64,000 nucleotides of DNA from Bugula neritina (lineage: Eukaryota; Animalia; Bryozoa). Below are positions 1 through 64,000 of the stretch, piece after piece. The stretch covers positions 2,385,751 through 2,449,750 of the forward strand of contig OZ037773.1 in NCBI GenBank assembly GCA_964035545.1. The letters run 5' to 3'. Every line of letters starts with the position of its first letter. Position 1 is the first letter of the stretch. The notes below the pieces were generated by a model. The model worked only from the letters and a program-made list of their open reading frames with translations. It was not told the DNA's origin and made no database searches. Both the position numbers and the translations under genes were made by a program.

Positions 1-598
1 GTGTTTATAATATGTATGATTTTGATGCAAATTTCTAAATAATAAATATGTTGTTTATATCATGTACAACTTGAGCTGTACTATAGTATAATTATTATAT
101 TCTATATTATTATGTCGTACTATTTTATACAGTGTTGTGTAATATTACTGAGCTATGCTATACTATAATATATTACTTAACTATAACACATAATGTTACT
201 GTGTCATAATATGATAGTCAGTCTGCTATATATACTGTATTATATGATATTACTGCACCTATCAGAGCATACTATATATTGGTGCTACATACTATATACT
301 ATCAGTACTGTTAGTATAGTAGTTAGTAGCTTGTCATAATATAGATCTAATTTCCTGCTGGATGGTCAGTAGCATTTGCTCTGTAATTAATATGCACTTG
401 AAATCTGCCAGCATTTCCATACCCAGTCTGTTTTGTTGCTTGACCTTGACACTGGTAACAAAATTAATATTGAACATTTCTGTAAGATGTAAAATTTTAA
501 TTAAACGAGTTAGGTACATAAATTTAAAGTATTTCATCAGTAAAAGCAGTCAGCTTGTTTGTGTTCTGGAGTGAGACTGTATGTGAGAAACTAGTCTG

Positions 599-1534
599 AT
601 GGAGAATAGCAGCGTTCTGTGCGGTGACATCACTGACTTTTGTGTAGACTCTACTAAATCCGCAGCGTTTTCATCTTTCAACATTTTCAGTGTTATATTC
701 AACATTATCAATTTGGTTTTCCTGAAGAAGTTAGACAAATCCAAAAGAAACGCATCATTTTGGATAATAGTGAACATCGGTATCTGTGACGTTGTGACTT
801 GCTCCTCCTTTTCTCTGGCAGTCAGCTGCAATTTGAACAGACAAATCATAACTTTACCAGCAGTTGGTGCTCGAACCTTTCAAGTTATAGTGATTACATT
901 TGGCTTTGTCTCAATTGTTGCTAGAAATTTTGTATTGGAGACTGGCAGCTATGAGCGATACGTCTCCATCTGTCAGCCTTATCAAGTGAGCTATAACAAA
1001 GTGGTTAGCAATATGAAACTCTTCTTGGCCATTGTTTGGATATTTACCTTTGCTCTTATGACTATCACTATTGCCACTGATACCACCAAGTATTGCTTTG
1101 GTGAGTTCGGAGCTATCCCAAATGACTCCAATCCACAGACTAGTGTTGCGTTTGTTGGATCCATTACAACAGCTTTTGTCATCTCTGTCATCTGCTTATC
1201 TAAGACTTGGAGAGAGTTGAAGAGAATGCAGTCCAGAAGTACAGTTCCAGGAAAAGATGATCTGATAGTGAAGAGATCTGCCCAGTATATTATAATAATC
1301 TTCATCACTCTTTACTTGTCCTACATTCCAACAGCCATATCCTTAGTTTGTAATAACCTTAATGATATTTTAAAGGGCTTAGGATATTTGGCCAGATGGA
1401 TTTCTTTCTATTACATTACAATTTTTAGCATTCTTAATGTTGTAATATATTTCATCATGACCCCAGGCTACCGTATTCATGTGATGAATTTACTCATGTT
1501 GAAGACTCCAACAGTTGGTCAAATTAAATCTTAG
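599..1534 (+). CDS. Intronless rhodopsin-class (class A) GPCR, 311 aa
   Basis: Seven hydrophobic segments, N-terminal NSS sequon, TM3 YERYVSICQP (DRY-like), ECL2 Cys, TM6 YIP, TM7 NVVIY (degenerate NPxxY). Confidence 0.88.
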   Translation: MENSSVLCGDITDFCVDSTKSAAFSSFNIFSVIFNIINLVFLKKLDKSKRNASFWIIVNIGICDVVTCSSFSLAVSCNLNRQIITLPAVGARTFQVIVITFGFVSIVARNFVLETGSYERYVSICQPYQVSYNKVVSNMKLFLAIVWIFTFALMTITIATDTTKYCFGEFGAIPNDSNPQTSVAFVGSITTAFVISVICLSKTWRELKRMQSRSTVPGKDDLIVKRSAQYIIIIFITLYLSYIPTAISLVCNNLNDILKGLGYLARWISFYYITIFSILNVVIYFIMTPGYRIHVMNLLMLKTPTVGQIKS

Positions 1535-3309
1535 ACCATTACTATGATACAAGTTGTTGTAGTAGTTTTGTTAAACAATGTTCATGCTTGCTACATATTG
1601 TAACCATAATTGTTTGATGTTGCTATGACAACATGAGAAATAATATATTTTGTTATGATATTTAAAAAACCCGCCATGAAAAAGATATGTTGTGTAGAGT
1701 AATGCTTTGAATAAATGTTAAAAGTATTCTGTATTCCTATTAAATTGTGAACAAAATTTACAAAGGAAAGAAGTGTAGGAGTTGGCGGAACAGGAAGTTA
1801 GTGGTCTGAGTCCCGTCACATGATATGTTTGAAAGAGTATCCACTCATAGTTTCTCCTGCATGTGCAGCGTTTAAAAAATTTCTCAGCAGGCTTTAAATT
1901 AAAACCTTTTCATTAGATGTTCTCACGATAAACACTATAAACTTATATAATTATGAGCTTTTCGAGGCTTCGAATACACTTGCATATATGTTAATATAAT
2001 ATGGAAGCAATCGGTATATTATCAGCTCTGTGTAATGCCTAGATAACTTTCCAACCAGAATGCACTGTTTTCAAAACAAAAAATGAATATGCAATTGATA
2101 ACTCTATAGTCTATACTCTATACTCTGTACCAATAATTTCCGGGTGTGTAGCCCCTCTACGCCTCATAAAGAGGATAACTTGTAAAAGGTTGATAATAAT
2201 ATGTTCTTTACGCTACCAGTCTATGCAACGCAGACACTCTTGAAATATTCAACAGCTACTAAAATTTAGGTTGCAGGCAAATTGGCGATCAACAATATTG
2301 AGGGGGGGGGGGAATAAAGCTATTTGAATAGCAAGTCTCATGAGTATTTTGTAAGTCTCAAATAATTATTTATATTTCATCTTTATATATACTGGAACTT
2401 ATTTATTTAACATGATAGCTCATTTTTTCACTTTATTGTTTTATTTAATAAAAGCCAAGTTTATTTCGTATCAAACATATTATATAACAGCTTCCAAGTG
2501 GGTTCAAGTCATTATGATCACTTTGTTCTGACCTAGACCATGTAGTCAAGCAAATGGTTAGTTTGAAACACCATGCTGGGTGAGTGTGGAGATAACAGAG
2601 CTTACTGTCTACATAAACATGTATAAATATATATTTACTATAGACCTAATCTATATAGTCAAGAAATGTGAAAAGAGCAACAGCTAGCAATAAATACAGT
2701 TGTTACTCACTACCTTGGTATATCATACTTCACTATATTATACTATTAGTAAGCAGCAGCTTTGGAACTCAAATTCTTAGGGTTGAATAGTAGATATGGT
2801 GAGATTCATAACTAAAGCTGCACAGAAAAGCTAAATGTATTAGGAGTTCTACAATAAATATAATATTTGTGAGCATATCACATATTTTAATTTTTGTCAG
2901 GAGAAGGCTGATGCTAGCTTTCAACTGGTCCACTACTCAGGTCTAGCGAAGGTTCACTGTGGGTAATCCTGAATGAATAAATTTGTTTGAATTTAGAATT
3001 TTTCTAGAGTCTAGACAAGTATTATCTGTGGATTATTGGTGTAAGTTATGAATCCTATTAAATCTACTATTCAACTCACAGCTCTTATAACTCTGTTTTT
3101 TATAATGGTGTGAGTGCAGGTAAAATTTGAACACATTTGCAATGAGCCCCAAAGCTGCTGCATGACTTTATAACATTCAATGAAACATTTGGCAGAGTTC
3201 AATGATGGTGTTTTCTTTACATTGCAATAATGTAAACTAATAGCTCAACACGAGTTTATTCAAAAGACCACTGTTTATAAAGTTTATATAATGTTACTAT
3301 TTTCTAGTT

Positions 3310-3500
3310 GCCCTTGTAGTCAAATGGTTTGCTCACTTGTTTGCAAACCAGAAGCCCAGGTTAGAATCCTGGTCAAGGCAACTATTTTTCACTGGTGTAT
3401 TTTCTGACACCTTTGGTCACCTTCACTTACAGCAAAGTTAGCTAATGCTTCTGGCAGAATAAGGTTGACAGCTGTCTTTACTCTCTACTCTCACTGTTAG
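3310..3500 (+). mobile_element. Degenerate tRNA-derived SINE
   Basis: A-box-like tagtcaaatgg and B-box-like ggttagaatcc; similar to the better-preserved copy at 53594. Confidence 0.55.
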
Positions 3501-3558
3501 GCACGTTGATGGGCTAAACTATACGGAATGCAAGCTCGCACAGTTACTTGTGTTTATA

Positions 3559-3600
3559 CATGCAAATTAGATAGTTCTACTAGTTCCATTGGTCAATCAT
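3559..3600 (+). promoter_or_regulatory. Orphan partial copy of H2B promoter (octamer + ATTGG)
   Basis: atgcaaattagatagttctactagttccattggtc matches atgcaaattagattgttctccgagtttcattggtc at 40449. Second copy at ~53956. Confidence 0.6.
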
Positions 3601-5208
3601 GAAGAAGTGTTTTGTAAATTTTATTTTCTATAGTGATAATAATATTATGGAGCGCAATTCTCAGATTATATCTAAGAATTTAAAATTATATAATTCTACA
3701 AAAATAGCTTGTACAAGTATGAAATATCAACCATATACAAAAGTAAAGAATAATAGTGTATTATAACGCAGTACGGTATACCAAGCTATAGTTTTAAAAC
3801 TAATGCTCATAAAAAATCTTTGTGTTTTTTCTCTGTTGAGATCAGAAATTTTGTACGTAACTGTATTAGTGTACGGTACTTAAGCACTATTTTAGCCCAG
3901 TGAGGTGTGCATCCTTTTTTAAAAGTTTTTTGTAAGTAATTCTACTGTTGTCTCTAGCTTTTAGATTTATTCATTCAGCATCACCCATGATGACCTTTCA
4001 CTAAACTAGCAAAGTGGACCAGTTGAAAGCTAGCATCAGCTTTTTCATTACAGAAATTAAAATATATATTATGTAATATGGGCTGATATTAATTGCAGGG
4101 CTCATAGTATATTTAGCTATACTGTGCAGCTTTAGTTTAATAGAGTTGCTGTGGGTTGCTTTACAATAATCATACAATAATTTTGCTTTATTTAATTTGT
4201 ATGGTAATATTTCTTTTTAGCTGAAGCAACTTATTGCTTCAAAACCAATGTTCTTAGAGTTGTCTTCTATATAAATAAATAGGTGTGACTTTAATATCTG
4301 AAATTATGTAGAGCATCTGCCACCCAATGACCTGCAAAAGATATTATTTATTGATTATTAATATTGTTAATAATATTTATATTATTATTATATAATAATT
4401 ATTAATAATCATTAAGATATTAATAATAATTATTATTATAGTACACTATATTCTAATGAACTACCACCTTGTGCACATACAAAAAGGATGTTTATTTCCT
4501 ATTTTTGAGGTGACAACCCATAAACATGTTAATATTGTGAATTTAGAACAGCTCTGCCATGATGGGTGTAATGTAAAAGAAAGCAGCCATGTTAAGCTAA
4601 AGCTGAGCAGAAAATGAACTGTAATTAGCCCTGCACTCATTGTGCGTGGATATTACATAATATATATATTATTACACTTTTTGTAAGGAAAAAGCTGATG
4701 GTAGCTTCCAACTGATCTACTACTGGAGTAAAATAATCTAGAGGGTATAATAAACAAGTATTATCTGTGGATTATTGGTCTGATAAGTTATGAATCCTTT
4801 CATATCTACTATTCAACTCACAGCTCTTATAACTCTATTTCTGTAATGGTGTGACTGCAGGTAAAATTTGAACAGTAGCTATGAGTTGCTAAGGTGCCAC
4901 CCATTCGTGTTCATTATAGACAACAGCAACTGAACAAATTGCACCAGGAGTCTGCTTCAACATAACTATTTTGATTTGTGAAGTCTGGGATGGACAATTC
5001 CTGGAATGCAGGTTAAGCATGATAGAAGATTGTACTTTTTATTCAGTTGTTTATGTATACACTATACTTTACATAGTTTATATAAATTTTAAATAGAACA
5101 TGTTGATGAGTGAGTGCATTGCAAACTTTATAGAGCTCAATATATATCTAGAAAGTTTATCAATAATTTATTATTCAAAGGTTTGAACAACTCTACAAGT
5201 AAACAAGT

Positions 5209-5224
5209 GGCCCTGAAAAGGCCC
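5209..5224 (-). terminator. Histone-type 3' stem-loop of chimeric gene copy 1
   Basis: Minus strand GGGCCTTTTCAGGGCC-AC with one G.G mismatch. Preceded by the H2B 3'UTR (ccaagctccactactaaccccaac) and followed by the H2B downstream flank (ttacttgtagagttg). Confidence 0.85.
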
Positions 5225-5267
5225 GTTGGGGTTAGTAGTGGAGCTTGGAGAGATTACTAACAGGTTG

Positions 5268-6675
5268 TCATAGACTAGAATGCGAGATTTCTTCGTCCAC
5301 ATATCGACTGAGAAGTAGTTGCAGCAAAGTATTTTGTCTTTGCTTTACCTGTATAAAAAAATATTATACGTTAACAAATGGAACTGTTGTTAACGTGGGT
5401 TTTTTAATTAATTGTAGTAGCTACAGATTAGAAATAAGTTTGCTTATTTTGCAATCACAAAACAAAACTATCTTTCATAATTGTTGCCTACCTCATGAGT
5501 TGCTCGACTTTGTAACTGTGAAGCCAGTTGGGTTAATTTTGTGTCACTCAGGGTAAAACTTTCGCCAGACTCCATAGCTGCAGTCTTCAATGCCCTTAGA
5601 AGTATTTTGTCCTCAGCTCTAAAAGCATACCATCCCCATATTGCATGATTTATATTCTTCAACTTCAACAATGCATTTAAATGTAAAGTGCCACTGTAAG
5701 TACTGTGATAAAACTGTGGGTTTGAATGTAGCTAGTTGGTTTGCATGCTATAGTTATGAAGAACAGGTCGAGAAATTGAGTATAAATTACGGTAGCTTTA
5801 TTGTGTAGAATAATATAATAGGTCTGCATCCAGCGAGCTCCAGTAGTAGACTGAACTACACTGGAACTCACTGGCTTTTATATACAAGCAGAACAAAAAC
5901 ATTCCTTTGTTGCAGAAATGCCGAAATGTTTCAAATTTCAACAGAGTAAAATATCTTAGTTCTCTTCCAAAGCTCTTTTCTAGTAGCCTATAGGTTCATT
6001 TTAAGTTAGAAAGTAAGCTTCTGCACCAATATGCAATTTCAACGATTTTCAGCTTGACTATTAAAAGGGGTACTTTTTTCAGCAAAGGTATAAACAAAAC
6101 TTCAGTACAGGGCGTCAACTTTATAACATTAAGTTTATACAATAAAGGAATTACCTTGACCACGGTGCTATGACTGGTTGACTTTGGAGAGGTAAAGGTG
6201 GTGTGAGCTCCTTGGGGTCTGTACGGAGAGTAATGACCTCTGCAAATAACGTCAGAAAGTAAAGATTATGCACAGTTTACAAGTTGAAAAGAGAAGTTTA
6301 GCAGCATAGGCTGAAGAAGTGCAATCTGAAACGTGCATTTACAGGAGTACAGCCAGTCACACATTACACTTCATCGGCCAATGTTATAGAGTTGAGTTTG
6401 AGCCAACATGATACAATCTACTTGAACAAACATTGGCTTGGGTATATTACAATACAGAAAACAATTTTCTACACTCAAAACTTACCATTATTGAGAGATG
6501 AATGATGGTCTTTAGTGTCATCATCACCTTCCTCATTCAGCTGACTCGGTGGGGGATCCAAGTGACGGTAATAGGCAGGTCTCAGGCCCTTGCGAGGTCC
6601 AGTACGTCCAGACATTCGAGCTACTTTAGCTTTTCCTGCTTTCTTGGCACCTTTGTAGCTAACTTTAAGAGGCAT
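5268..6675 (-). CDS. Chimeric 4-exon gene: H2B N-tail fused to SANT/Myb-like (FLASH/GON4L C-terminal-like) domain, 160 aa
   Basis: Exons 6675-6486, 6239-6155, 5618-5492, 5348-5268; all introns GT-AG, phases 1/2/0, joined ORF open. Protein MPLKVSYKGAKKAGKAKVARMSG...PVIAPWSRAEDKILLRALKTAAMESGESFTLSDTKLTQLASQLQSRATHEVKQRQNTLLQLLLSRYVDEEISHSSL*. Confidence 0.85.
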
Positions 6676-6772
6676 GCTGTTAAGTTAGTGATAATGTTGA
6701 ATTCTCGCTCTTGATGTAATGACCGCAACAGTAGTTTGATGCTAAATGATGTTCAGATCTTAAAGCACTCTG

Positions 6773-6916
6773 CATTTATATGTATAAACAGTAGTTAGAA
6801 ATTATCCAATCAGATGGCGGTTGCGTAAGCTGACGCCTTAGTGTGCCCTAATGTTTACATTGAAACCGATTATTTGTCATCGACCAATGAAACTCGTAGA
6901 ACAATCTAATTTGCAT
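6773..6916 (-). promoter_or_regulatory. H2B-type promoter of chimeric gene copy 1
   Basis: TATAAATG (6780-6773), CCAAT at 6806 and 6884, octamer ATTTGCAT 6909-6916. Homology to the H2B upstream region extends to ~7518 (= 39841). Confidence 0.85.
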
Positions 6917-8039
6917 ATCTTATACAATATAGCCACGCCAAACTGTTGGGGAAATAGATAGGAAACTTCGAGTTGAATTCCAATAAGTTACTCTAAACTT
7001 TGAAATAATATTTTACTTTTCAACAATTATTGATATAATGTAGATTTTGACTTAAAGTTTGTATATAACATCATTATAGTGCATAGCTTATTTATTTTTA
7101 TTTAACCAGAACTTTAAACTTTTTAAAAAGTTTGGTCACTTTTATAAGGCAAAATGTGAATTATTTAATATCTCTTTCATAAAAAAAACATTACTCACTC
7201 CAAATAATCAGTATTGTGCTCACCAATCTATCCATAAGTTCACATAGTGGCACTTGTGCATTTACTCATATACAGTGTGTAAATTGCAGATAACTTCATT
7301 ACTGGTATGACTATAAAATTATCTAAATAACCATGGGAATAGCTGAACTCCTATCATTCAATACAAGCAAGGTATAGATAGGTTCTTCTTATTATTAAAT
7401 CACAGGTGTGAGAATGGCTAAGGAAACTAATATTTTTAGCCTACAAATAATAAACTATACACAGATTAAATAAATAATTAAAATAGGCTATAGCAAACTA
7501 TTTTCTGACAAAAAAATCTGTAACTCACTGATTTGGTGAAAACAGTTTGCTGTTGCAGTTACCAGGAATCCACCCAATATCAAGATGTAGTAAAACATTG
7601 GTGTAAGAGGTTTGCCACTCATTATGAGCATTACATTACTGTTGCAACTCCAAGACAATACAACCACTGGGCTAGTCTTTTTCATTGTATCAGTATAACT
7701 TCAGGAGATGCCCGCTCCTCATAAGCACACAACAGAGCTAACAGTACGCATCCACGCGCATATACATTTACTAAACTTAAACTAGATGGAGAAGATTGTT
7801 TACTCATAGCGTTAAGATATATTTTCAACTAATGGCTGGCAACAGAATTGATTTTCTTTTTAAATTCCATGTCATCTGTAGTCAAGCATGAATTCTGTAA
7901 ATAACAATGCGTTGGATAGAAATTCATGACAAAAATTGCCAGTAAATAAAGCAGACAATGTGATGGTGAGAGATATGCAAAGAGAAGGCTATGCTGCCTC
8001 TTCTTCAGATAATATTACTCGTCGAACAAATGTCATGAC

Positions 8040-9403
8040 TGACACATGCATCAAAAAACCAACAAAACCGCCAATGGCAACAATGTCACACCAAAACTTT
8101 GAACTAGATACAATGATGACCGATGACCTAATCATCAAAGGATATAGCTGTAATAAGGAGGTGAAACTTCCTAATGTGTATTCTGCAGAACAAATACCTG
8201 CCAAGTATGAGTCTATTCCACAGGCAGGTGCTCTTACCGCCTGGCCACATTTACAAGACTTAGCAAAAAACATAGTCAAGGGACAAAACATTTCAGTAAG
8301 GCTACTCATTGGAGGCAATTGCCCATTAGCCTTCAAATCCAGAGAGGTAGTAGTCGGAGACGACGCAGACGATGAACCATTTGGCGCACGTACTGACCTA
8401 GGGTGGGTTATCATGGGTAGTCTAGATACAAATAACACACATGATGACGATTCAGGCAACAAAACAACAATAGTCAATAGAACCGCGACTCATTCACCCA
8501 AGAAAGCTAAAACATCAGTATCTATCAAATGCCAAACTGAAACATCAAAACAAATGAATTAAATAATAAACTTATTGGCTCAAGATTTCAAGGAATGTGT
8601 AACAGACAAAGAAGCGGCTTCTGTAAAAGACAGAGCGTTTTTGTCTCTCATGAAACAAAAAACAAAGATCATTAATGGTCATGTCACCATGCCTTTACCT
8701 TTCAAACACAAACCACCGCTAAATAACAGTTTTAAAACAGCAAAAAACCATTTCAACTCACTGCTGATAAAGTTCTCTAAGAACCAAGACTTGGAAAACC
8801 AGTACAAAGAGTTTATGGAAGACCTCATTAGCAAGGGTAAGGCTGAAATAGTCTCACAAGACGTAGCAAGCCATGGGGACAGCACATGGTACATACCACA
8901 TTTTGAGGTATGGCATCCAAAGAAGCCAGGCAAGATTAGAGTAGTTTTTGATGGTGCTGCAAAAACAGACGGAAAGTGCCTAAACGACTATCTCATGACA
9001 GGTCCAGATCATCAAAACAGTCTCACTGGTATCCTCCTTCGCTTCCGCCAGGAACAGATTGCTGTTACATGTGAAATTGAGCGAATGTTTCACCAATTTT
9101 GTGTTGCAAAGGAACAAACAGATTATTCATGATTTTTCTGGCTAGATAAATGTGGTGAAATAGCAGTGTTCTGTATGAAAGTGCATGTGTTTGGAGCGAC
9201 ATCGTCTTCTGCGTGTGCAACATATAGCCTACATTATCTGGCTGACCAATGCAGCACAGATGATCCATCAAGTCAACAAGCCCGAAACCTTATTAGAAAT
9301 CAGTTCTATGTGGAAGACGGCTTGCTTAGTATGCCTGATGCAACATCTGCAACCAAGGTACTTACTGAGACAATCGGAATTTGCCAACAAGGTAAAGTAC
9401 AGT
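8040..9403 (+). mobile_element. BEL/Pao LTR retrotransposon pol fragment (protease linker + RT), degenerate
   Basis: IP..WPHL, LLIGGNCP, TDLGWVIMG, WYIPH..WHPKKPGKIRVVFDGAA, CLNDYLMTGPD, HVFGATSS, FYVED (YVDD mutated); stops and frameshifts. Confidence 0.9.
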
Positions 9404-10290
9404 TTGAAATCTAAGATTTCTGAAATGACACGAATTTTTAAACATGCATGTTTGAGTAGATCTGACTTGTCAGAGGATATGCTAAAATATGCTGTACACT
9501 ATGACATGTTGAAACAGGCTCAAAAGACACTTATTGGTAGTTACTATGGCAAAAATATTTTGGTACTTACTCCGCTTCTTAGGTGGTATTTATCACATGG
9601 ACTATGTGTTTCTAATATTTATCAGGTTGTTCAATTTAAACAGCATAAATGCTTTGTGGAATTTGGAGAGTCTGTATGTCAAATGAGACGTAATGCTGAC
9701 AAAGACTCTTCCATGAAAATTCTTGCTGAAACTTCGAAGTTTTACGGTAATGTAATATATGGTGCAACTATAACAAATAAAGAGCGTATTACTGATGTAA
9801 AATTTGTTTCTAATTTAAATGCTGCTCAAAAGCTTGTGAGTAGTAAACATTTTATGTCTATAGAAGAACTTGATGATGAATTTTTAAAGCTGTGGGCAAG
9901 ATACTTGTAAGGGCATTGAAGAGTGCTCCTCTAGAGTGTGGCGAAAGTTTCACCATGGGTGACAAAACATTAATCCAGCTGGCTAATTCACAGTTACAAG
10001 GTCGAGAAAGCAATTATTGCTCTGAATTCAAAAACCTATTTTTGTTTTGGAGATGAGGGTAATAAACTTAGGACAAAAGGAATAATGAAACGATGTAATG
10101 ACATAAAAAAGAACTTTTAAATGTGCTAAATAACAAATCTAGGGTGCATGGAACAATAGGGAAATTATGAGGCGCAACAACAAAGTCATGACTTATAATC
10201 AAACTAGGGCTGGTCCTAATTTTTTCTATGCTAAGCGAAAAGTACATAGTAATGGAGTTACTACTTTTCCACTCGATATGGAGATATCAT
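9404..10290 (+). mobile_element. Polinton/adintovirus pPolB fragment interrupted by SANT-exon fragment
   Basis: TPLLRWYLSHGL, RRNAD, KFYGNVIYG (motif B), C-terminal FYAKRKV..NGVTTFPLD; 9881-10006 is foreign. Confidence 0.85.
9881..10006 (+). pseudogene. Fragment paralogous to exon 3 of the H2B-SANT gene (also 61220-61345, 62735-62862)
   Basis: agggcattgaagagtgct...ggcgaaagtttcacc...cacagttacaaggtcgag matches the reverse complement of ~5500-5620. Confidence 0.88.
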
Positions 10291-10544
10291 GCTGTTATCC
10301 CAAACATTGTGTATATATTTTGATGTATAATAATGAATCGTATAGTATTATTTTTTATTTTAAATATTTTTTTGCTCTTACAATTATGGTGTTTTTACAA
10401 ATGTATGGGTGTTGGTTTTGTATGACTTACTGAAAATAAGCTACAATATAAAGCTTCATACTTTGTGTTTTAGATTAAAAATGTATATTATAATAGCACA
10501 CTTCATTCTTTTGTCATAGACAGTTTAGTATCCAATTTTTCACA

Positions 10545-12036
10545 ATGTCTCTGCGCTTTAAAAGAAACCTTTCAAAATTACAAAAGCTTCATAAGGCATC
10601 ACCTTAAAAAAAACCTTGCTTAAATCTGCTAATGGTGGTTTAATTGGTGCGCTTCGTGATTGTGCTTGCAATATAATTAGAGGAAATGTTCTTTTGAATT
10701 CAAAGCAGTTCAATTAAAAGCTCTCACTAATAAGTCGAGTGTCAAAAATAAACAAAAAGTCATTCAAAAAGATGGATTTATTGGATTGCTGTTGAAGCCT
10801 CTTGCTAAGATATTGATGGGTGGACTTTCAAGTTGACATCATAAAAAAGTATTACTTAATTGATCCATCAAAATATGAAATGCTTGAATCAGCTGCTAGT
10901 GCTGGAAATGAAAAGCGACAAAATAATTCTGACATATCTGCACATCCAAATATTAAAAATGTAAAAGATATAGATCAAAAAATGGAAGAAACAGTAAATA
11001 AATCAGATTTGACAGATTTTGAAAAGGTTGAAAAATACAATGCACTACTAGAAAAATATATCAGAAACTTTAGGAATACTCTTGAAACCTCAAAACCTGA
11101 AACAATTCTTGGTGAACCTGCTTCAAAAACTATAGACTTAGTAATACCACAGAAAACAAAAGCAACAATCAGTTTCATGCTCTTGGAGAATCACTTGACA
11201 GTATTCCTATATCATACCAACAAAAAGCTCGTAAATTGGTGAATTTTCTGAAAAATAACAACTCATTTTCTGTTAATCAAGATAACGAACTGCTTTACAA
11301 AAATCACGTATCATAAGGGGTTCAAATGTTAATCAATTAATCAATGATGCAGTACGAAACAAAAAACCAATAACAAGTAATGCATTATTTACACAGTTTG
11401 TAGAAAATTTGAATGCAGAAGGATACCCAGCTAAACAGATATTGTCCAAGAGCCATGTCAAAGACCCTCCAATAACATCTAAGATAAATCTTATTCCAAA
11501 ACTGAAAAAAGCAAGCCTCAAAGGCGTTTAGCCCCATATAAATATTCGTCTCAAACAGTAGATGACATACTGAAAAACTGGCTTTCTTAAAAATGACCAA
11601 AAAATGCAGCGGGCAGTTGTAGAGAGGTTTAACAGAACTCTTCAAACTAGATTATATCGATGGTTTACCAAAACCCAGGAGCATAACTGGACTAATGTCA
11701 TCGAACACATCGTTGATATATATAACAATACCGTCCCCTCATCAACAAAATTTTCACCAGCAAACATTTATAGGGAAAATGAAGAAGATGTTTGGCTTAA
11801 CTTGTATGGAAACTTGAAAGCGCCTAGTCTTTTGAATGCAAGGCTAAAAACTAATGACATTTTTAGAATAAGCAAGTACAAACATGTTTTCAGTAATGGA
11901 TATATAGAAAATTGGTCTATAGAAAGTTTTATTGTCAGTCAAGTTTTTTGAAACTGATCCTGTAACTTATTGTCTCAAAGATCAACAAAACGAATTAATT
12001 CATGGTTGATACTATGAAGATGAGCTGCAAAAAGTT
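10545..12036 (+). mobile_element. Polinton/adintovirus module: PW (cupiennin-like), gasderminoid-like ORF, integrase 3' half
   Basis: MSLRFKRNL..., DQKMEE..NKSDLTDFEKVEKYNALLEKY, AVVERFNRTLQTRL, RISKYKHVF.NGY..NWS.E.F, YEDELQKV. Confidence 0.85.
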
Positions 12037-12262
12037 ATGCACCCGCACAAAGATATATCTCTTAAAGCCATGAAGATCATGAATGAAAGGCATCCAGCCT
12101 AACACACTACAACAGGCTATCCACAATAACAAGCCGAGAGATACAGACTGCTGTGAAGCTCATTTTGCCGCAAGATTTGGCTAAACACGCTGTGTAGGAG
12201 GGCACAAAGGTTGTAACTAAATACACCAGCCCCAAGTAATCTTACCCAGCTCCACTAACCCC
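12037..12262 (+). pseudogene. H2B: Histone H2B C-terminal fragment + 3'UTR
   Basis: HPHKDISLKAMKIMN / [48 protein letters not shown], then cagctccactaacccc. Confidence 0.9.
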
Positions 12263-12264
12263 AT

Positions 12265-14452
12265 TGATGAAAATGATTGAGGATGGAGTAATTGTTAAAA
12301 TTGACAAACCTACTCCATGGGTGGCACACCTATGGTAGTAGTTCCTAAACTTGGCCAAAACAAGGTGAGAATTTGCACAGATTCTACCGAGGTAAACAAG
12401 CATATTTTGAGAGAGTTCCATCTCATGGCAACAGTAGATAGCAGCTTAGCTCAATTAGGACAAAGACAAATTTTTTCTAAGATCGATGCAAACAGTGGAT
12501 TTTGGCAAATTCCTTTAAGCAAAGAATCTAGCAAACTAACAACATTTCTGACTCATTCTGGACGATATCGCTATTTGCGACTGCCTCAAGGCCCATGCAG
12601 TGCTCCAGAGATTTTTGTTGCTGAAATGAACAATATTTTGAAGGATGTTGATGGTGTGGTTATACATATAGATGACATACTGGTTTTTGGTGAGAGCAAG
12701 GAGCAACATGACACAAGATTGCAAATAGTGTTGGAAAAACTTGAAGCTTCAAGCATCACGCTCAATAAAGACAAATGTAAATTTGGAGTGGCATCTGTTA
12801 ATTTTCTTGGTTATGTCATAGATCAGTCTGGTAACTTCAGTACGAAGTTTTCTTGGAATGGCCAACCAGCATGCTAAGTTTTCCGAGGAATTAGCTGCTG
12901 TGAGTGAACCAATTAGAATGCTGTTGAAGAAAGATGTTCCATGGCACTGGTCCAGCAAACAAGAAAACTCCTTCAAGACGATAAAAGAAATATTTCAAAA
13001 TGCACCATTTTTAGCAGTCTATGATGTAGACAGAGACACCATAATCACAACAGATGCTAGCAATGCAGGTCTAGGAGCAACACTCTGTCAAAATCAACAG
13101 GATGTCTCTCGGCGCTTGAAATCTCCTGCAAGTCGATCTTTAACAGTGACCGAAAAGCGTTATGCAGCCATAGAAAAAGAAAGTTTAGCAGTCTGTTGGG
13201 CTATGGGAAAGTTTTCTCCACATATACTAGGTATGACGAATGTGGTTATTGAAACTGATCACCGTCCACTAGTTACTTTGTTTGGGAATATCTTTCTAGA
13301 CAGGCTTCCACCAAGAATTCAAGGGTTTAAACTTAGACTTCAAAGATTTCAGTATACTATCAGACATGTGAGGGGGTCTAAGAATGTTGCAACTGATACT
13401 CTCTCCAGGTATAACACTGCTGAAGTAAACGAGATTGATGCAGCAAGAGAAATGGAAATTGAACTTTGTATTGATAACATCTATCAACATGGATCTAATA
13501 GTAGGTTGGAGCAGCTTCGTTTAGAACAGCATGAAGATGAAATACTGTCCAAAGTAATCAAATTAGTAGAGAATGGATGGCCAGGGTATTTGTCCACTGA
13601 AGATGTCCTTCTGAAGCCCTATTTTGAAAGAAGATCCATTTAACAATAAACAAAGGATTCTTGACACTTGGCAATCGTTTGATAATACCGTTAGCTCAAA
13701 GAGAACAGGTGTTGCAAGATTTACATAGAGGACACTTGGGCATTACAAAATGTCAAACACGGGCTAGAGATAGCGTGTGGTGGCCTTCTATGTCAAAGGC
13801 TATTGAGGCTATGATCAGCAATTGTGCTGAATGCAAAATCCATGCAGCTAAAATTACAGAGCCATTACGTCCTTCTGCAACTCCAGATAAACCTTGGCAA
13901 CACCTTAGCACTGATTTGTTGTTTTATAACGGCCAAGTATATCTTCTGGTTATTGATATTTATTCAAGGTAACCTGAACTTGCCTTGCTGGGAAACTCTG
14001 ACTTTTCTTCAAGTAAAGTAATAACACACCTAAAATCTATTTTTCCACGACATGGCATACCTGAAATACTATTGTCAGATAACGGCCATCAATATGCAAG
14101 TGCAGAATTTAAACATTTTTCTGTCGAGTATGGATTTACCCATGTGACTAGCAGCCCACATTATCACAGAGCGAATGGAGCAGCTGAGCGAGGAGTAAGG
14201 ACCATCAAAAGCATGCTTGCAAAAGAGAAAGATCCTTATTTGCCTTTGTTAGCCTATAGATCCTCACCGCAGTATAGCTCATACTCTCCAACAGAATTGT
14301 TAATGGGTAGAAAATTGAGATCCACTGTACCCATCCATCCGGATAAGCTTAAACCTGAACTCCCTGACCATGACTTATTCAAAAAGAGCAACAATCAGTA
14401 TAAAGAGAAAATGGAAGAAAATCATGACAAAAATCCTAAAGTGCGCCCTCTT
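12265..14452 (+). mobile_element. Ty3/Gypsy pol fragment (RT, RNase H, integrase), degenerate
   Basis: FSKIDANSGFWQIPL, HIDDILV, TDASNAGLGA, EKESLAV, ETDHRPL, LHRGHLGITKC, SDNG, ANGAAERGVRTIK; frameshifts and stops; no LTRs. Confidence 0.92.
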
Positions 14453-15107
14453 GGGAGGTGAAACTTCCTAATGCGTATTCTGCAGAACAAATATCAGCCA
14501 AGTATGAGTCTATTCCACAGGCAGGTGCTCTTACCGCCTGGCCACATTTACAAGACTTAGCAAAAAACATAGTCAAGGGACAAGACATTTAAGTAGGGCT
14601 ACTCATTGGAGGCAATTGCCCATTAGCCTTCAAACCTAGCGAGGTACTAATCGGAAACGACGCAGACGATGAACCATTTGGCCTAGGGTGGGTTATCATG
14701 GGTAGTCTAGATACAAATAACACACATGATGACAATTCAGGCAACAAAACAACAATAGTCAATAAAACCGTAACTCATTCACTCAAGAAAGCTAAAACAT
14801 CAGTATCTTTCAAATGCCAAACTGAAACATCAAAACAAATAAATAAAATAATTAATTTATTGGCTCAAGATTTCAAGGAATGTGTAACAGACAAAGAAGC
14901 GGCTTCTGTAGAAGACAGAGCATTTTTGTCTCATGAAACAAAAAACAAAGATCGTGGATGATCATGTCACCATGCCTTTACCTTACAAACACAAACCACC
15001 ACTAGATAACAGTTTTAAAACAGCAAAAAACCATTTCAACTCACTGCTGAGAAAGTTCTCTAAGAACCAAGACTTGGAAAACCAGTACAAAGAGTTTATG
15101 GAAGACT
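14453..15107 (+). mobile_element. BEL/Pao fragment (copy of ~8157-8823)
   Basis: Near-identical to the first BEL fragment, ending at gagtttatggaagac. Confidence 0.9.
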
Positions 15108-15239
15108 AAAAACCCCATGTTGACAACAGTTACATTTGTTAACGTATAGTATTTTTTTATGCAGATAAAGCAAAGACAAAATACTTTGCTGCAACTAATT
15201 TTTAGTGCATATTTGGAAGAAGAAGTCATCAGTGCTTGA
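15108..15239 (+). pseudogene. Intron-3 end + exon-4 paralogue of the H2B-SANT gene (also 23038-23170, 59946-60077)
   Basis: aacagttacatttgttaacgtata...atgcag|ataaagcaaagacaaaatactttgctgcaacta encodes IKQRQNTLLQLIFSAYLEEEVISA*. Confidence 0.88.
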
Positions 15240-15322
15240 AAATAATGGGACCTACTGACTTGGGTAAAAATAATATATATTTTAGTAATACTACCATGCA
15301 TGTATATAACATAAAGACAGGG

Positions 15323-17663
15323 ATGGAGTTATTACTTTTCCACTCGATATGTAGATATCGTGCCGTTATCCCAAATATTGTGTATATATTTTGATGTATA
15401 ACAATGAATCATATATTATTATTTTTTATTTTTAAATATTTTTTGCTCTTACAATTATGGTGTTTTTACAAATGTATGGGTGTTGGTTTTGTATAACTTA
15501 CTAAAAATAAACTAAAATATAAAACTACATACCTGGTCTTATAGGTTAAAAATGTATGTTATAATAGCACACTTCTTTCCTTTGTCATAGACAGTATAGT
15601 ATCCAATTTTTCACAATGTCTCTGCGCTTTAAAAGAAATCTTTCGAACTTACAAAAGCTTTATAGGGCATCACCTCAAAAAAAGAAAACCTTGCTTAAAT
15701 CGGCTAATGGTGATTTAATTGGTGCACTTTGTGATTGTGCTTGCAATATAATTAGAGGAAATGTTCTTTTGAATTCAAAGCAGTTCAATAATCTTAGGAT
15801 GCATCATTAAGTAATTAAAAGCTCTCACTAATAAGTCAAGTGTCAAAAATGAACAAAAAATCATTCAAAAAGGCGGATTTATTAGATTGCTGTTGAAGCC
15901 TCTTGCTAAGATCTTGATGGGTGGACTTTTAAGTTGACATCATAAAAAAGTATGACTTAATTGATCCATCATAATATGAAATGCTTAAATCAGCTGCTAG
16001 TGCTGGAAATGAAAAGCGACAAAATAGTTCTGACATGTCTGCGCATCCAAATATTAAAAATGTAAAAGATATAGATCAAAAAATGGAAGAAACACTAAAT
16101 AAATCAGATTTGACAGATTTTGAAAAGGTTGAAAAATACAATGCACTACTAGAGAAATATATCAGAAACTTTAGGAATGCTCTTGAAACCTCAAAACCTG
16201 AAACAATCCTTGGTGAACCTGCTTCAAAAACTATAGACTTAAATAATACCACAGAAAACAAAAGCAATAATCAGTTTCAATCTCTTGAAGAATCACTTGA
16301 CAGTATTCCTATATCATGCCGCCAAAAAGCTCGTAAATTGGTGAATTTCTTGAAAAACAACAACTCATTTTCTGTTAATCAAGACAAGGAACTGCTTTAA
16401 GAAAATCACGTATTAAGAGGTTCAAATGTTAATCAATTAATCAATTAATCAATGATGCAGTACAAAACAAAAAACCAATAACAAGCAATGCATTATCTAC
16501 ACAGTTTGTAGAAAATTTGAAAGCAGAAGGATACCCAGCTAAACAGATATTGTCCAAGAGCCATGTCCAAAACCCTTCAATAACATCTAAGATAAATCTT
16601 ATTCCAAAACTGACAGAAGCAAGCCTCAAAGGCGTTTAGCCCCATATAAATATTCGTCTCAAACAGTAGATGACATACTGAAAAACTGGCTTTTTTAAAA
16701 ATGACCAAAAAATGCAAAGCCAAAACCCCTAGCACATTGGACAATTCTTATTTCAATCCACGAGAAGTTGGAAGCTTAGGTGGAAAGTGTGGATTTTCCA
16801 AACGTTTGGCTCAGAATTCTGAGCCAATGGATATAAATATAAATCTAGAACAATTTCAAAATGGTTGCAATCTCAAGAAGCTTATACTCTTCGCAAGCCT
16901 GTTAGGCAAAAACTTATTCGAATATCTACATTAGCTAATGGAATAAATGATCAGTTCCAAGCTGATCTGATTGACATGCAAAAACATAAAAATTCAAATT
17001 CTAATCATGGTTATATCCTAACTGTTGTAAATGTGTTTTCAAAGTTTTCATAGGCTAAGCCGTTAAAGTCAAAATCTGGACAAGAGGTCGCTCGAAAATT
17101 GAAAGACATATTTACTTTACGCAAATGTAGGGTGCTGCAAACAGACAAAGGAAAAGAACTTTATAATACAAAGGTCAAGACTTCATTAACAAAGTTTGAT
17201 ATATTACACTTTCCATCGGAAAATGACGACATAAAGGAGGCAGTTGTAGAGAGGTTTAATAGAACTCTTCAAACTAGATTATATCGATGGTTTCCCAAAA
17301 CCCAGGAGCATAACTGGACTAATGTCATCGAACACATTGTTGATTTATATAACAATACCGTCCCCTCATCAACAAAATTTTTACCAGCAAACACTTATAG
17401 GGAAAACGAAGAAGATGTTTGGCTTAATTTGTATGGAAACTTGAAAGCGCCTAGTCTTTTGAATGCAAGGCTAAAAACTAATGACATTTTTAGAATAAGC
17501 AAGTGCAAACATGTTTTCAGTAATGGATATATAGAAAATTGGTCTATAGAAAGTTTTATTGTCAGTCAAGTTTTTTGAAACTGATCCTGTAACTTATTGT
17601 TTCAAAGATCAACAAAACGAATTAATTCATGGTTGGTACTATGAAGATGAGCTGCAAAAAGTT
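15323..17663 (+). mobile_element. Polinton/adintovirus module: pPolB end, PW, gasderminoid-like ORF, near full-length integrase (degenerate)
   Basis: YFNP..GSLGG, QSQEAYTLRKPVR, DQFQADLIDM, LQTDKGKE, VVERFNRTL. Confidence 0.88.
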
Positions 17664-17906
17664 ATGCACCCGCACAAAGAAATATCTGTTAAAGCCATGA
17701 AGATCATGAATGAAAAGCATCCAGCCTAACACACTACAACAGGCTATCCACCATAACAAGCCAAGAGATACAGACTGCTGTGAAGCTAGTTTTGCCAAAA
17801 GATTTGGCTAAACACGCTGTGTAGGAGGGCGCACAAAGGTTGTAACTAAATACACCATCCCCAAGTAATCTTACCCAGCTCCACTAACCCCGCTGGGCCT
17901 TTTCAG
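17664..17906 (+). pseudogene. H2B: H2B C-terminal fragment ending in a half stem-loop
   Basis: Copy of the 12037 fragment; ends GGGCCTTTTCAG at 17895-17906. Confidence 0.88.
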
Positions 17907-18439
17907 TAAATTGAATTTAGTTGTCAAAACTATATGTCTGTTTTGTTATTTGATATTCAATCATGTTTTATAGCACATAATGAATCATTGACTATTTAAT
18001 ATTTTAAATTCATTTATTTATTTGCGATTGTATTGTAACACCCTATAAGACTTACCAGATCAGTATTATGGCATAGTTTGTTTTAAATTTCAAAATAGAG
18101 AGCTGTTTGTCAACTTAAAATAGCTAAAATAATGTTAATAATCATTTCTTATAGTTTGGTTTATGCATGAAAGTTTTAATATTTATTACTTGAAGAGTTG
18201 TTTTTAGCTTTCTATTACTGGCTACAGTACAAAGCCTATAGTTAGTAGTGAAACCTATTTTTCAATTTTCTGCACCTTTTATTGCTAGACTAAGTTACAA
18301 AGTATTGTGACGGGCGTTACAGAATTATAGACTGCACATACATGCTGGACTTCGCAAGGAAAGAAAGAAGTATTAAATTCATTCCCCAAATCTGTTTACA
18401 AACCAGGGATGATAGTTAACAAAGCATGATAAAATTTAA

Positions 18440-19007
18440 TTTTTAATTAAAAGAAACCACGCAATGGAGTGTATCAGAACTAAATTTAAAAGTTCTTGAC
18501 ATCATAAATTTTATAGCTCCATGGTTTTCATGTGCAAATTTTATCAAAGCATACAATTGTAGTATGAAGAAAGGCTTTTGCCCACATGAATATGTCATAT
18601 CATTAGAAAAGCTCAATGAAAATCCTCTGCCTGCACATGAAGCTTTCTACAGTAGTCTAATTCAATCAAATATCACAGCAGCAGACTATCAGAATTGTAA
18701 ACAGGTTTGGCAAAACAAAAACATGCTCACAATGAAAGATTATTTGATTTGTTACAACATTCCTGATGTATTACCATTTTAGAGGCAGTTGAAAAACAAC
18801 GCATGGTTTATCGTGAAAAAGGCATTGATATATACAAGGATGGAATTAGTGTTCCATCTTTAGCTACTAAACGGTTATTTAATGAATCAAAGACTAAAAA
18901 CTTTTCTATTCCGTTGATTGGTAGAAAAAATGCATACTTGTATAAAACTATACGGAATAATATTATTAGGGGTCCAAGTATTGTTTTCCACAGGTATCAT
19001 GAAGCTG
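18440..19007 (+). mobile_element. Polinton pPolB exonuclease-region fragment (also 20365-20943)
   Basis: DIINFIAP, KGFFPYEY, LPAHEAFYSSL, YL.CYN.PDV, IIRGPSIVFHRYHEA. Confidence 0.88.
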
Positions 19008-19010
19008 ACA

Positions 19011-19075
19011 AACAGCATGCTACATAAAAACAGCTCAAAAGGTGCCAAAAAAGACAAGAAAGAAAGGAGAAAAAA
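19011..19075 (+). pseudogene. H2B: H2B start/N-tail fragment
   Basis: aacagcATG...agctcaaaaggtgccaaaaaag resembles aacagcATG...agctccaaaggtgccaagaaag at 40688. Confidence 0.7.
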
Positions 19076-19079
19076 ACTT

Positions 19080-19845
19080 TTAGATTAAAAATGTATATTA
19101 TAATTGCACACTTCATTCCTTTGTCATAGACAGTTAAGTATCCAATTTTTCACAATGACTCTGCACTTTAAAAGAAACCTTTCAAAATTACAAAAGCTTC
19201 ATAGGGCATCACCTCAAAAAAAGAAAACCTTGCTTAAATCTGCTAATGGTGATTTAATTGGTGCACTTTGTGATTGTGCTTGCAATATAATTAGAGGAGA
19301 TGTTCTTTTGACTTCAAAGCAGTTCAATAATCTTAGGATGCATCATTAAGTAATTAAAAGCTCTCACTAATAAGTCGAGTGTCAAAAATAAACAAAAAAT
19401 CATTCAAAAAGGTGGATTTATTGGATTGCTGTTGAAGCCTCTTGCTAAGATCTTGATGGGTGGACATTTTCCAAACGTTTGGCTCAGAATGGGTATAAAT
19501 ATAAATCTAGAACAATTTCAAAATGGTTGCAATCTCAAGAAGCTTATACTCCTCGCAAGCCTGTTAGGCAAAAATTTATTCGAAGATCTACACTAGTTAA
19601 TGGAATAAATGATCAGTTCCAAGCTGATCTGATTGACATGCAAAAACATAAAAATTCAAATTCTAATCATGGTTATATCCTAACTGTTGTAGATGTGTTT
19701 TCAAAGTTTTCATGGGCTAAGCCGTTAAAGTCAAAATCTGGACACGAGGTAGATCAAAAATTGAAAGAAATATTTGCTTTACGCAAACGTAGGGTGCTGC
19801 AAACAAACAAAGGAAAAGAATTTTAAAAATACAAAAGTCAAGACA
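19080..19845 (+). mobile_element. Polinton PW fused to integrase 5' half
   Basis: ORFs 19104 and 19479; the gasderminoid-like ORF is deleted at ggtggac|attttccaaacg. Confidence 0.85.
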
Positions 19846-20945
19846 GTAAATTGAATTTAGTTGTCAAAACTATATGTCTGTTTTGTTATTTGATATTCAA
19901 TCATGTTTTATGGCACATAATATATCATTGACTATTTAATATTTTAAATTAATTATTTATTTGCGATTGTATTGTAACACCCTATAAGACTTACAAGATC
20001 AGTATTATGGCGTAGTTTGTTTTAAATTTCAAAATAGAGAGCTGTTTGTCAACTTAAAATAGCTAAAAAAATGTTAATAATCATTTCCTATAGTTTGGTC
20101 TATGGAAGTTTTAATATTCATTACTCGAAGAGTTGTTTTTGGCTTTCTATTACTGACCATGCAGTACAAAGCCTAGTTAATAGTGAAATTTATCTTTCAA
20201 TTTTCTGCACTTTTTATTGCTAGACCAAGTTACAAAGTATTGTGACAGGTGTTACAGAATAGACTGCACATACATGCTGGACTTCGCAGAGAAAGAAAGA
20301 AGTATTAAATTCATTCCCCAAATCTGTTTACAAACCAGGGATGATAGTTAACAAAGCATGATAAAATTCAATTTGTGATTAAAAGAAGCAACACAATGAA
20401 GTGTATCAGAACTAAACATTTAAGATTTTTTGACATCATAAATTTTATAGCTCCATGGTTTTCATGTGCAAATTTTATCAAAGCATACAATTGTAGTATG
20501 AAGAAAGGCTTTTTCCCATATGAATATGTCATATCATTAGAAAAGCTCAAGGAAAATTCTCTGCCTGCACATGAAGCTTTCTACAGTAGTCTAACTCAAT
20601 CAAATATCACAGCAGCAGACTATCAGAATTGTAAACAGGTTTGGCAAAACAAAAACATGCTCACAATGAAAGATTATTTGATTTGTTACAACAATCCCGA
20701 TGTATTATCATTTTTAGAGGCAGTTGAAAAACAAAGCATGGTTTATCGTGAAAAAGGCATTGATATGTTCAAGGATGAAATTAGTGTTCCATCTTTAGCT
20801 ACTAAACGGTTATTTAATGAATCAAATACTAAAAACTTTTTTATTTCGTTGATTGGCAGAAAAGATGCAGACTTGTATAAAACTATACAGAATAATATCA
20901 TTAGGGGTCCAAGTCCTGTTCTCTACAGGTAACATGAAGCTGACA

Positions 20946-21063
20946 AACAGTATGCTACAGAAAAATAACTCGAAAGGTGCCAAAAAAGACCAGAAAAAAA
21001 GGAGAAAAAAACCGAAACCGTACACAGCGCTTACCTTTAAAACATTCTAAAAAAAGTCCACCT
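20946..21063 (+). pseudogene. H2B: H2B N-terminal fragment
   Basis: MLQKNNSKGAKKDQKKRRKK, then after a frameshift SAYL*NILKKVH (cf. SIYIYKVLKQVH); joins PW at cacctca. Confidence 0.78.
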
Positions 21064-22342
21064 CAGAAAAAAGAAAACCTTGCTTACATCAGCTAATGGC
21101 GATTTAATTGGTGCACTTTGTGATTGTGCTTGCAATATAATTAGAGAAAATGTTCTTTTGATTTCAAAGCAGTTCAATAATCTTAGGATGCATCATAAAC
21201 AATTAAAAGCTCTCACTAATAAGTCGAGTGTCAAAAATAAACAAAAAATCATTCAAAAAGGTGGATTTATTGGATTGCTGTTGAAGCCTCTTGCTAAGAT
21301 CTTGATGGGTGGACTTTTAAGTTGACATCATAAAAAAGTATTACTTAATTGATCCATCAAAATATGAAATGCTTAAATCAGCTGCTAGTGCTGGAAATGA
21401 AAAGCGACAAAATAGTTCTGACATGTCTGCGCATCCAAATATTAAAAATGTAAAAGATATAGATCAAAAAATGGAAGAAACACTAAATAAATCAGATTTG
21501 ACAGATTTTGAAAAGGTTGAAAAATACAATGCACTACTAGAGAAATATATCAGAAACTTTAGGAATGCTCTTGAAACCTCAAAACCTGAAACAATCCTTG
21601 GTGAACCTGCTTCAAAAACTATAGACTTAGTAATACCACAGAAAACAAAAGCAATAATCAGTTTCAATCTCTTGAAGAATCACTTGACAGTATTTCTATA
21701 TCATACCGTCAAAAAGCTCGTTAATTGGTGAATTTCTTGAAAAACAACAACTCATTTTCTGTTAATCAAGATAACAAACTGCTTTACAAAAATCAAGTAA
21801 TAAGAGGCTCAAATGTTAATCAATTAATCAATTAATCAATGATGCAGTACAAAACAAAAAACCAATAACAAGCAACGCATTAATTACACAGTTTGTAGAA
21901 AATTTGAATGCAGAAGGATACCCAGCTTAACAGATATTGTCCAAGAGCCATGTCCAAAACCCTCCAATAACATCTAACATAAATCTTATTCCAAAACTAA
22001 AAAAAGCAAACCTCAAAGGCGTTTAGCCCTATATAAATATTCGTCTCAAACAGTAGATGACATACTGAAAAACTGGCTTTCCTAAAAAGGACCAAAAAAT
22101 GCAAAGCCAAAACCCCTAGCACATTGAACAATTTTTATTTCAATCCACAAGAAGTTGGAAGCTTAGGTGGAAAACGTGTATTTTCGAAACGTTTGGCTCA
22201 GAATGGATATAAATATAAATCTAGAACAATTTCAAAATGGTTGCAATCTCAAGAAGCTTATACTCTCCGCAAGCCTGTTAGGCAAAAATTTATTCGAAGA
22301 TCTACATTAGCTAATGGAATAAATGATCAGTTCCAAGCTGAC
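21059..22342 (+). mobile_element. Polinton PW, gasderminoid-like ORF, integrase N-terminus
   Basis: PW ends QKGGFIGLLLKPLAKILMGGLLS (GG|F protease-site-like motif plus amphipathic helix). Confidence 0.85.
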
Positions 22343-23037
22343 CTAATCATCAAAGGATATAGCTGTAATAAGGAGGTGAAACTTCCTAATTCGTATTCTG
22401 CAGAACAAATATCAGCCAAGTATGAGTCTATTCCACAGGCAGGTGCTCTTACCGCCTGGCCACATTTACAAGACTTGACAAAAAACATAGTCAAGGGACA
22501 AAACATTTCAGTAGGGCTACTCATTGGAGGCAATTGCCCATTAGCCTTCAAACCTAGCGAGGTACTAGTCGGAAATGACACAGACGATGAACCATTTGGC
22601 GTACGTACTGGCCTAGGGTGGGTTATCATGGGTAGTCTAAATACAAATAACACACAAGATGACAATTCAGGCAACAAAACAACAATAGTCAATAAAACCG
22701 TGACTCATTCACCCAAGAAAGCTAAAACATCAGTATCTTTCAAATGCCAAACTGAAACATCAAAACAAATAAATAAAATAATAAATTTATTGGCTCAAGA
22801 TTTCAAGGAATGTGTAACAGACAAGGAAGCCGCTTCTGTAGAAGACAGAGCATTTTTGTCTCTCATGAAACAAAAAACAAAGATCATTGATGATCATGTC
22901 ACCATGCCTTTACCTTACAAACACAAACCACCGCTAGATAACAGTTTTAAAACAGCAAAAAACCGTTTCAACTCACTGCTGAGAAAGTTCTCTGAGTCCA
23001 AGACTTGGAAAACCAGTACAAAGAGTTTATGGAAGAC
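22340..23037 (+). mobile_element. BEL/Pao fragment fused in frame to Polinton integrase
   Basis: ORF 22124-23080 reads DQFQADL|IIKGYSCNKEVKLP. Confidence 0.88.
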
Positions 23038-23252
23038 TAAAAACCCCATGTTGACAACAGTTACATTTGTTAACGTATAGTATTTTTTTATGCAGATAAA
23101 GCAAAGACAAAATACTTTGCTGCAACTAATTTTTAGTGCATATTTGGAAGAAGAAGTCACCAGTGCTTGAAAATAATGGGACCTACTGACTTGGGTAAAA
23201 ATAATATATATTTTAGTAATACTACCATGCATGTATATAACATAAAGACAGG

Positions 23253-24571
23253 GATGGAGTTACTACTTTTCCACTCGATATGTAGATATCTTGCTGTCAT
23301 CCCAAATATTGTGTATATATTTTGATGTATAACAATGAATCATATATTATTATTTTTTATTTTTAAATATTTTTTGCTCTTACAATTATGGTGTTTTTAC
23401 AAATGTATGGGTGTTGGTTTTGTAAAACTTACTAAAAATAAACTAAAATATAAAACTTCATACCTGGTCTTATAGGTTAAAAATGCATGTTATAATTGCA
23501 CACTTCTTTCCTTTGTCATAGACAGTTTAGTATCCAATTTTTCACAATGTCTCTGCGCTTTAAAAGAAATCTTTCAAACTTACAAAAGCTTTATAGGGCA
23601 TCACCTCAAAAAAAGAAAACCTTGCTTAAATCTGCTAATGGTGATTTAATTGGTGCACTTTGTGATTGTGCTTGCAATATAATTAGAGGAAATGTTCTTT
23701 TGAATTCAAAGCAGTTCAATAATCTTAGGATGCATCATTAAGTAATTAAAAGCTCTCACTAATAAGTCGAGTGTCAAAAATGAACAAAAAATCATTCAAA
23801 AAGGAGGATTTATTAGATTGCTGTTGAAGCCTCTTGCTAAGATCTTGATGGGTGGACTTTTAAATTGACATCATGAAAAAGTATTACTTAATTGGTCCAT
23901 CAAAATATGAAATGCTTAAATCAGCTGCTAGTGCTGGAAATAAAAAGCGACAAAATAATTCTGACATGTCTGCGCATCCAAATATTAAAAATGTAAAAGA
24001 TTTAGATCAAAAAATGGAAGAAACACTAAATAAATCAGATTTGACAGATTTTGAAAAGGTTGAAAAATACAATGCACTACTAGAGAAATATATCAGAAAC
24101 TTCAGGAATGCTCTTGAAACCGCAAAACCTGAAGCAATCATTGGTGAACCTGCTTCAAAAACTCCAGACTTAAATAATACCACAGAAAACAAAAGCAATA
24201 ATCAGTTTCAATCCCTTGAAGAATCACTTGACAGTATTCCTACATCATACCAACACAAAGCTAGTAAATTGTTGAATTTCTTGAAAAACAACAACTCATT
24301 TTTTGTTAATCAAGATAACGAACTCATTACAAAAATCAGGTATTAAGAGGCTCAAATGTTAATCAAGTAATCAATAAATCAATGATGCAGTACGAAACAA
24401 AAAACCAATAACAAGCAATGCATTATCTACACGGTTTGTAGAAAATTTGAATGCAAAGGATACCCAGCTAAACAGATATTGTCCAAGAGCCTTGCCAAAA
24501 CCCTCCAATAACATCTAAGATAAATCTTATTCCAAAACTGAAAAAGGCAAGCCTCAAAGGCGTTTAGCCCC

Positions 24572-24580
<9 letters not shown>
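23253..24580 (+). mobile_element. Polinton pPolB end, PW, gasderminoid-like ORF
   Basis: Copy of 15323-16650; truncated by the (TA)n tract. Confidence 0.85.
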
Positions 24581-25267
<687 letters not shown>

Positions 25268-26821
25268 TCCAGCAAACCATCAACTGATATCATTTGATGT
25301 TGTTTCCCTCTTTACTTCTGTACCACTTGACTACACGATTTCAGCAATCATAAATGATATTTATGAGAAACAACGAATTCAAACAACTATACCAAAGAAG
25401 AAAATGATAAACTTACTCAACCTTTGTACAAAACAAGTTCACTTTACTTTCAACGACATCATTTATACACAGATGGATGGTGTTGCTATGGGATCTCCTC
25501 TAGGACCAATAATTGCGAATATATTCATGACTAAACTAGAACAGAAAGTAATACCAAAGTTGAATTCAATGTCACCTTGGGTGAGATACATAGATGACAC
25601 ATTTGCAACAATAGACCCTGAGTATATTAACACAACACTCAACACACTTAATAATTTTCATCCTAACATAAAATTTACTCACGAACTAGAAACCAATGAA
25701 TCACTTTCTTTTCTGGATGTTACTGTTTTGCGACACAATAGCTCAGTGGAAACCACAGTATTCCGCAAACCAACACATAACGATACATACTTACATTGGA
25801 ACTCTTTCTCACTAAAAACGTGGAAGCTAAGCACACTCAAGTCACTAGTATTAAGGGCTAATAAAATCTGTTCTACTCCAGCACTTAAGACCCAAGAACT
25901 AAACTATATTCGAAATGTTTTTGAACATAAAAATGGTTACCCTAAATATGTAATAGAGAAAACTATTAACAACATTGGTGACGGACTACTCAGTGAAAAA
26001 GACAACAGGAAACACATTTTACTTCAGCTGCCTTATAAAGGAGTAACAGGAGAAAAACTAATCCGCTCCCTCAATAAATTAATTACAGACTCTTTTTCAA
26101 ATGAACTCAATGCCCGTATTTTATTTAAAGGAACCCCCTTAAGTTCACATTTTAATCTCAAAGATAAAACCAATAAAGAACACATTCACAACCTAGTCTA
26201 CAAAATAACCTGCCCTGAAGCTACCTGTCAACAAACATATGTAGGCGAAACTGGACGTCGCCTATCACACAGGATACATGAACACTGCAATGACATCAAT
26301 TCCAAAATTTATCAACACATCTCTACCACTAATCATGGAAACATATCAATAGACAATGTAACAGTTTTAAATCATTCATTTAAAGGAATCCACCATCGAA
26401 AAGTAGCCGAAGCTCTCTACATTAAACAAATAAAACCGCAACTCAATAAACAAAATTACTCCATACCACTAAAACTATATCAATAGCTCCACACTACTCA
26501 ACTCTCACATAGTTTCACTAATTCTTGCTGTTTTTATATTTGGATATCTATTTTTTTGTCAACTCTAATTTATTTTTTATGCAAAAAAATCAGTATAATT
26601 TTTGACCTGCGTAATATATAAAATAAGATTATTTCCCTAAGTTTCAATAATTTACAGTAACTGCCACTCTCTATTCTTTGTGTCATGCATAACGTCTAAC
26701 GTAACATAATAATTTTTGAATTTCATTCATTGCTACTCTGAAGATGGGTACAGTGGTACCCGAAATATCAGTGTAATTACTTTACCTAATAAAGTAATAA
26801 ATAACAATGTTTCTCGTATAC

Positions 26822-26825
<4 letters not shown>
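25268..26825 (+). mobile_element. Penelope-like retroelement (RT + C-terminal GIY-YIG), 5'-truncated, in (TA)n
   Basis: [65 protein letters not shown]; ORF open to 26486; no Neptune-type Cys linker. Confidence 0.93.
26730..26776 (+). ncRNA. Minimal type I hammerhead ribozyme in PLE 3' end
   Basis: CTGAAGA 26738-44, stem II gggtac/gtaccc, GAAA 26762-65, ATAT palindrome, ATC triplet; stem I ttgc(t)act/agtgtaa. Confidence 0.75.
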
Positions 26826-26827
<2 letters not shown>

Positions 26828-26895
<68 letters not shown>

Positions 26896-26900
26896 ATATA
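26828..26900. repeat. (TA)n microsatellite
   Basis: Directly visible. Confidence 0.95.
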
Positions 26901-27705
26901 TTGATTTACTTTAAATATAACTTCAACTATAACACTACAATTTAATAATAGATACATTGATGACAAGAAAAATGAAACATAAAACATTACAAAATTGTTG
27001 CATAACAATGTTCAACATACCTCTATTACCCTTCCTGGTGAGAGTTAGAATTAAATATATAAAGTTGTGATAGTGGAAGTTTAAATATTTACATATATCA
27101 TGTACAAAATCAAAAATGACTCGTGAGAACTACAATAGTCAGTGGAGAAAAGCATCAGACTGGCATGAAGGCATAAAACAAATCAGCTACTATAATTCCT
27201 GGCTACAAGCTATAAAAAGCTGACAGCTATTCTGGTAGCAAAATCATTGCATTGTAATAGTGAAAACAAAGCTATCTGTGGTTTAAAAAGCTGTGGCTAA
27301 GTGAGTAGCTAAGTGAGTATATGAGTGAATGGTGATAAATTGTCCTGCGTCACTGCAAGTGATGATTTGAATAAATTGAGCAAAAGTTAAGACAATGTAG
27401 TAGTGTTATAATTTCCAGAATTGCGGGTTGGTGTGCAATCAAGTGACTCTTATTTAGTATGCTAGAGAAACTTCGCCAGTGTAATCCGAGTAATACTAAT
27501 AAATTTTATACACAATGATACATCACGAAAACTACAGTTATACAAATACATTCAGCTAATCGATATGGTCTATACAGTTCACCAGCCTAACTCATTAACT
27601 ACAACGCGGGAAGCTATCACTACAAAAACTGTCAGTCATTCCGATTGGTTGTCTGCTGTCTCGGGTCATCCCAATGACCCCGTGCTGCACTCATGGGGAA
27701 ATAAC

Positions 27706-28205
27706 CACGGGCTTTCCATGTACCGATCTCAGATCGATCTCAAAAATGTGCTCAGATCGATCGTTTTTCCATGAGAGCGTCAGATCGATCTCGCGAAGTT
27801 GCCTCCTCTTAAGTGAAGGGTACTTTAAAATTATAATTTGTTTACCTATTTGAGTGATTAAAGCTACTACTGTTGAAAACAAGACGTTCGTAGTCTAAAA
27901 TTTAATCCCATCAATAAACTGTACGCAGCAAAACTTTCAGTGTATGGTAATTTGGCCAATTTAAAATAATAAATTTTAATTTTTTAGCTTGGCAGCTTAT
28001 ATAAAATTAATGGCTGTCTTGCAGATTATTAATAAACTTACAGGACTGTTGGGCTTAAAATTACAAAGAAAATAGCTTATGAAACTAAGTTTTAATAGTC
28101 ATTTAAATTCAATTTAAATTCTCCCATTTTTTACCTTCTGCTGCATATAATTAAGTTTTCTTAATCATTGTACTGAAAGTCAAAGTTTTGGCATCTGAAA
28201 AGGTA
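27706..28205 (+). mobile_element. Truncated MITE (5' part), same family as 42301-43078
   Basis: Starts cacgggctttccatg; collinear with 42301-42830. Confidence 0.8.
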
Positions 28206-28844
28206 GTGTCGAACAAAAATTTAAAAATAATTAAAATAATTAAGATTAAAAATAAACTTTGCAATTTATAATTGATAACTGAATTAAATAACTGAATTAA
28301 ATAATTGAATCGGATTAAATTGAACCTCTGGTTTAGTCAGATTGGTCAGTTAAAATGAAGCGAAGTTACTTATTAGCTTTTAGTTTCAAAATTTCTATAT
28401 AATTTGCAATTGATTAATCAAAAACAAGAGTTATCTTTGCTCGACAAATATTATGGTTTGGAAATCATGTAGTAATGTATATATGTGGTTCTATGTATAT
28501 TGTGTAATGGTTAGCACTCAGGCTAATATTCTGTGAGACAAATTTGGGATTTGCTCCCCCAGAAGAATTGAAATTATAATATATATGTGTTGTATAATAT
28601 GTATATCTATTTGATAATAATATTGAAGCAAGCAAATTACAATAATAAAATATTACAAGAAATTAGCCAAACCAAAACAAAGATTGTCCTAGCGACCCTT
28701 TGAAATCTTGCTGTGTTATACTAGCAACAGAAATAGCTAAGTTTGACAATTGGGATAGAAAGGCTTATACAAAATTGAATACACAATGAGAATTGCAAGT
28801 AGAACATCAATATTAAAATATATGCTTTAACATAAACTCATACA

Positions 28845-29430
28845 GCCTTGAAATAAATTCTTCAATATAAATTAGTGCAGCTTTAGAATTCAAATATTTT
28901 CTCAATCCAAATATTTTCTCAAGTATAAATTTGTGCAGCTTTTAAAATTCAAATATTTTTTCAATGTAAATTTATGCAGCTTTAAAATTCAAATATTTCT
29001 TCAATGTAAATTTGTGTAGACTAGAAACAAATTTCTCAATTCAAATATAAATTTATGCAGCTCTTTTTTTTTTAAATTCAAATACTTTCTCAATCCAAAT
29101 ATTTCTCAAATATAGATTTGTGTAGACTAGAGACAAATTTCTCAATTCAAATATTTCTCAAATATAAATCTGTGCAGCTTTGACATAAATTTTCTCAATT
29201 CAAATATTTCTCAAATATAAATCTGTGCAGCTTTGACATAAATTTTCTCAATTCAAATGTTTCTCAAATAAATTTGTGCTGCTTCAGAATCAATAAATCA
29301 AATCAACAGATTTCTCAAAATAAATTTGTGCTGCTTCAGAATCAATAAATCAAATCAACAATTTGTGCTGCTTCAGAATCAATAAATCAAATCAATAATT
29401 TCTTAAAATAAATTTGTGCTGCTTCAGAAT
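28845..29430. repeat. Degenerate ~35-52 bp minisatellite
   Basis: Repeated ttcaaatatttctcaaatataaatttgtgcagcttt and aatttgtgctgcttcagaatcaataaatcaaatc. Confidence 0.8.
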
Positions 29431-31444
29431 TAAAAGAACATTGATAAACTTGTTAGCTCAAATAGCGTAGTACAAGAAGTTAATACATAAATATATCCAT
29501 AAAAAATTGTAATATTACTTACTGCAATCAATACGTGTATTGTCAGTCTCTTGAAATTTCCCTTAGCGTTAGCAATTACTATTATTACGGTTAATACTAA
29601 TATATATATTTTGTATTCCGATTATCTTTGTATACCAATTAATTAATTACTCAATTACTCAATTACTGATTTTCCAGAGACCCGGTGGCTCCTTTTATAT
29701 CGGATCTTCTTGGCGGTGGTTCAGATTTCAAGGATACCGGCAACAACTGGTGAAAACTGGCCGACGAAAACTGGCGGCAGAAATTGACGCGGAATTCGGT
29801 CAGGTATGTTGTTGTTTACAGCCAAGATGGGGATTGACGTAAGAGGATCTGCTATTGTTGACTCATCTTTGTATTTTGTAGGCTATATCATCGTTAATTG
29901 TACCTCAGTCTATAATTTGAAGAATAATTTTTGACTACAATATGGTAAAATATATCAGCCAATGGTCACGTGTTGATCTCTATAATAGGTTATATTAATG
30001 TTAAATAATTTATTAAGCATCTAAATTGTTGTATATCATCTATATGTTGGCATGAATAAATATTCACACATATACATGTATATATCTCTATTTGTAAACA
30101 GCATCTGTTATATGTTTCAGCTTTTTATCCATTTCCATTTGTTCAGCAATTAGTGTTTTATTTCAAAAGTCAGTATCACAAATTCCAACACGTGATCATG
30201 GCATGTAGTACTGTCTCAACACCGCAATTACTTATTTAAAAGCCACATTACTAAATAATACTATTTGCATTATCTAAAAGAAGCTATAAAACCATGTGTC
30301 ATATATATTAATTATTGCATCAAGCAATTTCTATGCAAGACCAAATATTTAACTTACTCAAAACTTGTACATTTGAATTTTTAACTTCACTCAATTACTG
30401 GGCTTCATGTATCATATAACTTTTGAATGTACTTGAATGTTGTAGATAAACTGTAGTCTACATACCGTGGTGAAGCAGATATAATAATTTATAATTGCAT
30501 CAACCTGCTGCAGCAGCCATCCCACTGGAAGTCTCAAGCAAACGTCAGCATCGCCGAAGCCATATTTTATTAAGCTGGCAGAACATCTCAGATACACAAC
30601 TTGTGAAGTACAGAAGTAAGAATTAACATAAGAGAACAGTATATGTATAATCATGCATCCTACCGAGAATATAGTTTTTAAGAATTTTCTGAGAACAATG
30701 GTAATATATATATATAGATATATATCAATACTTTTAGTTTAATCACTTATGACATAATTTATAGAAATTCTACTTCTAACATTATTGCAAAATGTTTCCC
30801 GCAATCCTTGCAAACTTGTAGAAATGAGGCTATCTAACATTTCTATTTTGTTTATATTAGCGAATAGTTTCAGTCTTTATATCGGTCACCATGAGGATAC
30901 AATTGTTTTGACACTTCTATTCCCATCAATAAAATAAGCATTTTCTACGTAAAAGAGAAACTATGTCTGTTTACCTGGTAGATTATTTTGCAAGGCCATG
31001 ATAGAGTTTTGACTTTGCAAGTTATTTTGCAAGGCCATGATAGAATTTTGAATTTCCTCTCCACTACTTTTACTAAAACTCTTAAGCTATACTCATATAT
31101 TCAAACCATTAGTTCTAATCATAACTACTATTAGCATATCATTCTGTAAAAAACATCAAGTTGCTGTGCAGTATCTACTCTGCAAAATATAAAGTACTGT
31201 GTAATCTCTGATCTGACAGTAGCTATCATAATTATTTAATACTTTGCTTAGTAATTTACTTATTACGCTAGTAGCTCTACGAGCCACCACAATACTACTG
31301 TATCCATCTTCAAATCATAGGATATAGCTACATAGTACGTGTATTATAATACTCACTCACGCAAGTTTATAGTTGCTATCCCTGTGAGAAACCCCTGATG
31401 GAAAGGGGTTTTTGCAAAATCTGGCTAAAGACTTCTTCAGATGA

Positions 31445-31565
31445 GGCACAGGAGCAATTATAACTGAATGCTCTTCCTAATATCACTAATGGCTTTTGTC
31501 GGTTTGAACCCATGACTTGGTGTTCACTAAGCAAACGATCTAACCTCTAAACCACGACTGCTCCC
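31445..31565 (-). mobile_element. tRNA-derived SINE remnant
   Basis: Minus strand: A box tggtttagagg, B box ggttcaaacc, followed by aggaagagcattcag. Confidence 0.55.
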
Positions 31566-31910
31566 TAGTACATATTATATTATAATACAATACTATTTTA
31601 AAATGTTCAATAAGAGTTGTATGCCCTCACTACTTGTTGTCGGCTATTATGACTGAGCTAGAAATAACAATTTTCTAGTTCATTGGTTATCAATAATGTG
31701 ATAGTTAATTTACGATGTTTTCAGGTCGATCAATTTACTAAAATTATGTAAACAACTCTTAACATCAATAAGGATTCCACTTCAGTCACAAGTAGGTGAC
31801 ATGCCTAATGCCTTTCGGAGGCCTTAGTTTGAGTTAGACTTTTGCACGCGATTGCTAGGGTGAATTTAGCTATAAAAGCATCTTTTGAACGTGAGAACTC
31901 ACTCATCAAT

Positions 31911-34900
31911 ATGAAAAAGTCTTTGGTTTTGGCTATTTTAACATCTTGTGTGTTTGAGATGGTTTGGCTGTACCCAGACAAAACTAAGGTTACTCCTACG
32001 GCTACAGCTATAGACTTGGAGTTAAGTGAAGTAATGGCTCCTGAAAGACAACCTGAACCTAAGTTAAAAAGAAATGGTTATAAGATGAGTAAGGAATTTA
32101 CGGGCTCTGAGACTGATGAGAGATACCCTCGCCATGTTCATTTATCTCTTGGAGGTATAGTATAAGACTGAGTACTAGTACTGCTAGTGCTACTAGTACT
32201 AGTACTGTAGCACAGGTCCAGCGACAGATTGTTATTCTTAGTATAATGTATATTATACTAAACAGTATACTGTATAGTATACTATACAGTATACTGTATA
32301 TTATACTATACAGTATGCTGTATAGTATACTAAATCCAAAGAACCTTTGTTTTATGATTTTAATTTATAGACTGAGTATTCATACTGGTTTTCGTAATCG
32401 TAACGGTAACTTTTCATTATAATTATACTTGACAGTTGGTAGTTATTTTTATTGCTATTTTCATTATTTTTTTCACTTTTACAAACACAGTTGTTGAGAC
32501 TGAGATGGTGGTAACCTGGACGACATTTCAGGAAACACCTGGTGCTGCAGAATACAGTTTACCAATGTCACCACAGAAGATTACTGTTCCATCTAATGTT
32601 ACTATATTCATTGATGGCGGAGATGAGCACAGGAAATACTATATCCACCGAGCTCGTATGACCGATCTGAAGCCCTCCCAAGTTTACGGTAAAATTTTTT
32701 TACTTTTATCAGAATGAGGTACATTTGACTGTTGAAAGCTGATAAACATTGAAAGCAGTTTAGAGATTGTGAGTAATATTCTAGGTTGAATATTGATGTT
32801 ACAATAATTTGCACTGGTAGAGTTGTAGGCTGGTTTTCATAAATTATTAACATAAGCAAATTACTATAGTATGATGGCAACTATTTATACCAAACCATTT
32901 TTCAAAATCGTGACATTGCCATAATTATTCATACACTTGCTGTTTTTAGGCACATGTCCATTTTAGTTAGTGCAGCTGTTGCAGGAACATTGTTACTGAA
33001 ACTGAGTCCAGCTTCAACAATAATATTATTAGGCAAATACTACTAAATTTTAGCTTGCTGGAAATATTACTCTCATATTAGTTATTTGAATACTACTTTC
33101 TAGAATACAGAGTGGAGGATGAAGATGGCGGCTGGTCGCCATTGTTCTCTTTCCGTGCCACGCCGTCTGGTTCCAACTGGTCGCCGGTTGTGGCCATTTA
33201 AGGTGACTTGGGCAATGTAAATGGCAGATCTATTGGTAGACTTCAAACAGAGGCTCAGTACGGCACAATTGATGCTGTATTTCATATTGGTAAGAGATGA
33301 TATGTGAGCTATTATTAGTCACTGAAAGCTTTATACTTTGTCACGATTGAATGTTTCTCAGTATTGTTTTTTCAACAAAGTAGTCATTACTATAGTTGGT
33401 ATTTTTATGTTATTGACACTTCTGACTATTTTTGTAAAAATAATTATATTTTTTAGTTAAATTAGCTAATTTGAATTTTTTAGGTGACTTTGCGTACAAC
33501 CTCGATGATGTAAGTAAAAGAACAAAGCATATAAGATTCTTCTCCCTTAGTTGTACATACTATGTCCTCATTTTGAACATTGATGTCTTCGTAATTTGTG
33601 TCCGAAATACTATGCTTGTATGAATCAGTCGCTGGTGAGCTTTTTACTGATACAATGAGGTGCTGCAAGACATCAAAGTGTGAAGTGCTAGAGTTTAGTT
33701 ATGAAAATTTTCAATTAAATTGCTGAGCAGTTTATTAATTGTTGTTTTCTCTTTATAGGATAATGGTAGGTCATATTTCCTATTAAGCTTTAATGCTTGT
33801 AATTATATGAGGAAGGACTTGGTTTATTTTAGTAAAACTGTCTATAATTTGCCAACCCTAAAGTTTCTGGTGTACTTGTAACCTTTGTATGGTTTTTTGG
33901 GATTTGGTTAAATCCAAGCCTATTGGTTTTGTTTCAATATTGAATATTTTTGCTTTAGTAAAAACCTCACTGCAGCTGTGTCCGTTCCACTATGATTGTT
34001 TATTTATCTTAAAGATGGAGTACAAAAGCCTAAGTCGGTGTTAAAGTTCACTAAACAAACTGTTCTTATCTTCTCCCCTGGTCACTGGCGGTTTATACAC
34101 TATTATTAGAAATATTCACTGGGGTCAAAGTGATAGAAAATATTACAATAATTTCAGTAATAAATTTGATGATAATCAGAAATGTGGCTGAAGTGAACTT
34201 TGCCATCAACTCAGTATAACAGTTTTTTGGTTGTCAACTTATTAGAGAAGTGAGCTTCAGTTAATTTCGTGGTTAATCTAAACTCTTAGCTGCTGCTTAG
34301 TTACTCATCTTTTTCTCTTTGGGAATTAAATTTCGCTTCAAGTCATAAACAAACGCATGTGCTGTGCTTACTAAGCTTTTACTTGGTTTTTAATTAGGTT
34401 GATGTGCACTAATTTCGAACATCTTGATTTATAATTTTATTGTTTGGCTACTGCTTTTCTCATGCTGTTATATTTTGCACTCTGAATCTTCTTGTCAGTC
34501 TCTTTTTTTAAAAACAGTAAACCGATAGCGAATTTTACCTTTGGCTCATTTTTATAAATTATGCAATTTGATAATATAAAAAGTATATGACTGTATTTCA
34601 TATTATAATATGCAATACTAAGGTTGTAATGCAGGGAGAATTGGTGATGCGTTTATGGACCAAATAGAGAGTATTGCTGGCTATGTGCCATATATGACAG
34701 CGGTGGGCAATCATGAAAACTCTTACAACTTTAGTAACTATAGAAACAGGTTCTCCATGCCTGGTGGGGACGGTGAGGGACTGTTCTATAGGTAAGTGGA
34801 TATTAGGCTATCTGTGTTTCTATAGGTAGAATGTTTCTAGAAGCAGCGCCGAGTTAGGGGTGACTGAGTACAGTAATAAAGCCATTTTGCTAAAGAGTTC

Positions 34901-35714
34901 TATTTTTACTTTAAAAACTGATTCAGTTTTCTTAAGTGACTAAGTCTGTTCAAGTCCACAAAAAAGACAAACAAGTTTGCAGAAAAGTTGAATTGAAGTA
35001 ATATTTGTCTGAAGTCTATTTAACAGCGCTATATCAGAATAAATTCATCGGATCCAAGTTTAAACTGGGCTAAAAAAGCTTTATGGAAGGCCATTTTCCT
35101 ATTAGTTTGAATGGCTGTCGAAACAACCTAAGATATCAGGATTTGTTTTCCCTCAGCTCTGTATTATGATGATGATGGATGCCGTTTGTTTTACAGCTTT
35201 GATTATGGTCCAGCCCACATAGTTACTTTCAGTTCTGAGGTTTTCTTCTTTATTAATCAAGGACTAGAACTCATTGCAAAGCAGAAGTTTTGGTTAATGA
35301 AAGACTTGGAGGTATATTTTAAACTATTTCTTTTAAACTAATATAATATGGCTCTAAGAAAATTAAAATTTAAAGAGTGAGCAAATGAATACCAACTACC
35401 GATGACATGCTCAGCGCTCCTGCTCCTTGTAAATTTATGAGTTTTATTTTTTCAATACTTGTATGATTTATTTGTGGTAAATAACTTTTAGATCTTTTAG
35501 ATCATTTTCTTCCGTTGACTTTGTTCACACGAGTTGTATGATCTGTATAATCAGTAGAATATTTAACTCTATTTATAGGCAGCCAATAAGAACAGAGCTG
35601 AGCGTCCATGGCTGATAGTGCAAGCCCACAGACCAATGTACTGCTCCAACGGTGTTCAGAATGATTGCGCTTATTTTGAAGGAATTGTAAGTAATTACTA
35701 TTTTCTTTTTTGTG

Positions 35715-35761
<47 letters not shown>

Positions 35762-37418
35762 GCTCTAAGTTTTGTTTGTATTCCTCACTTAGAACTATGA
35801 CAGTGTTGAACTTCAGCTAATATGCTATCTCATATAACCCATCACCTTGCTGCAATACTATAGTCATCAGTTGATTTGATATCTTATTTGTTTAGTTTTA
35901 TTTGATATCCTTCATTAGGTTTTGGCAAAGGCAGATATAATATTAGCAGCTAGAATGTTATAAAATAGGCAAGTAACATATCAGTCATTGTATGTGTTGT
36001 GTTTCGCTTAACAAATGTTTAACTTACTTAAAGTTTCTGTAGTAGCTAAAACACTTTTGTGATGAAACAAAAGACAGTTCAGGCATAATACATGTTGCTG
36101 TGGACTTTAGATGAGATACTTTGTGGAGGACATGTTGTATGATGCTGGTGTAGACGTGTTTATTGCTGGACACGAGCATTTCTATGAAAGATCTTGGCCT
36201 ATTTACGACACAAAGGTTGGTTGAACTTCTTCTTTATCTGCAGGGTGATGCTTATATTATTTCTATCAACGTTGGGAGTGCACTCTTTTGATCATTTAAA
36301 ATACTAAATGAAATTTATAGTATTTAATTTTGTGTGTTAGTCGTGCTGATTTATTCTAATGTTTGTGCGGTCTTGAGCATTTAGGAATTGTCTTAACTTA
36401 CTTTGCATACTTTTGTGATTTCTCAGGTGTGCAATGGGAGTTATGACCACCCGTACACTGAGCCAAATGCACCCGTTCATATTATAACTGGATCAGCTGT
36501 AAGTCAACCACTTGCTAGCACTTGGTAGCTTATTCAAAAAACACATGCCCCATGCATACAATCTCTACAATCTACATACGCCTATACATACAGTCATTGC
36601 ATACACTCTTAGCACACAGCCTTTGTGATATCATTATATAATACAAAGTAATCTTATATGCAAAGCTGTAATTTCATGGCAGCTGTTATTTTGTAAATAA
36701 CGTATAAGATAATTTGCGGTGCAATCATTTTGTTTACTTTTGAAAGGGAATGTTTGCTGGTCACAGTCCTTTTAAAAAGATACAACCATTCTGGAGCGCT
36801 TACAGAACACAGAATTATGGGTATAGTAGGTTTCACTTTGTCAATGGGACGCATCTGCTTGTGGAATGGGTGAGTGGAGAAAGACCAATGCATCGTGGGT
36901 CGAATGCGTGTCAATATGGTCATAATTTCCTATTGCAATTCATTTCAAGAATACCTCTGAAACAAGCTATAGATTGTATCTACCACTCTCATTTATCTTA
37001 AATAATTAGAGAAACCAGTTTTAAGTTCTCACACACTTTATAATTTTATTTATTTGCAAAATCTTCTGTTTAATTATATAGGCCAAAGTTTAGTAAGCAA
37101 ATTAATTCTCAGTTTTATACTTTAGTTGTAGTGTATTTTATTCGCTTAGATATTTAGCAAAAGTGGTTTACGGAGTTAGCAGTAAAATTGAAAATCTTTG
37201 CATCCTATATTTTTATCTATATGTAGAGTTTTTTAACCTATTTCCATTAGCATCTGTATTCGACCTACAGGTTAGCAGGGGCAGATAATTCTACTGTTTA
37301 TGCTCTGTAGGTTGACGATGAGCAGGATGGTAAAGTAACAGATTCCAACTGGATTATTAAACATAAGCATGGAGCTGGCACTTACGACTGTCACCTCAGA
37401 GAAGGGAAACGCTGGTAG
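31911..37418 (+). pseudogene. ACP7: Purple acid phosphatase ACP7/PAPL-like gene, 12 exons, one premature TAA
   Basis: Exons 31911-32154, 32491-32688, 33104-33289, 33484-33509, 33759-33765, 34635-34791, 35197-35311, 35579-35686, 36111-36215, 36427-36498, 36747-36869, 37311-37418. Signal peptide; GDLG, GDFAY, GNHE, HRPMY and GHEH motifs; TATAAAA at 31871; TAA at 33199. Confidence 0.88.
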
Positions 37419-38204
37419 GCATCATATAGTTGACAAAGCAACTGCTTTATGCCAAGTGTTGGTGGTAACTGACTCACTGCTAATTTTTATATGTTTTAAA
37501 AGTTGAATTTCCTTGACCAGCTTATCCAAGGGCTCTCTGCTTTTATATCATCATCATGTTTAAAATGCAATAATTTATGAATAGTTATATATGTTTACAT
37601 TGGTATTTAACTAAATTTCATAACATAGGAGGGCAAAAGCGTCTTATGTTTTGATAGATTTTGTATTTCTACAATCTGGAACATTCATGTGCAAAACATT
37701 CTCTAGTTTTTTTATTGATATTACTATTAAATGGTGGAATACTTTTAAATATTCTGTATTTTTTTCAATCATTGATATTTGAAATGTAAGTTAACCCATT
37801 ATTTTTTCACATGGATTAAAGACAGAGTTTTACACTATAACTTTGCAATGCAAAGAAAAAAATTTATTTTCACAAATGCACCAGTTTTTTTAACAATCTC
37901 ATATCTTGTGTCTGACACTAAGGTAAATGATATTTATATTTACTTCAGTACATATTTATTTAGCCAAAATATAGACTGCATAATCCATCTTTAATGATGA
38001 AAGCATTGTGATGCACTGTTTCACAAATATAGATTTATTGTACTTGTTTGCGGAGACTATTGATAAATATTTCAACAACTTATATCTGCATTTACAGTTG
38101 ACATCTACAGTAAACGCTGTAGTCAATGAATTTACAAGAGAGTTATCTCCCCTCTGTACAATTTTTCCATGAAATAGTCGGACTAGGAGTCACAGTGTGG
38201 ATAT

Positions 38205-39176
38205 AAAAATTGACAGGTGGGTGGAGCCTATGGCACAATATCATATTGCTTTCCTGGATGTATCTGTAATTCTCTCAGTACAGCCACAATCTTTTGTTGT
38301 AGCATCTAGAATGTCAACTTTTAGTATGCAGACATTCTATAGTATCCTTATGGGTCACACCACTTTCTAATTTATTCTGACCAACAGAACATTTTCCCCG
38401 CAGCTTTGAAAACTGCAAACTCAGAGTTATCTTCCCCTAGTTTAGGAAGTTTCTTTTTTACTCAATATTAATGCTTTTTATCAATTTGGTTGACATTGCT
38501 CTAATATAAATTGAAGTTTAACTTGGTTTTATTAGCTGATAGCTCATTTGTAATAGATAAAGGAAATACTGCTTCAAACACAGGAACATGAAACTTTTCA
38601 TCTTTGAAATAGTTATATTAGCATTAAATACGTTTTATTGTTGTTTGATACCAAAATATGTGTACTCTGCCAGTTACACACAATAACAAAATGCAACTTT
38701 ATAGCCTTCAGATAAAGAATATTTTAGAATAATAAGAACTACCCTATTAAACAATGCAGAAATAAGTAAACAAGAATATTTGCTTACTTGTATACTCAAA
38801 GTCCTTACATGTTACTAGTACTGTAGAGAGCGAGTTCAATATATTATCATAATTGAATAGAACCGAACCTGCTATTAAACAAAAGAGAGAATTACACTAT
38901 TAGAATATTGTGATAATATCTGACTTCTCTTCAATGTTATAAGTGATGCAAGATTTGATTTTGATAAGTTATAGTATGGGCCACCCACCCATTCGTGTTT
39001 ATTATACACAACAGCACCTGAACAAGTTGCACCAGGAGTCTGCTTCAACATAACTATTTTGTTTTGTGAAGTCTGGGATAGACAATTCCTGGAATGCAGG
39101 TTAAGCCTGATAGAAGATTATACTTTTTATTCAGTTGTTTATGTATAAACTATTTTACATATTTTAGATTTTAAAT
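38205..39176 (+). repeat. Left arm of ~970-bp inverted repeat flanking H2B
   Basis: Reverse complement of 41227-42178, e.g. gacaggtgggtggagcctatggcacaa vs ttgtgccataggctccacccacctgtc. Confidence 0.9.
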
Positions 39177-40448
39177 TTGTTTACTTAGTAGGCTATATGC
39201 ATGTTACCAACTGTTGCTAGACATCAAGCTACCTAGCCTGCTGCATAATAATTATAATACTTTTAATATCTAGGCTATTTCTACAATGATACATGGCTAT
39301 GCTAAAACTTCTTTTGTATAAAACTAGCAGAATAATACTACAATAATAACAATGATAATGATAATGCTTTTTCATGTTTATAAATACATGGCACACCTGT
39401 CTAAAGCATACATGTTATAAATTCCTCAATAGAATCACAGAATGAAAATGCTTCATCAAGTAGGAAACAACAACATCAACTTCACACTGAGCTGTATAAA
39501 GAAATGTTTGAAATACAATTTATTAAACTCTGTGTGTATAATTGCTATTTAATTTTAATTACTGAAATATTAGGTTTGAGAGTTGGAGCCAAAATTTAAA
39601 GAAGGCTAATTAAAAAGACAGTATAACCTACATCAAATTGAAATTGCCTAAACATCTCCAAAATTTTATTCCTCAAATTACTCCAAGTTGTTGATTTTGC
39701 TCCCTACAAGTAGTTTATATAATATAAAGATTTTATAGCACAAATACTGAACACATGTATAATTAATGCTTTCATGAACATATGCATTTTGCACCTAGCT
39801 CCTTTGACCTGAACAATTATAGCTTTTTCCAAAAATATTCTTTTTTTGTCAGAAAATAGTTTGTTTATATAGCCTATTTTAATTATTTGCTTAATATGTG
39901 TATATTCACATATTGTAGTATTTGTAGGCTAACAATATTAATTGTCCTTAGGCCATTCTCACACCTGTGATTTCTTGATAAAAAAATATCCAGGCTGTGC
40001 ATCAAGAAGAACCTATCTATACCTTGAATGGTAGGAGTTCAGCTCTTCCTATGTACTTGGTAATTAAGGTAGGTTACCTGCAATTTACACACTGTATATG
40101 AGTAAATGCACAAGTGCCACTATGTGAACTTATTGATAGATTGGTGCCCACAATTATGATTATTTGGAGTGCGTAATGTTTTTTTTTGAAAGAAATATTT
40201 AATAATTCTCATTTTGCCTTACAAAAGTGACCAAACTTTTTAAAAAGTTTAAAGTTCTGGTTAAATAAAAATAAATAAGCTATGCACTAATGATGTTATA
40301 TACAAAGTTAGGTCAAAATCTACATTATATCAATAATTGTTGAAAAGTACAATATTATTTTGAAGTTTAAAGTAATTTCTTGGAATTCAACTCAAAGTTG
40401 CCTATACCAATTTCCCCAACAGTTTGACGTGGCTATATTGTATAAGAT

Positions 40449-40592
40449 ATGCAAATTAGATTGTTCTCCGAGTTTCATTGGTCTATGACAAATAATTGTT
40501 TTCAATGTAAACATTAGGGCACACTAAGGCGTCAGTTTACATAACCGCCATCTGATTGGATAATTTCTAACTACTGTTGATACATATAAATA
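40449..40592 (+). promoter_or_regulatory. H2B promoter
   Basis: Octamer ATGCAAAT 40449-56, ATTGG at 40477 and 40555, TATAAATA at 40585. Confidence 0.85.
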
Positions 40593-40692
40593 CAGAGTGC
40601 CCTAAGATCTGAACATCATTTAGCATCAAACTACTGTTGCAGCCACTACATCGAGAACAAGCATTCAACATTAATATCACTAACTGAACAGC

Positions 40693-41067
40693 ATGCCTCT
40701 TAAAGTTAGCTCCAAAGGTGCCAAGAAAGCAGCAAAGGCTAAAGGAGCTCCAATGTCTGGAGACAAGAGAGAACAAAGAAAAGGCAAAGGAAGTCCCAGC
40801 ACATACATTACTTACAATGTGTTGAAGCAAGTCCACCAAGACACTGGTGTATCTAGCAGCGCCATGAGGATCATGGAGAGCTTTGTCAATGATATGTTCC
40901 ATATAGTAGTGAATGAAGCAGCTAGATTGGCAGACTACAACAGGAAGTCCACCATAACAAGCCGAGAGGTAGAGACTGTCCTGAAGCTGATTCTGCCAGG
41001 AGAGTTGGCTAAGCATGCCGAGACTGAAGGCACAAAGGCTGTGACTAAATACGCCAGCTCCAAGTAA
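40693..41067 (+). CDS. H2B: Divergent replication-dependent-type histone H2B
   Basis: [50 protein letters not shown]; intronless; 3' stem-loop. Confidence 0.95.
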
Positions 41068-41094
41068 TCTCCAAGCTCCATCACTAACCCCAAC

Positions 41095-41110
41095 GGCCCT
41101 TTTCAGGGCC
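41095..41110 (+). terminator. Histone 3' stem-loop
   Basis: GGCCCTTTTCAGGGCC-ACTA, with purine-rich gaagag about 11 nt downstream (candidate HDE). Confidence 0.95.
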
Positions 41111-41226
41111 ACTAATGTTTACTTGAAGAGTTGTTCAAACTTATGAATAATAAATTATTGATAAACCTTCTAGATATATATTGGGCTATATAAAGTTTGC
41201 AATGCACTCACTTATCAACATGTTCT

Positions 41227-42178
41227 ATTTAAAATCTAAAATATGTAAAAAAGTTTATACATAAACAACTGAATAAAAAGTATAATCTTCTATCACCCTT
41301 AACCTGCATTCCAGGAATTCTCTATCCCAGACTTCACAAATCAAAATAGTTATGTTGAAGCAGACTCCTGGTGCAATTGGTTCAGGTGCTGTTGTGTATA
41401 ATAAACACGAATGGGTGGGTGGCCCAAATCAAATCTCGCATCACTTATAACATTGAAGAGAAGTCAGATATTATCACAATATTCTAATAGTGTAACTCTC
41501 TCTATTGTTTAATAGCAGGTTCTATTCAATTATGATATATTGAGCTCTCTCTACAGTAGTAGTAACATGTGAAGACTTTGAGTATACAAGTAAGCAAATA
41601 TTCTTGTTTACTTATTTCTGCATTGTTTAATAGGGTAGTTCTTATTATTCTAAAATATTTTTTATCTGAAGGCTGTAAAGTTGCATTTTGTTATTGTGTG
41701 TAACTGGCAGAGTACATATATTTTGACATCAAACAACAATAAAACGTATTAAATGCTAATATAACTATTTAAAAGATGAAAAGTTTCATGTTCCTGTGTT
41801 TGAAGCAGTATTTCCTTTATCTATTACAAATGAGCTATCAGCTAATAAAACCAAGTTAAACTTCAATTTATATTAGAGCAATGTCAACCAAATTGATAAA
41901 AAGCATTAAGATTGAGTAAAAAGGAAACTTCCTAAACTGGGGAAGATAACTCTGAGTTTGCAGTTTTCAAAGCTGCGGGGAGGGGGGGGACCTTCTGTTG
42001 GTCAGAATAGATTAGAAAGTGGTGTGACTCATAAGGATACTATAGAATGTCTGCATACTAAAAGTTGACATTCTAGATGCTACAACAAAAAATCGTGGCT
42101 GTACTGAGAGAATTACAGATACATCAAGGAAAGCAATATGATTTTGTGCCATAGGCTCCACCCACCTGTCAGTTTTTA
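41227..42178 (-). repeat. Right arm of inverted repeat flanking H2B
   Basis: Reverse complement of 38205-39176. Confidence 0.9.
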
Positions 42179-42300
42179 GTCACAAGTTTTTGAGAGATAG
42201 TTTTATAGGTTTACAATACTTCTAAAAATATTCTAAAAGTATTACATTACACAAACAATACTCACAGTATATGATGTAGCATATGCTCTCAGTCTATCAT

Positions 42301-43078
42301 CACGGGCTTTCCATGGATCCATCTCAGCTAGATCGATCTGAAAAATGTGCTCAGATCAATCAATTTTTCATGACGATGTAAAATCGATCTTGCGTAGTTG
42401 CCTCCTCTTGAGTTAATACATTTTTCGAAGATAATTTGACCACCCACCTGAGTGATTGAAGCTACTGCGGTTGAAAAAAAGGTTGTGGTAGTCTAGGAAT
42501 TAACGCCAGCCAAAATAAACTATATGCAGCCAAGCTTTTTCAGTAAAGTAATTTGACCAATTTATAATAATTAATTTTAATCTTTTGGCCTGACAGCTTG
42601 TATAATAACATTAATAGCTGTCTTGCAGACTATTTATAAACTTACAGGATTGTTAGGTTTGAAATTACACGGCAAATAACTCTAATGAAAGTAAGATTTA
42701 CTAGCCACTTGAATTTAATTTAAATGCTTCCAATTTTTGTATACTTTCTATCGTCTATACTTTAATATAGTTTAGTTTTTTTAGCCATTGTACTGAAAAT
42801 TAAAGTTTTGGCATCTGAAAAAGTGGCTTTCGTAACGACCAAGTACTTTGCTTAGCAATTAACAATAAGTTATCATTTTTATTAGAGAACGAAATTTTAG
42901 CAAACAGTCTTTTTCTACTTCTCATATTGATCTATCTTCCTTCTTTCCATGGTCTTATTGCGTTGAGATTGATCTGAGTTCAAGCTCCACAGACCGACCA
43001 GCTCAGATCTATGGAAATTGATCTTCTCCGTCTTTCCATGGATTGATCTCACTGAGATCGATCCATGGAAAGCCGGTG
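42301..43078 (+). mobile_element. Non-autonomous DNA transposon (MITE) with CAC...GTG TIRs
   Basis: CACGGGCTTTCCATGGATC ... GATCCATGGAAAGCCGGTG; GATC-rich subterminal repeats; inserted in a minisatellite unit. Confidence 0.85.
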
Positions 43079-43290
43079 TATGTAGCATAATTATGCTCTC
43101 AGTTTATTAGGTAGCATGAACTCTTAGTCTATGATGTAGCATATACTCTCAGTCTATGATGTAGCATATACTCTCAGTCTATATTGTAGCATGCTCTCAG
43201 TCTATGCTGTAGCATACTTTCTGTCTATATGATATAGTTTGCTATCAGTCTATGATGTAGTGTATGTTCTCAGTCTGTATACTCTCAGTA
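43079..43290. repeat. 25-bp minisatellite atgatgtagcatatactctcagtct (also 44140-44320)
   Basis: Directly visible. Confidence 0.85.
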
Positions 43291-43299
43291 TACTGCAAT

Positions 43300-43880
43300 C
43301 ATACATACATACATACATACATACATACATACACACATACATACACACATACATACACACATACATACACACACACATACATACACACATACATACACAC
43401 ATACATACACACACATACACACACATACACACATACACACATACACACATACACACATACACACATACACACATACACACATACACACATACACACATAC
43501 ACACATACACACATACACACATACACACATACACACATACACACATACACACATACACACATACACACATACACACATACACACATACACACATACACAC
43601 ATACACACATACACACATACACACATACACACATACACACATACACACATACACACATACACACATACACACATACACACATACACACATACACACATAC
43701 ACACATACACACATACACACATACACACATACACACATACACACATACACACATACACACATACACACATACACACATACACACATACACACATACACAC
43801 ATACACACATACACACATACACAAATACACACATACACACATACACACATACACACATACACACATACACACATACACAC
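43300..43880. repeat. (ACAT)n/(ACACACAT)n microsatellite
   Basis: Directly visible. Confidence 0.97.
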
Positions 43881-43968
43881 AACCATACTCAATTCTCACT
43901 TAGATCTACCAGGTGAAACATCGTGTATCTACTGTATCCACAAGTGAGTTAGTAACTCTGTGTTGCAG

Positions 43969-46124
43969 CTGAGATATGCCTTAGAAGACACGCTGTATGA
44001 GGCCGGAGTGAACATGTATATTTCTGCCCCTGAGCACTCCTATGAGCGGGCCTGGCCTATCTATGACAGAAAGGTATTCCATGTCTGTTGTGTTTATATG
44101 TTAGGAAAGGGAGTTTTCCCCTCATGTAGATATGTACGTAGTCTATGATGTAGCATGTGCTCTCAGTCTATGATGTAGCATATACGCTCAGTCTATAATG
44201 TAGCACATACTCTCAGTCTATGATGTAGCATATACTCTCAGTCTATGATGTAGCATATACTCTCAGTCTATGGTGTAGCATATACTCTCAGTCTATGGTG
44301 TAGCATATACTCTCAGTACTACAATCAGTATGTTTCAAGTCAGCTTCTAAATTTGAGTTTGAAAGTTCTTTGTCTCTCGGCTGCCGATTGCTGTCCAACA
44401 GACATAATAGACACAATATCGGATATATGAGGTGCATCCAGAATTGCAACTTTCAATATTATGTCAATTTGTCCCCTCTCTAAAAAAGCAACATGTTTTA
44501 TATCGTGTAAAATCCTCATCTTAAGCTATTTATTTATAGAAATAGATTGTATAAATTTGTACTCACATTGTAGATATGTAATGGGAGTTATGACCACCCG
44601 TATACGGACCCCAGTGCACCTGTTCATATTATAATTGGATCAGCTGTAAGTCAACCACTTGCTAGCACTTGACCTCTCTGTGTATCACTTTCCGGTACAT
44701 TTATGACTTTCCATATCTACAATGCAGTGTATTGTTTGTTGCTAAGGGCATGCAAAGCGGCCATGATGCATTTGAACCAGAAGTGCGATTTTGGAGTGCG
44801 TACCGCACACAGAACTATGGGTACAGTCGTCTGCATATAACCAACGCTACACATATGCTTGTGGAATGGGTAAGTGTTGTGATTATACATGTTCAGGGGA
44901 GAGTAACTCTTAGGCTATTCTCTCTTTCAATGCAAATTTGTAAACAATAAGTGAAGTATAATTACTTCTCTAATGATTATAAGTTATAGATTGGCCCATT
45001 CTAGTGGAAAGCTCCATTTTGGTTTTTTAAACAGGGATTCTGTTTTTTTATGAGTTTAGTTTTATGAGAGACTAAAACTAAAATAATTTTTCTTTTTTCC
45101 CCCAAGTTAGAGTATTATAATGTTAAATCATTTAACTGTAGTTCATTTAGAATGAATTCTGTATGTATTATTGCAACATATAATCACATATGAAAAATTG
45201 TAGTTTGACTCTCGTGTTAGGGCTCAAAGGTGCATCTTTCATATGCCATCAGTTTGTGTCAATACTCATTTTTCATTGAACCATTTTGCATTTAATACTG
45301 TATTACATTGCATGATTATATAATAAGTTTTTGTCTTCATTAAAAACTAAATTAACTGGTCACCTGGTATCCCAGCTGTGATGCTCATTTTAGTCAAGCC
45401 CCTACCTCCTTCCCCTCCTCCCCTAACAATTAAATTAGGTATTTTGAAAATTTTTTACTTCATTTTTTGCTCTTTAGACAATTTTGGTTATTAAAGTCAC
45501 TGCGACCTAATTTTTTAGTATATATTTAACATAATGAAACTGTTTGAACCAAAAATCATAAATATAAAGATAGAAACCACAAAAGCCATTAAAGCACTCC
45601 CAAGAGTTATCTTTCCTCTGTTTTCACGATGATTTGATTGTCTAGTTAACTATAGCTGTCTAAAAAGCTAAACAAAGGTCAACAAATTTTTGTGCTTCCC
45701 ACATTGCAGTCATACTCAGAAGGTAGGACTGTAACTAAACTTAACATCTTGTACATGTATGTATATGTTGCTAATTATAAACTTTACTAGAACCTTCTCA
45801 ACAATTTCTCACCATTTCTAAGCTGATACTATTTAGATGAGAAGCAGGTATTGGATGTTATAGCCGCAGGACTATATATAACAAGTCCCAGACATGCAGA
45901 ATATTATTTCCAGTTACAATATGAACAGTTTACACATAAACTTGTATGACTGGGTGATGACAACAACTCTCTTTAACATGAACAGATCATTCTAGTGTAG
46001 GCTGTCCTCCTTTCAGGTTGATGATGAACAGGATGGTAAAGTAACAGACTCAATCTGGGTTATAAAGAATAAACACGGAGCTGGCACTTATGATTGTCAC
46101 CTCAAAGAGGAGAAACGCTGGTAA
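43969..46124 (+). pseudogene. ACP7: 3' four exons of an ACP7-like paralogue, no 5' exons found
   Basis: Exons 43969-44073, 44574-44645, 44747-44869, 46017-46124, same sizes as the last four exons upstream; GHEH reads APEH. Confidence 0.85.
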
Positions 46125-47184
46125 TCTTCCCCAACCACTGCTGTTTCATATTGAACTAAGATGGTGCTTGTAATATATTGAAGAAACTTTTAACCTAATA
46201 TTGTCATTATGAAACTGGGCTCAATCATCTAGTCTATTAGTAATAGTCAAAAGTCAAACTGCAATAAATTAGTGTCCATACAGTTATAATTCTCAAGTGT
46301 CAACTATAATATAGTGCGCGTATATAGTATGTGTGTAGAATATAATATATAATAATATATATTATAATAAAGTTGCATACTTTATATTACTATTTTATTT
46401 CACTAATGAACATCTAGTATCTTGTTTTATGTGCTTATCAAAACTTAAAATTGTACAAGTCTTCATAAGACGTAACCCATATGTACTCGTGCTGCTTCCC
46501 AATTATATATTTTTACTGATGCACGCTACATAAAATGAATTATCTGTTGATATTTTATGCAAGAAGTGGCTTCTTTATTTTATATACATATATCTCATTT
46601 GTGTTTATAATATGTATGATTTTGATATGGGTTTCTAAATAATAAATTTGTTGTTTATATCATGTACAACTTGCGCTGTACTATAGTATAATTATTATAT
46701 TCTATATTTCTATAATATTATGTCGTACTATTTTATACAGTGTTGTATGATATTACTGAGCTATGCTATACTATAATACATAATATTACTGTGTCATAAT
46801 ATGATAGTCACTCTGCTATATACTGTATTATATGATATTACTGCACTGATCAGAGCATACTATATTGGTGCTACATACTATATACTATCAGTACTGTTAG
46901 TATAGTAGTTAGTAGCTTGTCATAATATAGATCTAATTTCCTGCTGGATGGTCAGTAGCATTTGCTCTGTAATTAATATGCACTTGAAATCTGCCAGCAT
47001 TTCCATACCCAGTCTGTTTTGTTGCTTGACCTTGACACTTGTAACAGAATCAATATTGAAAATTTCTGTAAGATGTAAAATTTTAATTAAACGAGTTAGG
47101 TACATAAATTTAAAGTATTTCATCAGTAAAAGCAGTCAGCTTGTTGGTGTTCTGGAGTGAGGCTGTATGTGAGAAACTAGTCTG

Positions 47185-48120
47185 ATGGAGAATAGCAGCG
47201 TTCTGTGTGGTGACATCACTGATTTTTGTGTAGATTCTACTAGATCCGCAGTGTTTTTATCTTTTAACATTTTCAGTGTTATATTCAACATCATCAACTT
47301 GGTTTTCCTGAAGAAGTTAGACAAATCCAAAAGAAACGCATCATTTTGGATAATAGTGAACATCGGTATCTGTGACGTCGTGACTTGCTCTTCCTTTTTT
47401 CTGGCAGTCAGCTGTGAATTGAACAGACAAATCATAACTTTACCAGCAGTTGGTGCCCGAACCTTTCAAGTTATAGTGATTACATTTGGCTTTGTCTCAA
47501 TTGTTGCTAGAAATTTTGTATTGGCGACTGGCAGCTATGAGCGATACGTCTCCATCTGTCAGCCTTATCAAGTGAGCTATAACAAAGTAGTTAGCAATAT
47601 GAAACTCTTCTTGGCCATTGTTTGGATATTTACCTTTGCTCTTATGACTATCACTATTGCCACTGATACCACTAAGTATTGCTTTGGTGAGTTTGGAGCT
47701 ATCCCAAATGACTCCAATCCACAGACTAGTGTTGCGTTTGTTGGATCCATTACAACAGCTTTTGTCATCTCTGTCATCTGCTTATCTAAGGCTTGGAGAG
47801 AGTTGAAGAGAATGCAGTCCAGAAGTACAGTTCCAGGACAAGATGATCTGATAGTGAAGAGATCTGCCCAGTATATTATAATAATCTTCATCACTCTTTA
47901 CTTGTCCTACATTCCAACAGCCATATCCTTAGTTTGTAATAACCTTAATGATATTTTAAAGGGCTTAGGATATTTGGCCAGATGGATTTCTTTCTATTAC
48001 ATTACAATTTTTAGCATTCTTAATGTTGTAATATATTTCATCATGACTCCAGGCTACCGTATTCATGTGATGAATTTACTCATGTTGAAGACTCCAACAG
48101 TCGGTCAAATTGAATCTTAG
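47185..48120 (+). CDS. Intronless class A GPCR, duplicate of 599-1534
   Basis: 311 aa, about 9 substitutions relative to copy 1. Confidence 0.88.
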   Translation: MENSSVLCGDITDFCVDSTRSAVFLSFNIFSVIFNIINLVFLKKLDKSKRNASFWIIVNIGICDVVTCSSFFLAVSCELNRQIITLPAVGARTFQVIVITFGFVSIVARNFVLATGSYERYVSICQPYQVSYNKVVSNMKLFLAIVWIFTFALMTITIATDTTKYCFGEFGAIPNDSNPQTSVAFVGSITTAFVISVICLSKAWRELKRMQSRSTVPGQDDLIVKRSAQYIIIIFITLYLSYIPTAISLVCNNLNDILKGLGYLARWISFYYITIFSILNVVIYFIMTPGYRIHVMNLLMLKTPTVGQIES

Positions 48121-49638
48121 ATCATTACTAAAATACAAGTTGTTGTAGTAGTTTTGTTAAACAATGTTCATGTTTGCTATATATTGTAACCATAATTGTT
48201 TGATGTTGCTATGACAACATGATAAATAATATATTTTGTTATGATATTTAAAAAACTCGCCATGAAAAAATATGTTGTGTAGAGTAATGCTTTGAATAAA
48301 TGTTAAATGTATTCTGTATTCCTATTAAATTGTGAAAAAAATTTACAAAGTGTAGGAGTTAGCGGAACAGGAAGTTAGTGGTCTGAGTCCCCACACCTGT
48401 TATGTTCGAAAGAGTATCCACTCATAATTTCTCCTGCATGTGCAGCATGTAAAAAGTTTCTTAGCAGGCTTTAAATTAAAACCTTTTCATTAGATGTTCT
48501 CACGATAAACACTATAAACTTATATAATTATGAGCTTTTCGAGGCTTCGAATACACTTGCATATATATGTTAATATAATATGGAAGCAATCAGTATATTA
48601 TCAGCTCTGTGTAATGCCTATATAACTTTCCAACCAGAATGCACTGTTTTCAAAACAAAAAATGAATATGCAATTGATAACTCTATACTCTATACCAATA
48701 ATCTCCGTGTGTGTGTGCGTGTGTGCGTGTGTAGCCCCTCTACGCCTCATAAAGAGGATAACTCGTAAAAGGTTGATAATATGTTCTTTACGCTACCAGT
48801 CTATGCAACGCAGACACTCTTGAAATATCCAACAGCTACTAAAATTTAGGTTGCAGGCAAATTGGCGATCAACAATATTCGAGGGGGGGGGGAATAAAGC
48901 TATTTGAATAGCAAGTCTCATGAGTATTTTGTAAGTCTCAAATAATTATTTATGTTTCATCTTTATATATACTGGAACTTATTTATTTAACATGATAGCT
49001 CATTTTTTCACTTTATTGTTTTATTTAATAAAAGCCAAGTTTATTTTGTAACAAACATATTATATAACAGCTTCCAAGTGTGTTCAAGTCATTATGATCA
49101 CTTTCTTTTCACCTAGACCATGTAGTTAAGCAAATGGTTAGTTTGAAACACCATGCTGGGTGAGTATGGAGATAACAGAGCTTACTGTCTACATAAACAT
49201 GTATAAATATATATTTACTATAGACCTAATCTAGTCAAGAAATGGCAAAAGAGCAACAGCTAGCAATAAATACAGTTGTTACTCACTAGCTTGGTATATT
49301 TTGGTGGCTCGTGGAGCTACCAGCAACACAATACGCAAGGTTGCGTATTGACCCGGAACAATGTATTAGCCAATTAGCTAGGCTGTTTTATGAGTAATAG
49401 TAGCAGCTTCGCGCTACTAGCTCAGTTGAGGATAGTGCTGTAAATTAAATAGACGTGGGTATCATTACTGTTGTACATTAGATTTTATTATGTATTCTTG
49501 TATTAAAATATAACGATATCTACTCGACTTAACTCGGTGAAGTTTCTCTAGTGATAAATAGACTCTCTTGGTGGCACATCGACCCTAAATCTGAAAATCT
49601 TAACAGTGGTGGCAGCGGTGGGATAGTGTACATCAAAG

Positions 49639-50505
49639 ATGGAGACTGAAAATGCTAGAATGCAACCACCCCCAGTAGAAGGTGAGCGTAGAAATGCTGT
49701 TAATCCTGTGAATCGTGAGGGAGAAGAAGCTTACAGACATTGCTTGAAAGCTCCCACCTTTACTGGGTCGGAAGATGTCGAACAATTTATACAAGAATTT
49801 AGAGAGGTAATGGAGGTTGCTCAATGGCCGCATAGAGTGGCCCTTATCCAATTGCGGAGAGCGGTGACAGAACAAGCCAAGCCGTACGGAGTGGGAACGG
49901 ACATAAACGGGATACTGGCTGCGCTGCGGGCCCGTTTTGGCATCTCCGCAATAGACGCTAGGACCAAGCTAGGGAGATTGTGCCGCACCCCGCAGACCTC
50001 GCTGCAAGAACATGCCGCGACGGTGAAGAAGCTGGCGCAGATTGCATATAGCGATCTGCCAGCACAGCACCAAGAGCGTTACACCTATGACGCCTTTGTC
50101 CAGTGACTAAACGACCTGGGCCTACACCATCAACTACGAGCTAAGGGGATAACCAGAATAGAGGATGCCCTGAAGGCTGGAGAAGCTTACCTGTTGGCTA
50201 CCCAAATGCATCGAGCACAACGGAACCCACCAGTAGTTGGAGTCAGCGCTGCCAGGGCTACGACAGGTCCCGAAGCCTTCCCGCTGGAAGCCGAAGTGGA
50301 CCGTATGGTAGAGATGCTGGGACAACTGGTAACCATTCTGGCCGGTGCTGGCTCCGGTCAGGCCCTGCGGGTGCCCCCAACGCCTGTGGGGCAGGGCTGG
50401 AGTAGCGCTGATCAGGACCAGGGACAGAAAGGACGACCCCAATACCAGGGGGCGTTAAACTGTCACGGCCCGCGGACACTCTCCCTCCCCGCGGGCCGCA
50501 ACTGA
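49639..50505 (+). pseudogene. gag: Gypsy gag with in-frame TGA at 50104
   Basis: KAPTFTGSEDVEQFI.EF; frame continues after the stop to LNC. Confidence 0.8.
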
Positions 50506-50793
50506 AGGAGTATGGTGGGACACGCCGCCGTCTGTCCGTACGGACACGACGGAACACTCCACCCGAGTGGCAGGTACCACGCAGGACTAGTAGGCCCGCA
50601 CAACGGCCGAGTACCTTCTCCCTGCCACTCGCTAACCGGTTCCACCGGTTACCTCGGGAAGAGGAGCCCGCCACTGAAATGGAGCCAGAAGGCCCAGTGG
50701 AGAGCCCCAAACCCCGCCGGCACCAACCTCGCCGCCGGAAGCCCCGTAAACCACGGGTGAAACCCCCGCCGTCCTGTCAATCCAGGACAGAAC

Positions 50794-52761
50794 ATGCGGG
50801 GGGTGAAAGTACAACCACATGGAGAGAGCTATTTCCTACCCGGAAAGGTGGCCGGCAACGCCGTCACTTTCCTGCTCGACTCCGGTTGTACTACCAACCT
50901 TCTCAGTCGTAGAGTCTTTGAAGCACTGCCCCTCCGGAAAAGGGATAGAGTACGACCGTATACTGGGGAACATGGCACCCTGGCAGACGGGTCATGTATT
51001 CCCTTTTACGGTATTATCGAGCTCCCTGGGCGTGTCCGAGACCAGGCTGTACAGGAGACCTTTGTCATAGGCCAACTGGAGGAAGATGCTATCCTCGGAA
51101 TGCCCTTCTTGAAGCAACACCAGTGCCGAATAGACTTTAGTAAGTCGGTGGTGCTGATGGGCGGGCGAGAACTCGCCTGTGTGGATAAGTTTGGGCGTCC
51201 TCTGGTGGGCGGTGTTCAGGTAGTTCGAAACTGCACCGTGCCCGGACGCTCCAGAGCTACTATCCACTGCCGAGTGAACAGCAACCGGATAGCCAGGCTC
51301 GGGGTCGTTGAAGGCGCGCACGAAAGGATTCAACTCGCCAGTAGTTTAAACCGACTAACTGAGCGAGGGGAGGTCTTAGTGCAGTGTGTCAACCCCTTTA
51401 CCGAGCCCATTGAGCTCTCAGCTGGGTCAATGCTGGGCCGGTTCCACTCCGTCCAGGAAGAGGACGTGGGCCCGTCGCTGGATGACGCGACGGAGGCACC
51501 CCCTCGACACCCTATTCAGGGACGAGGGGCAGTCCCAACACATCTCCGGGAGTTATACGAAACAGCCAGTGGCGGCTGCGCGAGTAACAGAGAACGCCAA
51601 GTTATGGCTAAGTTACTACGCGACTACGGTGATGTGTTCAGCAGCGGAGAGCATGACGTGGGACTGACTGGAATTGTCAGACACGAAATACCGCTGACTG
51701 CAGGGACAGTCCCTGTCCGGCAGCCCACACGCAGGCTGGGGCCGGAAAAAGAGAAGGAGGTTAGCCGACAAGTACGGGATCTTCTGGACCGGGGACTGAT
51801 AGAGCCCGCCCATAGTGCGTGGAGCTCGCCAGTCGTACTGGTCCGGAAGAAAGACGGCAGTTGGCGGTTCTGTGTGGATTACCGCAAACTCAATAGCGTA
51901 ACCATACAGGACGCCTACCCTCTACCTCGTATTGACGAGTCATTGGACGCCCTAGCCGGCAGCAAGTACTTCAGTACGTTAGACTTGCTAAGCGGCTATT
52001 GGCAAGTTCCTCTGAGTCCCGACGCCCAAGAGAAAGCGGCGTTTATCACACGGGACGGTTTGTGGAAGTGGAAGGTGCTGCCCTTCGGGTTAACCTCCGC
52101 CCCAGCCACCTTCCAGAGGCTGATGGAACAGGTCCTTAGCGGACTCCATTGGAAGACACTGCTGGTCTACCTCGATGATGTCATCGTAATCTCTCCAGAC
52201 TTCGAGACACATGTCAGTCGTCTGCAGGAGGTTTTCGAGAGACTCCGAGGTGCCGGTCTTAAGCTCAAACCTTCCAAGTGCGCTCTATTGCAGCCGGAGG
52301 TCAAGTACCTGGGGCACGTTGTCGGTCGAAACGGCGTGGCAACGGATCCCGAAAAGGTACGGGCGGTAGAAGACTGGGTCACCCCCCAAGACTTGACTGG
52401 ACTCCGGGCTTTCTTGGGGCTGGTAGGGTATTACAGGCAATACATACTGGACTTTGCGGGCATAGCCCAGCCGTTAAACCGGCTCACCGCAAAGGGAGTG
52501 ACGTGGCAGTGGACCCCAGTCGAACAAGGAGCGTTCGACCGCCTCAAGGGCTGCCTACTAACGGCGCCCATCTTGGCCTACCCAGACCCCACTCTGGAGT
52601 ACATCCTCGACACGGACGTCAGTGACCAAAATGTTGGCGCTGTGCTGTCACAAGTGCAGGAAGGCCGAGAGGTAGTAGTAGCCTACTACAGCAAGTCTCT
52701 CTCACCCGCTGAACGAAATTACTGCACTACCAGCAACACAATACGCAAGGTTGCGTATTGA
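50794..52761 (+). CDS. pol: Gypsy pol (protease, RT, partial RNase H)
   Basis: LLDSG, ILGMPFL, WRFCVDYRKLN, YLDDVI, DTDVSD, ERNYCTT, then runs into the LTR. Confidence 0.92.
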   Translation: MRGVKVQPHGESYFLPGKVAGNAVTFLLDSGCTTNLLSRRVFEALPLRKRDRVRPYTGEHGTLADGSCIPFYGIIELPGRVRDQAVQETFVIGQLEEDAILGMPFLKQHQCRIDFSKSVVLMGGRELACVDKFGRPLVGGVQVVRNCTVPGRSRATIHCRVNSNRIARLGVVEGAHERIQLASSLNRLTERGEVLVQCVNPFTEPIELSAGSMLGRFHSVQEEDVGPSLDDATEAPPRHPIQGRGAVPTHLRELYETASGGCASNRERQVMAKLLRDYGDVFSSGEHDVGLTGIVRHEIPLTAGTVPVRQPTRRLGPEKEKEVSRQVRDLLDRGLIEPAHSAWSSPVVLVRKKDGSWRFCVDYRKLNSVTIQDAYPLPRIDESLDALAGSKYFSTLDLLSGYWQVPLSPDAQEKAAFITRDGLWKWKVLPFGLTSAPATFQRLMEQVLSGLHWKTLLVYLDDVIVISPDFETHVSRLQEVFERLRGAGLKLKPSKCALLQPEVKYLGHVVGRNGVATDPEKVRAVEDWVTPQDLTGLRAFLGLVGYYRQYILDFAGIAQPLNRLTAKGVTWQWTPVEQGAFDRLKGCLLTAPILAYPDPTLEYILDTDVSDQNVGAVLSQVQEGREVVVAYYSKSLSPAERNYCTTSNTIRKVAY

Positions 52762-53593
52762 CCCGGAACAATGTATTAGCCAATTAGCTAGGCTGTTTTA
52801 TGAGTATAAGTAGCAGCTTCGCGCTACTAGCTCAGTTGAGGATAGTGCTGTAAATTAAATAGACGTGCGTAACATTACTGTTGTACATTAGATTTTATTA
52901 TGTATTCTTGTATTAAAATATAACGATATCTACTCGACTTAACTCGGTGAAGTTTCTCTAGTGATAAATAGACTCTCTTGGTGGCACATCGACCCTAAAT
53001 CTGAAAATCTTAACAATATCATACTTCACTATATTATACTAATAGTAAGCAGCAGCTTTGGAACTCAAATTCTTCGAGTTGAATAGTAGATGTGGTGAGA
53101 TTCATAACTAAAGCTGCACAGAAAAGCTAAATGTATTAGGAGTTCTACAATGAATATAATATTTGTGCACATATTAGATATTTTAATTTTTGTTAGGAGA
53201 AGGCTGATGCTAGCTTTCAACTGGTCCACTACTCCAGTCTAGCCAAGGTTCATCGTGGTAATCCTTAATAAATAAATTTGTTTAAGCGTTGAATTTTCTA
53301 GAGTCTAGACAAGCATTATCTGTGGATTATTGGTGTTAGTTATAAATCCAATCATATCTACTATTCAACTCACTCTTATAACTCTATTTTTGTAATGGTG
53401 TGACTGCAGGTAAAATTTGAACATATTTGCAATGAGCTCCAAAGCTGCTGCATTATTTTATAACATATTTTAATGAACCATTTGGCAGATTTCAATAATA
53501 GTGTTTTGTTTACATTGCAATAATATAAAGTATAAACTAATAGCTGAAACAGAACACTGTTGATAAAGTTTGTAGTGTTGTGATTTTCCAGTT

Positions 53594-53790
53594 GCCCCTG
53601 TGGTGTAATGGTTAGCACATTTGTTTGCAAATCAGAGCACCGAGGTTCCAATCCTGGTCAAAGCAACTATTTTTCACTGGTGTATCTTCTGACACCTTCG
53701 GCCACCTTTAGTCACCTTCACTTTCAGCAAGGTTAGCTAAATATCCAGGTAGAATCAGCTGCACAGCAGTCTGTACTCTCTACTATCACT
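53594..53790 (+). mobile_element. tRNA-derived SINE
   Basis: A box tggtgtaatgg, B box ggttccaatcc; acceptor stem does not pair; body shared with 3310. Confidence 0.65.
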
Positions 53791-55298
53791 GCTAGTGATA
53801 GTACAGTAGTGAGGTGCCTGGGTGCCTCCCGGCTACTTCTTCAAATACTTCATTGATGAAGCTGTCCACCACACTTTTTTCGCTAATCTTTGGAGGCATG
53901 TCGGTGGGCTGTAACTATACCGAATGCAAGCTGGCACAGTTACTTGTGCTTATACATGCAAATTAGATAGTTCTACTAGTTCCATTGGTCAATCATGAAG
54001 AAGTGTTTTGTAATTTTTATTTTCTATAGTGATAATAATATTATGGAGCGCAATTCTCAGATTATATCTAAGAATTTAAAATTATATAATTCTACAAAAA
54101 TAGCTTGTACAAGTATGAAGTATCAACCATATACAAAAGTAAAGAATAATAGTGTATTATAACGCAGTACGGTATACCAAGCTATAGTGTAACAACTGTA
54201 TTTAATGCTATAGCTGTTGCTCTTTTGCCATTTCTTGACTAGATTAGGTTTAGTAAATACATATGTATATAATATGGTAAGCTCTGTTCCCATGCAAGTC
54301 CTCAATTTATATGGATGCAATGAAGAGACTAGACTAGTCGTTGTATTTTCTTGGAGGTGCAACAGTAAATGCAACCAGTGATAAATGTCTTACACCAATG
54401 TTCCACTATATAATATCGTGATTATTGGAATGCTTGTTCACAGTGAGCTGTTAGATTCTACCCAAGAAATGTTGTCTTTTGGATAACCCAATTAATTTAC
54501 CAATTATCTATTAGGTACCATTTGGTGGTTTTTTTAAAGCTACTGCTCATAAAAGATCTTTGTGCTTTTTCTCTATTGAGATCAGAAATTTTTTACGTAA
54601 CTGTATTAGTGTACGATACTTAAGCACTATTTTAGCCCAGTGAGGTGTGCATCCTTTTTCAAAAGTTTTTTTGTAAGTTATTCTACTGTTGTTTCTAGCT
54701 TTTAGATTTATTCATTCAGCATCACCCATGATGACCTTTCACTAGACTAGCAAAGTGGACCAGTTGAAAGCTTTTTCATTACAGAAATTAAAATATATAT
54801 TATTATGTAATATGGGCTCATATTAATTGCAGGGCTCATAGTATATTTAGCTATACTGTGCAGCTTTATTTTAATAGAGTTGCTGTGGGTTGCTTTACAA
54901 TAATCATACAATAATTTTGCTTTATTTAATTTGTATTGTAATTTTTCTTTTTAGCTGAAACAACTTATTGCTTCAAAACCAATGTTCTTAGAGTTGTCCT
55001 CTATATCAATAGATGGATGTGACATTAATATCTGAAGCTATGTAGAGCATCTGCCACCCAATGACCTGCAAAAGATATTATTTATTAATTATTATCATTA
55101 TCATTATTAATTTTCATGATATAATTATATAATAACTATTTATAATCATTAAGATAATAATAATTATTATTATATGAAAGATTAAATATTAGTACACTAT
55201 ATTCTAATGAACTACCACCTTGCGCACATACTAAAAGGATATTTATTTCCTCAGTATACCTTATAGGTTTTTGACACTTGCCTGCAGTACATATTTTT

Positions 55299-55370
55299 GA
55301 AGACAACTCTAAGAACATTGGTTTTGAAGCAACTTATTGCTTCAAAACCAATGTTCTTAGAGTTGTCTTC
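55299..55370. repeat. Perfect 34-bp hairpin with 4-nt loop
   Basis: gaagacaactctaagaacattggttttgaagcaa-ctta-ttgcttcaaaaccaatgttcttagagttgtcttc. Confidence 0.95.
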
Positions 55371-56311
55371 TATATCAATAGATGGGTGTGACATTAATAT
55401 CTGAAGATATGTAGAGCATCTGCCACCCAATGACCTGCAAAAGATATTATTAATTGATTATTAATATCATTAATTATATTTATATTATTATTATATAATA
55501 AATATTAATAATCATTAAGATATCAATAATAATTATTATTATAGTACACTATATTCTAATAAACTACCACCTTGTGCACATACAAAAAGGATGTTTATTT
55601 CATATTTTTGAGGTGACAACCCATAAACATGTTAATATTGTAAATTTAGAACAGCTCTGCTATGGTGGGTGTAATGTAAAAGAAAGCAGCCATGTTAAGC
55701 TAAAGCTGAGCAGAAAATCAACTGTAATTAGCCCTGCACTCATTGTGTGTGGATATTACATAATATATATATTATTACACTTTTTGTAAGGAAAAAGCTG
55801 ATGGTAGCTTCCAACTGATCCACTACTGGTGTAAAATAATCTAGAGGGTATAATAAACAAGTATTATCTGTGGATTATTGGTCTTATAAGTTATGAATCC
55901 TTTCATATCTACTATTCAACTCACAGCTCTTTATAACTCTATTTCTGTAATGGTGTGACTGCAGGTAAAATTTGAACAGTAGCTATAAGTTGCTAAGGTG
56001 CCACCCATTCGTGTTCATTATAGACAACAGCAACTGAACAAATTGCACCAGGAGTCTGCTTCAACATAACTATTTTGATTTGTGAAGTCTGGGATGGACA
56101 ATTCCTGGAATGCAGGTTAAGCATGATAGAAGATTGTACTTTTTATTCAGTTGTTTATGTATAAACTATTTTACATATTTTAGATTTTAAATAGAACATG
56201 TTGATGAGTGAGTGCATTGCAAACTTTATAGAGCCCAATATATATCTAGAAGGTTTATCAATAATTTATTATTCAAAGGTTTGAACAACTCTACAAGTAA
56301 ACATTTAAAGT

Positions 56312-56327
56312 GGCCCTGAAAAAGCCC
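56312..56327 (-). terminator. Histone-type stem-loop of chimeric gene copy 2
   Basis: Minus strand GGGCTTTTTCAGGGCC-AC. Confidence 0.8.
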
Positions 56328-56370
56328 GTTGGGGTTAGTAGCGGAGCTTGGAGAGATTACTATAAGGTTG

Positions 56371-57783
56371 TCATAGACTAGAATGCGAGATTTCTTTGTC
56401 CACATATCGACTGAGAAGTAGTTGCAGCAAAGTATTTTGTCTTTGCTTTACCTGTATAAAAAAATATTATACGTTAACAAATGGAACTGTTGTTAACATG
56501 GGTATTTTAATTAATTGTAGTAGCTACAGATTAGAAATAAGTTTGCTTATTTTGCAATCACGAAACAAAATTATCTTTCATAATTGTTGCCTACCTCATG
56601 AGTTGCTCGACTTTGTAACTGTGAAGCCAGTTGGGTTAATATTTTGTCACTAAGGGTAAACCTTTCGCCACACTCCATAGCTGCAGTCTTCAATGCCCTT
56701 AGAAGTATCTTGTCCTCAGCTCTAAAAGTATACCATCCCCATATTGCATGATTTATATTCTTCAACTTCAACAATGCATTTAAATGTAAAGTGTCACTGA
56801 AAGTACTGTGATAAAACTGTGGGTTTGAATGTAGCTAGTTGCTTTGCATGCTAGTTATGAAGAACAGGTTGAGAAATTAAGTATAAATTACGGTAGCTTT
56901 ATTGTGTAGAGTAATATAATAGGTCTGCATCCAGCGAGCTCCAGTAGTAGACTGAACTACACTGGAACTCGCTGGCTTTTATATACAAGCAGAACAAAGA
57001 CATTCCTTTGTTGCAGAAATGCCGAAACGTTTCAAATTTCAACAGAGTAAAATATCTTAGTTCTCTTCCAAAGCTCTTTTCTAGTAGCCTATAGGTTCAT
57101 TTTAAGTTAGAAAGTAAGCTTCTGCACCAATATGCAATTTCAACGATTTTCAGCTTGACTATTAAAAGGGGTACTTTTTTCAGCAAAGGTATAAACAAAA
57201 CTTCAGTACAGGGCGTCAACTTTATAACATTAAGTTTATACAATAGAGAAATTACCTTGTCCACGGTGCTATGACTGGTTGGCTTGGGAGAGGTAAAGGT
57301 GGTGTGAGCTCCTTGGGGTCTGTACGGAGAGTAATGACCTCTGCAAATAACGTCAGAAAGTAAAGATTATGCACAGTTTACAAGTTGAAAAGAGAAATTT
57401 AGCAGCATATAGGCTGAAGAAGTGCAATCTGAAACTTGCATTTACAGGAGTACAGCCGGTCACACATTACACTTCATCGGCCAATTTTATAGAGTTGAGT
57501 TTGAGTTGAGCCAACATGATACACTCTACTTAAACAAACATTGGCTTGGGTATATTACAATACAGAAAACAATTTTCTACACTCAAAACTTACCATTATT
57601 GAGAGATGAATGACAGTCTTTAGTGTCATCATCACCTTCCTCATTCAGCTGACTCAGTGGGGGATCCAAGTGACGGTAATAGGCAGGTCTCAGGCCCTTT
57701 CGAGGTCCAGTACGTCCAGACATTCGAGCTGCTTTAGCTTTTCCTGCTTTCTTGGCACCTTTGTAGCTAACTTTAAGAGGCAT
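56371..57783 (-). CDS. Chimeric H2B-tail/SANT gene copy 2, 160 aa
   Basis: Exons 57783-57594, 57340-57256, 56721-56595, 56451-56371; same lengths (190/85/127/81) and GT-AG sites; WTRAEDKILL...EVKQRQNTLLQLL. Confidence 0.85.
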
Positions 57784-57880
57784 GCTGTTAAGTTAGTGAT
57801 AATGTTGAATTCTTGCTCTTGATGTAATGACCGCAACAGTAGTTTGATGCTAAATGATGTTCAGATCTTAAAGCACTCTG

Positions 57881-58024
57881 CATTTATATGTATAAACAGT
57901 AGTTAGAAATTATCCAATCAGATGGCGGTTGCGTAAACTGCCGCCTTAGTGTGCCCTAATGTTTACATTGAAACCGATTATTTGTCATCGACCAATGAAA
58001 CTCGTAGAACAATCTAATTTGCAT
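57881..58024 (-). promoter_or_regulatory. H2B-type promoter of chimeric gene copy 2
   Basis: TATA 57888-81, two CCAAT boxes, octamer 58017-24. Confidence 0.85.
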
Positions 58025-59149
58025 ATCTTATACAATATAGCCACGCCAAACTGTTGGGGAAATTGGTAGGCAACTTCGAGTTGAATTCCAATAAATTACT
58101 CTAAACTTTGAAATAATATTTTACTTTTTAACAATTATTGATATAATGTAGATTTTGACTTAAAGTTTGTATATAACATCATTATAGTGCATAGCTTATT
58201 TATTTTTATTTAACCAGAACTTTAAACTTTTTAAAAAGTTTGGTCACTTTTATAAGGCAAAACGTGAATTATTTAATATCTCTTTCAAAAAAAAACATTG
58301 CTCACTCCAAATAATCAGTATTGTGCTCACCAATCTATCCATAAGTTCACATAGTGGCACTTGTGCATTTACTCATATACAGTGTGTAAATTGCAGATAA
58401 CTTCATTACTGGTATGACTATAAAATTATCTAAATAACCATGGGAATAGCTGAACTCCTATCATTCAATACAAGCAAGGTATAGATAGGTTCTTCTTATT
58501 ATTAAATCACAGGTGTGAGAATGGCTAAGGAAACTAATATTTTTAGCCTACAAATAATAAACTATACACAGATTAAATAAATAATTAAAATAGGCTATAG
58601 CAAACTATTTTCTGACAAAAAAATCTGTAACTCACTGATTTGGTGAAAACAGTTTGCTGTTGCAGTTACCAGGAATCCACCCAATATCAAGATGTAGTAA
58701 AACATTGGTGTAAGAGGTTTGCCACTGATTATGAGCATTACATTACTGTTGCAACTCCAAGACAATACAACCACTGGGCTAGCCTTTTTCATTGTATCAG
58801 TATAACTTCAGGAGATGCCCGCTCCTCATAAGCACACAACAGAGCTAACAGTACGCATCCACGCGCATATACATTTACTAAACTTAAACTAGATGGAGAA
58901 GATTGTTTACTCATAGCGTTAAGATATATTTTCAACTAATGGCTGGCAACAGAATTGATTTTCATTTTAAATTCCATGTCATCTGTAGTCAAGCATGAAT
59001 TCTGTAAATAACAATGCGTTGGATAGAAATTCATGACAAAAATTGCCAGTAAATAAAGCAGACAATGTGATGGTGAGAGATATGCAAAGAGAAGGCTATG
59101 CTGCCTCTTCTTCAGATAGTATTACTCGTCGAACAAATGTCATGACTGA

Positions 59150-59945
59150 CACATGCATCAAAAAACCAACAAAACCGCCAATGGCAACAATGTCACACCA
59201 AAACTTTGAACTAGATACAATGATGACCGATGGCCTAATCAACAAAGGATATAGCTGTAATAAGGAGGTGAAACTTCCTAATGCGTATTCTGCAGAACAA
59301 ATACCTGCCAAGTACGAGTCTATTCCACAGGCAGGTGATTTTACCGCCTGGCCACATTTACAAGACTTAGCAAAAAACATAGTCAAGGGACAAAACATTT
59401 CAGTAAGGCTACTCATTGGAGGCAATTGCCCATTAGCCTTCAAATCCAGAGAGGTAGTAGTCGGAGACGACGCAGACGATGAACCATTTGGCGCACGTAC
59501 TGACCTAGGGTGGGTTATCATGGGTAGTCTAGATACAAATAACACACATGATGACGATAAATCAATCAATCGATTCAGGCAACAAAACAACAATAGTCAA
59601 TAGAACCGTGACTCATTCACCCAAGAAAGCTAAAACATCAGTATCTTTCAAATGCCAAACTGAAACATCAAAACAAATAAATAAAATAATAAACTTATTG
59701 GCTCAAGATTTCAAGGAATGTGTAACAGACAAAGAAGCGGCTTCTGTAAAAGACAGAGCGTTTTTGTCTCTCATGAAACAAAAGACAAAGATCATTGATG
59801 GTCATGTCACCATGCCTTTACCTTTCAAACACAAACCACCGCTAGATAACAGTTTTAAAACAGCAAAAACCTTTTCAACTCACTGCTGAGAAAGTTCTCT
59901 AAGAACCAAGACTTGGAAAACCAGTACAAAGAGTTTGTGGAAGAC
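59150..59945 (+). mobile_element. BEL/Pao fragment
   Basis: Copy of 8040-8823. Confidence 0.9.
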
Positions 59946-60139
59946 TAAAAAACCCATCTTAACAAAAGTTACATTTGTTGACATATAATATTTTTTATGC
60001 AGATAAAGCAAAGACAAAATACTTTGCTGCAACTAATTTTTAGTGCATATTTGGAAAAAGAAGTCACCAGTGCTTGAAAACAATAGGTTCTACTGACTTT
60101 GATAAATAATATATATTTTAGTAATACTACCATACATGT

Positions 60140-63040
60140 ATATATGTTTGAATTTGAGGCTAATGCTTTGTATTTGTATTGTGCTACGCAAGAACTTCCA
60201 ACAGGTTCACCTATTAGGAGACGTAAAGAAAATACCTTTCCTCCAAAGTTTTGTGACTATTTTGGGAGACTGAGTGTTGAATTGCTGGAGTACTGCTCCC
60301 ACTTGAATGGTGTATTTATTCAACATAAATATAACAAGGGTGAACAAAAAGTTGGGCAGCACAGGCTCCCAGTAGATGGTTATTGCAAGAAATTGAAAAC
60401 AGTTTTTCAGTTACATGGTTGTCTATTTCATGGACATAAGTGTGTAAAAACAAAAGAGGTAGTATTTAATCCCATCAATGGAAAATCAATGACATCATTG
60501 TACCAAAACACTAAAATAAAAGAATCCTATATCCGTGCATTAGGTTATAGACTTGAGGTGATATATGAATTCCAATGGGAAAGTTATAAAAAGTTTTCAA
60601 AACATTGTAAAATTTTTTTAGCTTTGTTTCTCTCTAGAGAAATGGAGGAAAATAAACCAATGACTGAAAAAGATATCCTTAATGCAGTTGAAAACAACTT
60701 ATTTTATGGTTTTGTAGAATGTGAATTATATGTTCCTGACAGTGTGAAATCTAAGTTTTCTGAAATGACACGAATTTTTAAACATGCAAGTTTAAGTAGA
60801 TCTGACTTGTCAGAGGATATGCTAAAATATGCTGTACACTATGACATGTTGAAACAGGTTCAAAAGACACTTATTGGTAGTTACTATGGCAAAAAGATTT
60901 TGGTACTTACTCCGCTTCTTAGGTGGTATTTATCACATGGACTATGTGTTTCTAATATTTATCAGGTTGTTCAATTTAAACAGCATAAATGCTTTGTGGA
61001 ATTTGGAGAGTCTGTATGTCAAATGAGACGTAATGCTGACAAAGACTCTTCCATGAAAATTATTGCTGAAACTTCAAAGCTTTACGGTAATGTAATATAT
61101 GGTGCAACTATAACAAATAAAGAGCGTTTTACTGATGTAAAATTTGTTTCTAATTTAAATGCTGCTCAAAAGCTTGTGAGTAGTAAACATTTTATGTCTA
61201 TAGAAGAGCTTGATCATAAATTTTTAAAGCTGTGGGCAAGATACTTGTAAGGGCATTGAAGAGTGCTGCTATAGAGTGTGGCGAAAGTTTCACCATGGGT
61301 GACAAAACATTAATCCAACTGGCTAATTCACAGTTACAAGGTCGAGAAAGCAATTATTGCTCTGAATTGAAAAACCTATTTTTGTTTTGAAGATGAGGGT
61401 AACAAACTTAGTACAAAAGGAATAATGAAACGATGTGATGACATAAAAAAGAATTTTTAAATGTGCTAAATAACAAACCTAGGGTGCATGGAACAATAGG
61501 AAAATTATGAGGCGCAACAACAAAGTCAAGACTTATAATCAAACTAGGGCTGGTCCTAATTTTTTCTATGCTAAGCGAAAAGTACATAGTAATGGAGTTA
61601 CTACTTTTCCACTCGATATGTAGATATCATGCTGTTATCCCAAACATTGTGTATATATTTTGATGTATAACAATGAATCGTATAGTATTATTTTTTATTT
61701 TTAAATATTTTTTTGCTCTTACAATTATGGTGTTTTTACAAATGTATGGGTGTTGGTTTTGTATGACTTACTGAAAATAAGCTAAAATATAAAACTTCAT
61801 ACTTTGTCTTTTAGATTAAAAATGTATAATATAATTGCGCACTTCATTCTTTTGTCATAGACAGTTTAGTATCCAATTTTTCACAATGTCTCTGCACTTT
61901 AAAAGAAACCTTTCAAAATTACAAAAGCTTCATAGGGCATCACCTCAAAAAAAGAAAACCTTGCTTAAATCTGCTAATGGTGATTTAATTGGTGTACTTT
62001 GCGATTGTGCTTGCAATTTAATTAGAAGAAATGTTCTTTTGAATTCAAAGCAGTTCAATTAAAAGCTCTCACTAATAAGTCGAGTGTCAAAAATAAACAA
62101 AAAATCATTCAAAAAGGTGGATGTATTGGATTGCTGTTGAAACCTCTTGCTAAGATCTTGATGGGTAGACTTTTAAGTTGACATCATAAAAAAGTATTAC
62201 TTAATTGATCCATCAAAATATGAAATGCTTAAACCAGCTGCTAGTGCTGGAAATGAAAAGCGACAAAATAATTCTGATATGTCTGCGCATCCAAATATTA
62301 AAAATGTAAAAGATATAGATCAAAAAATGGAAGAAACACTAAATAAATCAGATTTGACAGACTTTGAAGAGGTTGAAAAATACAATGCACTACTAGAGAA
62401 ATATATCAGAAACTTTGGGAATGCTCTCGAAACCTCAAAACCTGAAACAATCCTTTGCGAAGCTGCTTCAAAAACTATAGATTTAAATAATACCACAGAA
62501 AACAAAAACAAAAATCAGTTTCAATCTTTTGAAGAATCACTTGACAGTATTCCTATATCATACCGTCAAAAAGCTCGTAAATTGGTGGATTTCTTGAAAA
62601 ACAACAACTCATTTTCTGTTAATCAAGATAACGAACTGCTTTACAAAAATCAAGTATTAAGAGGTTCAAATGTTAATCAATTAATTAATGATGCAGTACG
62701 AAACAAAAAAATAGAAATAGAAAACCTTGATGATGCGTTTTTAAAGCTGTGGGCAAGATGCTTGCAAGGGCATTGAAGAGTGCTGCTATAGAGTGTGGCG
62801 AAAGTTTCACCCTGGGTGACAAAACATTAATCCAACTGGCTAATTCACAGTTACAAGGTCGAGAAAGCAAGTATTGCTCTGAATTCAAAAACCTATTTTT
62901 GTTTTGGAGATGAGGGTAACAAACTTAGTACAAAAAGAATAATGAAACGATGTAATGACATAAAAAAGAATTTTTAAATGTGCTAAATAACAAATCTAGG
63001 GTGCATGGAACAAATAGGGGAATTATGAGGCGCAACAACA
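60140..63040 (+). mobile_element. Polinton/adintovirus mosaic: pPolB (motifs A and B, nuclease-like insert), PW, gasderminoid-like ORF, repeated pPolB end
   Basis: EANALY..ELPTG, VDGYC..FQLHGCLFHGH, KLYGNVIYG; interrupted by SANT exon-3 fragments. Confidence 0.88.
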
Positions 63041-64000
63041 CAGAGAGAAATATTAGTGCAGCGCTTGCACTAAAGTTGTTCAAAGAGCCTTTTATTGTCA
63101 GTATAGCCTGCACCACACCTCTAATAGTTGTTAGACCTGCACTTATTTTGATGAAATTGAAAATTAATCCGGTTAGTGTAAGCTGAAAAATATTTTGTAG
63201 TAGCCCTGAAACCACTTAGTTGTTAAGTCAATGCTACTTTTCACAAGTATTACGTAATCATCATCCCTAGGTCTGAATGAAGCTAAACAGTAGTTGATAG
63301 GAGCAGAAAGTGAGATCAATGCTACAACTACATATGTTCAAGCAAAATTTTATTTACATAAGAATTATGGAACAATCGGCAGTTGTTCACCTAACAACAT
63401 TATTCGTTCACATGTGCACTAATGATGATCACAAACCTTTATAGGAAGCTAGGATAGAGTTGAACCCTACATTTTGGTCATTTCAATTGGTGCTTCCCAG
63501 TTAGATGCTATTTATACATTTTACGTGCAATTTATTTGAATACTATTGAAATATATGTGTATTTAAATAAATTTGAGTCAATTGTTTTTTATAATTGGCA
63601 CACAAATAAATTTCTTTGCTCTGCATAAACCTATTAATTTTGCATTTTCTATATTTTTTGTTTTTTGAAAAAATGTTATTATTAATGCATTTAATGCTTT
63701 TTTTCAACACAAATTTGGAAAAATTGAAATATTATTGCAAATATATCATATTATTGGTTATTTTATGTTTAGCAATTAATGTGAAAGTTATATAAGGGTT
63801 TATAGGTATATAATACTTAGTACCAAAACAAAAAATAAAACCTAACTGGAGAGCATATAAGTGGAATGAAACTCCTTCAACCTACTAGCTGTTTATGATT
63901 TCGAAATTTTTTTGAACCCAAGACATTTTCAAACAGCTTGTTACCAGACTACTATTAAACATTGCCCCACTCCGTTTATCAAAGACTTAAGTTGAATTTA

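Follow-up and report, generated by a model that had tools for sequence, protein, structure and literature searches.

Anatomy of the chimeric locus

The window analysed here is a 64,000-nucleotide stretch of Bugula neritina DNA. Within it, in a cluster of H2B-variant genes, lies a minus-strand locus in which an H2B gene is genuinely fused to a C-terminus of the GON4L type. Using BLASTN, it was established that positions 6607–7516 (minus strand) match 40761–39841 of an H2B-variant locus with 85.7% identity over 952 nt, a match that comprises 841 bp of promoter and 5′UTR plus H2B codons 1–23, and that positions 4897–5258 (minus strand) match 41418–41063 of the same locus with 90.9% identity over 364 nt, which takes in the H2B stop, the stem-loop and approximately 310 bp of flank. 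Between these blocks, an insert of 1348 bp (5259–6606) stands in place of 301 bp of histone-fold coding sequence. Four exons, all GT..AG-bounded (minus strand; 6675–6486, 6239–6155, 5618–5492 and 5348–5268), are predicted to splice into an open 160-aa frame that ends in TGA and is interrupted by introns of phases 1, 2 and 0. An earlier sequence-only reading had placed H2B homology upstream to codon 23 (junction at 6607) and again from the stop onwards, with the histone fold replaced by intron-containing sequence carrying a 160-aa frame: the BLASTN matches and the joined exons confirm both points, and the C-terminal sequence which that reading quoted agrees with the translation. The features are as follows.

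6676–7516, minus strand: H2B-derived promoter and 5′UTR, 85.7% identical to the sequence that precedes the H2B variant at 40693
6909–6916 (octamer), 6885–6889 and 6806–6810 (CCAAT), 6775–6781 (TATA), minus strand: promoter core, from a reading of motifs
6486–6675, minus strand: exon 1, codons 1–63 plus 1 nt; H2B tail at 6607–6675, GON4L-like-derived sequence at 6486–6600
6603–6611, minus strand: 9-nt CTGGACGTA duplication at the H2B/donor junction, absent from the relative
6240–6485, minus strand: intron 1, GTAAGT..CAG, phase 1, homologous to the donor intron
6155–6239, minus strand: exon 2, linker, ending in the W-S/T-R that opens the SANT domain
5619–6154, minus strand: intron 2, GTAATT..TTTTAG, phase 2
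5492–5618, minus strand: exon 3, SANT helices I–II and the start of helix III, 67% protein identity to the C4 donor exon
5349–5491, minus strand: intron 3, GTAGGC..ACAG, phase 0
5268–5348, minus strand: coding part of exon 4, with SANT helix III, the C-terminal tail and the donor's TGA (5268–5270)
5209–5258, minus strand: H2B-derived 3′UTR with a degenerate histone stem-loop (5209–5224)
5185–5196, minus strand: purine stretch resembling the histone downstream element, GTAGAGTTGTTC here against GAAGAGTTGTTC in H2B genes
5167–5172, minus strand: AATAAA polyadenylation-type hexamer, 37 nt past the stem, from a reading of the sequence
4897–5208, minus strand: H2B-type 3′ flank, 90.9% identical to 41063–41418
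40693–41135, plus strand: H2B-variant gene used as the reference; it encodes 124 aa, has no intron and carries a canonical stem-loop at 41090–41135 (Pfam Histone, Rfam)
55903–58707, minus strand: second chimeric copy in the window (L002), 97.2% identical to 4800–7600

When aligned with the H2B variant, the octamer, CCAAT and TATA motifs are kept in all five copies of the chimera described below and in contig L029 of a related species, where the TATA element reads TATTAAT; by these motifs the chimera appears to have an H2B-type promoter. It resembles replication-dependent H2B genes in this promoter, in its basic tail, in a 3′UTR homologue of the stem-loop and in a purine-rich downstream element, but differs from them in lacking the histone fold, in carrying three GT-AG introns inherited from its donor where those genes are intronless, and in its sub-threshold stem-loop, altered downstream element and the AATAAA behind them. 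Indeed, Pfam Histone matches the H2B gene at 40693 (E 4e-13) and none of the exons of the chimera, the fold region being the part that was replaced. The predicted protein consists of the H2B tail, an acidic linker and a GON4L-type SANT/Myb domain, and has no PAH repeats.

The donor gene and the five copies

The insert was found to be a genomic copy of the last four exons, three introns included, of a gene on contig C4. Donor and chimera share 76–84% DNA identity across exons and introns alike, from which the descent of the chimera's SANT domain from this donor follows, and the limits of the donor homology coincide exactly with the H2B junctions. On the 5′ side H2B and donor share a CTGGA microhomology there; on the 3′ side the microhomology is AG, and the donor homology ends at 5257, 11 nt beyond the stop codon. 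The intron positions to which the earlier reading had drawn attention recur in the C4 gene, and because introns are present the origin is genomic, which rules out retroposition. Intron 2 additionally holds a repeat of approximately 220 bp (5704–5928) that is absent from the donor gene and has more than 35 copies genome-wide.

In the donor, the copied segment is preceded by two PAH repeats (PF02671, 25.2 and 19.5 bits), and the donor orthologue of the related species also has PAH repeats, whereas the chimera lacks them and its exon 1 has no Pfam match at all. FLASH is not known to have PAH repeats. The sequence-only reading had described the domain as FLASH/GON4L-like: the GON4L half of that description holds, given the C4 donor, its PAH repeats and its best-matching family, whilst FLASH as the donor is ruled out by the PAH repeats that the donor carries. 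The best Pfam family for the SANT domains of both donor and chimera is PF21227, on which the donor reaches 26.7 bits (E 5.5e-6, obtained with a spliced sequence rather than an exact translation) and the chimera 17.9 bits (E 0.003, full profile 1–49, cut-off 27), 9 bits below the donor; the human YARP domain (residues cross-checked against PMC7432317) scores 96.2 bits. FLASH/CASP8AP2 has a homologous, likewise NPAT-binding SANT/Myb domain (PMC7432317), which it has in common with the chimera without being its source, and a separate weak PF21227 match at C1:20830901–20830987 may be the FLASH-like gene of this genome. A phmmer search of the SANT domain against PDB sequences returned nothing at E up to 10, and exon 3 brought up no usable match in the ESM Atlas.

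The last 137 codons of the chimera thus descend from the host member of the family that includes GON4L/YARP of vertebrates, Mute of Drosophila and GON-4 of C. elegans. With this family it appears to have in common the C-terminal SANT/Myb domain, for which PF21227 is the best but sub-threshold match, and it has the three donor intron positions; it differs in having neither the PAH repeats nor the long disordered N-terminal region, in the greater divergence of its SANT domain, and in having a promoter, 5′UTR, first 23 codons and 3′UTR of histone-gene type.

Five chimeric copies were found on contig C9, at 93–97% identity, two of them inside the window, and in all five the frame and the splice sites are intact. 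In the related species, Logan contig L029 shares the 5′ junction and the promoter motifs with the window copy, as well as its first two exons and the intron between them; this chimera was found via a 90% cluster protein search only. The splice sites of intron 1 are kept in the five copies and in L029. Five copies on C9, together with the 5′ junction in the independent assembly of a relative, argue that the chimeric structure did not arise by chance. The surroundings of the locus are transposon-rich and rearranging: loose fragments of the chimera's exons lie in nearby repeats, a neighbouring H2B-variant copy has an in-frame stop, and another H2B is 5′-truncated.

The explanation that we favour, with moderate confidence in the reading as a whole, is a lineage-specific chimeric protein-coding gene, H2B::GON4L-C, created by one DNA-level event, kept by selection and present in five copies. 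In a single step, the fold-coding segment of an H2B gene would have been swapped for a 1.1–1.35 kb genomic piece of the C4 GON4L/Mute-like gene, which starts inside an exon, crosses three introns and ends 11 nt past the stop, the ends being joined through the short CTGGA (5′) and AG (3′) microhomologies. The product would have retained the H2B promoter, 5′UTR, first 23 codons (the basic tail) and 3′UTR. The chimera would be older than the split from the related species; segmental duplication on C9 would later have brought it to its five copies, and selection would have maintained its open frame.

Coding constraint and the search for transcripts

The main competitor to this explanation is that the locus is a non-functional relic: a pseudogene made by illegitimate recombination and spread by segmental duplication, with a frame that is open by chance or through gene conversion. 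We consider this unlikely. When the chimeras of the two species were compared over their GON4L-derived codons, Sd was 8/46.8 and Nd 5/148.2, a pN/pS of 0.20 (binomial P 0.004; overall range 0.2–0.3) that covers exons 1–2 only (91 codons) and not the SANT helices. Cross-species pN (0.034) is below the divergence of intron 1 (0.087), and pS (0.17–0.20) is above it. On the strength of this ratio the protein looks selected, which is not expected of a relic. The five copies and that of the relative have, moreover, kept their frame and splice sites at 9–24% neutral divergence, measured against the donor and across species, and the 13 intron indels, six on the stem branch (three not multiples of three) and seven among the copies (six not), stand against zero frame-shifting indels and no stop codons in the exons of the same alignments; by a rough estimate, the joint chance of this pattern under neutrality is ∼1e-3 or less.

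Other measures are kinder to a relic. Among the five copies dN/dS is 0.4–1.3 and dN roughly matches the divergence of the introns, so that recent constraint is weak or not measurable, and on a three-taxon tree omega is 0.55 on the chimera branch, compared with 0.09 for the donor. The decay of the 3′ processing signals also favours a relic, as do the stop-bearing and truncated H2B genes and the scattered exon fragments nearby. No sequencing run containing the locus is on record as RNA, and the contigs that match it look like genomic DNA, without canonical splice joints. One run labelled RNA-Seq (X1) yielded intron-containing contigs that are 90–95% alike; it was rejected as expression evidence and read as genomic DNA of a relative, for which reason its exon-biased depth reflects conservation and not expression. 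A joint in X1 from 5347 to 5542 was likewise rejected as the splice of intron 3, for which 5348|5492 is expected, and its ends are non-canonical.

Searches further afield added little. HMMER with exon 3 against 1.84 billion representatives yielded nothing beyond an open frame of 67 aa that belongs to the donor orthologue of the relative; a separate exon-3 frame search brought up that orthologue once more and not the SANT exons of the relative's chimera. JGI metagenome contigs scanned with exon-1 peptides, and with a pattern running from exon 4 to the stem-loop, gave nothing. Taken with the cross-species pN/pS of 0.2–0.3, the intact frames and splice sites of the five copies and of the relative indicate that the chimeric gene is probably functional. 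We infer that it would be transcribed from its H2B promoter in proliferating cells and then spliced.

The 3′ end, the NPAT contact and a possible role

The sequence-only reading had taken the gene to be stem-loop-ended. A stem-loop at 5209 is indeed present by homology to H2B, but not in canonical form: G5222, the third base of the 5′ arm, replaces C and so sets G opposite G in the third pair of the stem, and Rfam Histone3 (RF00032) gives this copy 19.4 bits, where its gathering score is 34. The other chimeric copies score 30.7, 19.2, 19.2 and none, the most degraded stem-loop being that of L002, whilst the H2B stem-loop at 41090–41135 scores 37.7 bits. All five chimeras are therefore below the gathering score, with a mismatched stem in four. 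The minimum-energy fold of 5209–5224 has a shifted register and a 3-nt loop (z-score −0.86). All five copies carry an A-to-T change in the downstream element and an altered spacing between it and the stem, and an AATAAA follows, as it does in the H2B variant and not behind the canonical H2B genes. Pandey et al., in 1990, reportedly found that once introns are put into histone genes, 3′ ends form at poly(A) sites further downstream. Most copies, having introns and a stem-loop and downstream element in decay, probably receive a poly(A) tail at the AATAAA that follows, and the description of the gene as stem-loop-ended is not supported. The exception, at a low probability, could be at least the copy at C9:2342592 (L005), the only one with a perfect GGCCCT/AGGGCC stem, which could yield the first intron-containing non-histone mRNA to end in a histone stem-loop.

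Published domain studies bear on what the protein might do. GON4L/Mute proteins combine two PAH repeats with a C-terminal SANT domain that binds NPAT/Mxc (PMC13001340, PMC7432317); in human and fly, the SANT domain of GON4L/Mute and YARP binds the C-terminus of NPAT/Mxc and targets the protein to the histone locus body (PMC7432317, PMC13001340). A short C-terminal isoform of Mute occurs naturally, and the role of the Mute–Mxc contact is still an open question (PMC13001340). Of the helix III contacts defined for YARP, Arg2195, Leu2199, Gln2201 and Leu2202 are matched in the chimera; Phe2196, which belongs to both the hydrophobic core and the NPAT interface of that helix (PMC7432317), is Leu in the donor and Gln in every chimeric copy. 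The loop between helices I and II is also ∼7 residues longer than in the GON4L/YARP/Mute proteins, as it is in the donor. The Pfam NPAT_C profile has no match in this genome, nor in control genomes, and so gives no information either way.

These observations also weigh on a second alternative, which we regard as doubtful: a replication-coupled, spliced mRNA that ends at an SLBP-bound stem-loop and encodes a decoy titrating NPAT from FLASH and GON4L. The retained H2B promoter and 3′UTR, the perfect stem of L005 and a SANT domain of the NPAT-binding GON4L type would all suit such a gene; the sub-threshold, mostly mismatched stem-loops with the shifted fold at 5209, the altered downstream element with AATAAA behind it, the reported effect of introns on histone 3′ ends and the Gln at the Phe2196-equivalent position argue against it. 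Finally, a mis-join of an H2B gene to a GON4L gene during assembly was weighed on account of the duplicated, repeat-rich sequence around the locus, but nothing was found in its support and it can be set aside with near certainty, since independent contigs cross both junctions (contigs of an independent DNA run spanning the 5′ junction, record 13, 6512–6686, with 2 differences, and a contig of a second run spanning the 3′ junction, 5207–5336), five diverged copies exist, and the relative's Logan contig has the 5′ junction with substitutions of its own.

To return to a selected chimeric gene, its small nuclear product would reach the histone locus body via the SANT domain and there, having no PAH repeats, either modulate full-length GON4L (and FLASH) or act as their competitor on the NPAT/Mxc scaffold. 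That the histone promoter drives a SANT-only GON4L/Mute fragment as an NPAT-scaffold competitor, made alongside the histones themselves, is a highly speculative suggestion to which we attach a low probability. GON4L/Mute is a repressor of histone genes, switching them off outside S phase.

Young chimeric genes formed by DNA-level exon shuffling or segmental duplication are familiar, for example jingwei and sphinx in Drosophila. The present gene is like these in joining the 5′/regulatory part of one gene to the coding 3′ part of another, in its amplification and in its relaxed constraint; it differs in that its parents, a histone gene and a histone-gene regulator, come from one pathway, and in that its introns mark a genomic origin. 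Chimeric genes as such have been known before; in this one both parents belong to one pathway, and two species have kept the hybrid, which numbers five copies here. It offers a dated case of microhomology-mediated DNA-level exon shuffling. If expressed, it would be a natural experiment on SANT-only GON4L action at the histone locus body and on the intron tolerance of histone 3′ end processing, as well as a gauge of how fast the stem-loop and downstream element decay after loss of the histone coding body; and if its product does compete for the NPAT scaffold, it would represent a new, lineage-specific layer of feedback in the control of the histone locus body.

Anatomy and origin of the chimeric gene

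The chimera is a minus-strand gene in which two H2B-derived blocks enclose an insert. When the locus was compared by BLASTN with the region of the H2B variant gene, 6607-7516 (-) was found to match 40761-39841 at 85.7% identity and 4897-5258 (-) to match 41418-41063 at 90.9% identity, with 1348 bp between the blocks in the chimera versus 301 bp of histone-fold coding sequence in the H2B gene. That reference gene, at 40693, is intronless and encodes 124 aa (Pfam Histone, E 4e-13), and Rfam Histone3 matches its stem-loop (41090-41135) with 37.7 bits. The predicted spliced frame of the chimera is open over 160 codons, with intron phases 1, 2 and 0. The sequence-only reading had already described the H2B parts, the insert and the spliced 160-aa frame, and every coordinate proved correct.

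6607-7516, minus strand: H2B-derived 5′ block, 841 bp of promoter and 5′UTR followed by codons 1-23
6675-6486, 6239-6155, 5618-5492 and 5348-5268, minus strand: chimera exons, each bounded by GT..AG
5704-5928: intron 2 repeat of ~220 bp, SINE- or MITE-like, with >35 copies genome-wide at 79-94% identity
4897-5258, minus strand: H2B-derived 3′ block, H2B stop codon, stem-loop and ~310 bp of flank
55903-58707, minus strand: second complete chimera, 97.2% identical to 4800-7600

A whole-genome DNA search (216 Mb) found five full-length copies of the insert, all on C9, the contig in which the window occupies 2385751-2449750 (2298467, 2342592, 2361347, 2391009, which is the locus under study, and 2442115, which is window 55903-58707), and one further, diverged match on contig C4 (17595101-17596564). 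The latter spans window positions 6600-6104 and 5687-5257 at 76-84% identity, which is exactly the insert with no H2B flanks, and contains all three introns at positions identical to those of the chimera; the insert was therefore copied from genomic DNA at the 3′ end of the C4 gene, from a point inside an exon to 11 nt past the stop codon. The intron 2 repeat is not found in this donor. Retroposition is excluded by the retained introns, and mis-assembly by run contigs that cross each of the junctions (6512-6686 at the 5′ end, 5207-5336 at the 3′ end). At the 5′ junction H2B ATGTCTGGA joins donor CTGGACCTCGC, with CTGGA common to both; the junction is simple in a relative's copy, and the Bugula neritina copy has an extra in-frame CTGGACGTA at 6603-6611. 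At the 3′ junction donor ..GTTAG is joined to H2B TAATCTC... The tail of the chimera reads KKAGKAKAAR, as in canonical 122-aa H2B, and the H2B ‘chassis’ was nearer to canonical H2B than the present-day variant at 40693 is. A 5′-truncated, canonical-like H2B with a chimera-type 3′UTR lies at C9:2364969; in the piece examined (C9:2364100-2365900, H2B part 2364969-2365286) it has no promoter, starts near codon 18 and has a perfect stem-loop with the downstream element deleted.

In the donor, two PAH repeats (PF02671, 25.2 and 19.5 bits) lie 5′ of the copied segment, and the best family for the C-terminal domain is PF21227 (full profile, 26.7 bits, E 5.5e-6, just below the cut-off of 27). The human YARP/GON4L SANT domain, in a query of which 28 residues agree with published numbering (PMC7432317), scores 96.2 bits on this profile; the chimera SANT scores 17.9 bits, its next four matches likewise being Myb/SANT-type families. 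GON4L/Mute is built from a pair of PAH repeats with, at the C-terminus, a SANT domain that binds NPAT/Mxc (PMC13001340), and the donor is thus GON4L-like. The SANT domain had been called FLASH/GON4L-like from sequence; the GON4L type stands, and FLASH as donor is ruled out by the PAH repeats. A weak PF21227 match (20.2 bits) on another contig (C1:20830901-20830987, within C1:20829401-20832487), whose open frame ends ..AVSHRYRNLVKY before a stop, may be the final exon of a FLASH-like gene or of a second SANT gene.

Surroundings of the locus

The chimeric genes alternate, in opposite orientation, with the five copies of a divergent H2B variant family (window 40693-41135 (+), C9:2333786, 2348034, 2371355 and 2380148), whose 124-aa products are 71% identical to canonical 122-aa H2B; a canonical stem-loop is followed by AATAAA, and the frame of one copy is interrupted by TAG. 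H2B-type 3′ flank occurs at 38985-39178 and 41225-41418, as well as at 4897-5089, and is inverted upstream of the variant promoter, so that the variant is flanked by ~190-bp inverted repeats. Loose pieces of the chimera were also found.

9882-10009, 61222-61349 and 62739-62866, plus strand: exon 3 copies, 82-84% identity, open, reading KAVGKILVRALKSA..
15107-15227, 23038-23158 and 59946-60065: copies of exon 4 with part of intron 3, 85-88% identity

These lie within repeated transposon-like units beside polymerase- or integrase-like open frames, and in their residues they resemble the chimera more than the donor, suggesting that fragments of the chimera were picked up by a mobile element. Elsewhere in the window, two near-identical intronless 311-aa receptor-like open frames (599-1534 and 47185-48120, plus strand) lie 46.6 kb apart, and the window thus contains a large tandem segmental duplication. 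A GC-rich retrotransposon at 49639-52761 (+), with gag-like, protease and reverse-transcriptase open frames (655 aa), differs sharply in composition from its AT-rich surroundings. The near-perfect ~74-nt hairpin at 4221-4270 (434-507 in the second chimera's locus), which matches several miRNA families below threshold, is probably a small inverted-repeat element. A match to a tRNA model at 53594-53665 (+) scores just at threshold (29.1 bits); several of its acceptor-stem pairs are non-standard, and it probably represents a tRNA-derived repeat or a pseudogene.

Age and coding constraint

Through a 67-aa open frame found with HMMER, the donor orthologue was located on contigs of a related organism; over 10 kb these are collinear with C4, at 82-94% identity, and a 7tm_1 gene adjoins the donor locus there. 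The chimera was predicted to occur in this relative as well, and a protein search with the exon-1 frame recovered it on a Logan contig (63 aa, 79% identical). The alignment runs from the promoter through exon 1, intron 1 and exon 2 into the beginning of intron 2. The relative's copy shares the junction, the octamer and both CCAAT boxes; its splice sites are intact and its TATA box is altered (TATTAAT). Three-taxon intron branch lengths (chimera 0.184, donor 0.059, relative's donor 0.081) suggest that the chimera is older than the split from the relative.

All six splice sites are kept in each of the five copies, and so is the open frame of 160 codons. Donor-alignable introns carry six indels on the stem branch (three not multiples of three) and a further seven among the copies (six not multiples of three); the exons show a single in-frame change, of 3 bp, and are free of stop codons. 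Under simulated random substitution only 20-38% of trials per time slice left the frame without a stop, and the joint chance of an intact frame under neutrality is roughly estimated at ~1e-3 or less. Comparison among the five copies is weak and reveals no clear constraint (dN/dS 0.4-1.3, dN approximating intron divergence). Codon parsimony across three taxa assigns 16 synonymous and 29 non-synonymous changes to the chimera branch (omega 0.55; donor 0.09); constraint is relaxed, yet omega is not 1. The best evidence that the protein matters comes from codon counts between the chimeras of the two species, a test limited to the tail and linker, ahead of the SANT helices: in GON4L-derived codons 27-91 there are 8 synonymous changes at 46.8 sites and 5 non-synonymous at 148.2 (ratio 0.20, binomial P 0.004), and the ratio over all 91 compared codons is 0.29 (P 0.005). 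Here pN (0.034) is below intron 1 divergence (0.087); pS anomalously exceeds intron divergence.

Predicted transcript 3′ ends and proposed action

No run on record as RNA was found to contain the chimera locus. One run (X2) covers exons, introns and flanks alike and is thus DNA; another (X1) is labelled RNA-Seq, yet has intron-spanning contigs, mostly 90-95% alike, and is read as DNA of a relative. No contig joint in either equals a predicted splice.

The weakest claim of the sequence-only reading was that the gene is stem-loop-ended. Rfam Histone3 scores of the five copies (30.7, 19.4 in the locus under study, 19.2, 19.2 and none) are all below the gathering score of 34. The copy at C9:2342592, which scores highest, has a perfect GGCCCT/AGGGCC stem; in the other four, position 3 of the stem has changed from C to G (G5222 in the locus under study), and the unmatched copy at 55903-58707 has two changes (GGGCTT). 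At minimum energy the copy under study folds into a shifted stem of 6 bp that includes a G.U pair and closes on a loop of 3 nt (-9.4 kcal/mol, z -0.86), and H2B folds into the canonical stem, also of 6 bp, with a loop of 4 nt (-11.4 kcal/mol, z -3.27). In all five chimeras the purine-rich downstream element is GTAGAG, not GAAGAG, and its spacing from the stem is altered by small indels. AATAAA lies at 5167-5172, 37 nt past the stem, and is shared with the H2B variant but not with canonical H2B genes. When introns are placed in histone genes, 3′ ends come to be formed at poly(A) sites further downstream. Taken together, we infer from these features that most copies would be polyadenylated.

The H2B promoter would confer histone-like, proliferation-linked transcription, and the basic H2B tail, followed by an acidic linker and then the GON4L SANT, is a plausible nuclear import signal. 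GON4L-type SANT domains bind the NPAT/Mxc C-terminus in human and fly (PMC7432317, PMC13001340), and Mute represses histone genes outside S phase, other partners being bound by its PAH repeats (PMC13001340); a SANT-only protein could sit on the NPAT/Mxc scaffold without recruiting those partners. The residue aligned with YARP Phe2196, a position that is part of the hydrophobic core as well as of the NPAT interface (PMC7432317), speaks against a simple decoy: all five chimeras have Gln there, and the donor and the donor orthologue have Leu. The chimera SANT has also lost 9 bits on PF21227. In the paper library searched, neither a histone/GON4L chimera nor a non-histone gene with introns on a histone chassis was described. 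Chimeric genes from DNA-level exon shuffling are known in kind; what is unusual in the H2B/GON4L chimera is the pairing of its parents and its retention.

What the first reader, a model, noticed from the sequence alone, without database searches (positions are those of the whole stretch)
8040..24580. 16.5-kb fully co-oriented patchwork of TE, viral and histone-related fragments behind the chimeric gene's promoter
Seen: about 20 consecutive fragments from BEL/Pao, Gypsy, Polinton/adintovirus, H2B and the SANT gene, all sense on +. I saw no LTRs, TIRs or TSDs, so this is not ordinary nested insertion. It starts ~1.1 kb upstream of and divergent from the H2B-type promoter, and a related array sits at the same place in copy 2. 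Known: uni-strand piRNA clusters show strand-biased TE fragments, and histone H2A/H2B promoters are often bidirectional. Inference: a small-RNA source locus or sequence trap that would target both parasites and the H2B/SANT family, or a template-switch-built capture array. Internal duplication reduces the number of independent orientation events.
Basis: partly seen in the sequence, partly recalled or inferred. Interest (0 to 1): 0.85.

Follow-up and report, generated by a model that had tools for sequence, protein, structure and literature searches.

The report
Tandemly amplified composite transposon remnant
The 16.5-kb "patchwork" is about five head-to-tail, differently deleted copies of one composite unit built on a Polinton-like DNA element, so its uniform orientation is mostly inherited by duplication and is not evidence for a dedicated small-RNA trap.

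Summary
From about 7936 to 24571, every recognisable coding fragment is sense on the + strand, and there are no LTRs, TIRs or inverted repeats.

The roughly 20 fragments are not independent. 83% of the array has another copy in the window. The blocks follow one cyclic order:
- BEL-like piece
- short host-like filler
- polymerase (pPolB) C-part
- ORF1
- ORF2
- rve integrase
- H2B-like piece
- pPolB N-part

This order repeats about five times, with different deletions in each unit (P=0.0008 against random order). The pPolB, ORF1, ORF2 and integrase pieces belong to one Polinton/Maverick-like element whose genes already point the same way. Only 4-5 orientation events are independent (p about 0.03-0.06).

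"Copy 2" is the same array carried by a segmental duplication. The one independent H2B locus in the window has no array. Transcription from the divergent H2B promoter would give sense, not antisense, transposon RNA.

Best reading: a locally amplified, decaying composite repeat with short fillers at its junctions. Small-RNA production is possible but untested. The host looks bryozoan. The BEL/Pao and SANT labels were not confirmed by any tool. Interest is modest.

The parts
7936..9399 (+). Unit 1: longest copy of the LTR-retroelement-like protease/RT-start fragment ('BEL-like'). It is truncated at both ends and has 2 in-frame stops.
   Evidence: ORFs lie in one frame. There is no Pfam hit. The BEL/Pao label rests on recollection only.
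9399..12262 (+). Unit 1: Polinton-like stretch holding the pPolB C-part, ORF1, ORF2, the integrase C-part and an H2B-like tail. The genes are broken (counts are in the report).
   Evidence: tblastn with pPolB and integrase relatives; blastn self-matches.
9860..10185 (+). A 326-bp repeated segment carrying the SANT-like piece, which is about 82% identical to chimeric-gene positions 5500-5624 on the opposite strand. It also occurs at 61200-61525 and 62717-63043.
   Evidence: The SANT domain itself was not confirmed.
12013..12262 (+). H2B-like fragment of unit 1 (histone-fold part), in the position of the integrase chromodomain.
   Evidence: tblastn E down to 3e-20, 74-78% aa identity to invertebrate H2Bs.
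12262..14454 (+). Gypsy-like RT-RNaseH-integrase fragment, single copy, without LTRs. It is truncated at both ends and has 2 frame changes and 1 stop.
   Evidence: Pfam RVT_1 1e-27, RT_RNaseH_2 7e-26, Integrase_H2C2 5e-16, rve 2e-7.
14454..15106 (+). Unit 2: BEL-like fragment (short form).
   Evidence: 93-97% identical to the other copies.
15107..15308 (+). Filler whose first 121 bp are about 87% identical to chimeric-gene positions 5286-5406 on the opposite strand. The same junction occurs in unit 5 and in copy 2.
15323..19077 (+). Unit 2: the most complete Polinton-like stretch. It holds the end of pPolB, ORF1, ORF2, the integrase without its chromodomain, the H2B-like piece and the pPolB N-part.
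17640..17906 (+). H2B-like fragment of unit 2. It is in frame with the integrase tail and ends inside the histone 3' stem-loop.
19077..21059 (+). Unit 3: Polinton-like stretch with internal deletions (ORF1 part, integrase N/core part, pPolB N-part).
21059..22347 (+). Unit 4: ORF1 part, ORF2 and the integrase N-terminal quarter. It is joined in frame to the next BEL-like piece.
22339..23239 (+). Unit 5: BEL-like fragment (no stop in its frame) plus the same filler as in unit 2.
23254..24571 (+). Unit 5: end of pPolB, ORF1 and part of ORF2, cut off by the microsatellite.
24572..25267 (.). (AT)n-type microsatellite that forms the right border of the array.
59007..63043 (+). Copy-2 array, about 1.2 units: BEL-like piece, filler, long pPolB C-part (383-aa ORF), ORF1, ORF2, then a repeated polymerase-end segment. 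It was carried there by the segmental duplication.
6475..7516 (-). H2B-type start codon region and upstream sequence of the chimeric gene. This stretch is shared by all three H2B-type loci.
39841..41418 (+). Independent H2B locus: an intact 124-aa H2B variant (40693-41067) with a stem-loop (41090-41135). It has no array beside it.

Best explanation
The array is a locally amplified, decaying composite repeat.

Inferred history:
1. A Polinton/Maverick-like element with gene order pPolB, ORF1, ORF2, rve integrase lay next to the H2B-derived gene.
2. An LTR-retroelement-like (BEL-like) sequence came to lie inside its polymerase gene in the same orientation, and was then truncated.
3. Three rearrangement junctions acquired short fillers: an H2B-like piece where the integrase chromodomain should be, and two pieces resembling the neighbouring chimeric gene.
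4. The resulting unit of about 6.9 kb was duplicated head to tail. It expanded to about five units by unequal exchange or replication slippage, with unit-specific deletions and exchange between units.
5. A Gypsy-like pol fragment landed between units 1 and 2.
6. A segmental duplication copied the first 1.2 units to the second locus.

Co-orientation therefore follows from the native gene order of one element plus direct duplication. No function is required. As young transposon sequence it may well be silenced by small RNAs, or feed them.

Shown here: the block structure, the colinearity, the orientation and the copy identities. Inferred: the order of events and the mechanism of amplification.
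For: - Self-blastn shows every block repeated in direct orientation at 90-99% identity. 83% of the array has another copy in the window.
- The blocks follow one cyclic order. The mean forward skip is 1554 nt against 3450 nt expected at random, over 10 distinct transitions, P=0.0008.
- On 15 polymerase relatives, the N-part ends and the C-part begins within about 25 residues of each other. In copy 2 the BEL-like piece plus filler sits directly before the C-part.
- The polymerase end runs straight into ORF1.
- The integrase matches relatives up to just before their chromodomain. Of 65 relatives, 65 have rve, 43 have Chromo and none has a histone domain.
- The same lesions in the integrase and in the H2B-like piece occur in both units that keep them, so the genes were broken before amplification.
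- Identity between units is mosaic, for example 98.8% against 93.9% for the same pair in adjacent segments. This is typical of exchange within arrays.
- Measurable junctions share 0-3 nt, so they are neither transposon integration nor homologous recombination.
- Transposon tandems that expand into arrays are documented (PMC5932611).
Against: - No junction from the pPolB N-part into the BEL-like piece survives, so the split of the polymerase by the BEL-like insertion is inferred from coordinates only.
- The first unit of copy 2 combines a left part most like unit 1 with a junction shared with units 2 and 5. This needs an extra exchange event.
- Five co-oriented foreign pieces (BEL-like, Gypsy-like, H2B-like, two gene-like fillers) still show a mild excess that duplication does not explain.
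- The unit length and some cyclic coordinates are approximate.
- The rest of the genome could not be examined, so a dispersed mobile composite family is not excluded.
Confidence: 0.7

Rival explanations
1. The array is a uni-strand small-RNA (piRNA-type) source locus, possibly also producing RNAs against the H2B/SANT-like gene family. This does not exclude the tandem-array origin.
For: - All transposon pieces share one strand.
- In oyster, Polinton and BEL sequences are 32-fold and 5-fold enriched in piRNA clusters (PMC6128900).
- The units carry H2B-like and chimeric-gene-like pieces, which recalls tandem loci that silence a related gene family (Su(Ste), from my own knowledge).
Against: - The diversity is low: one composite amplified, not many independent trapped insertions.
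- Transcription from the proposed divergent H2B promoter would be sense to the transposon genes (orientation). Cluster transcripts carry transposons antisense.
- The independent H2B locus has no array.
- There is no strand asymmetry of poly(A) hexamers, 42 against 37.
- The host-like pieces are only 76-88% identical to the local genes.
Confidence: 0.25
2. The patchwork was built at the RNA level. A reverse transcriptase switched between co-packaged transposon and host mRNAs, and the chimeric cDNA was then integrated and amplified.
For: - Every piece is sense.
- The H2B-like piece ends inside the stem-loop, within about 10 nt of a histone mRNA 3' end, and is in frame with the integrase tail.
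- One integrase-to-BEL-like junction is also in frame.
Against: - The blocks include several genes with their intergenic spacers in native order.
- One gene-like filler spans what reads as an intron-exon boundary of the chimeric gene.
- There are no LTRs, poly(A) tail or target duplication.
- Only 2 of 3 checked junctions are in frame, which is close to chance.
- Junction overlaps of 0-3 nt do not discriminate.
Confidence: 0.1
3. Chance aggregation: ordinary independent insertions and deletions in a transposon-rich spot that happen to share a strand.
For: After de-duplication only 4-5 orientation events remain, p about 0.03-0.06. That is unremarkable across a whole-genome scan.
Against: Shared junctions, direct repeats covering 77% of the array and the non-random cyclic order show duplication, not independent insertion.
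Confidence: 0.05
4. Assembly artefact: reads from dispersed copies of these elements were chained into a false array.
For: The region is repeat-rich and the junctions cannot be verified without reads.
Against: The units differ by 1-7% and carry unit-specific deletions and unique junctions. The first part is reproduced in the segmental duplicate with the same junctions.
Confidence: 0.05

Closest known systems
Transposon tandem dimers that expand into arrays (hobo, Bari1 and R1 arrays in Drosophila; PMC5932611)
   Same: Head-to-tail copies of a transposon-derived unit, expanded and homogenised by exchange, with heterogeneity between units.
   Different: Here the tandem junction is not end to end. 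It lies inside the integrase gene and upstream of or within the polymerase gene, and it carries an H2B-like filler. The unit is a composite of several element classes. Only about five units are present.
Polinton/Maverick elements (pPolB plus rve integrase, often with a chromodomain)
   Same: Polymerase fragments whose relatives carry PF03175, and an rve integrase whose relatives mostly carry a chromodomain.
   Different: There are no TIRs, no target duplication and no capsid, ATPase or protease genes in the window. The chromodomain is replaced by an H2B-like piece, and all genes are broken.
Uni-strand piRNA clusters such as flamenco (own knowledge), and mollusc clusters rich in Polinton and BEL (PMC6128900)
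   Same: A strand-uniform block of transposon fragments next to a promoter-bearing gene.
   Different: The diversity of independent insertions is low. The orientation is sense relative to the proposed promoter. No small-RNA data exist.
Su(Ste)-type tandem loci that silence a paralogous gene family (own knowledge)
   Same: Tandem units that combine transposon sequence with pieces homologous to nearby host genes.
   Different: The host-like pieces are short (120-270 bp) and 12-24% diverged. Antisense transcription is unknown.
Replication-based rearrangements with templated insertions (FoSTeS/MMBIR, polymerase-theta repair; own knowledge)
   Same: Short fillers at breakpoints, two of them from one 340-bp donor stretch, and 0-3 nt junction overlaps.
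   Different: The donors are only 76-88% identical to the local candidates, so the true donors and the timing are unknown.

Membership tests
Uni-strand piRNA cluster | Transposon fragments strongly biased to one strand | tested here: met
Uni-strand piRNA cluster | Many independent insertions of diverse families (a trap record) | tested here: not met
   One composite unit was amplified. There are 4-5 independent events, and 83% of the array is repeated.
Uni-strand piRNA cluster | Fragments antisense to transcription from a defined promoter | tested here: inconclusive
   With the proposed H2B-type promoter the fragments would be sense. No other promoter could be assessed from sequence.
Uni-strand piRNA cluster | Abundant 24-32-nt, 1U-biased small RNAs from one strand | not testable with these tools
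Polinton/Maverick (or adintovirus) | Protein-primed family B polymerase | tested here: met
   Weak Pfam DNA_pol_B_2 hit. The relatives of the 383-aa ORF carry PF03175, with E down to 3e-94. Only fragments are present.
Polinton/Maverick (or adintovirus) | Retrovirus-type rve integrase | tested here: met
Polinton/Maverick (or adintovirus) | Capsid, packaging ATPase and maturation protease genes | tested here: not met
   No such Pfam family appears among + or - ORFs of the array. ORF1 and ORF2 have no hits.
Polinton/Maverick (or adintovirus) | Terminal inverted repeats and target-site duplication | tested here: not met
   There is no inverted match inside or around the array.
Transposon-derived tandem array | Direct, head-to-tail repetition of a colinear unit | tested here: met
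Transposon-derived tandem array | Junction formed by complete element ends (double insertion) | tested here: not met
   The junction lies within genes and carries an H2B-like filler.
Nested LTR-retrotransposon insertions | Paired LTRs and target duplications around each insert | tested here: not met
   The 2.2-kb direct repeat pair is made of coding unit sequence, not LTRs. The Gypsy-like and BEL-like pieces are internal fragments only.
BEL/Pao retrotransposon (label of the 'A' pieces) | Match to BEL/Pao-specific protein families | tested here: inconclusive
   There is no Pfam hit even at E<=5.
Helitron or Pack-type gene-capturing transposon | Rep/helicase gene or defined termini flanking captured pieces | tested here: not met
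   No such domain was found and there are no TIRs. Helitron termini were not searched for.

The most novel reading that the evidence does not exclude
The tandem array is transcribed on the minus strand in the germline and yields small RNAs antisense to Polinton-like, BEL-like and Gypsy-like genes and also to H2B-type and SANT-like host transcripts. That would make it a Su(Ste)-like regulator of the neighbouring H2B-derived chimeric genes in a bryozoan. A second, less likely reading is that the ancestral element used an integrase whose chromodomain had been swapped for an H2B histone-fold piece as a chromatin tether.
Probability: 0.07. Interest if true: 0.7.

Novelty: new member of a known kind. 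Interest (0 to 1): 0.3.

Why it matters
The main lesson is methodological. Counts of co-oriented fragments must be collapsed by shared junctions and native gene order before they are read as a piRNA-cluster signature. Here about 20 fragments become 4-5 events.

Biologically, the locus gives a documented case, in a little-studied phylum, of a Polinton-like element remnant turning into a small tandem array. It also shows host histone-like sequence sitting exactly where the integrase chromodomain should be.

If small RNAs do arise from it, it would be a tractable locus for studying how tandem transposon composites become small-RNA sources.

Tried and rejected
Searches that gave nothing useful:
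- Exact look-ups of the H2B variant, the receptor gene and ORF2 found nothing on record.
- The H2B homology search was uninformative about the host. Mammalian entries in that list were not used.
- PDB sequence searches with polymerase pieces, the downstream RT ORF and the SANT-like ORF found nothing.
- Pfam gave nothing for the BEL-like ORFs, ORF1, ORF2 or the SANT-like ORFs.

Tests that did not discriminate:
- Junction microhomology is only 0-3 nt.
- Poly(A)-signal hexamers show no strand asymmetry.

Readings rejected:
- The 2.2-kb direct repeat (95.8%) as an LTR pair. It consists of unit coding sequence.
- 'pPolB C-piece, SANT piece and small-ORF block' as three captures. They are one colinear polymerase-to-ORF1 stretch with a small foreign replacement inside it.
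- The SANT-like piece as part of the polymerase. It has no similarity to polymerase relatives.
- A divergent H2A partner at the promoter. No candidate ORF exists there.

Full report
CONTEXT. The window is AT-rich (about 33% G+C) and is not human. An intronless rhodopsin-type receptor gene (599-1534, duplicated at 47185-48120) has its only named relatives in the bryozoan Bugula neritina, at 44-71% identity. The host is therefore probably a bryozoan whose proteins are not in the searched collections.

A segmental duplication relates 1-8823 to 46601-59945 and 9399-11366 to 60739-62710, at 94-97% identity.

The window holds three H2B-type loci:
- Two chimeric copies on the minus strand. They keep the H2B 5' region and a degenerate 3' stem-loop around a 1.35-kb foreign insert.
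- One intact 124-aa H2B variant at 40693-41067 (+), with an Rfam Histone3 stem-loop.

OBSERVATION. Between about 7936 and the (AT)n tract at 24572-25267, all recognisable coding sequence is sense on +. The evidence:
- Pfam hits on + ORFs.
- No Pfam hit for 38 minus-strand ORFs.
- tblastn hits of polymerase and integrase relatives on + only.
- H2B-like pieces on +.
- Two pieces similar to the minus-strand chimeric gene, lying inverted to it.
- 28 against 7 long open frames, and a constant A-excess on +.
- No inverted self-match in the array.

The co-orientation and the lack of LTRs and TIRs are therefore real.

WHAT THE FRAGMENTS ARE. The Gypsy-like piece (12262-14454) is a solid RT-RNaseH-integrase fragment.

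The polymerase label is supported. The 383-aa ORF of copy 2 finds relatives at E down to 3e-94, several of which carry PF03175. These relatives also match the array's other polymerase pieces.

The integrase has 4356 relatives, mostly about 360 aa long. Of 65 near-full-length ones, all have rve and 43 have a C-terminal chromodomain.

The BEL/Pao label of the protease/RT-start pieces and the SANT label of the gene-derived piece received no tool support. I keep both only as "-like".

No capsid, ATPase or protease gene was found. "Polinton/Maverick-like" is therefore as far as the evidence goes, and "adintovirus" is not supported.

THE KEY RESULT. The polymerase relatives show that the supposed separate fragments "polymerase C-piece, SANT piece, small-ORF block" form one colinear stretch. 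The polymerase runs to its end and directly into ORF1, ORF2 and the integrase. A short foreign replacement sits inside the polymerase C-part.

The N-terminal polymerase piece found after the integrase ends within about 25 residues of where the C-terminal piece begins, on 15 relatives. In copy 2 the BEL-like piece and a 120-bp gene-like filler sit directly before that C-terminal piece.

All blocks thus fit one cyclic composite unit of about 6.9 kb: BEL-like piece, filler, pPolB C-part, ORF1, ORF2, integrase, H2B-like piece, pPolB N-part. The array reads as about five such units (4.6 unit lengths), each with its own deletions. The single-copy Gypsy-like fragment lies between units 1 and 2.

Forward skips between consecutive blocks average 1554 nt, against 3450 nt expected for random order (P=0.0008). 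76.5% of the array is repeated within it, and 82.8% within the window. Copies are 93-99% identical, with mosaic relationships that point to exchange between units.

STATE OF THE GENES (counts only).
- Polymerase: no complete copy. Units 1 and copy 2 hold C-parts, each with one frame change and the foreign replacement; copy 2 also has 1-2 stops. Units 2 and 3 hold N-parts; unit 2 has one frame change and at most one stop, and unit 3 has one stop. Units 2 and 5 keep only the very end.
- Integrase: four pieces.
  - Unit 2 is nearly whole but lacks the chromodomain, with one frame change and one stop.
  - Unit 1 keeps the C-part with the same frame change and one stop.
  - Unit 3 keeps the N/core part.
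  - Unit 4 keeps the first quarter.
- Internal deletions in the Polinton-like stretches: one in unit 1, two in unit 3.
- BEL-like pieces: all are truncated at both ends. The longest has two stops and unit 5's copy has none. Unit 2's copy and copy 2's copy have frameshifts and several stops.
- Gypsy-like piece: truncated at both ends, with two frame changes and one stop.
- H2B-like piece: one internal deletion with a frame change, shared by both copies.

The shared lesions show that the genes were already broken when the unit was amplified.

JUNCTIONS AND FILLERS. Where both parental sequences are available, junctions share 0-3 nt. They therefore arose neither by element integration nor by homologous recombination.

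Three junctions carry short foreign sequence:
- The H2B-like piece (about 270 bp) replaces the integrase chromodomain and is in frame with the integrase tail. It resembles ordinary invertebrate H2Bs (74-78% aa) more than the local variant (66%). In unit 2 it ends inside the histone stem-loop.
- Two pieces of about 120-130 bp resemble one 340-bp stretch of the neighbouring chimeric gene at 82-88% identity. One of them spans what reads as an intron-exon boundary.

This pattern fits templated fillers at rearrangement breakpoints.

HOW MUCH IS LEFT TO EXPLAIN. Relative to the Polinton-like backbone, the independent orientation events are the BEL-like piece, the Gypsy-like piece, the H2B-like piece and one or two gene-like fillers. 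These 4-5 events all being sense gives p of about 0.03-0.06, which is suggestive but weak for a scan.

SMALL-RNA READING. It cannot be tested here.

In its favour:
- The array is strand-uniform.
- In oyster, Polinton and BEL sequences are strongly enriched in piRNA clusters (PMC6128900).

Against the specific proposal:
- The locus lacks the diversity of a trap.
- The independent H2B locus has no array.
- No divergent partner gene marks a bidirectional histone promoter.
- Rightward transcription from that promoter would be sense to the transposon genes, whereas cluster transcripts carry them antisense.
- Poly(A) hexamers show no strand asymmetry.

I put small-RNA production at about 0.25, and the promoter-driven, H2B/SANT-targeting version at well under 0.1.

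VERDICT. This is a real feature, correctly seen but over-counted. It is best explained as a tandemly amplified, decaying composite built on one Polinton-like element (confidence about 0.7). It is a new member of a known kind, namely transposon-derived tandem arrays (PMC5932611). Interest is modest (0.3).

STEPS LEFT OUT AND SLIPS.
- I did not look up or fetch public contigs that encode relatives of the integrase or polymerase. The native gene order and termini of the element family therefore rest on this window alone.
Every protein query ended at a stop or frame change.

Noticed in passing
38204-39176 and 41227-42178 (around 39841-41418): The intact H2B variant gene, with its promoter and stem-loop, lies between inverted repeats of about 1 kb that are 93-97% identical. 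This looks like a foldback or TIR-bounded structure carrying a histone gene.
   Followed up: partly
49299-53016: A G+C-rich (about 58% against 33% background) Gypsy-like element is present only in copy 2 of the segmental duplication. It has 289-bp direct terminal repeats (49317-49605 and 52727-53015, 98.6% identical) and an open 655-aa protease-RT-RNaseH frame. It inserted after the duplication, and its composition is foreign to the locus.
   Followed up: partly
5258-6607 (-) and 56360-57715 (-): In the chimeric genes, most of the H2B coding sequence is replaced by a 1.35-kb insert, while the H2B 5' region and a degenerate 3' stem-loop are kept. The insert has no long open frame, and its SANT-like reading got no Pfam or PDB support.
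   Followed up: partly
3401-3481 (-), 53714-53875 (-), 49702-49797 (-): Further short H2B-like remnants lie downstream of the chimeric genes. The region may be a decayed histone gene cluster.
   Followed up: no
25270-26486 (+): An open frame with a weak RVT_1 match sits directly after the (AT)n tract, also sense on +. It extends the co-oriented run by one more, unclassified, retroelement piece.
   Followed up: partly
31842-37001 (+): Exons of a purple-acid-phosphatase-like host gene (Pur_ac_phosph_N, Metallophos_C) lie between the array and the third H2B locus.
   Followed up: no
43000-44400: A block of short-period tandem repeats (8-12 bp and 25 bp) with strong GC skew. It is related to the repeat tract at 24500-25300.
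   Followed up: no
53594-53665 (+): A borderline tRNA match (29.1 bits against a gathering score of 29).
   Followed up: no
60099-61250 (+): The polymerase C-part ORF and some of its relatives carry a weak Vsr-type endonuclease signature, and one relative is named as such by its source. This may be an endonuclease-like module inside this polymerase lineage.
   Followed up: no
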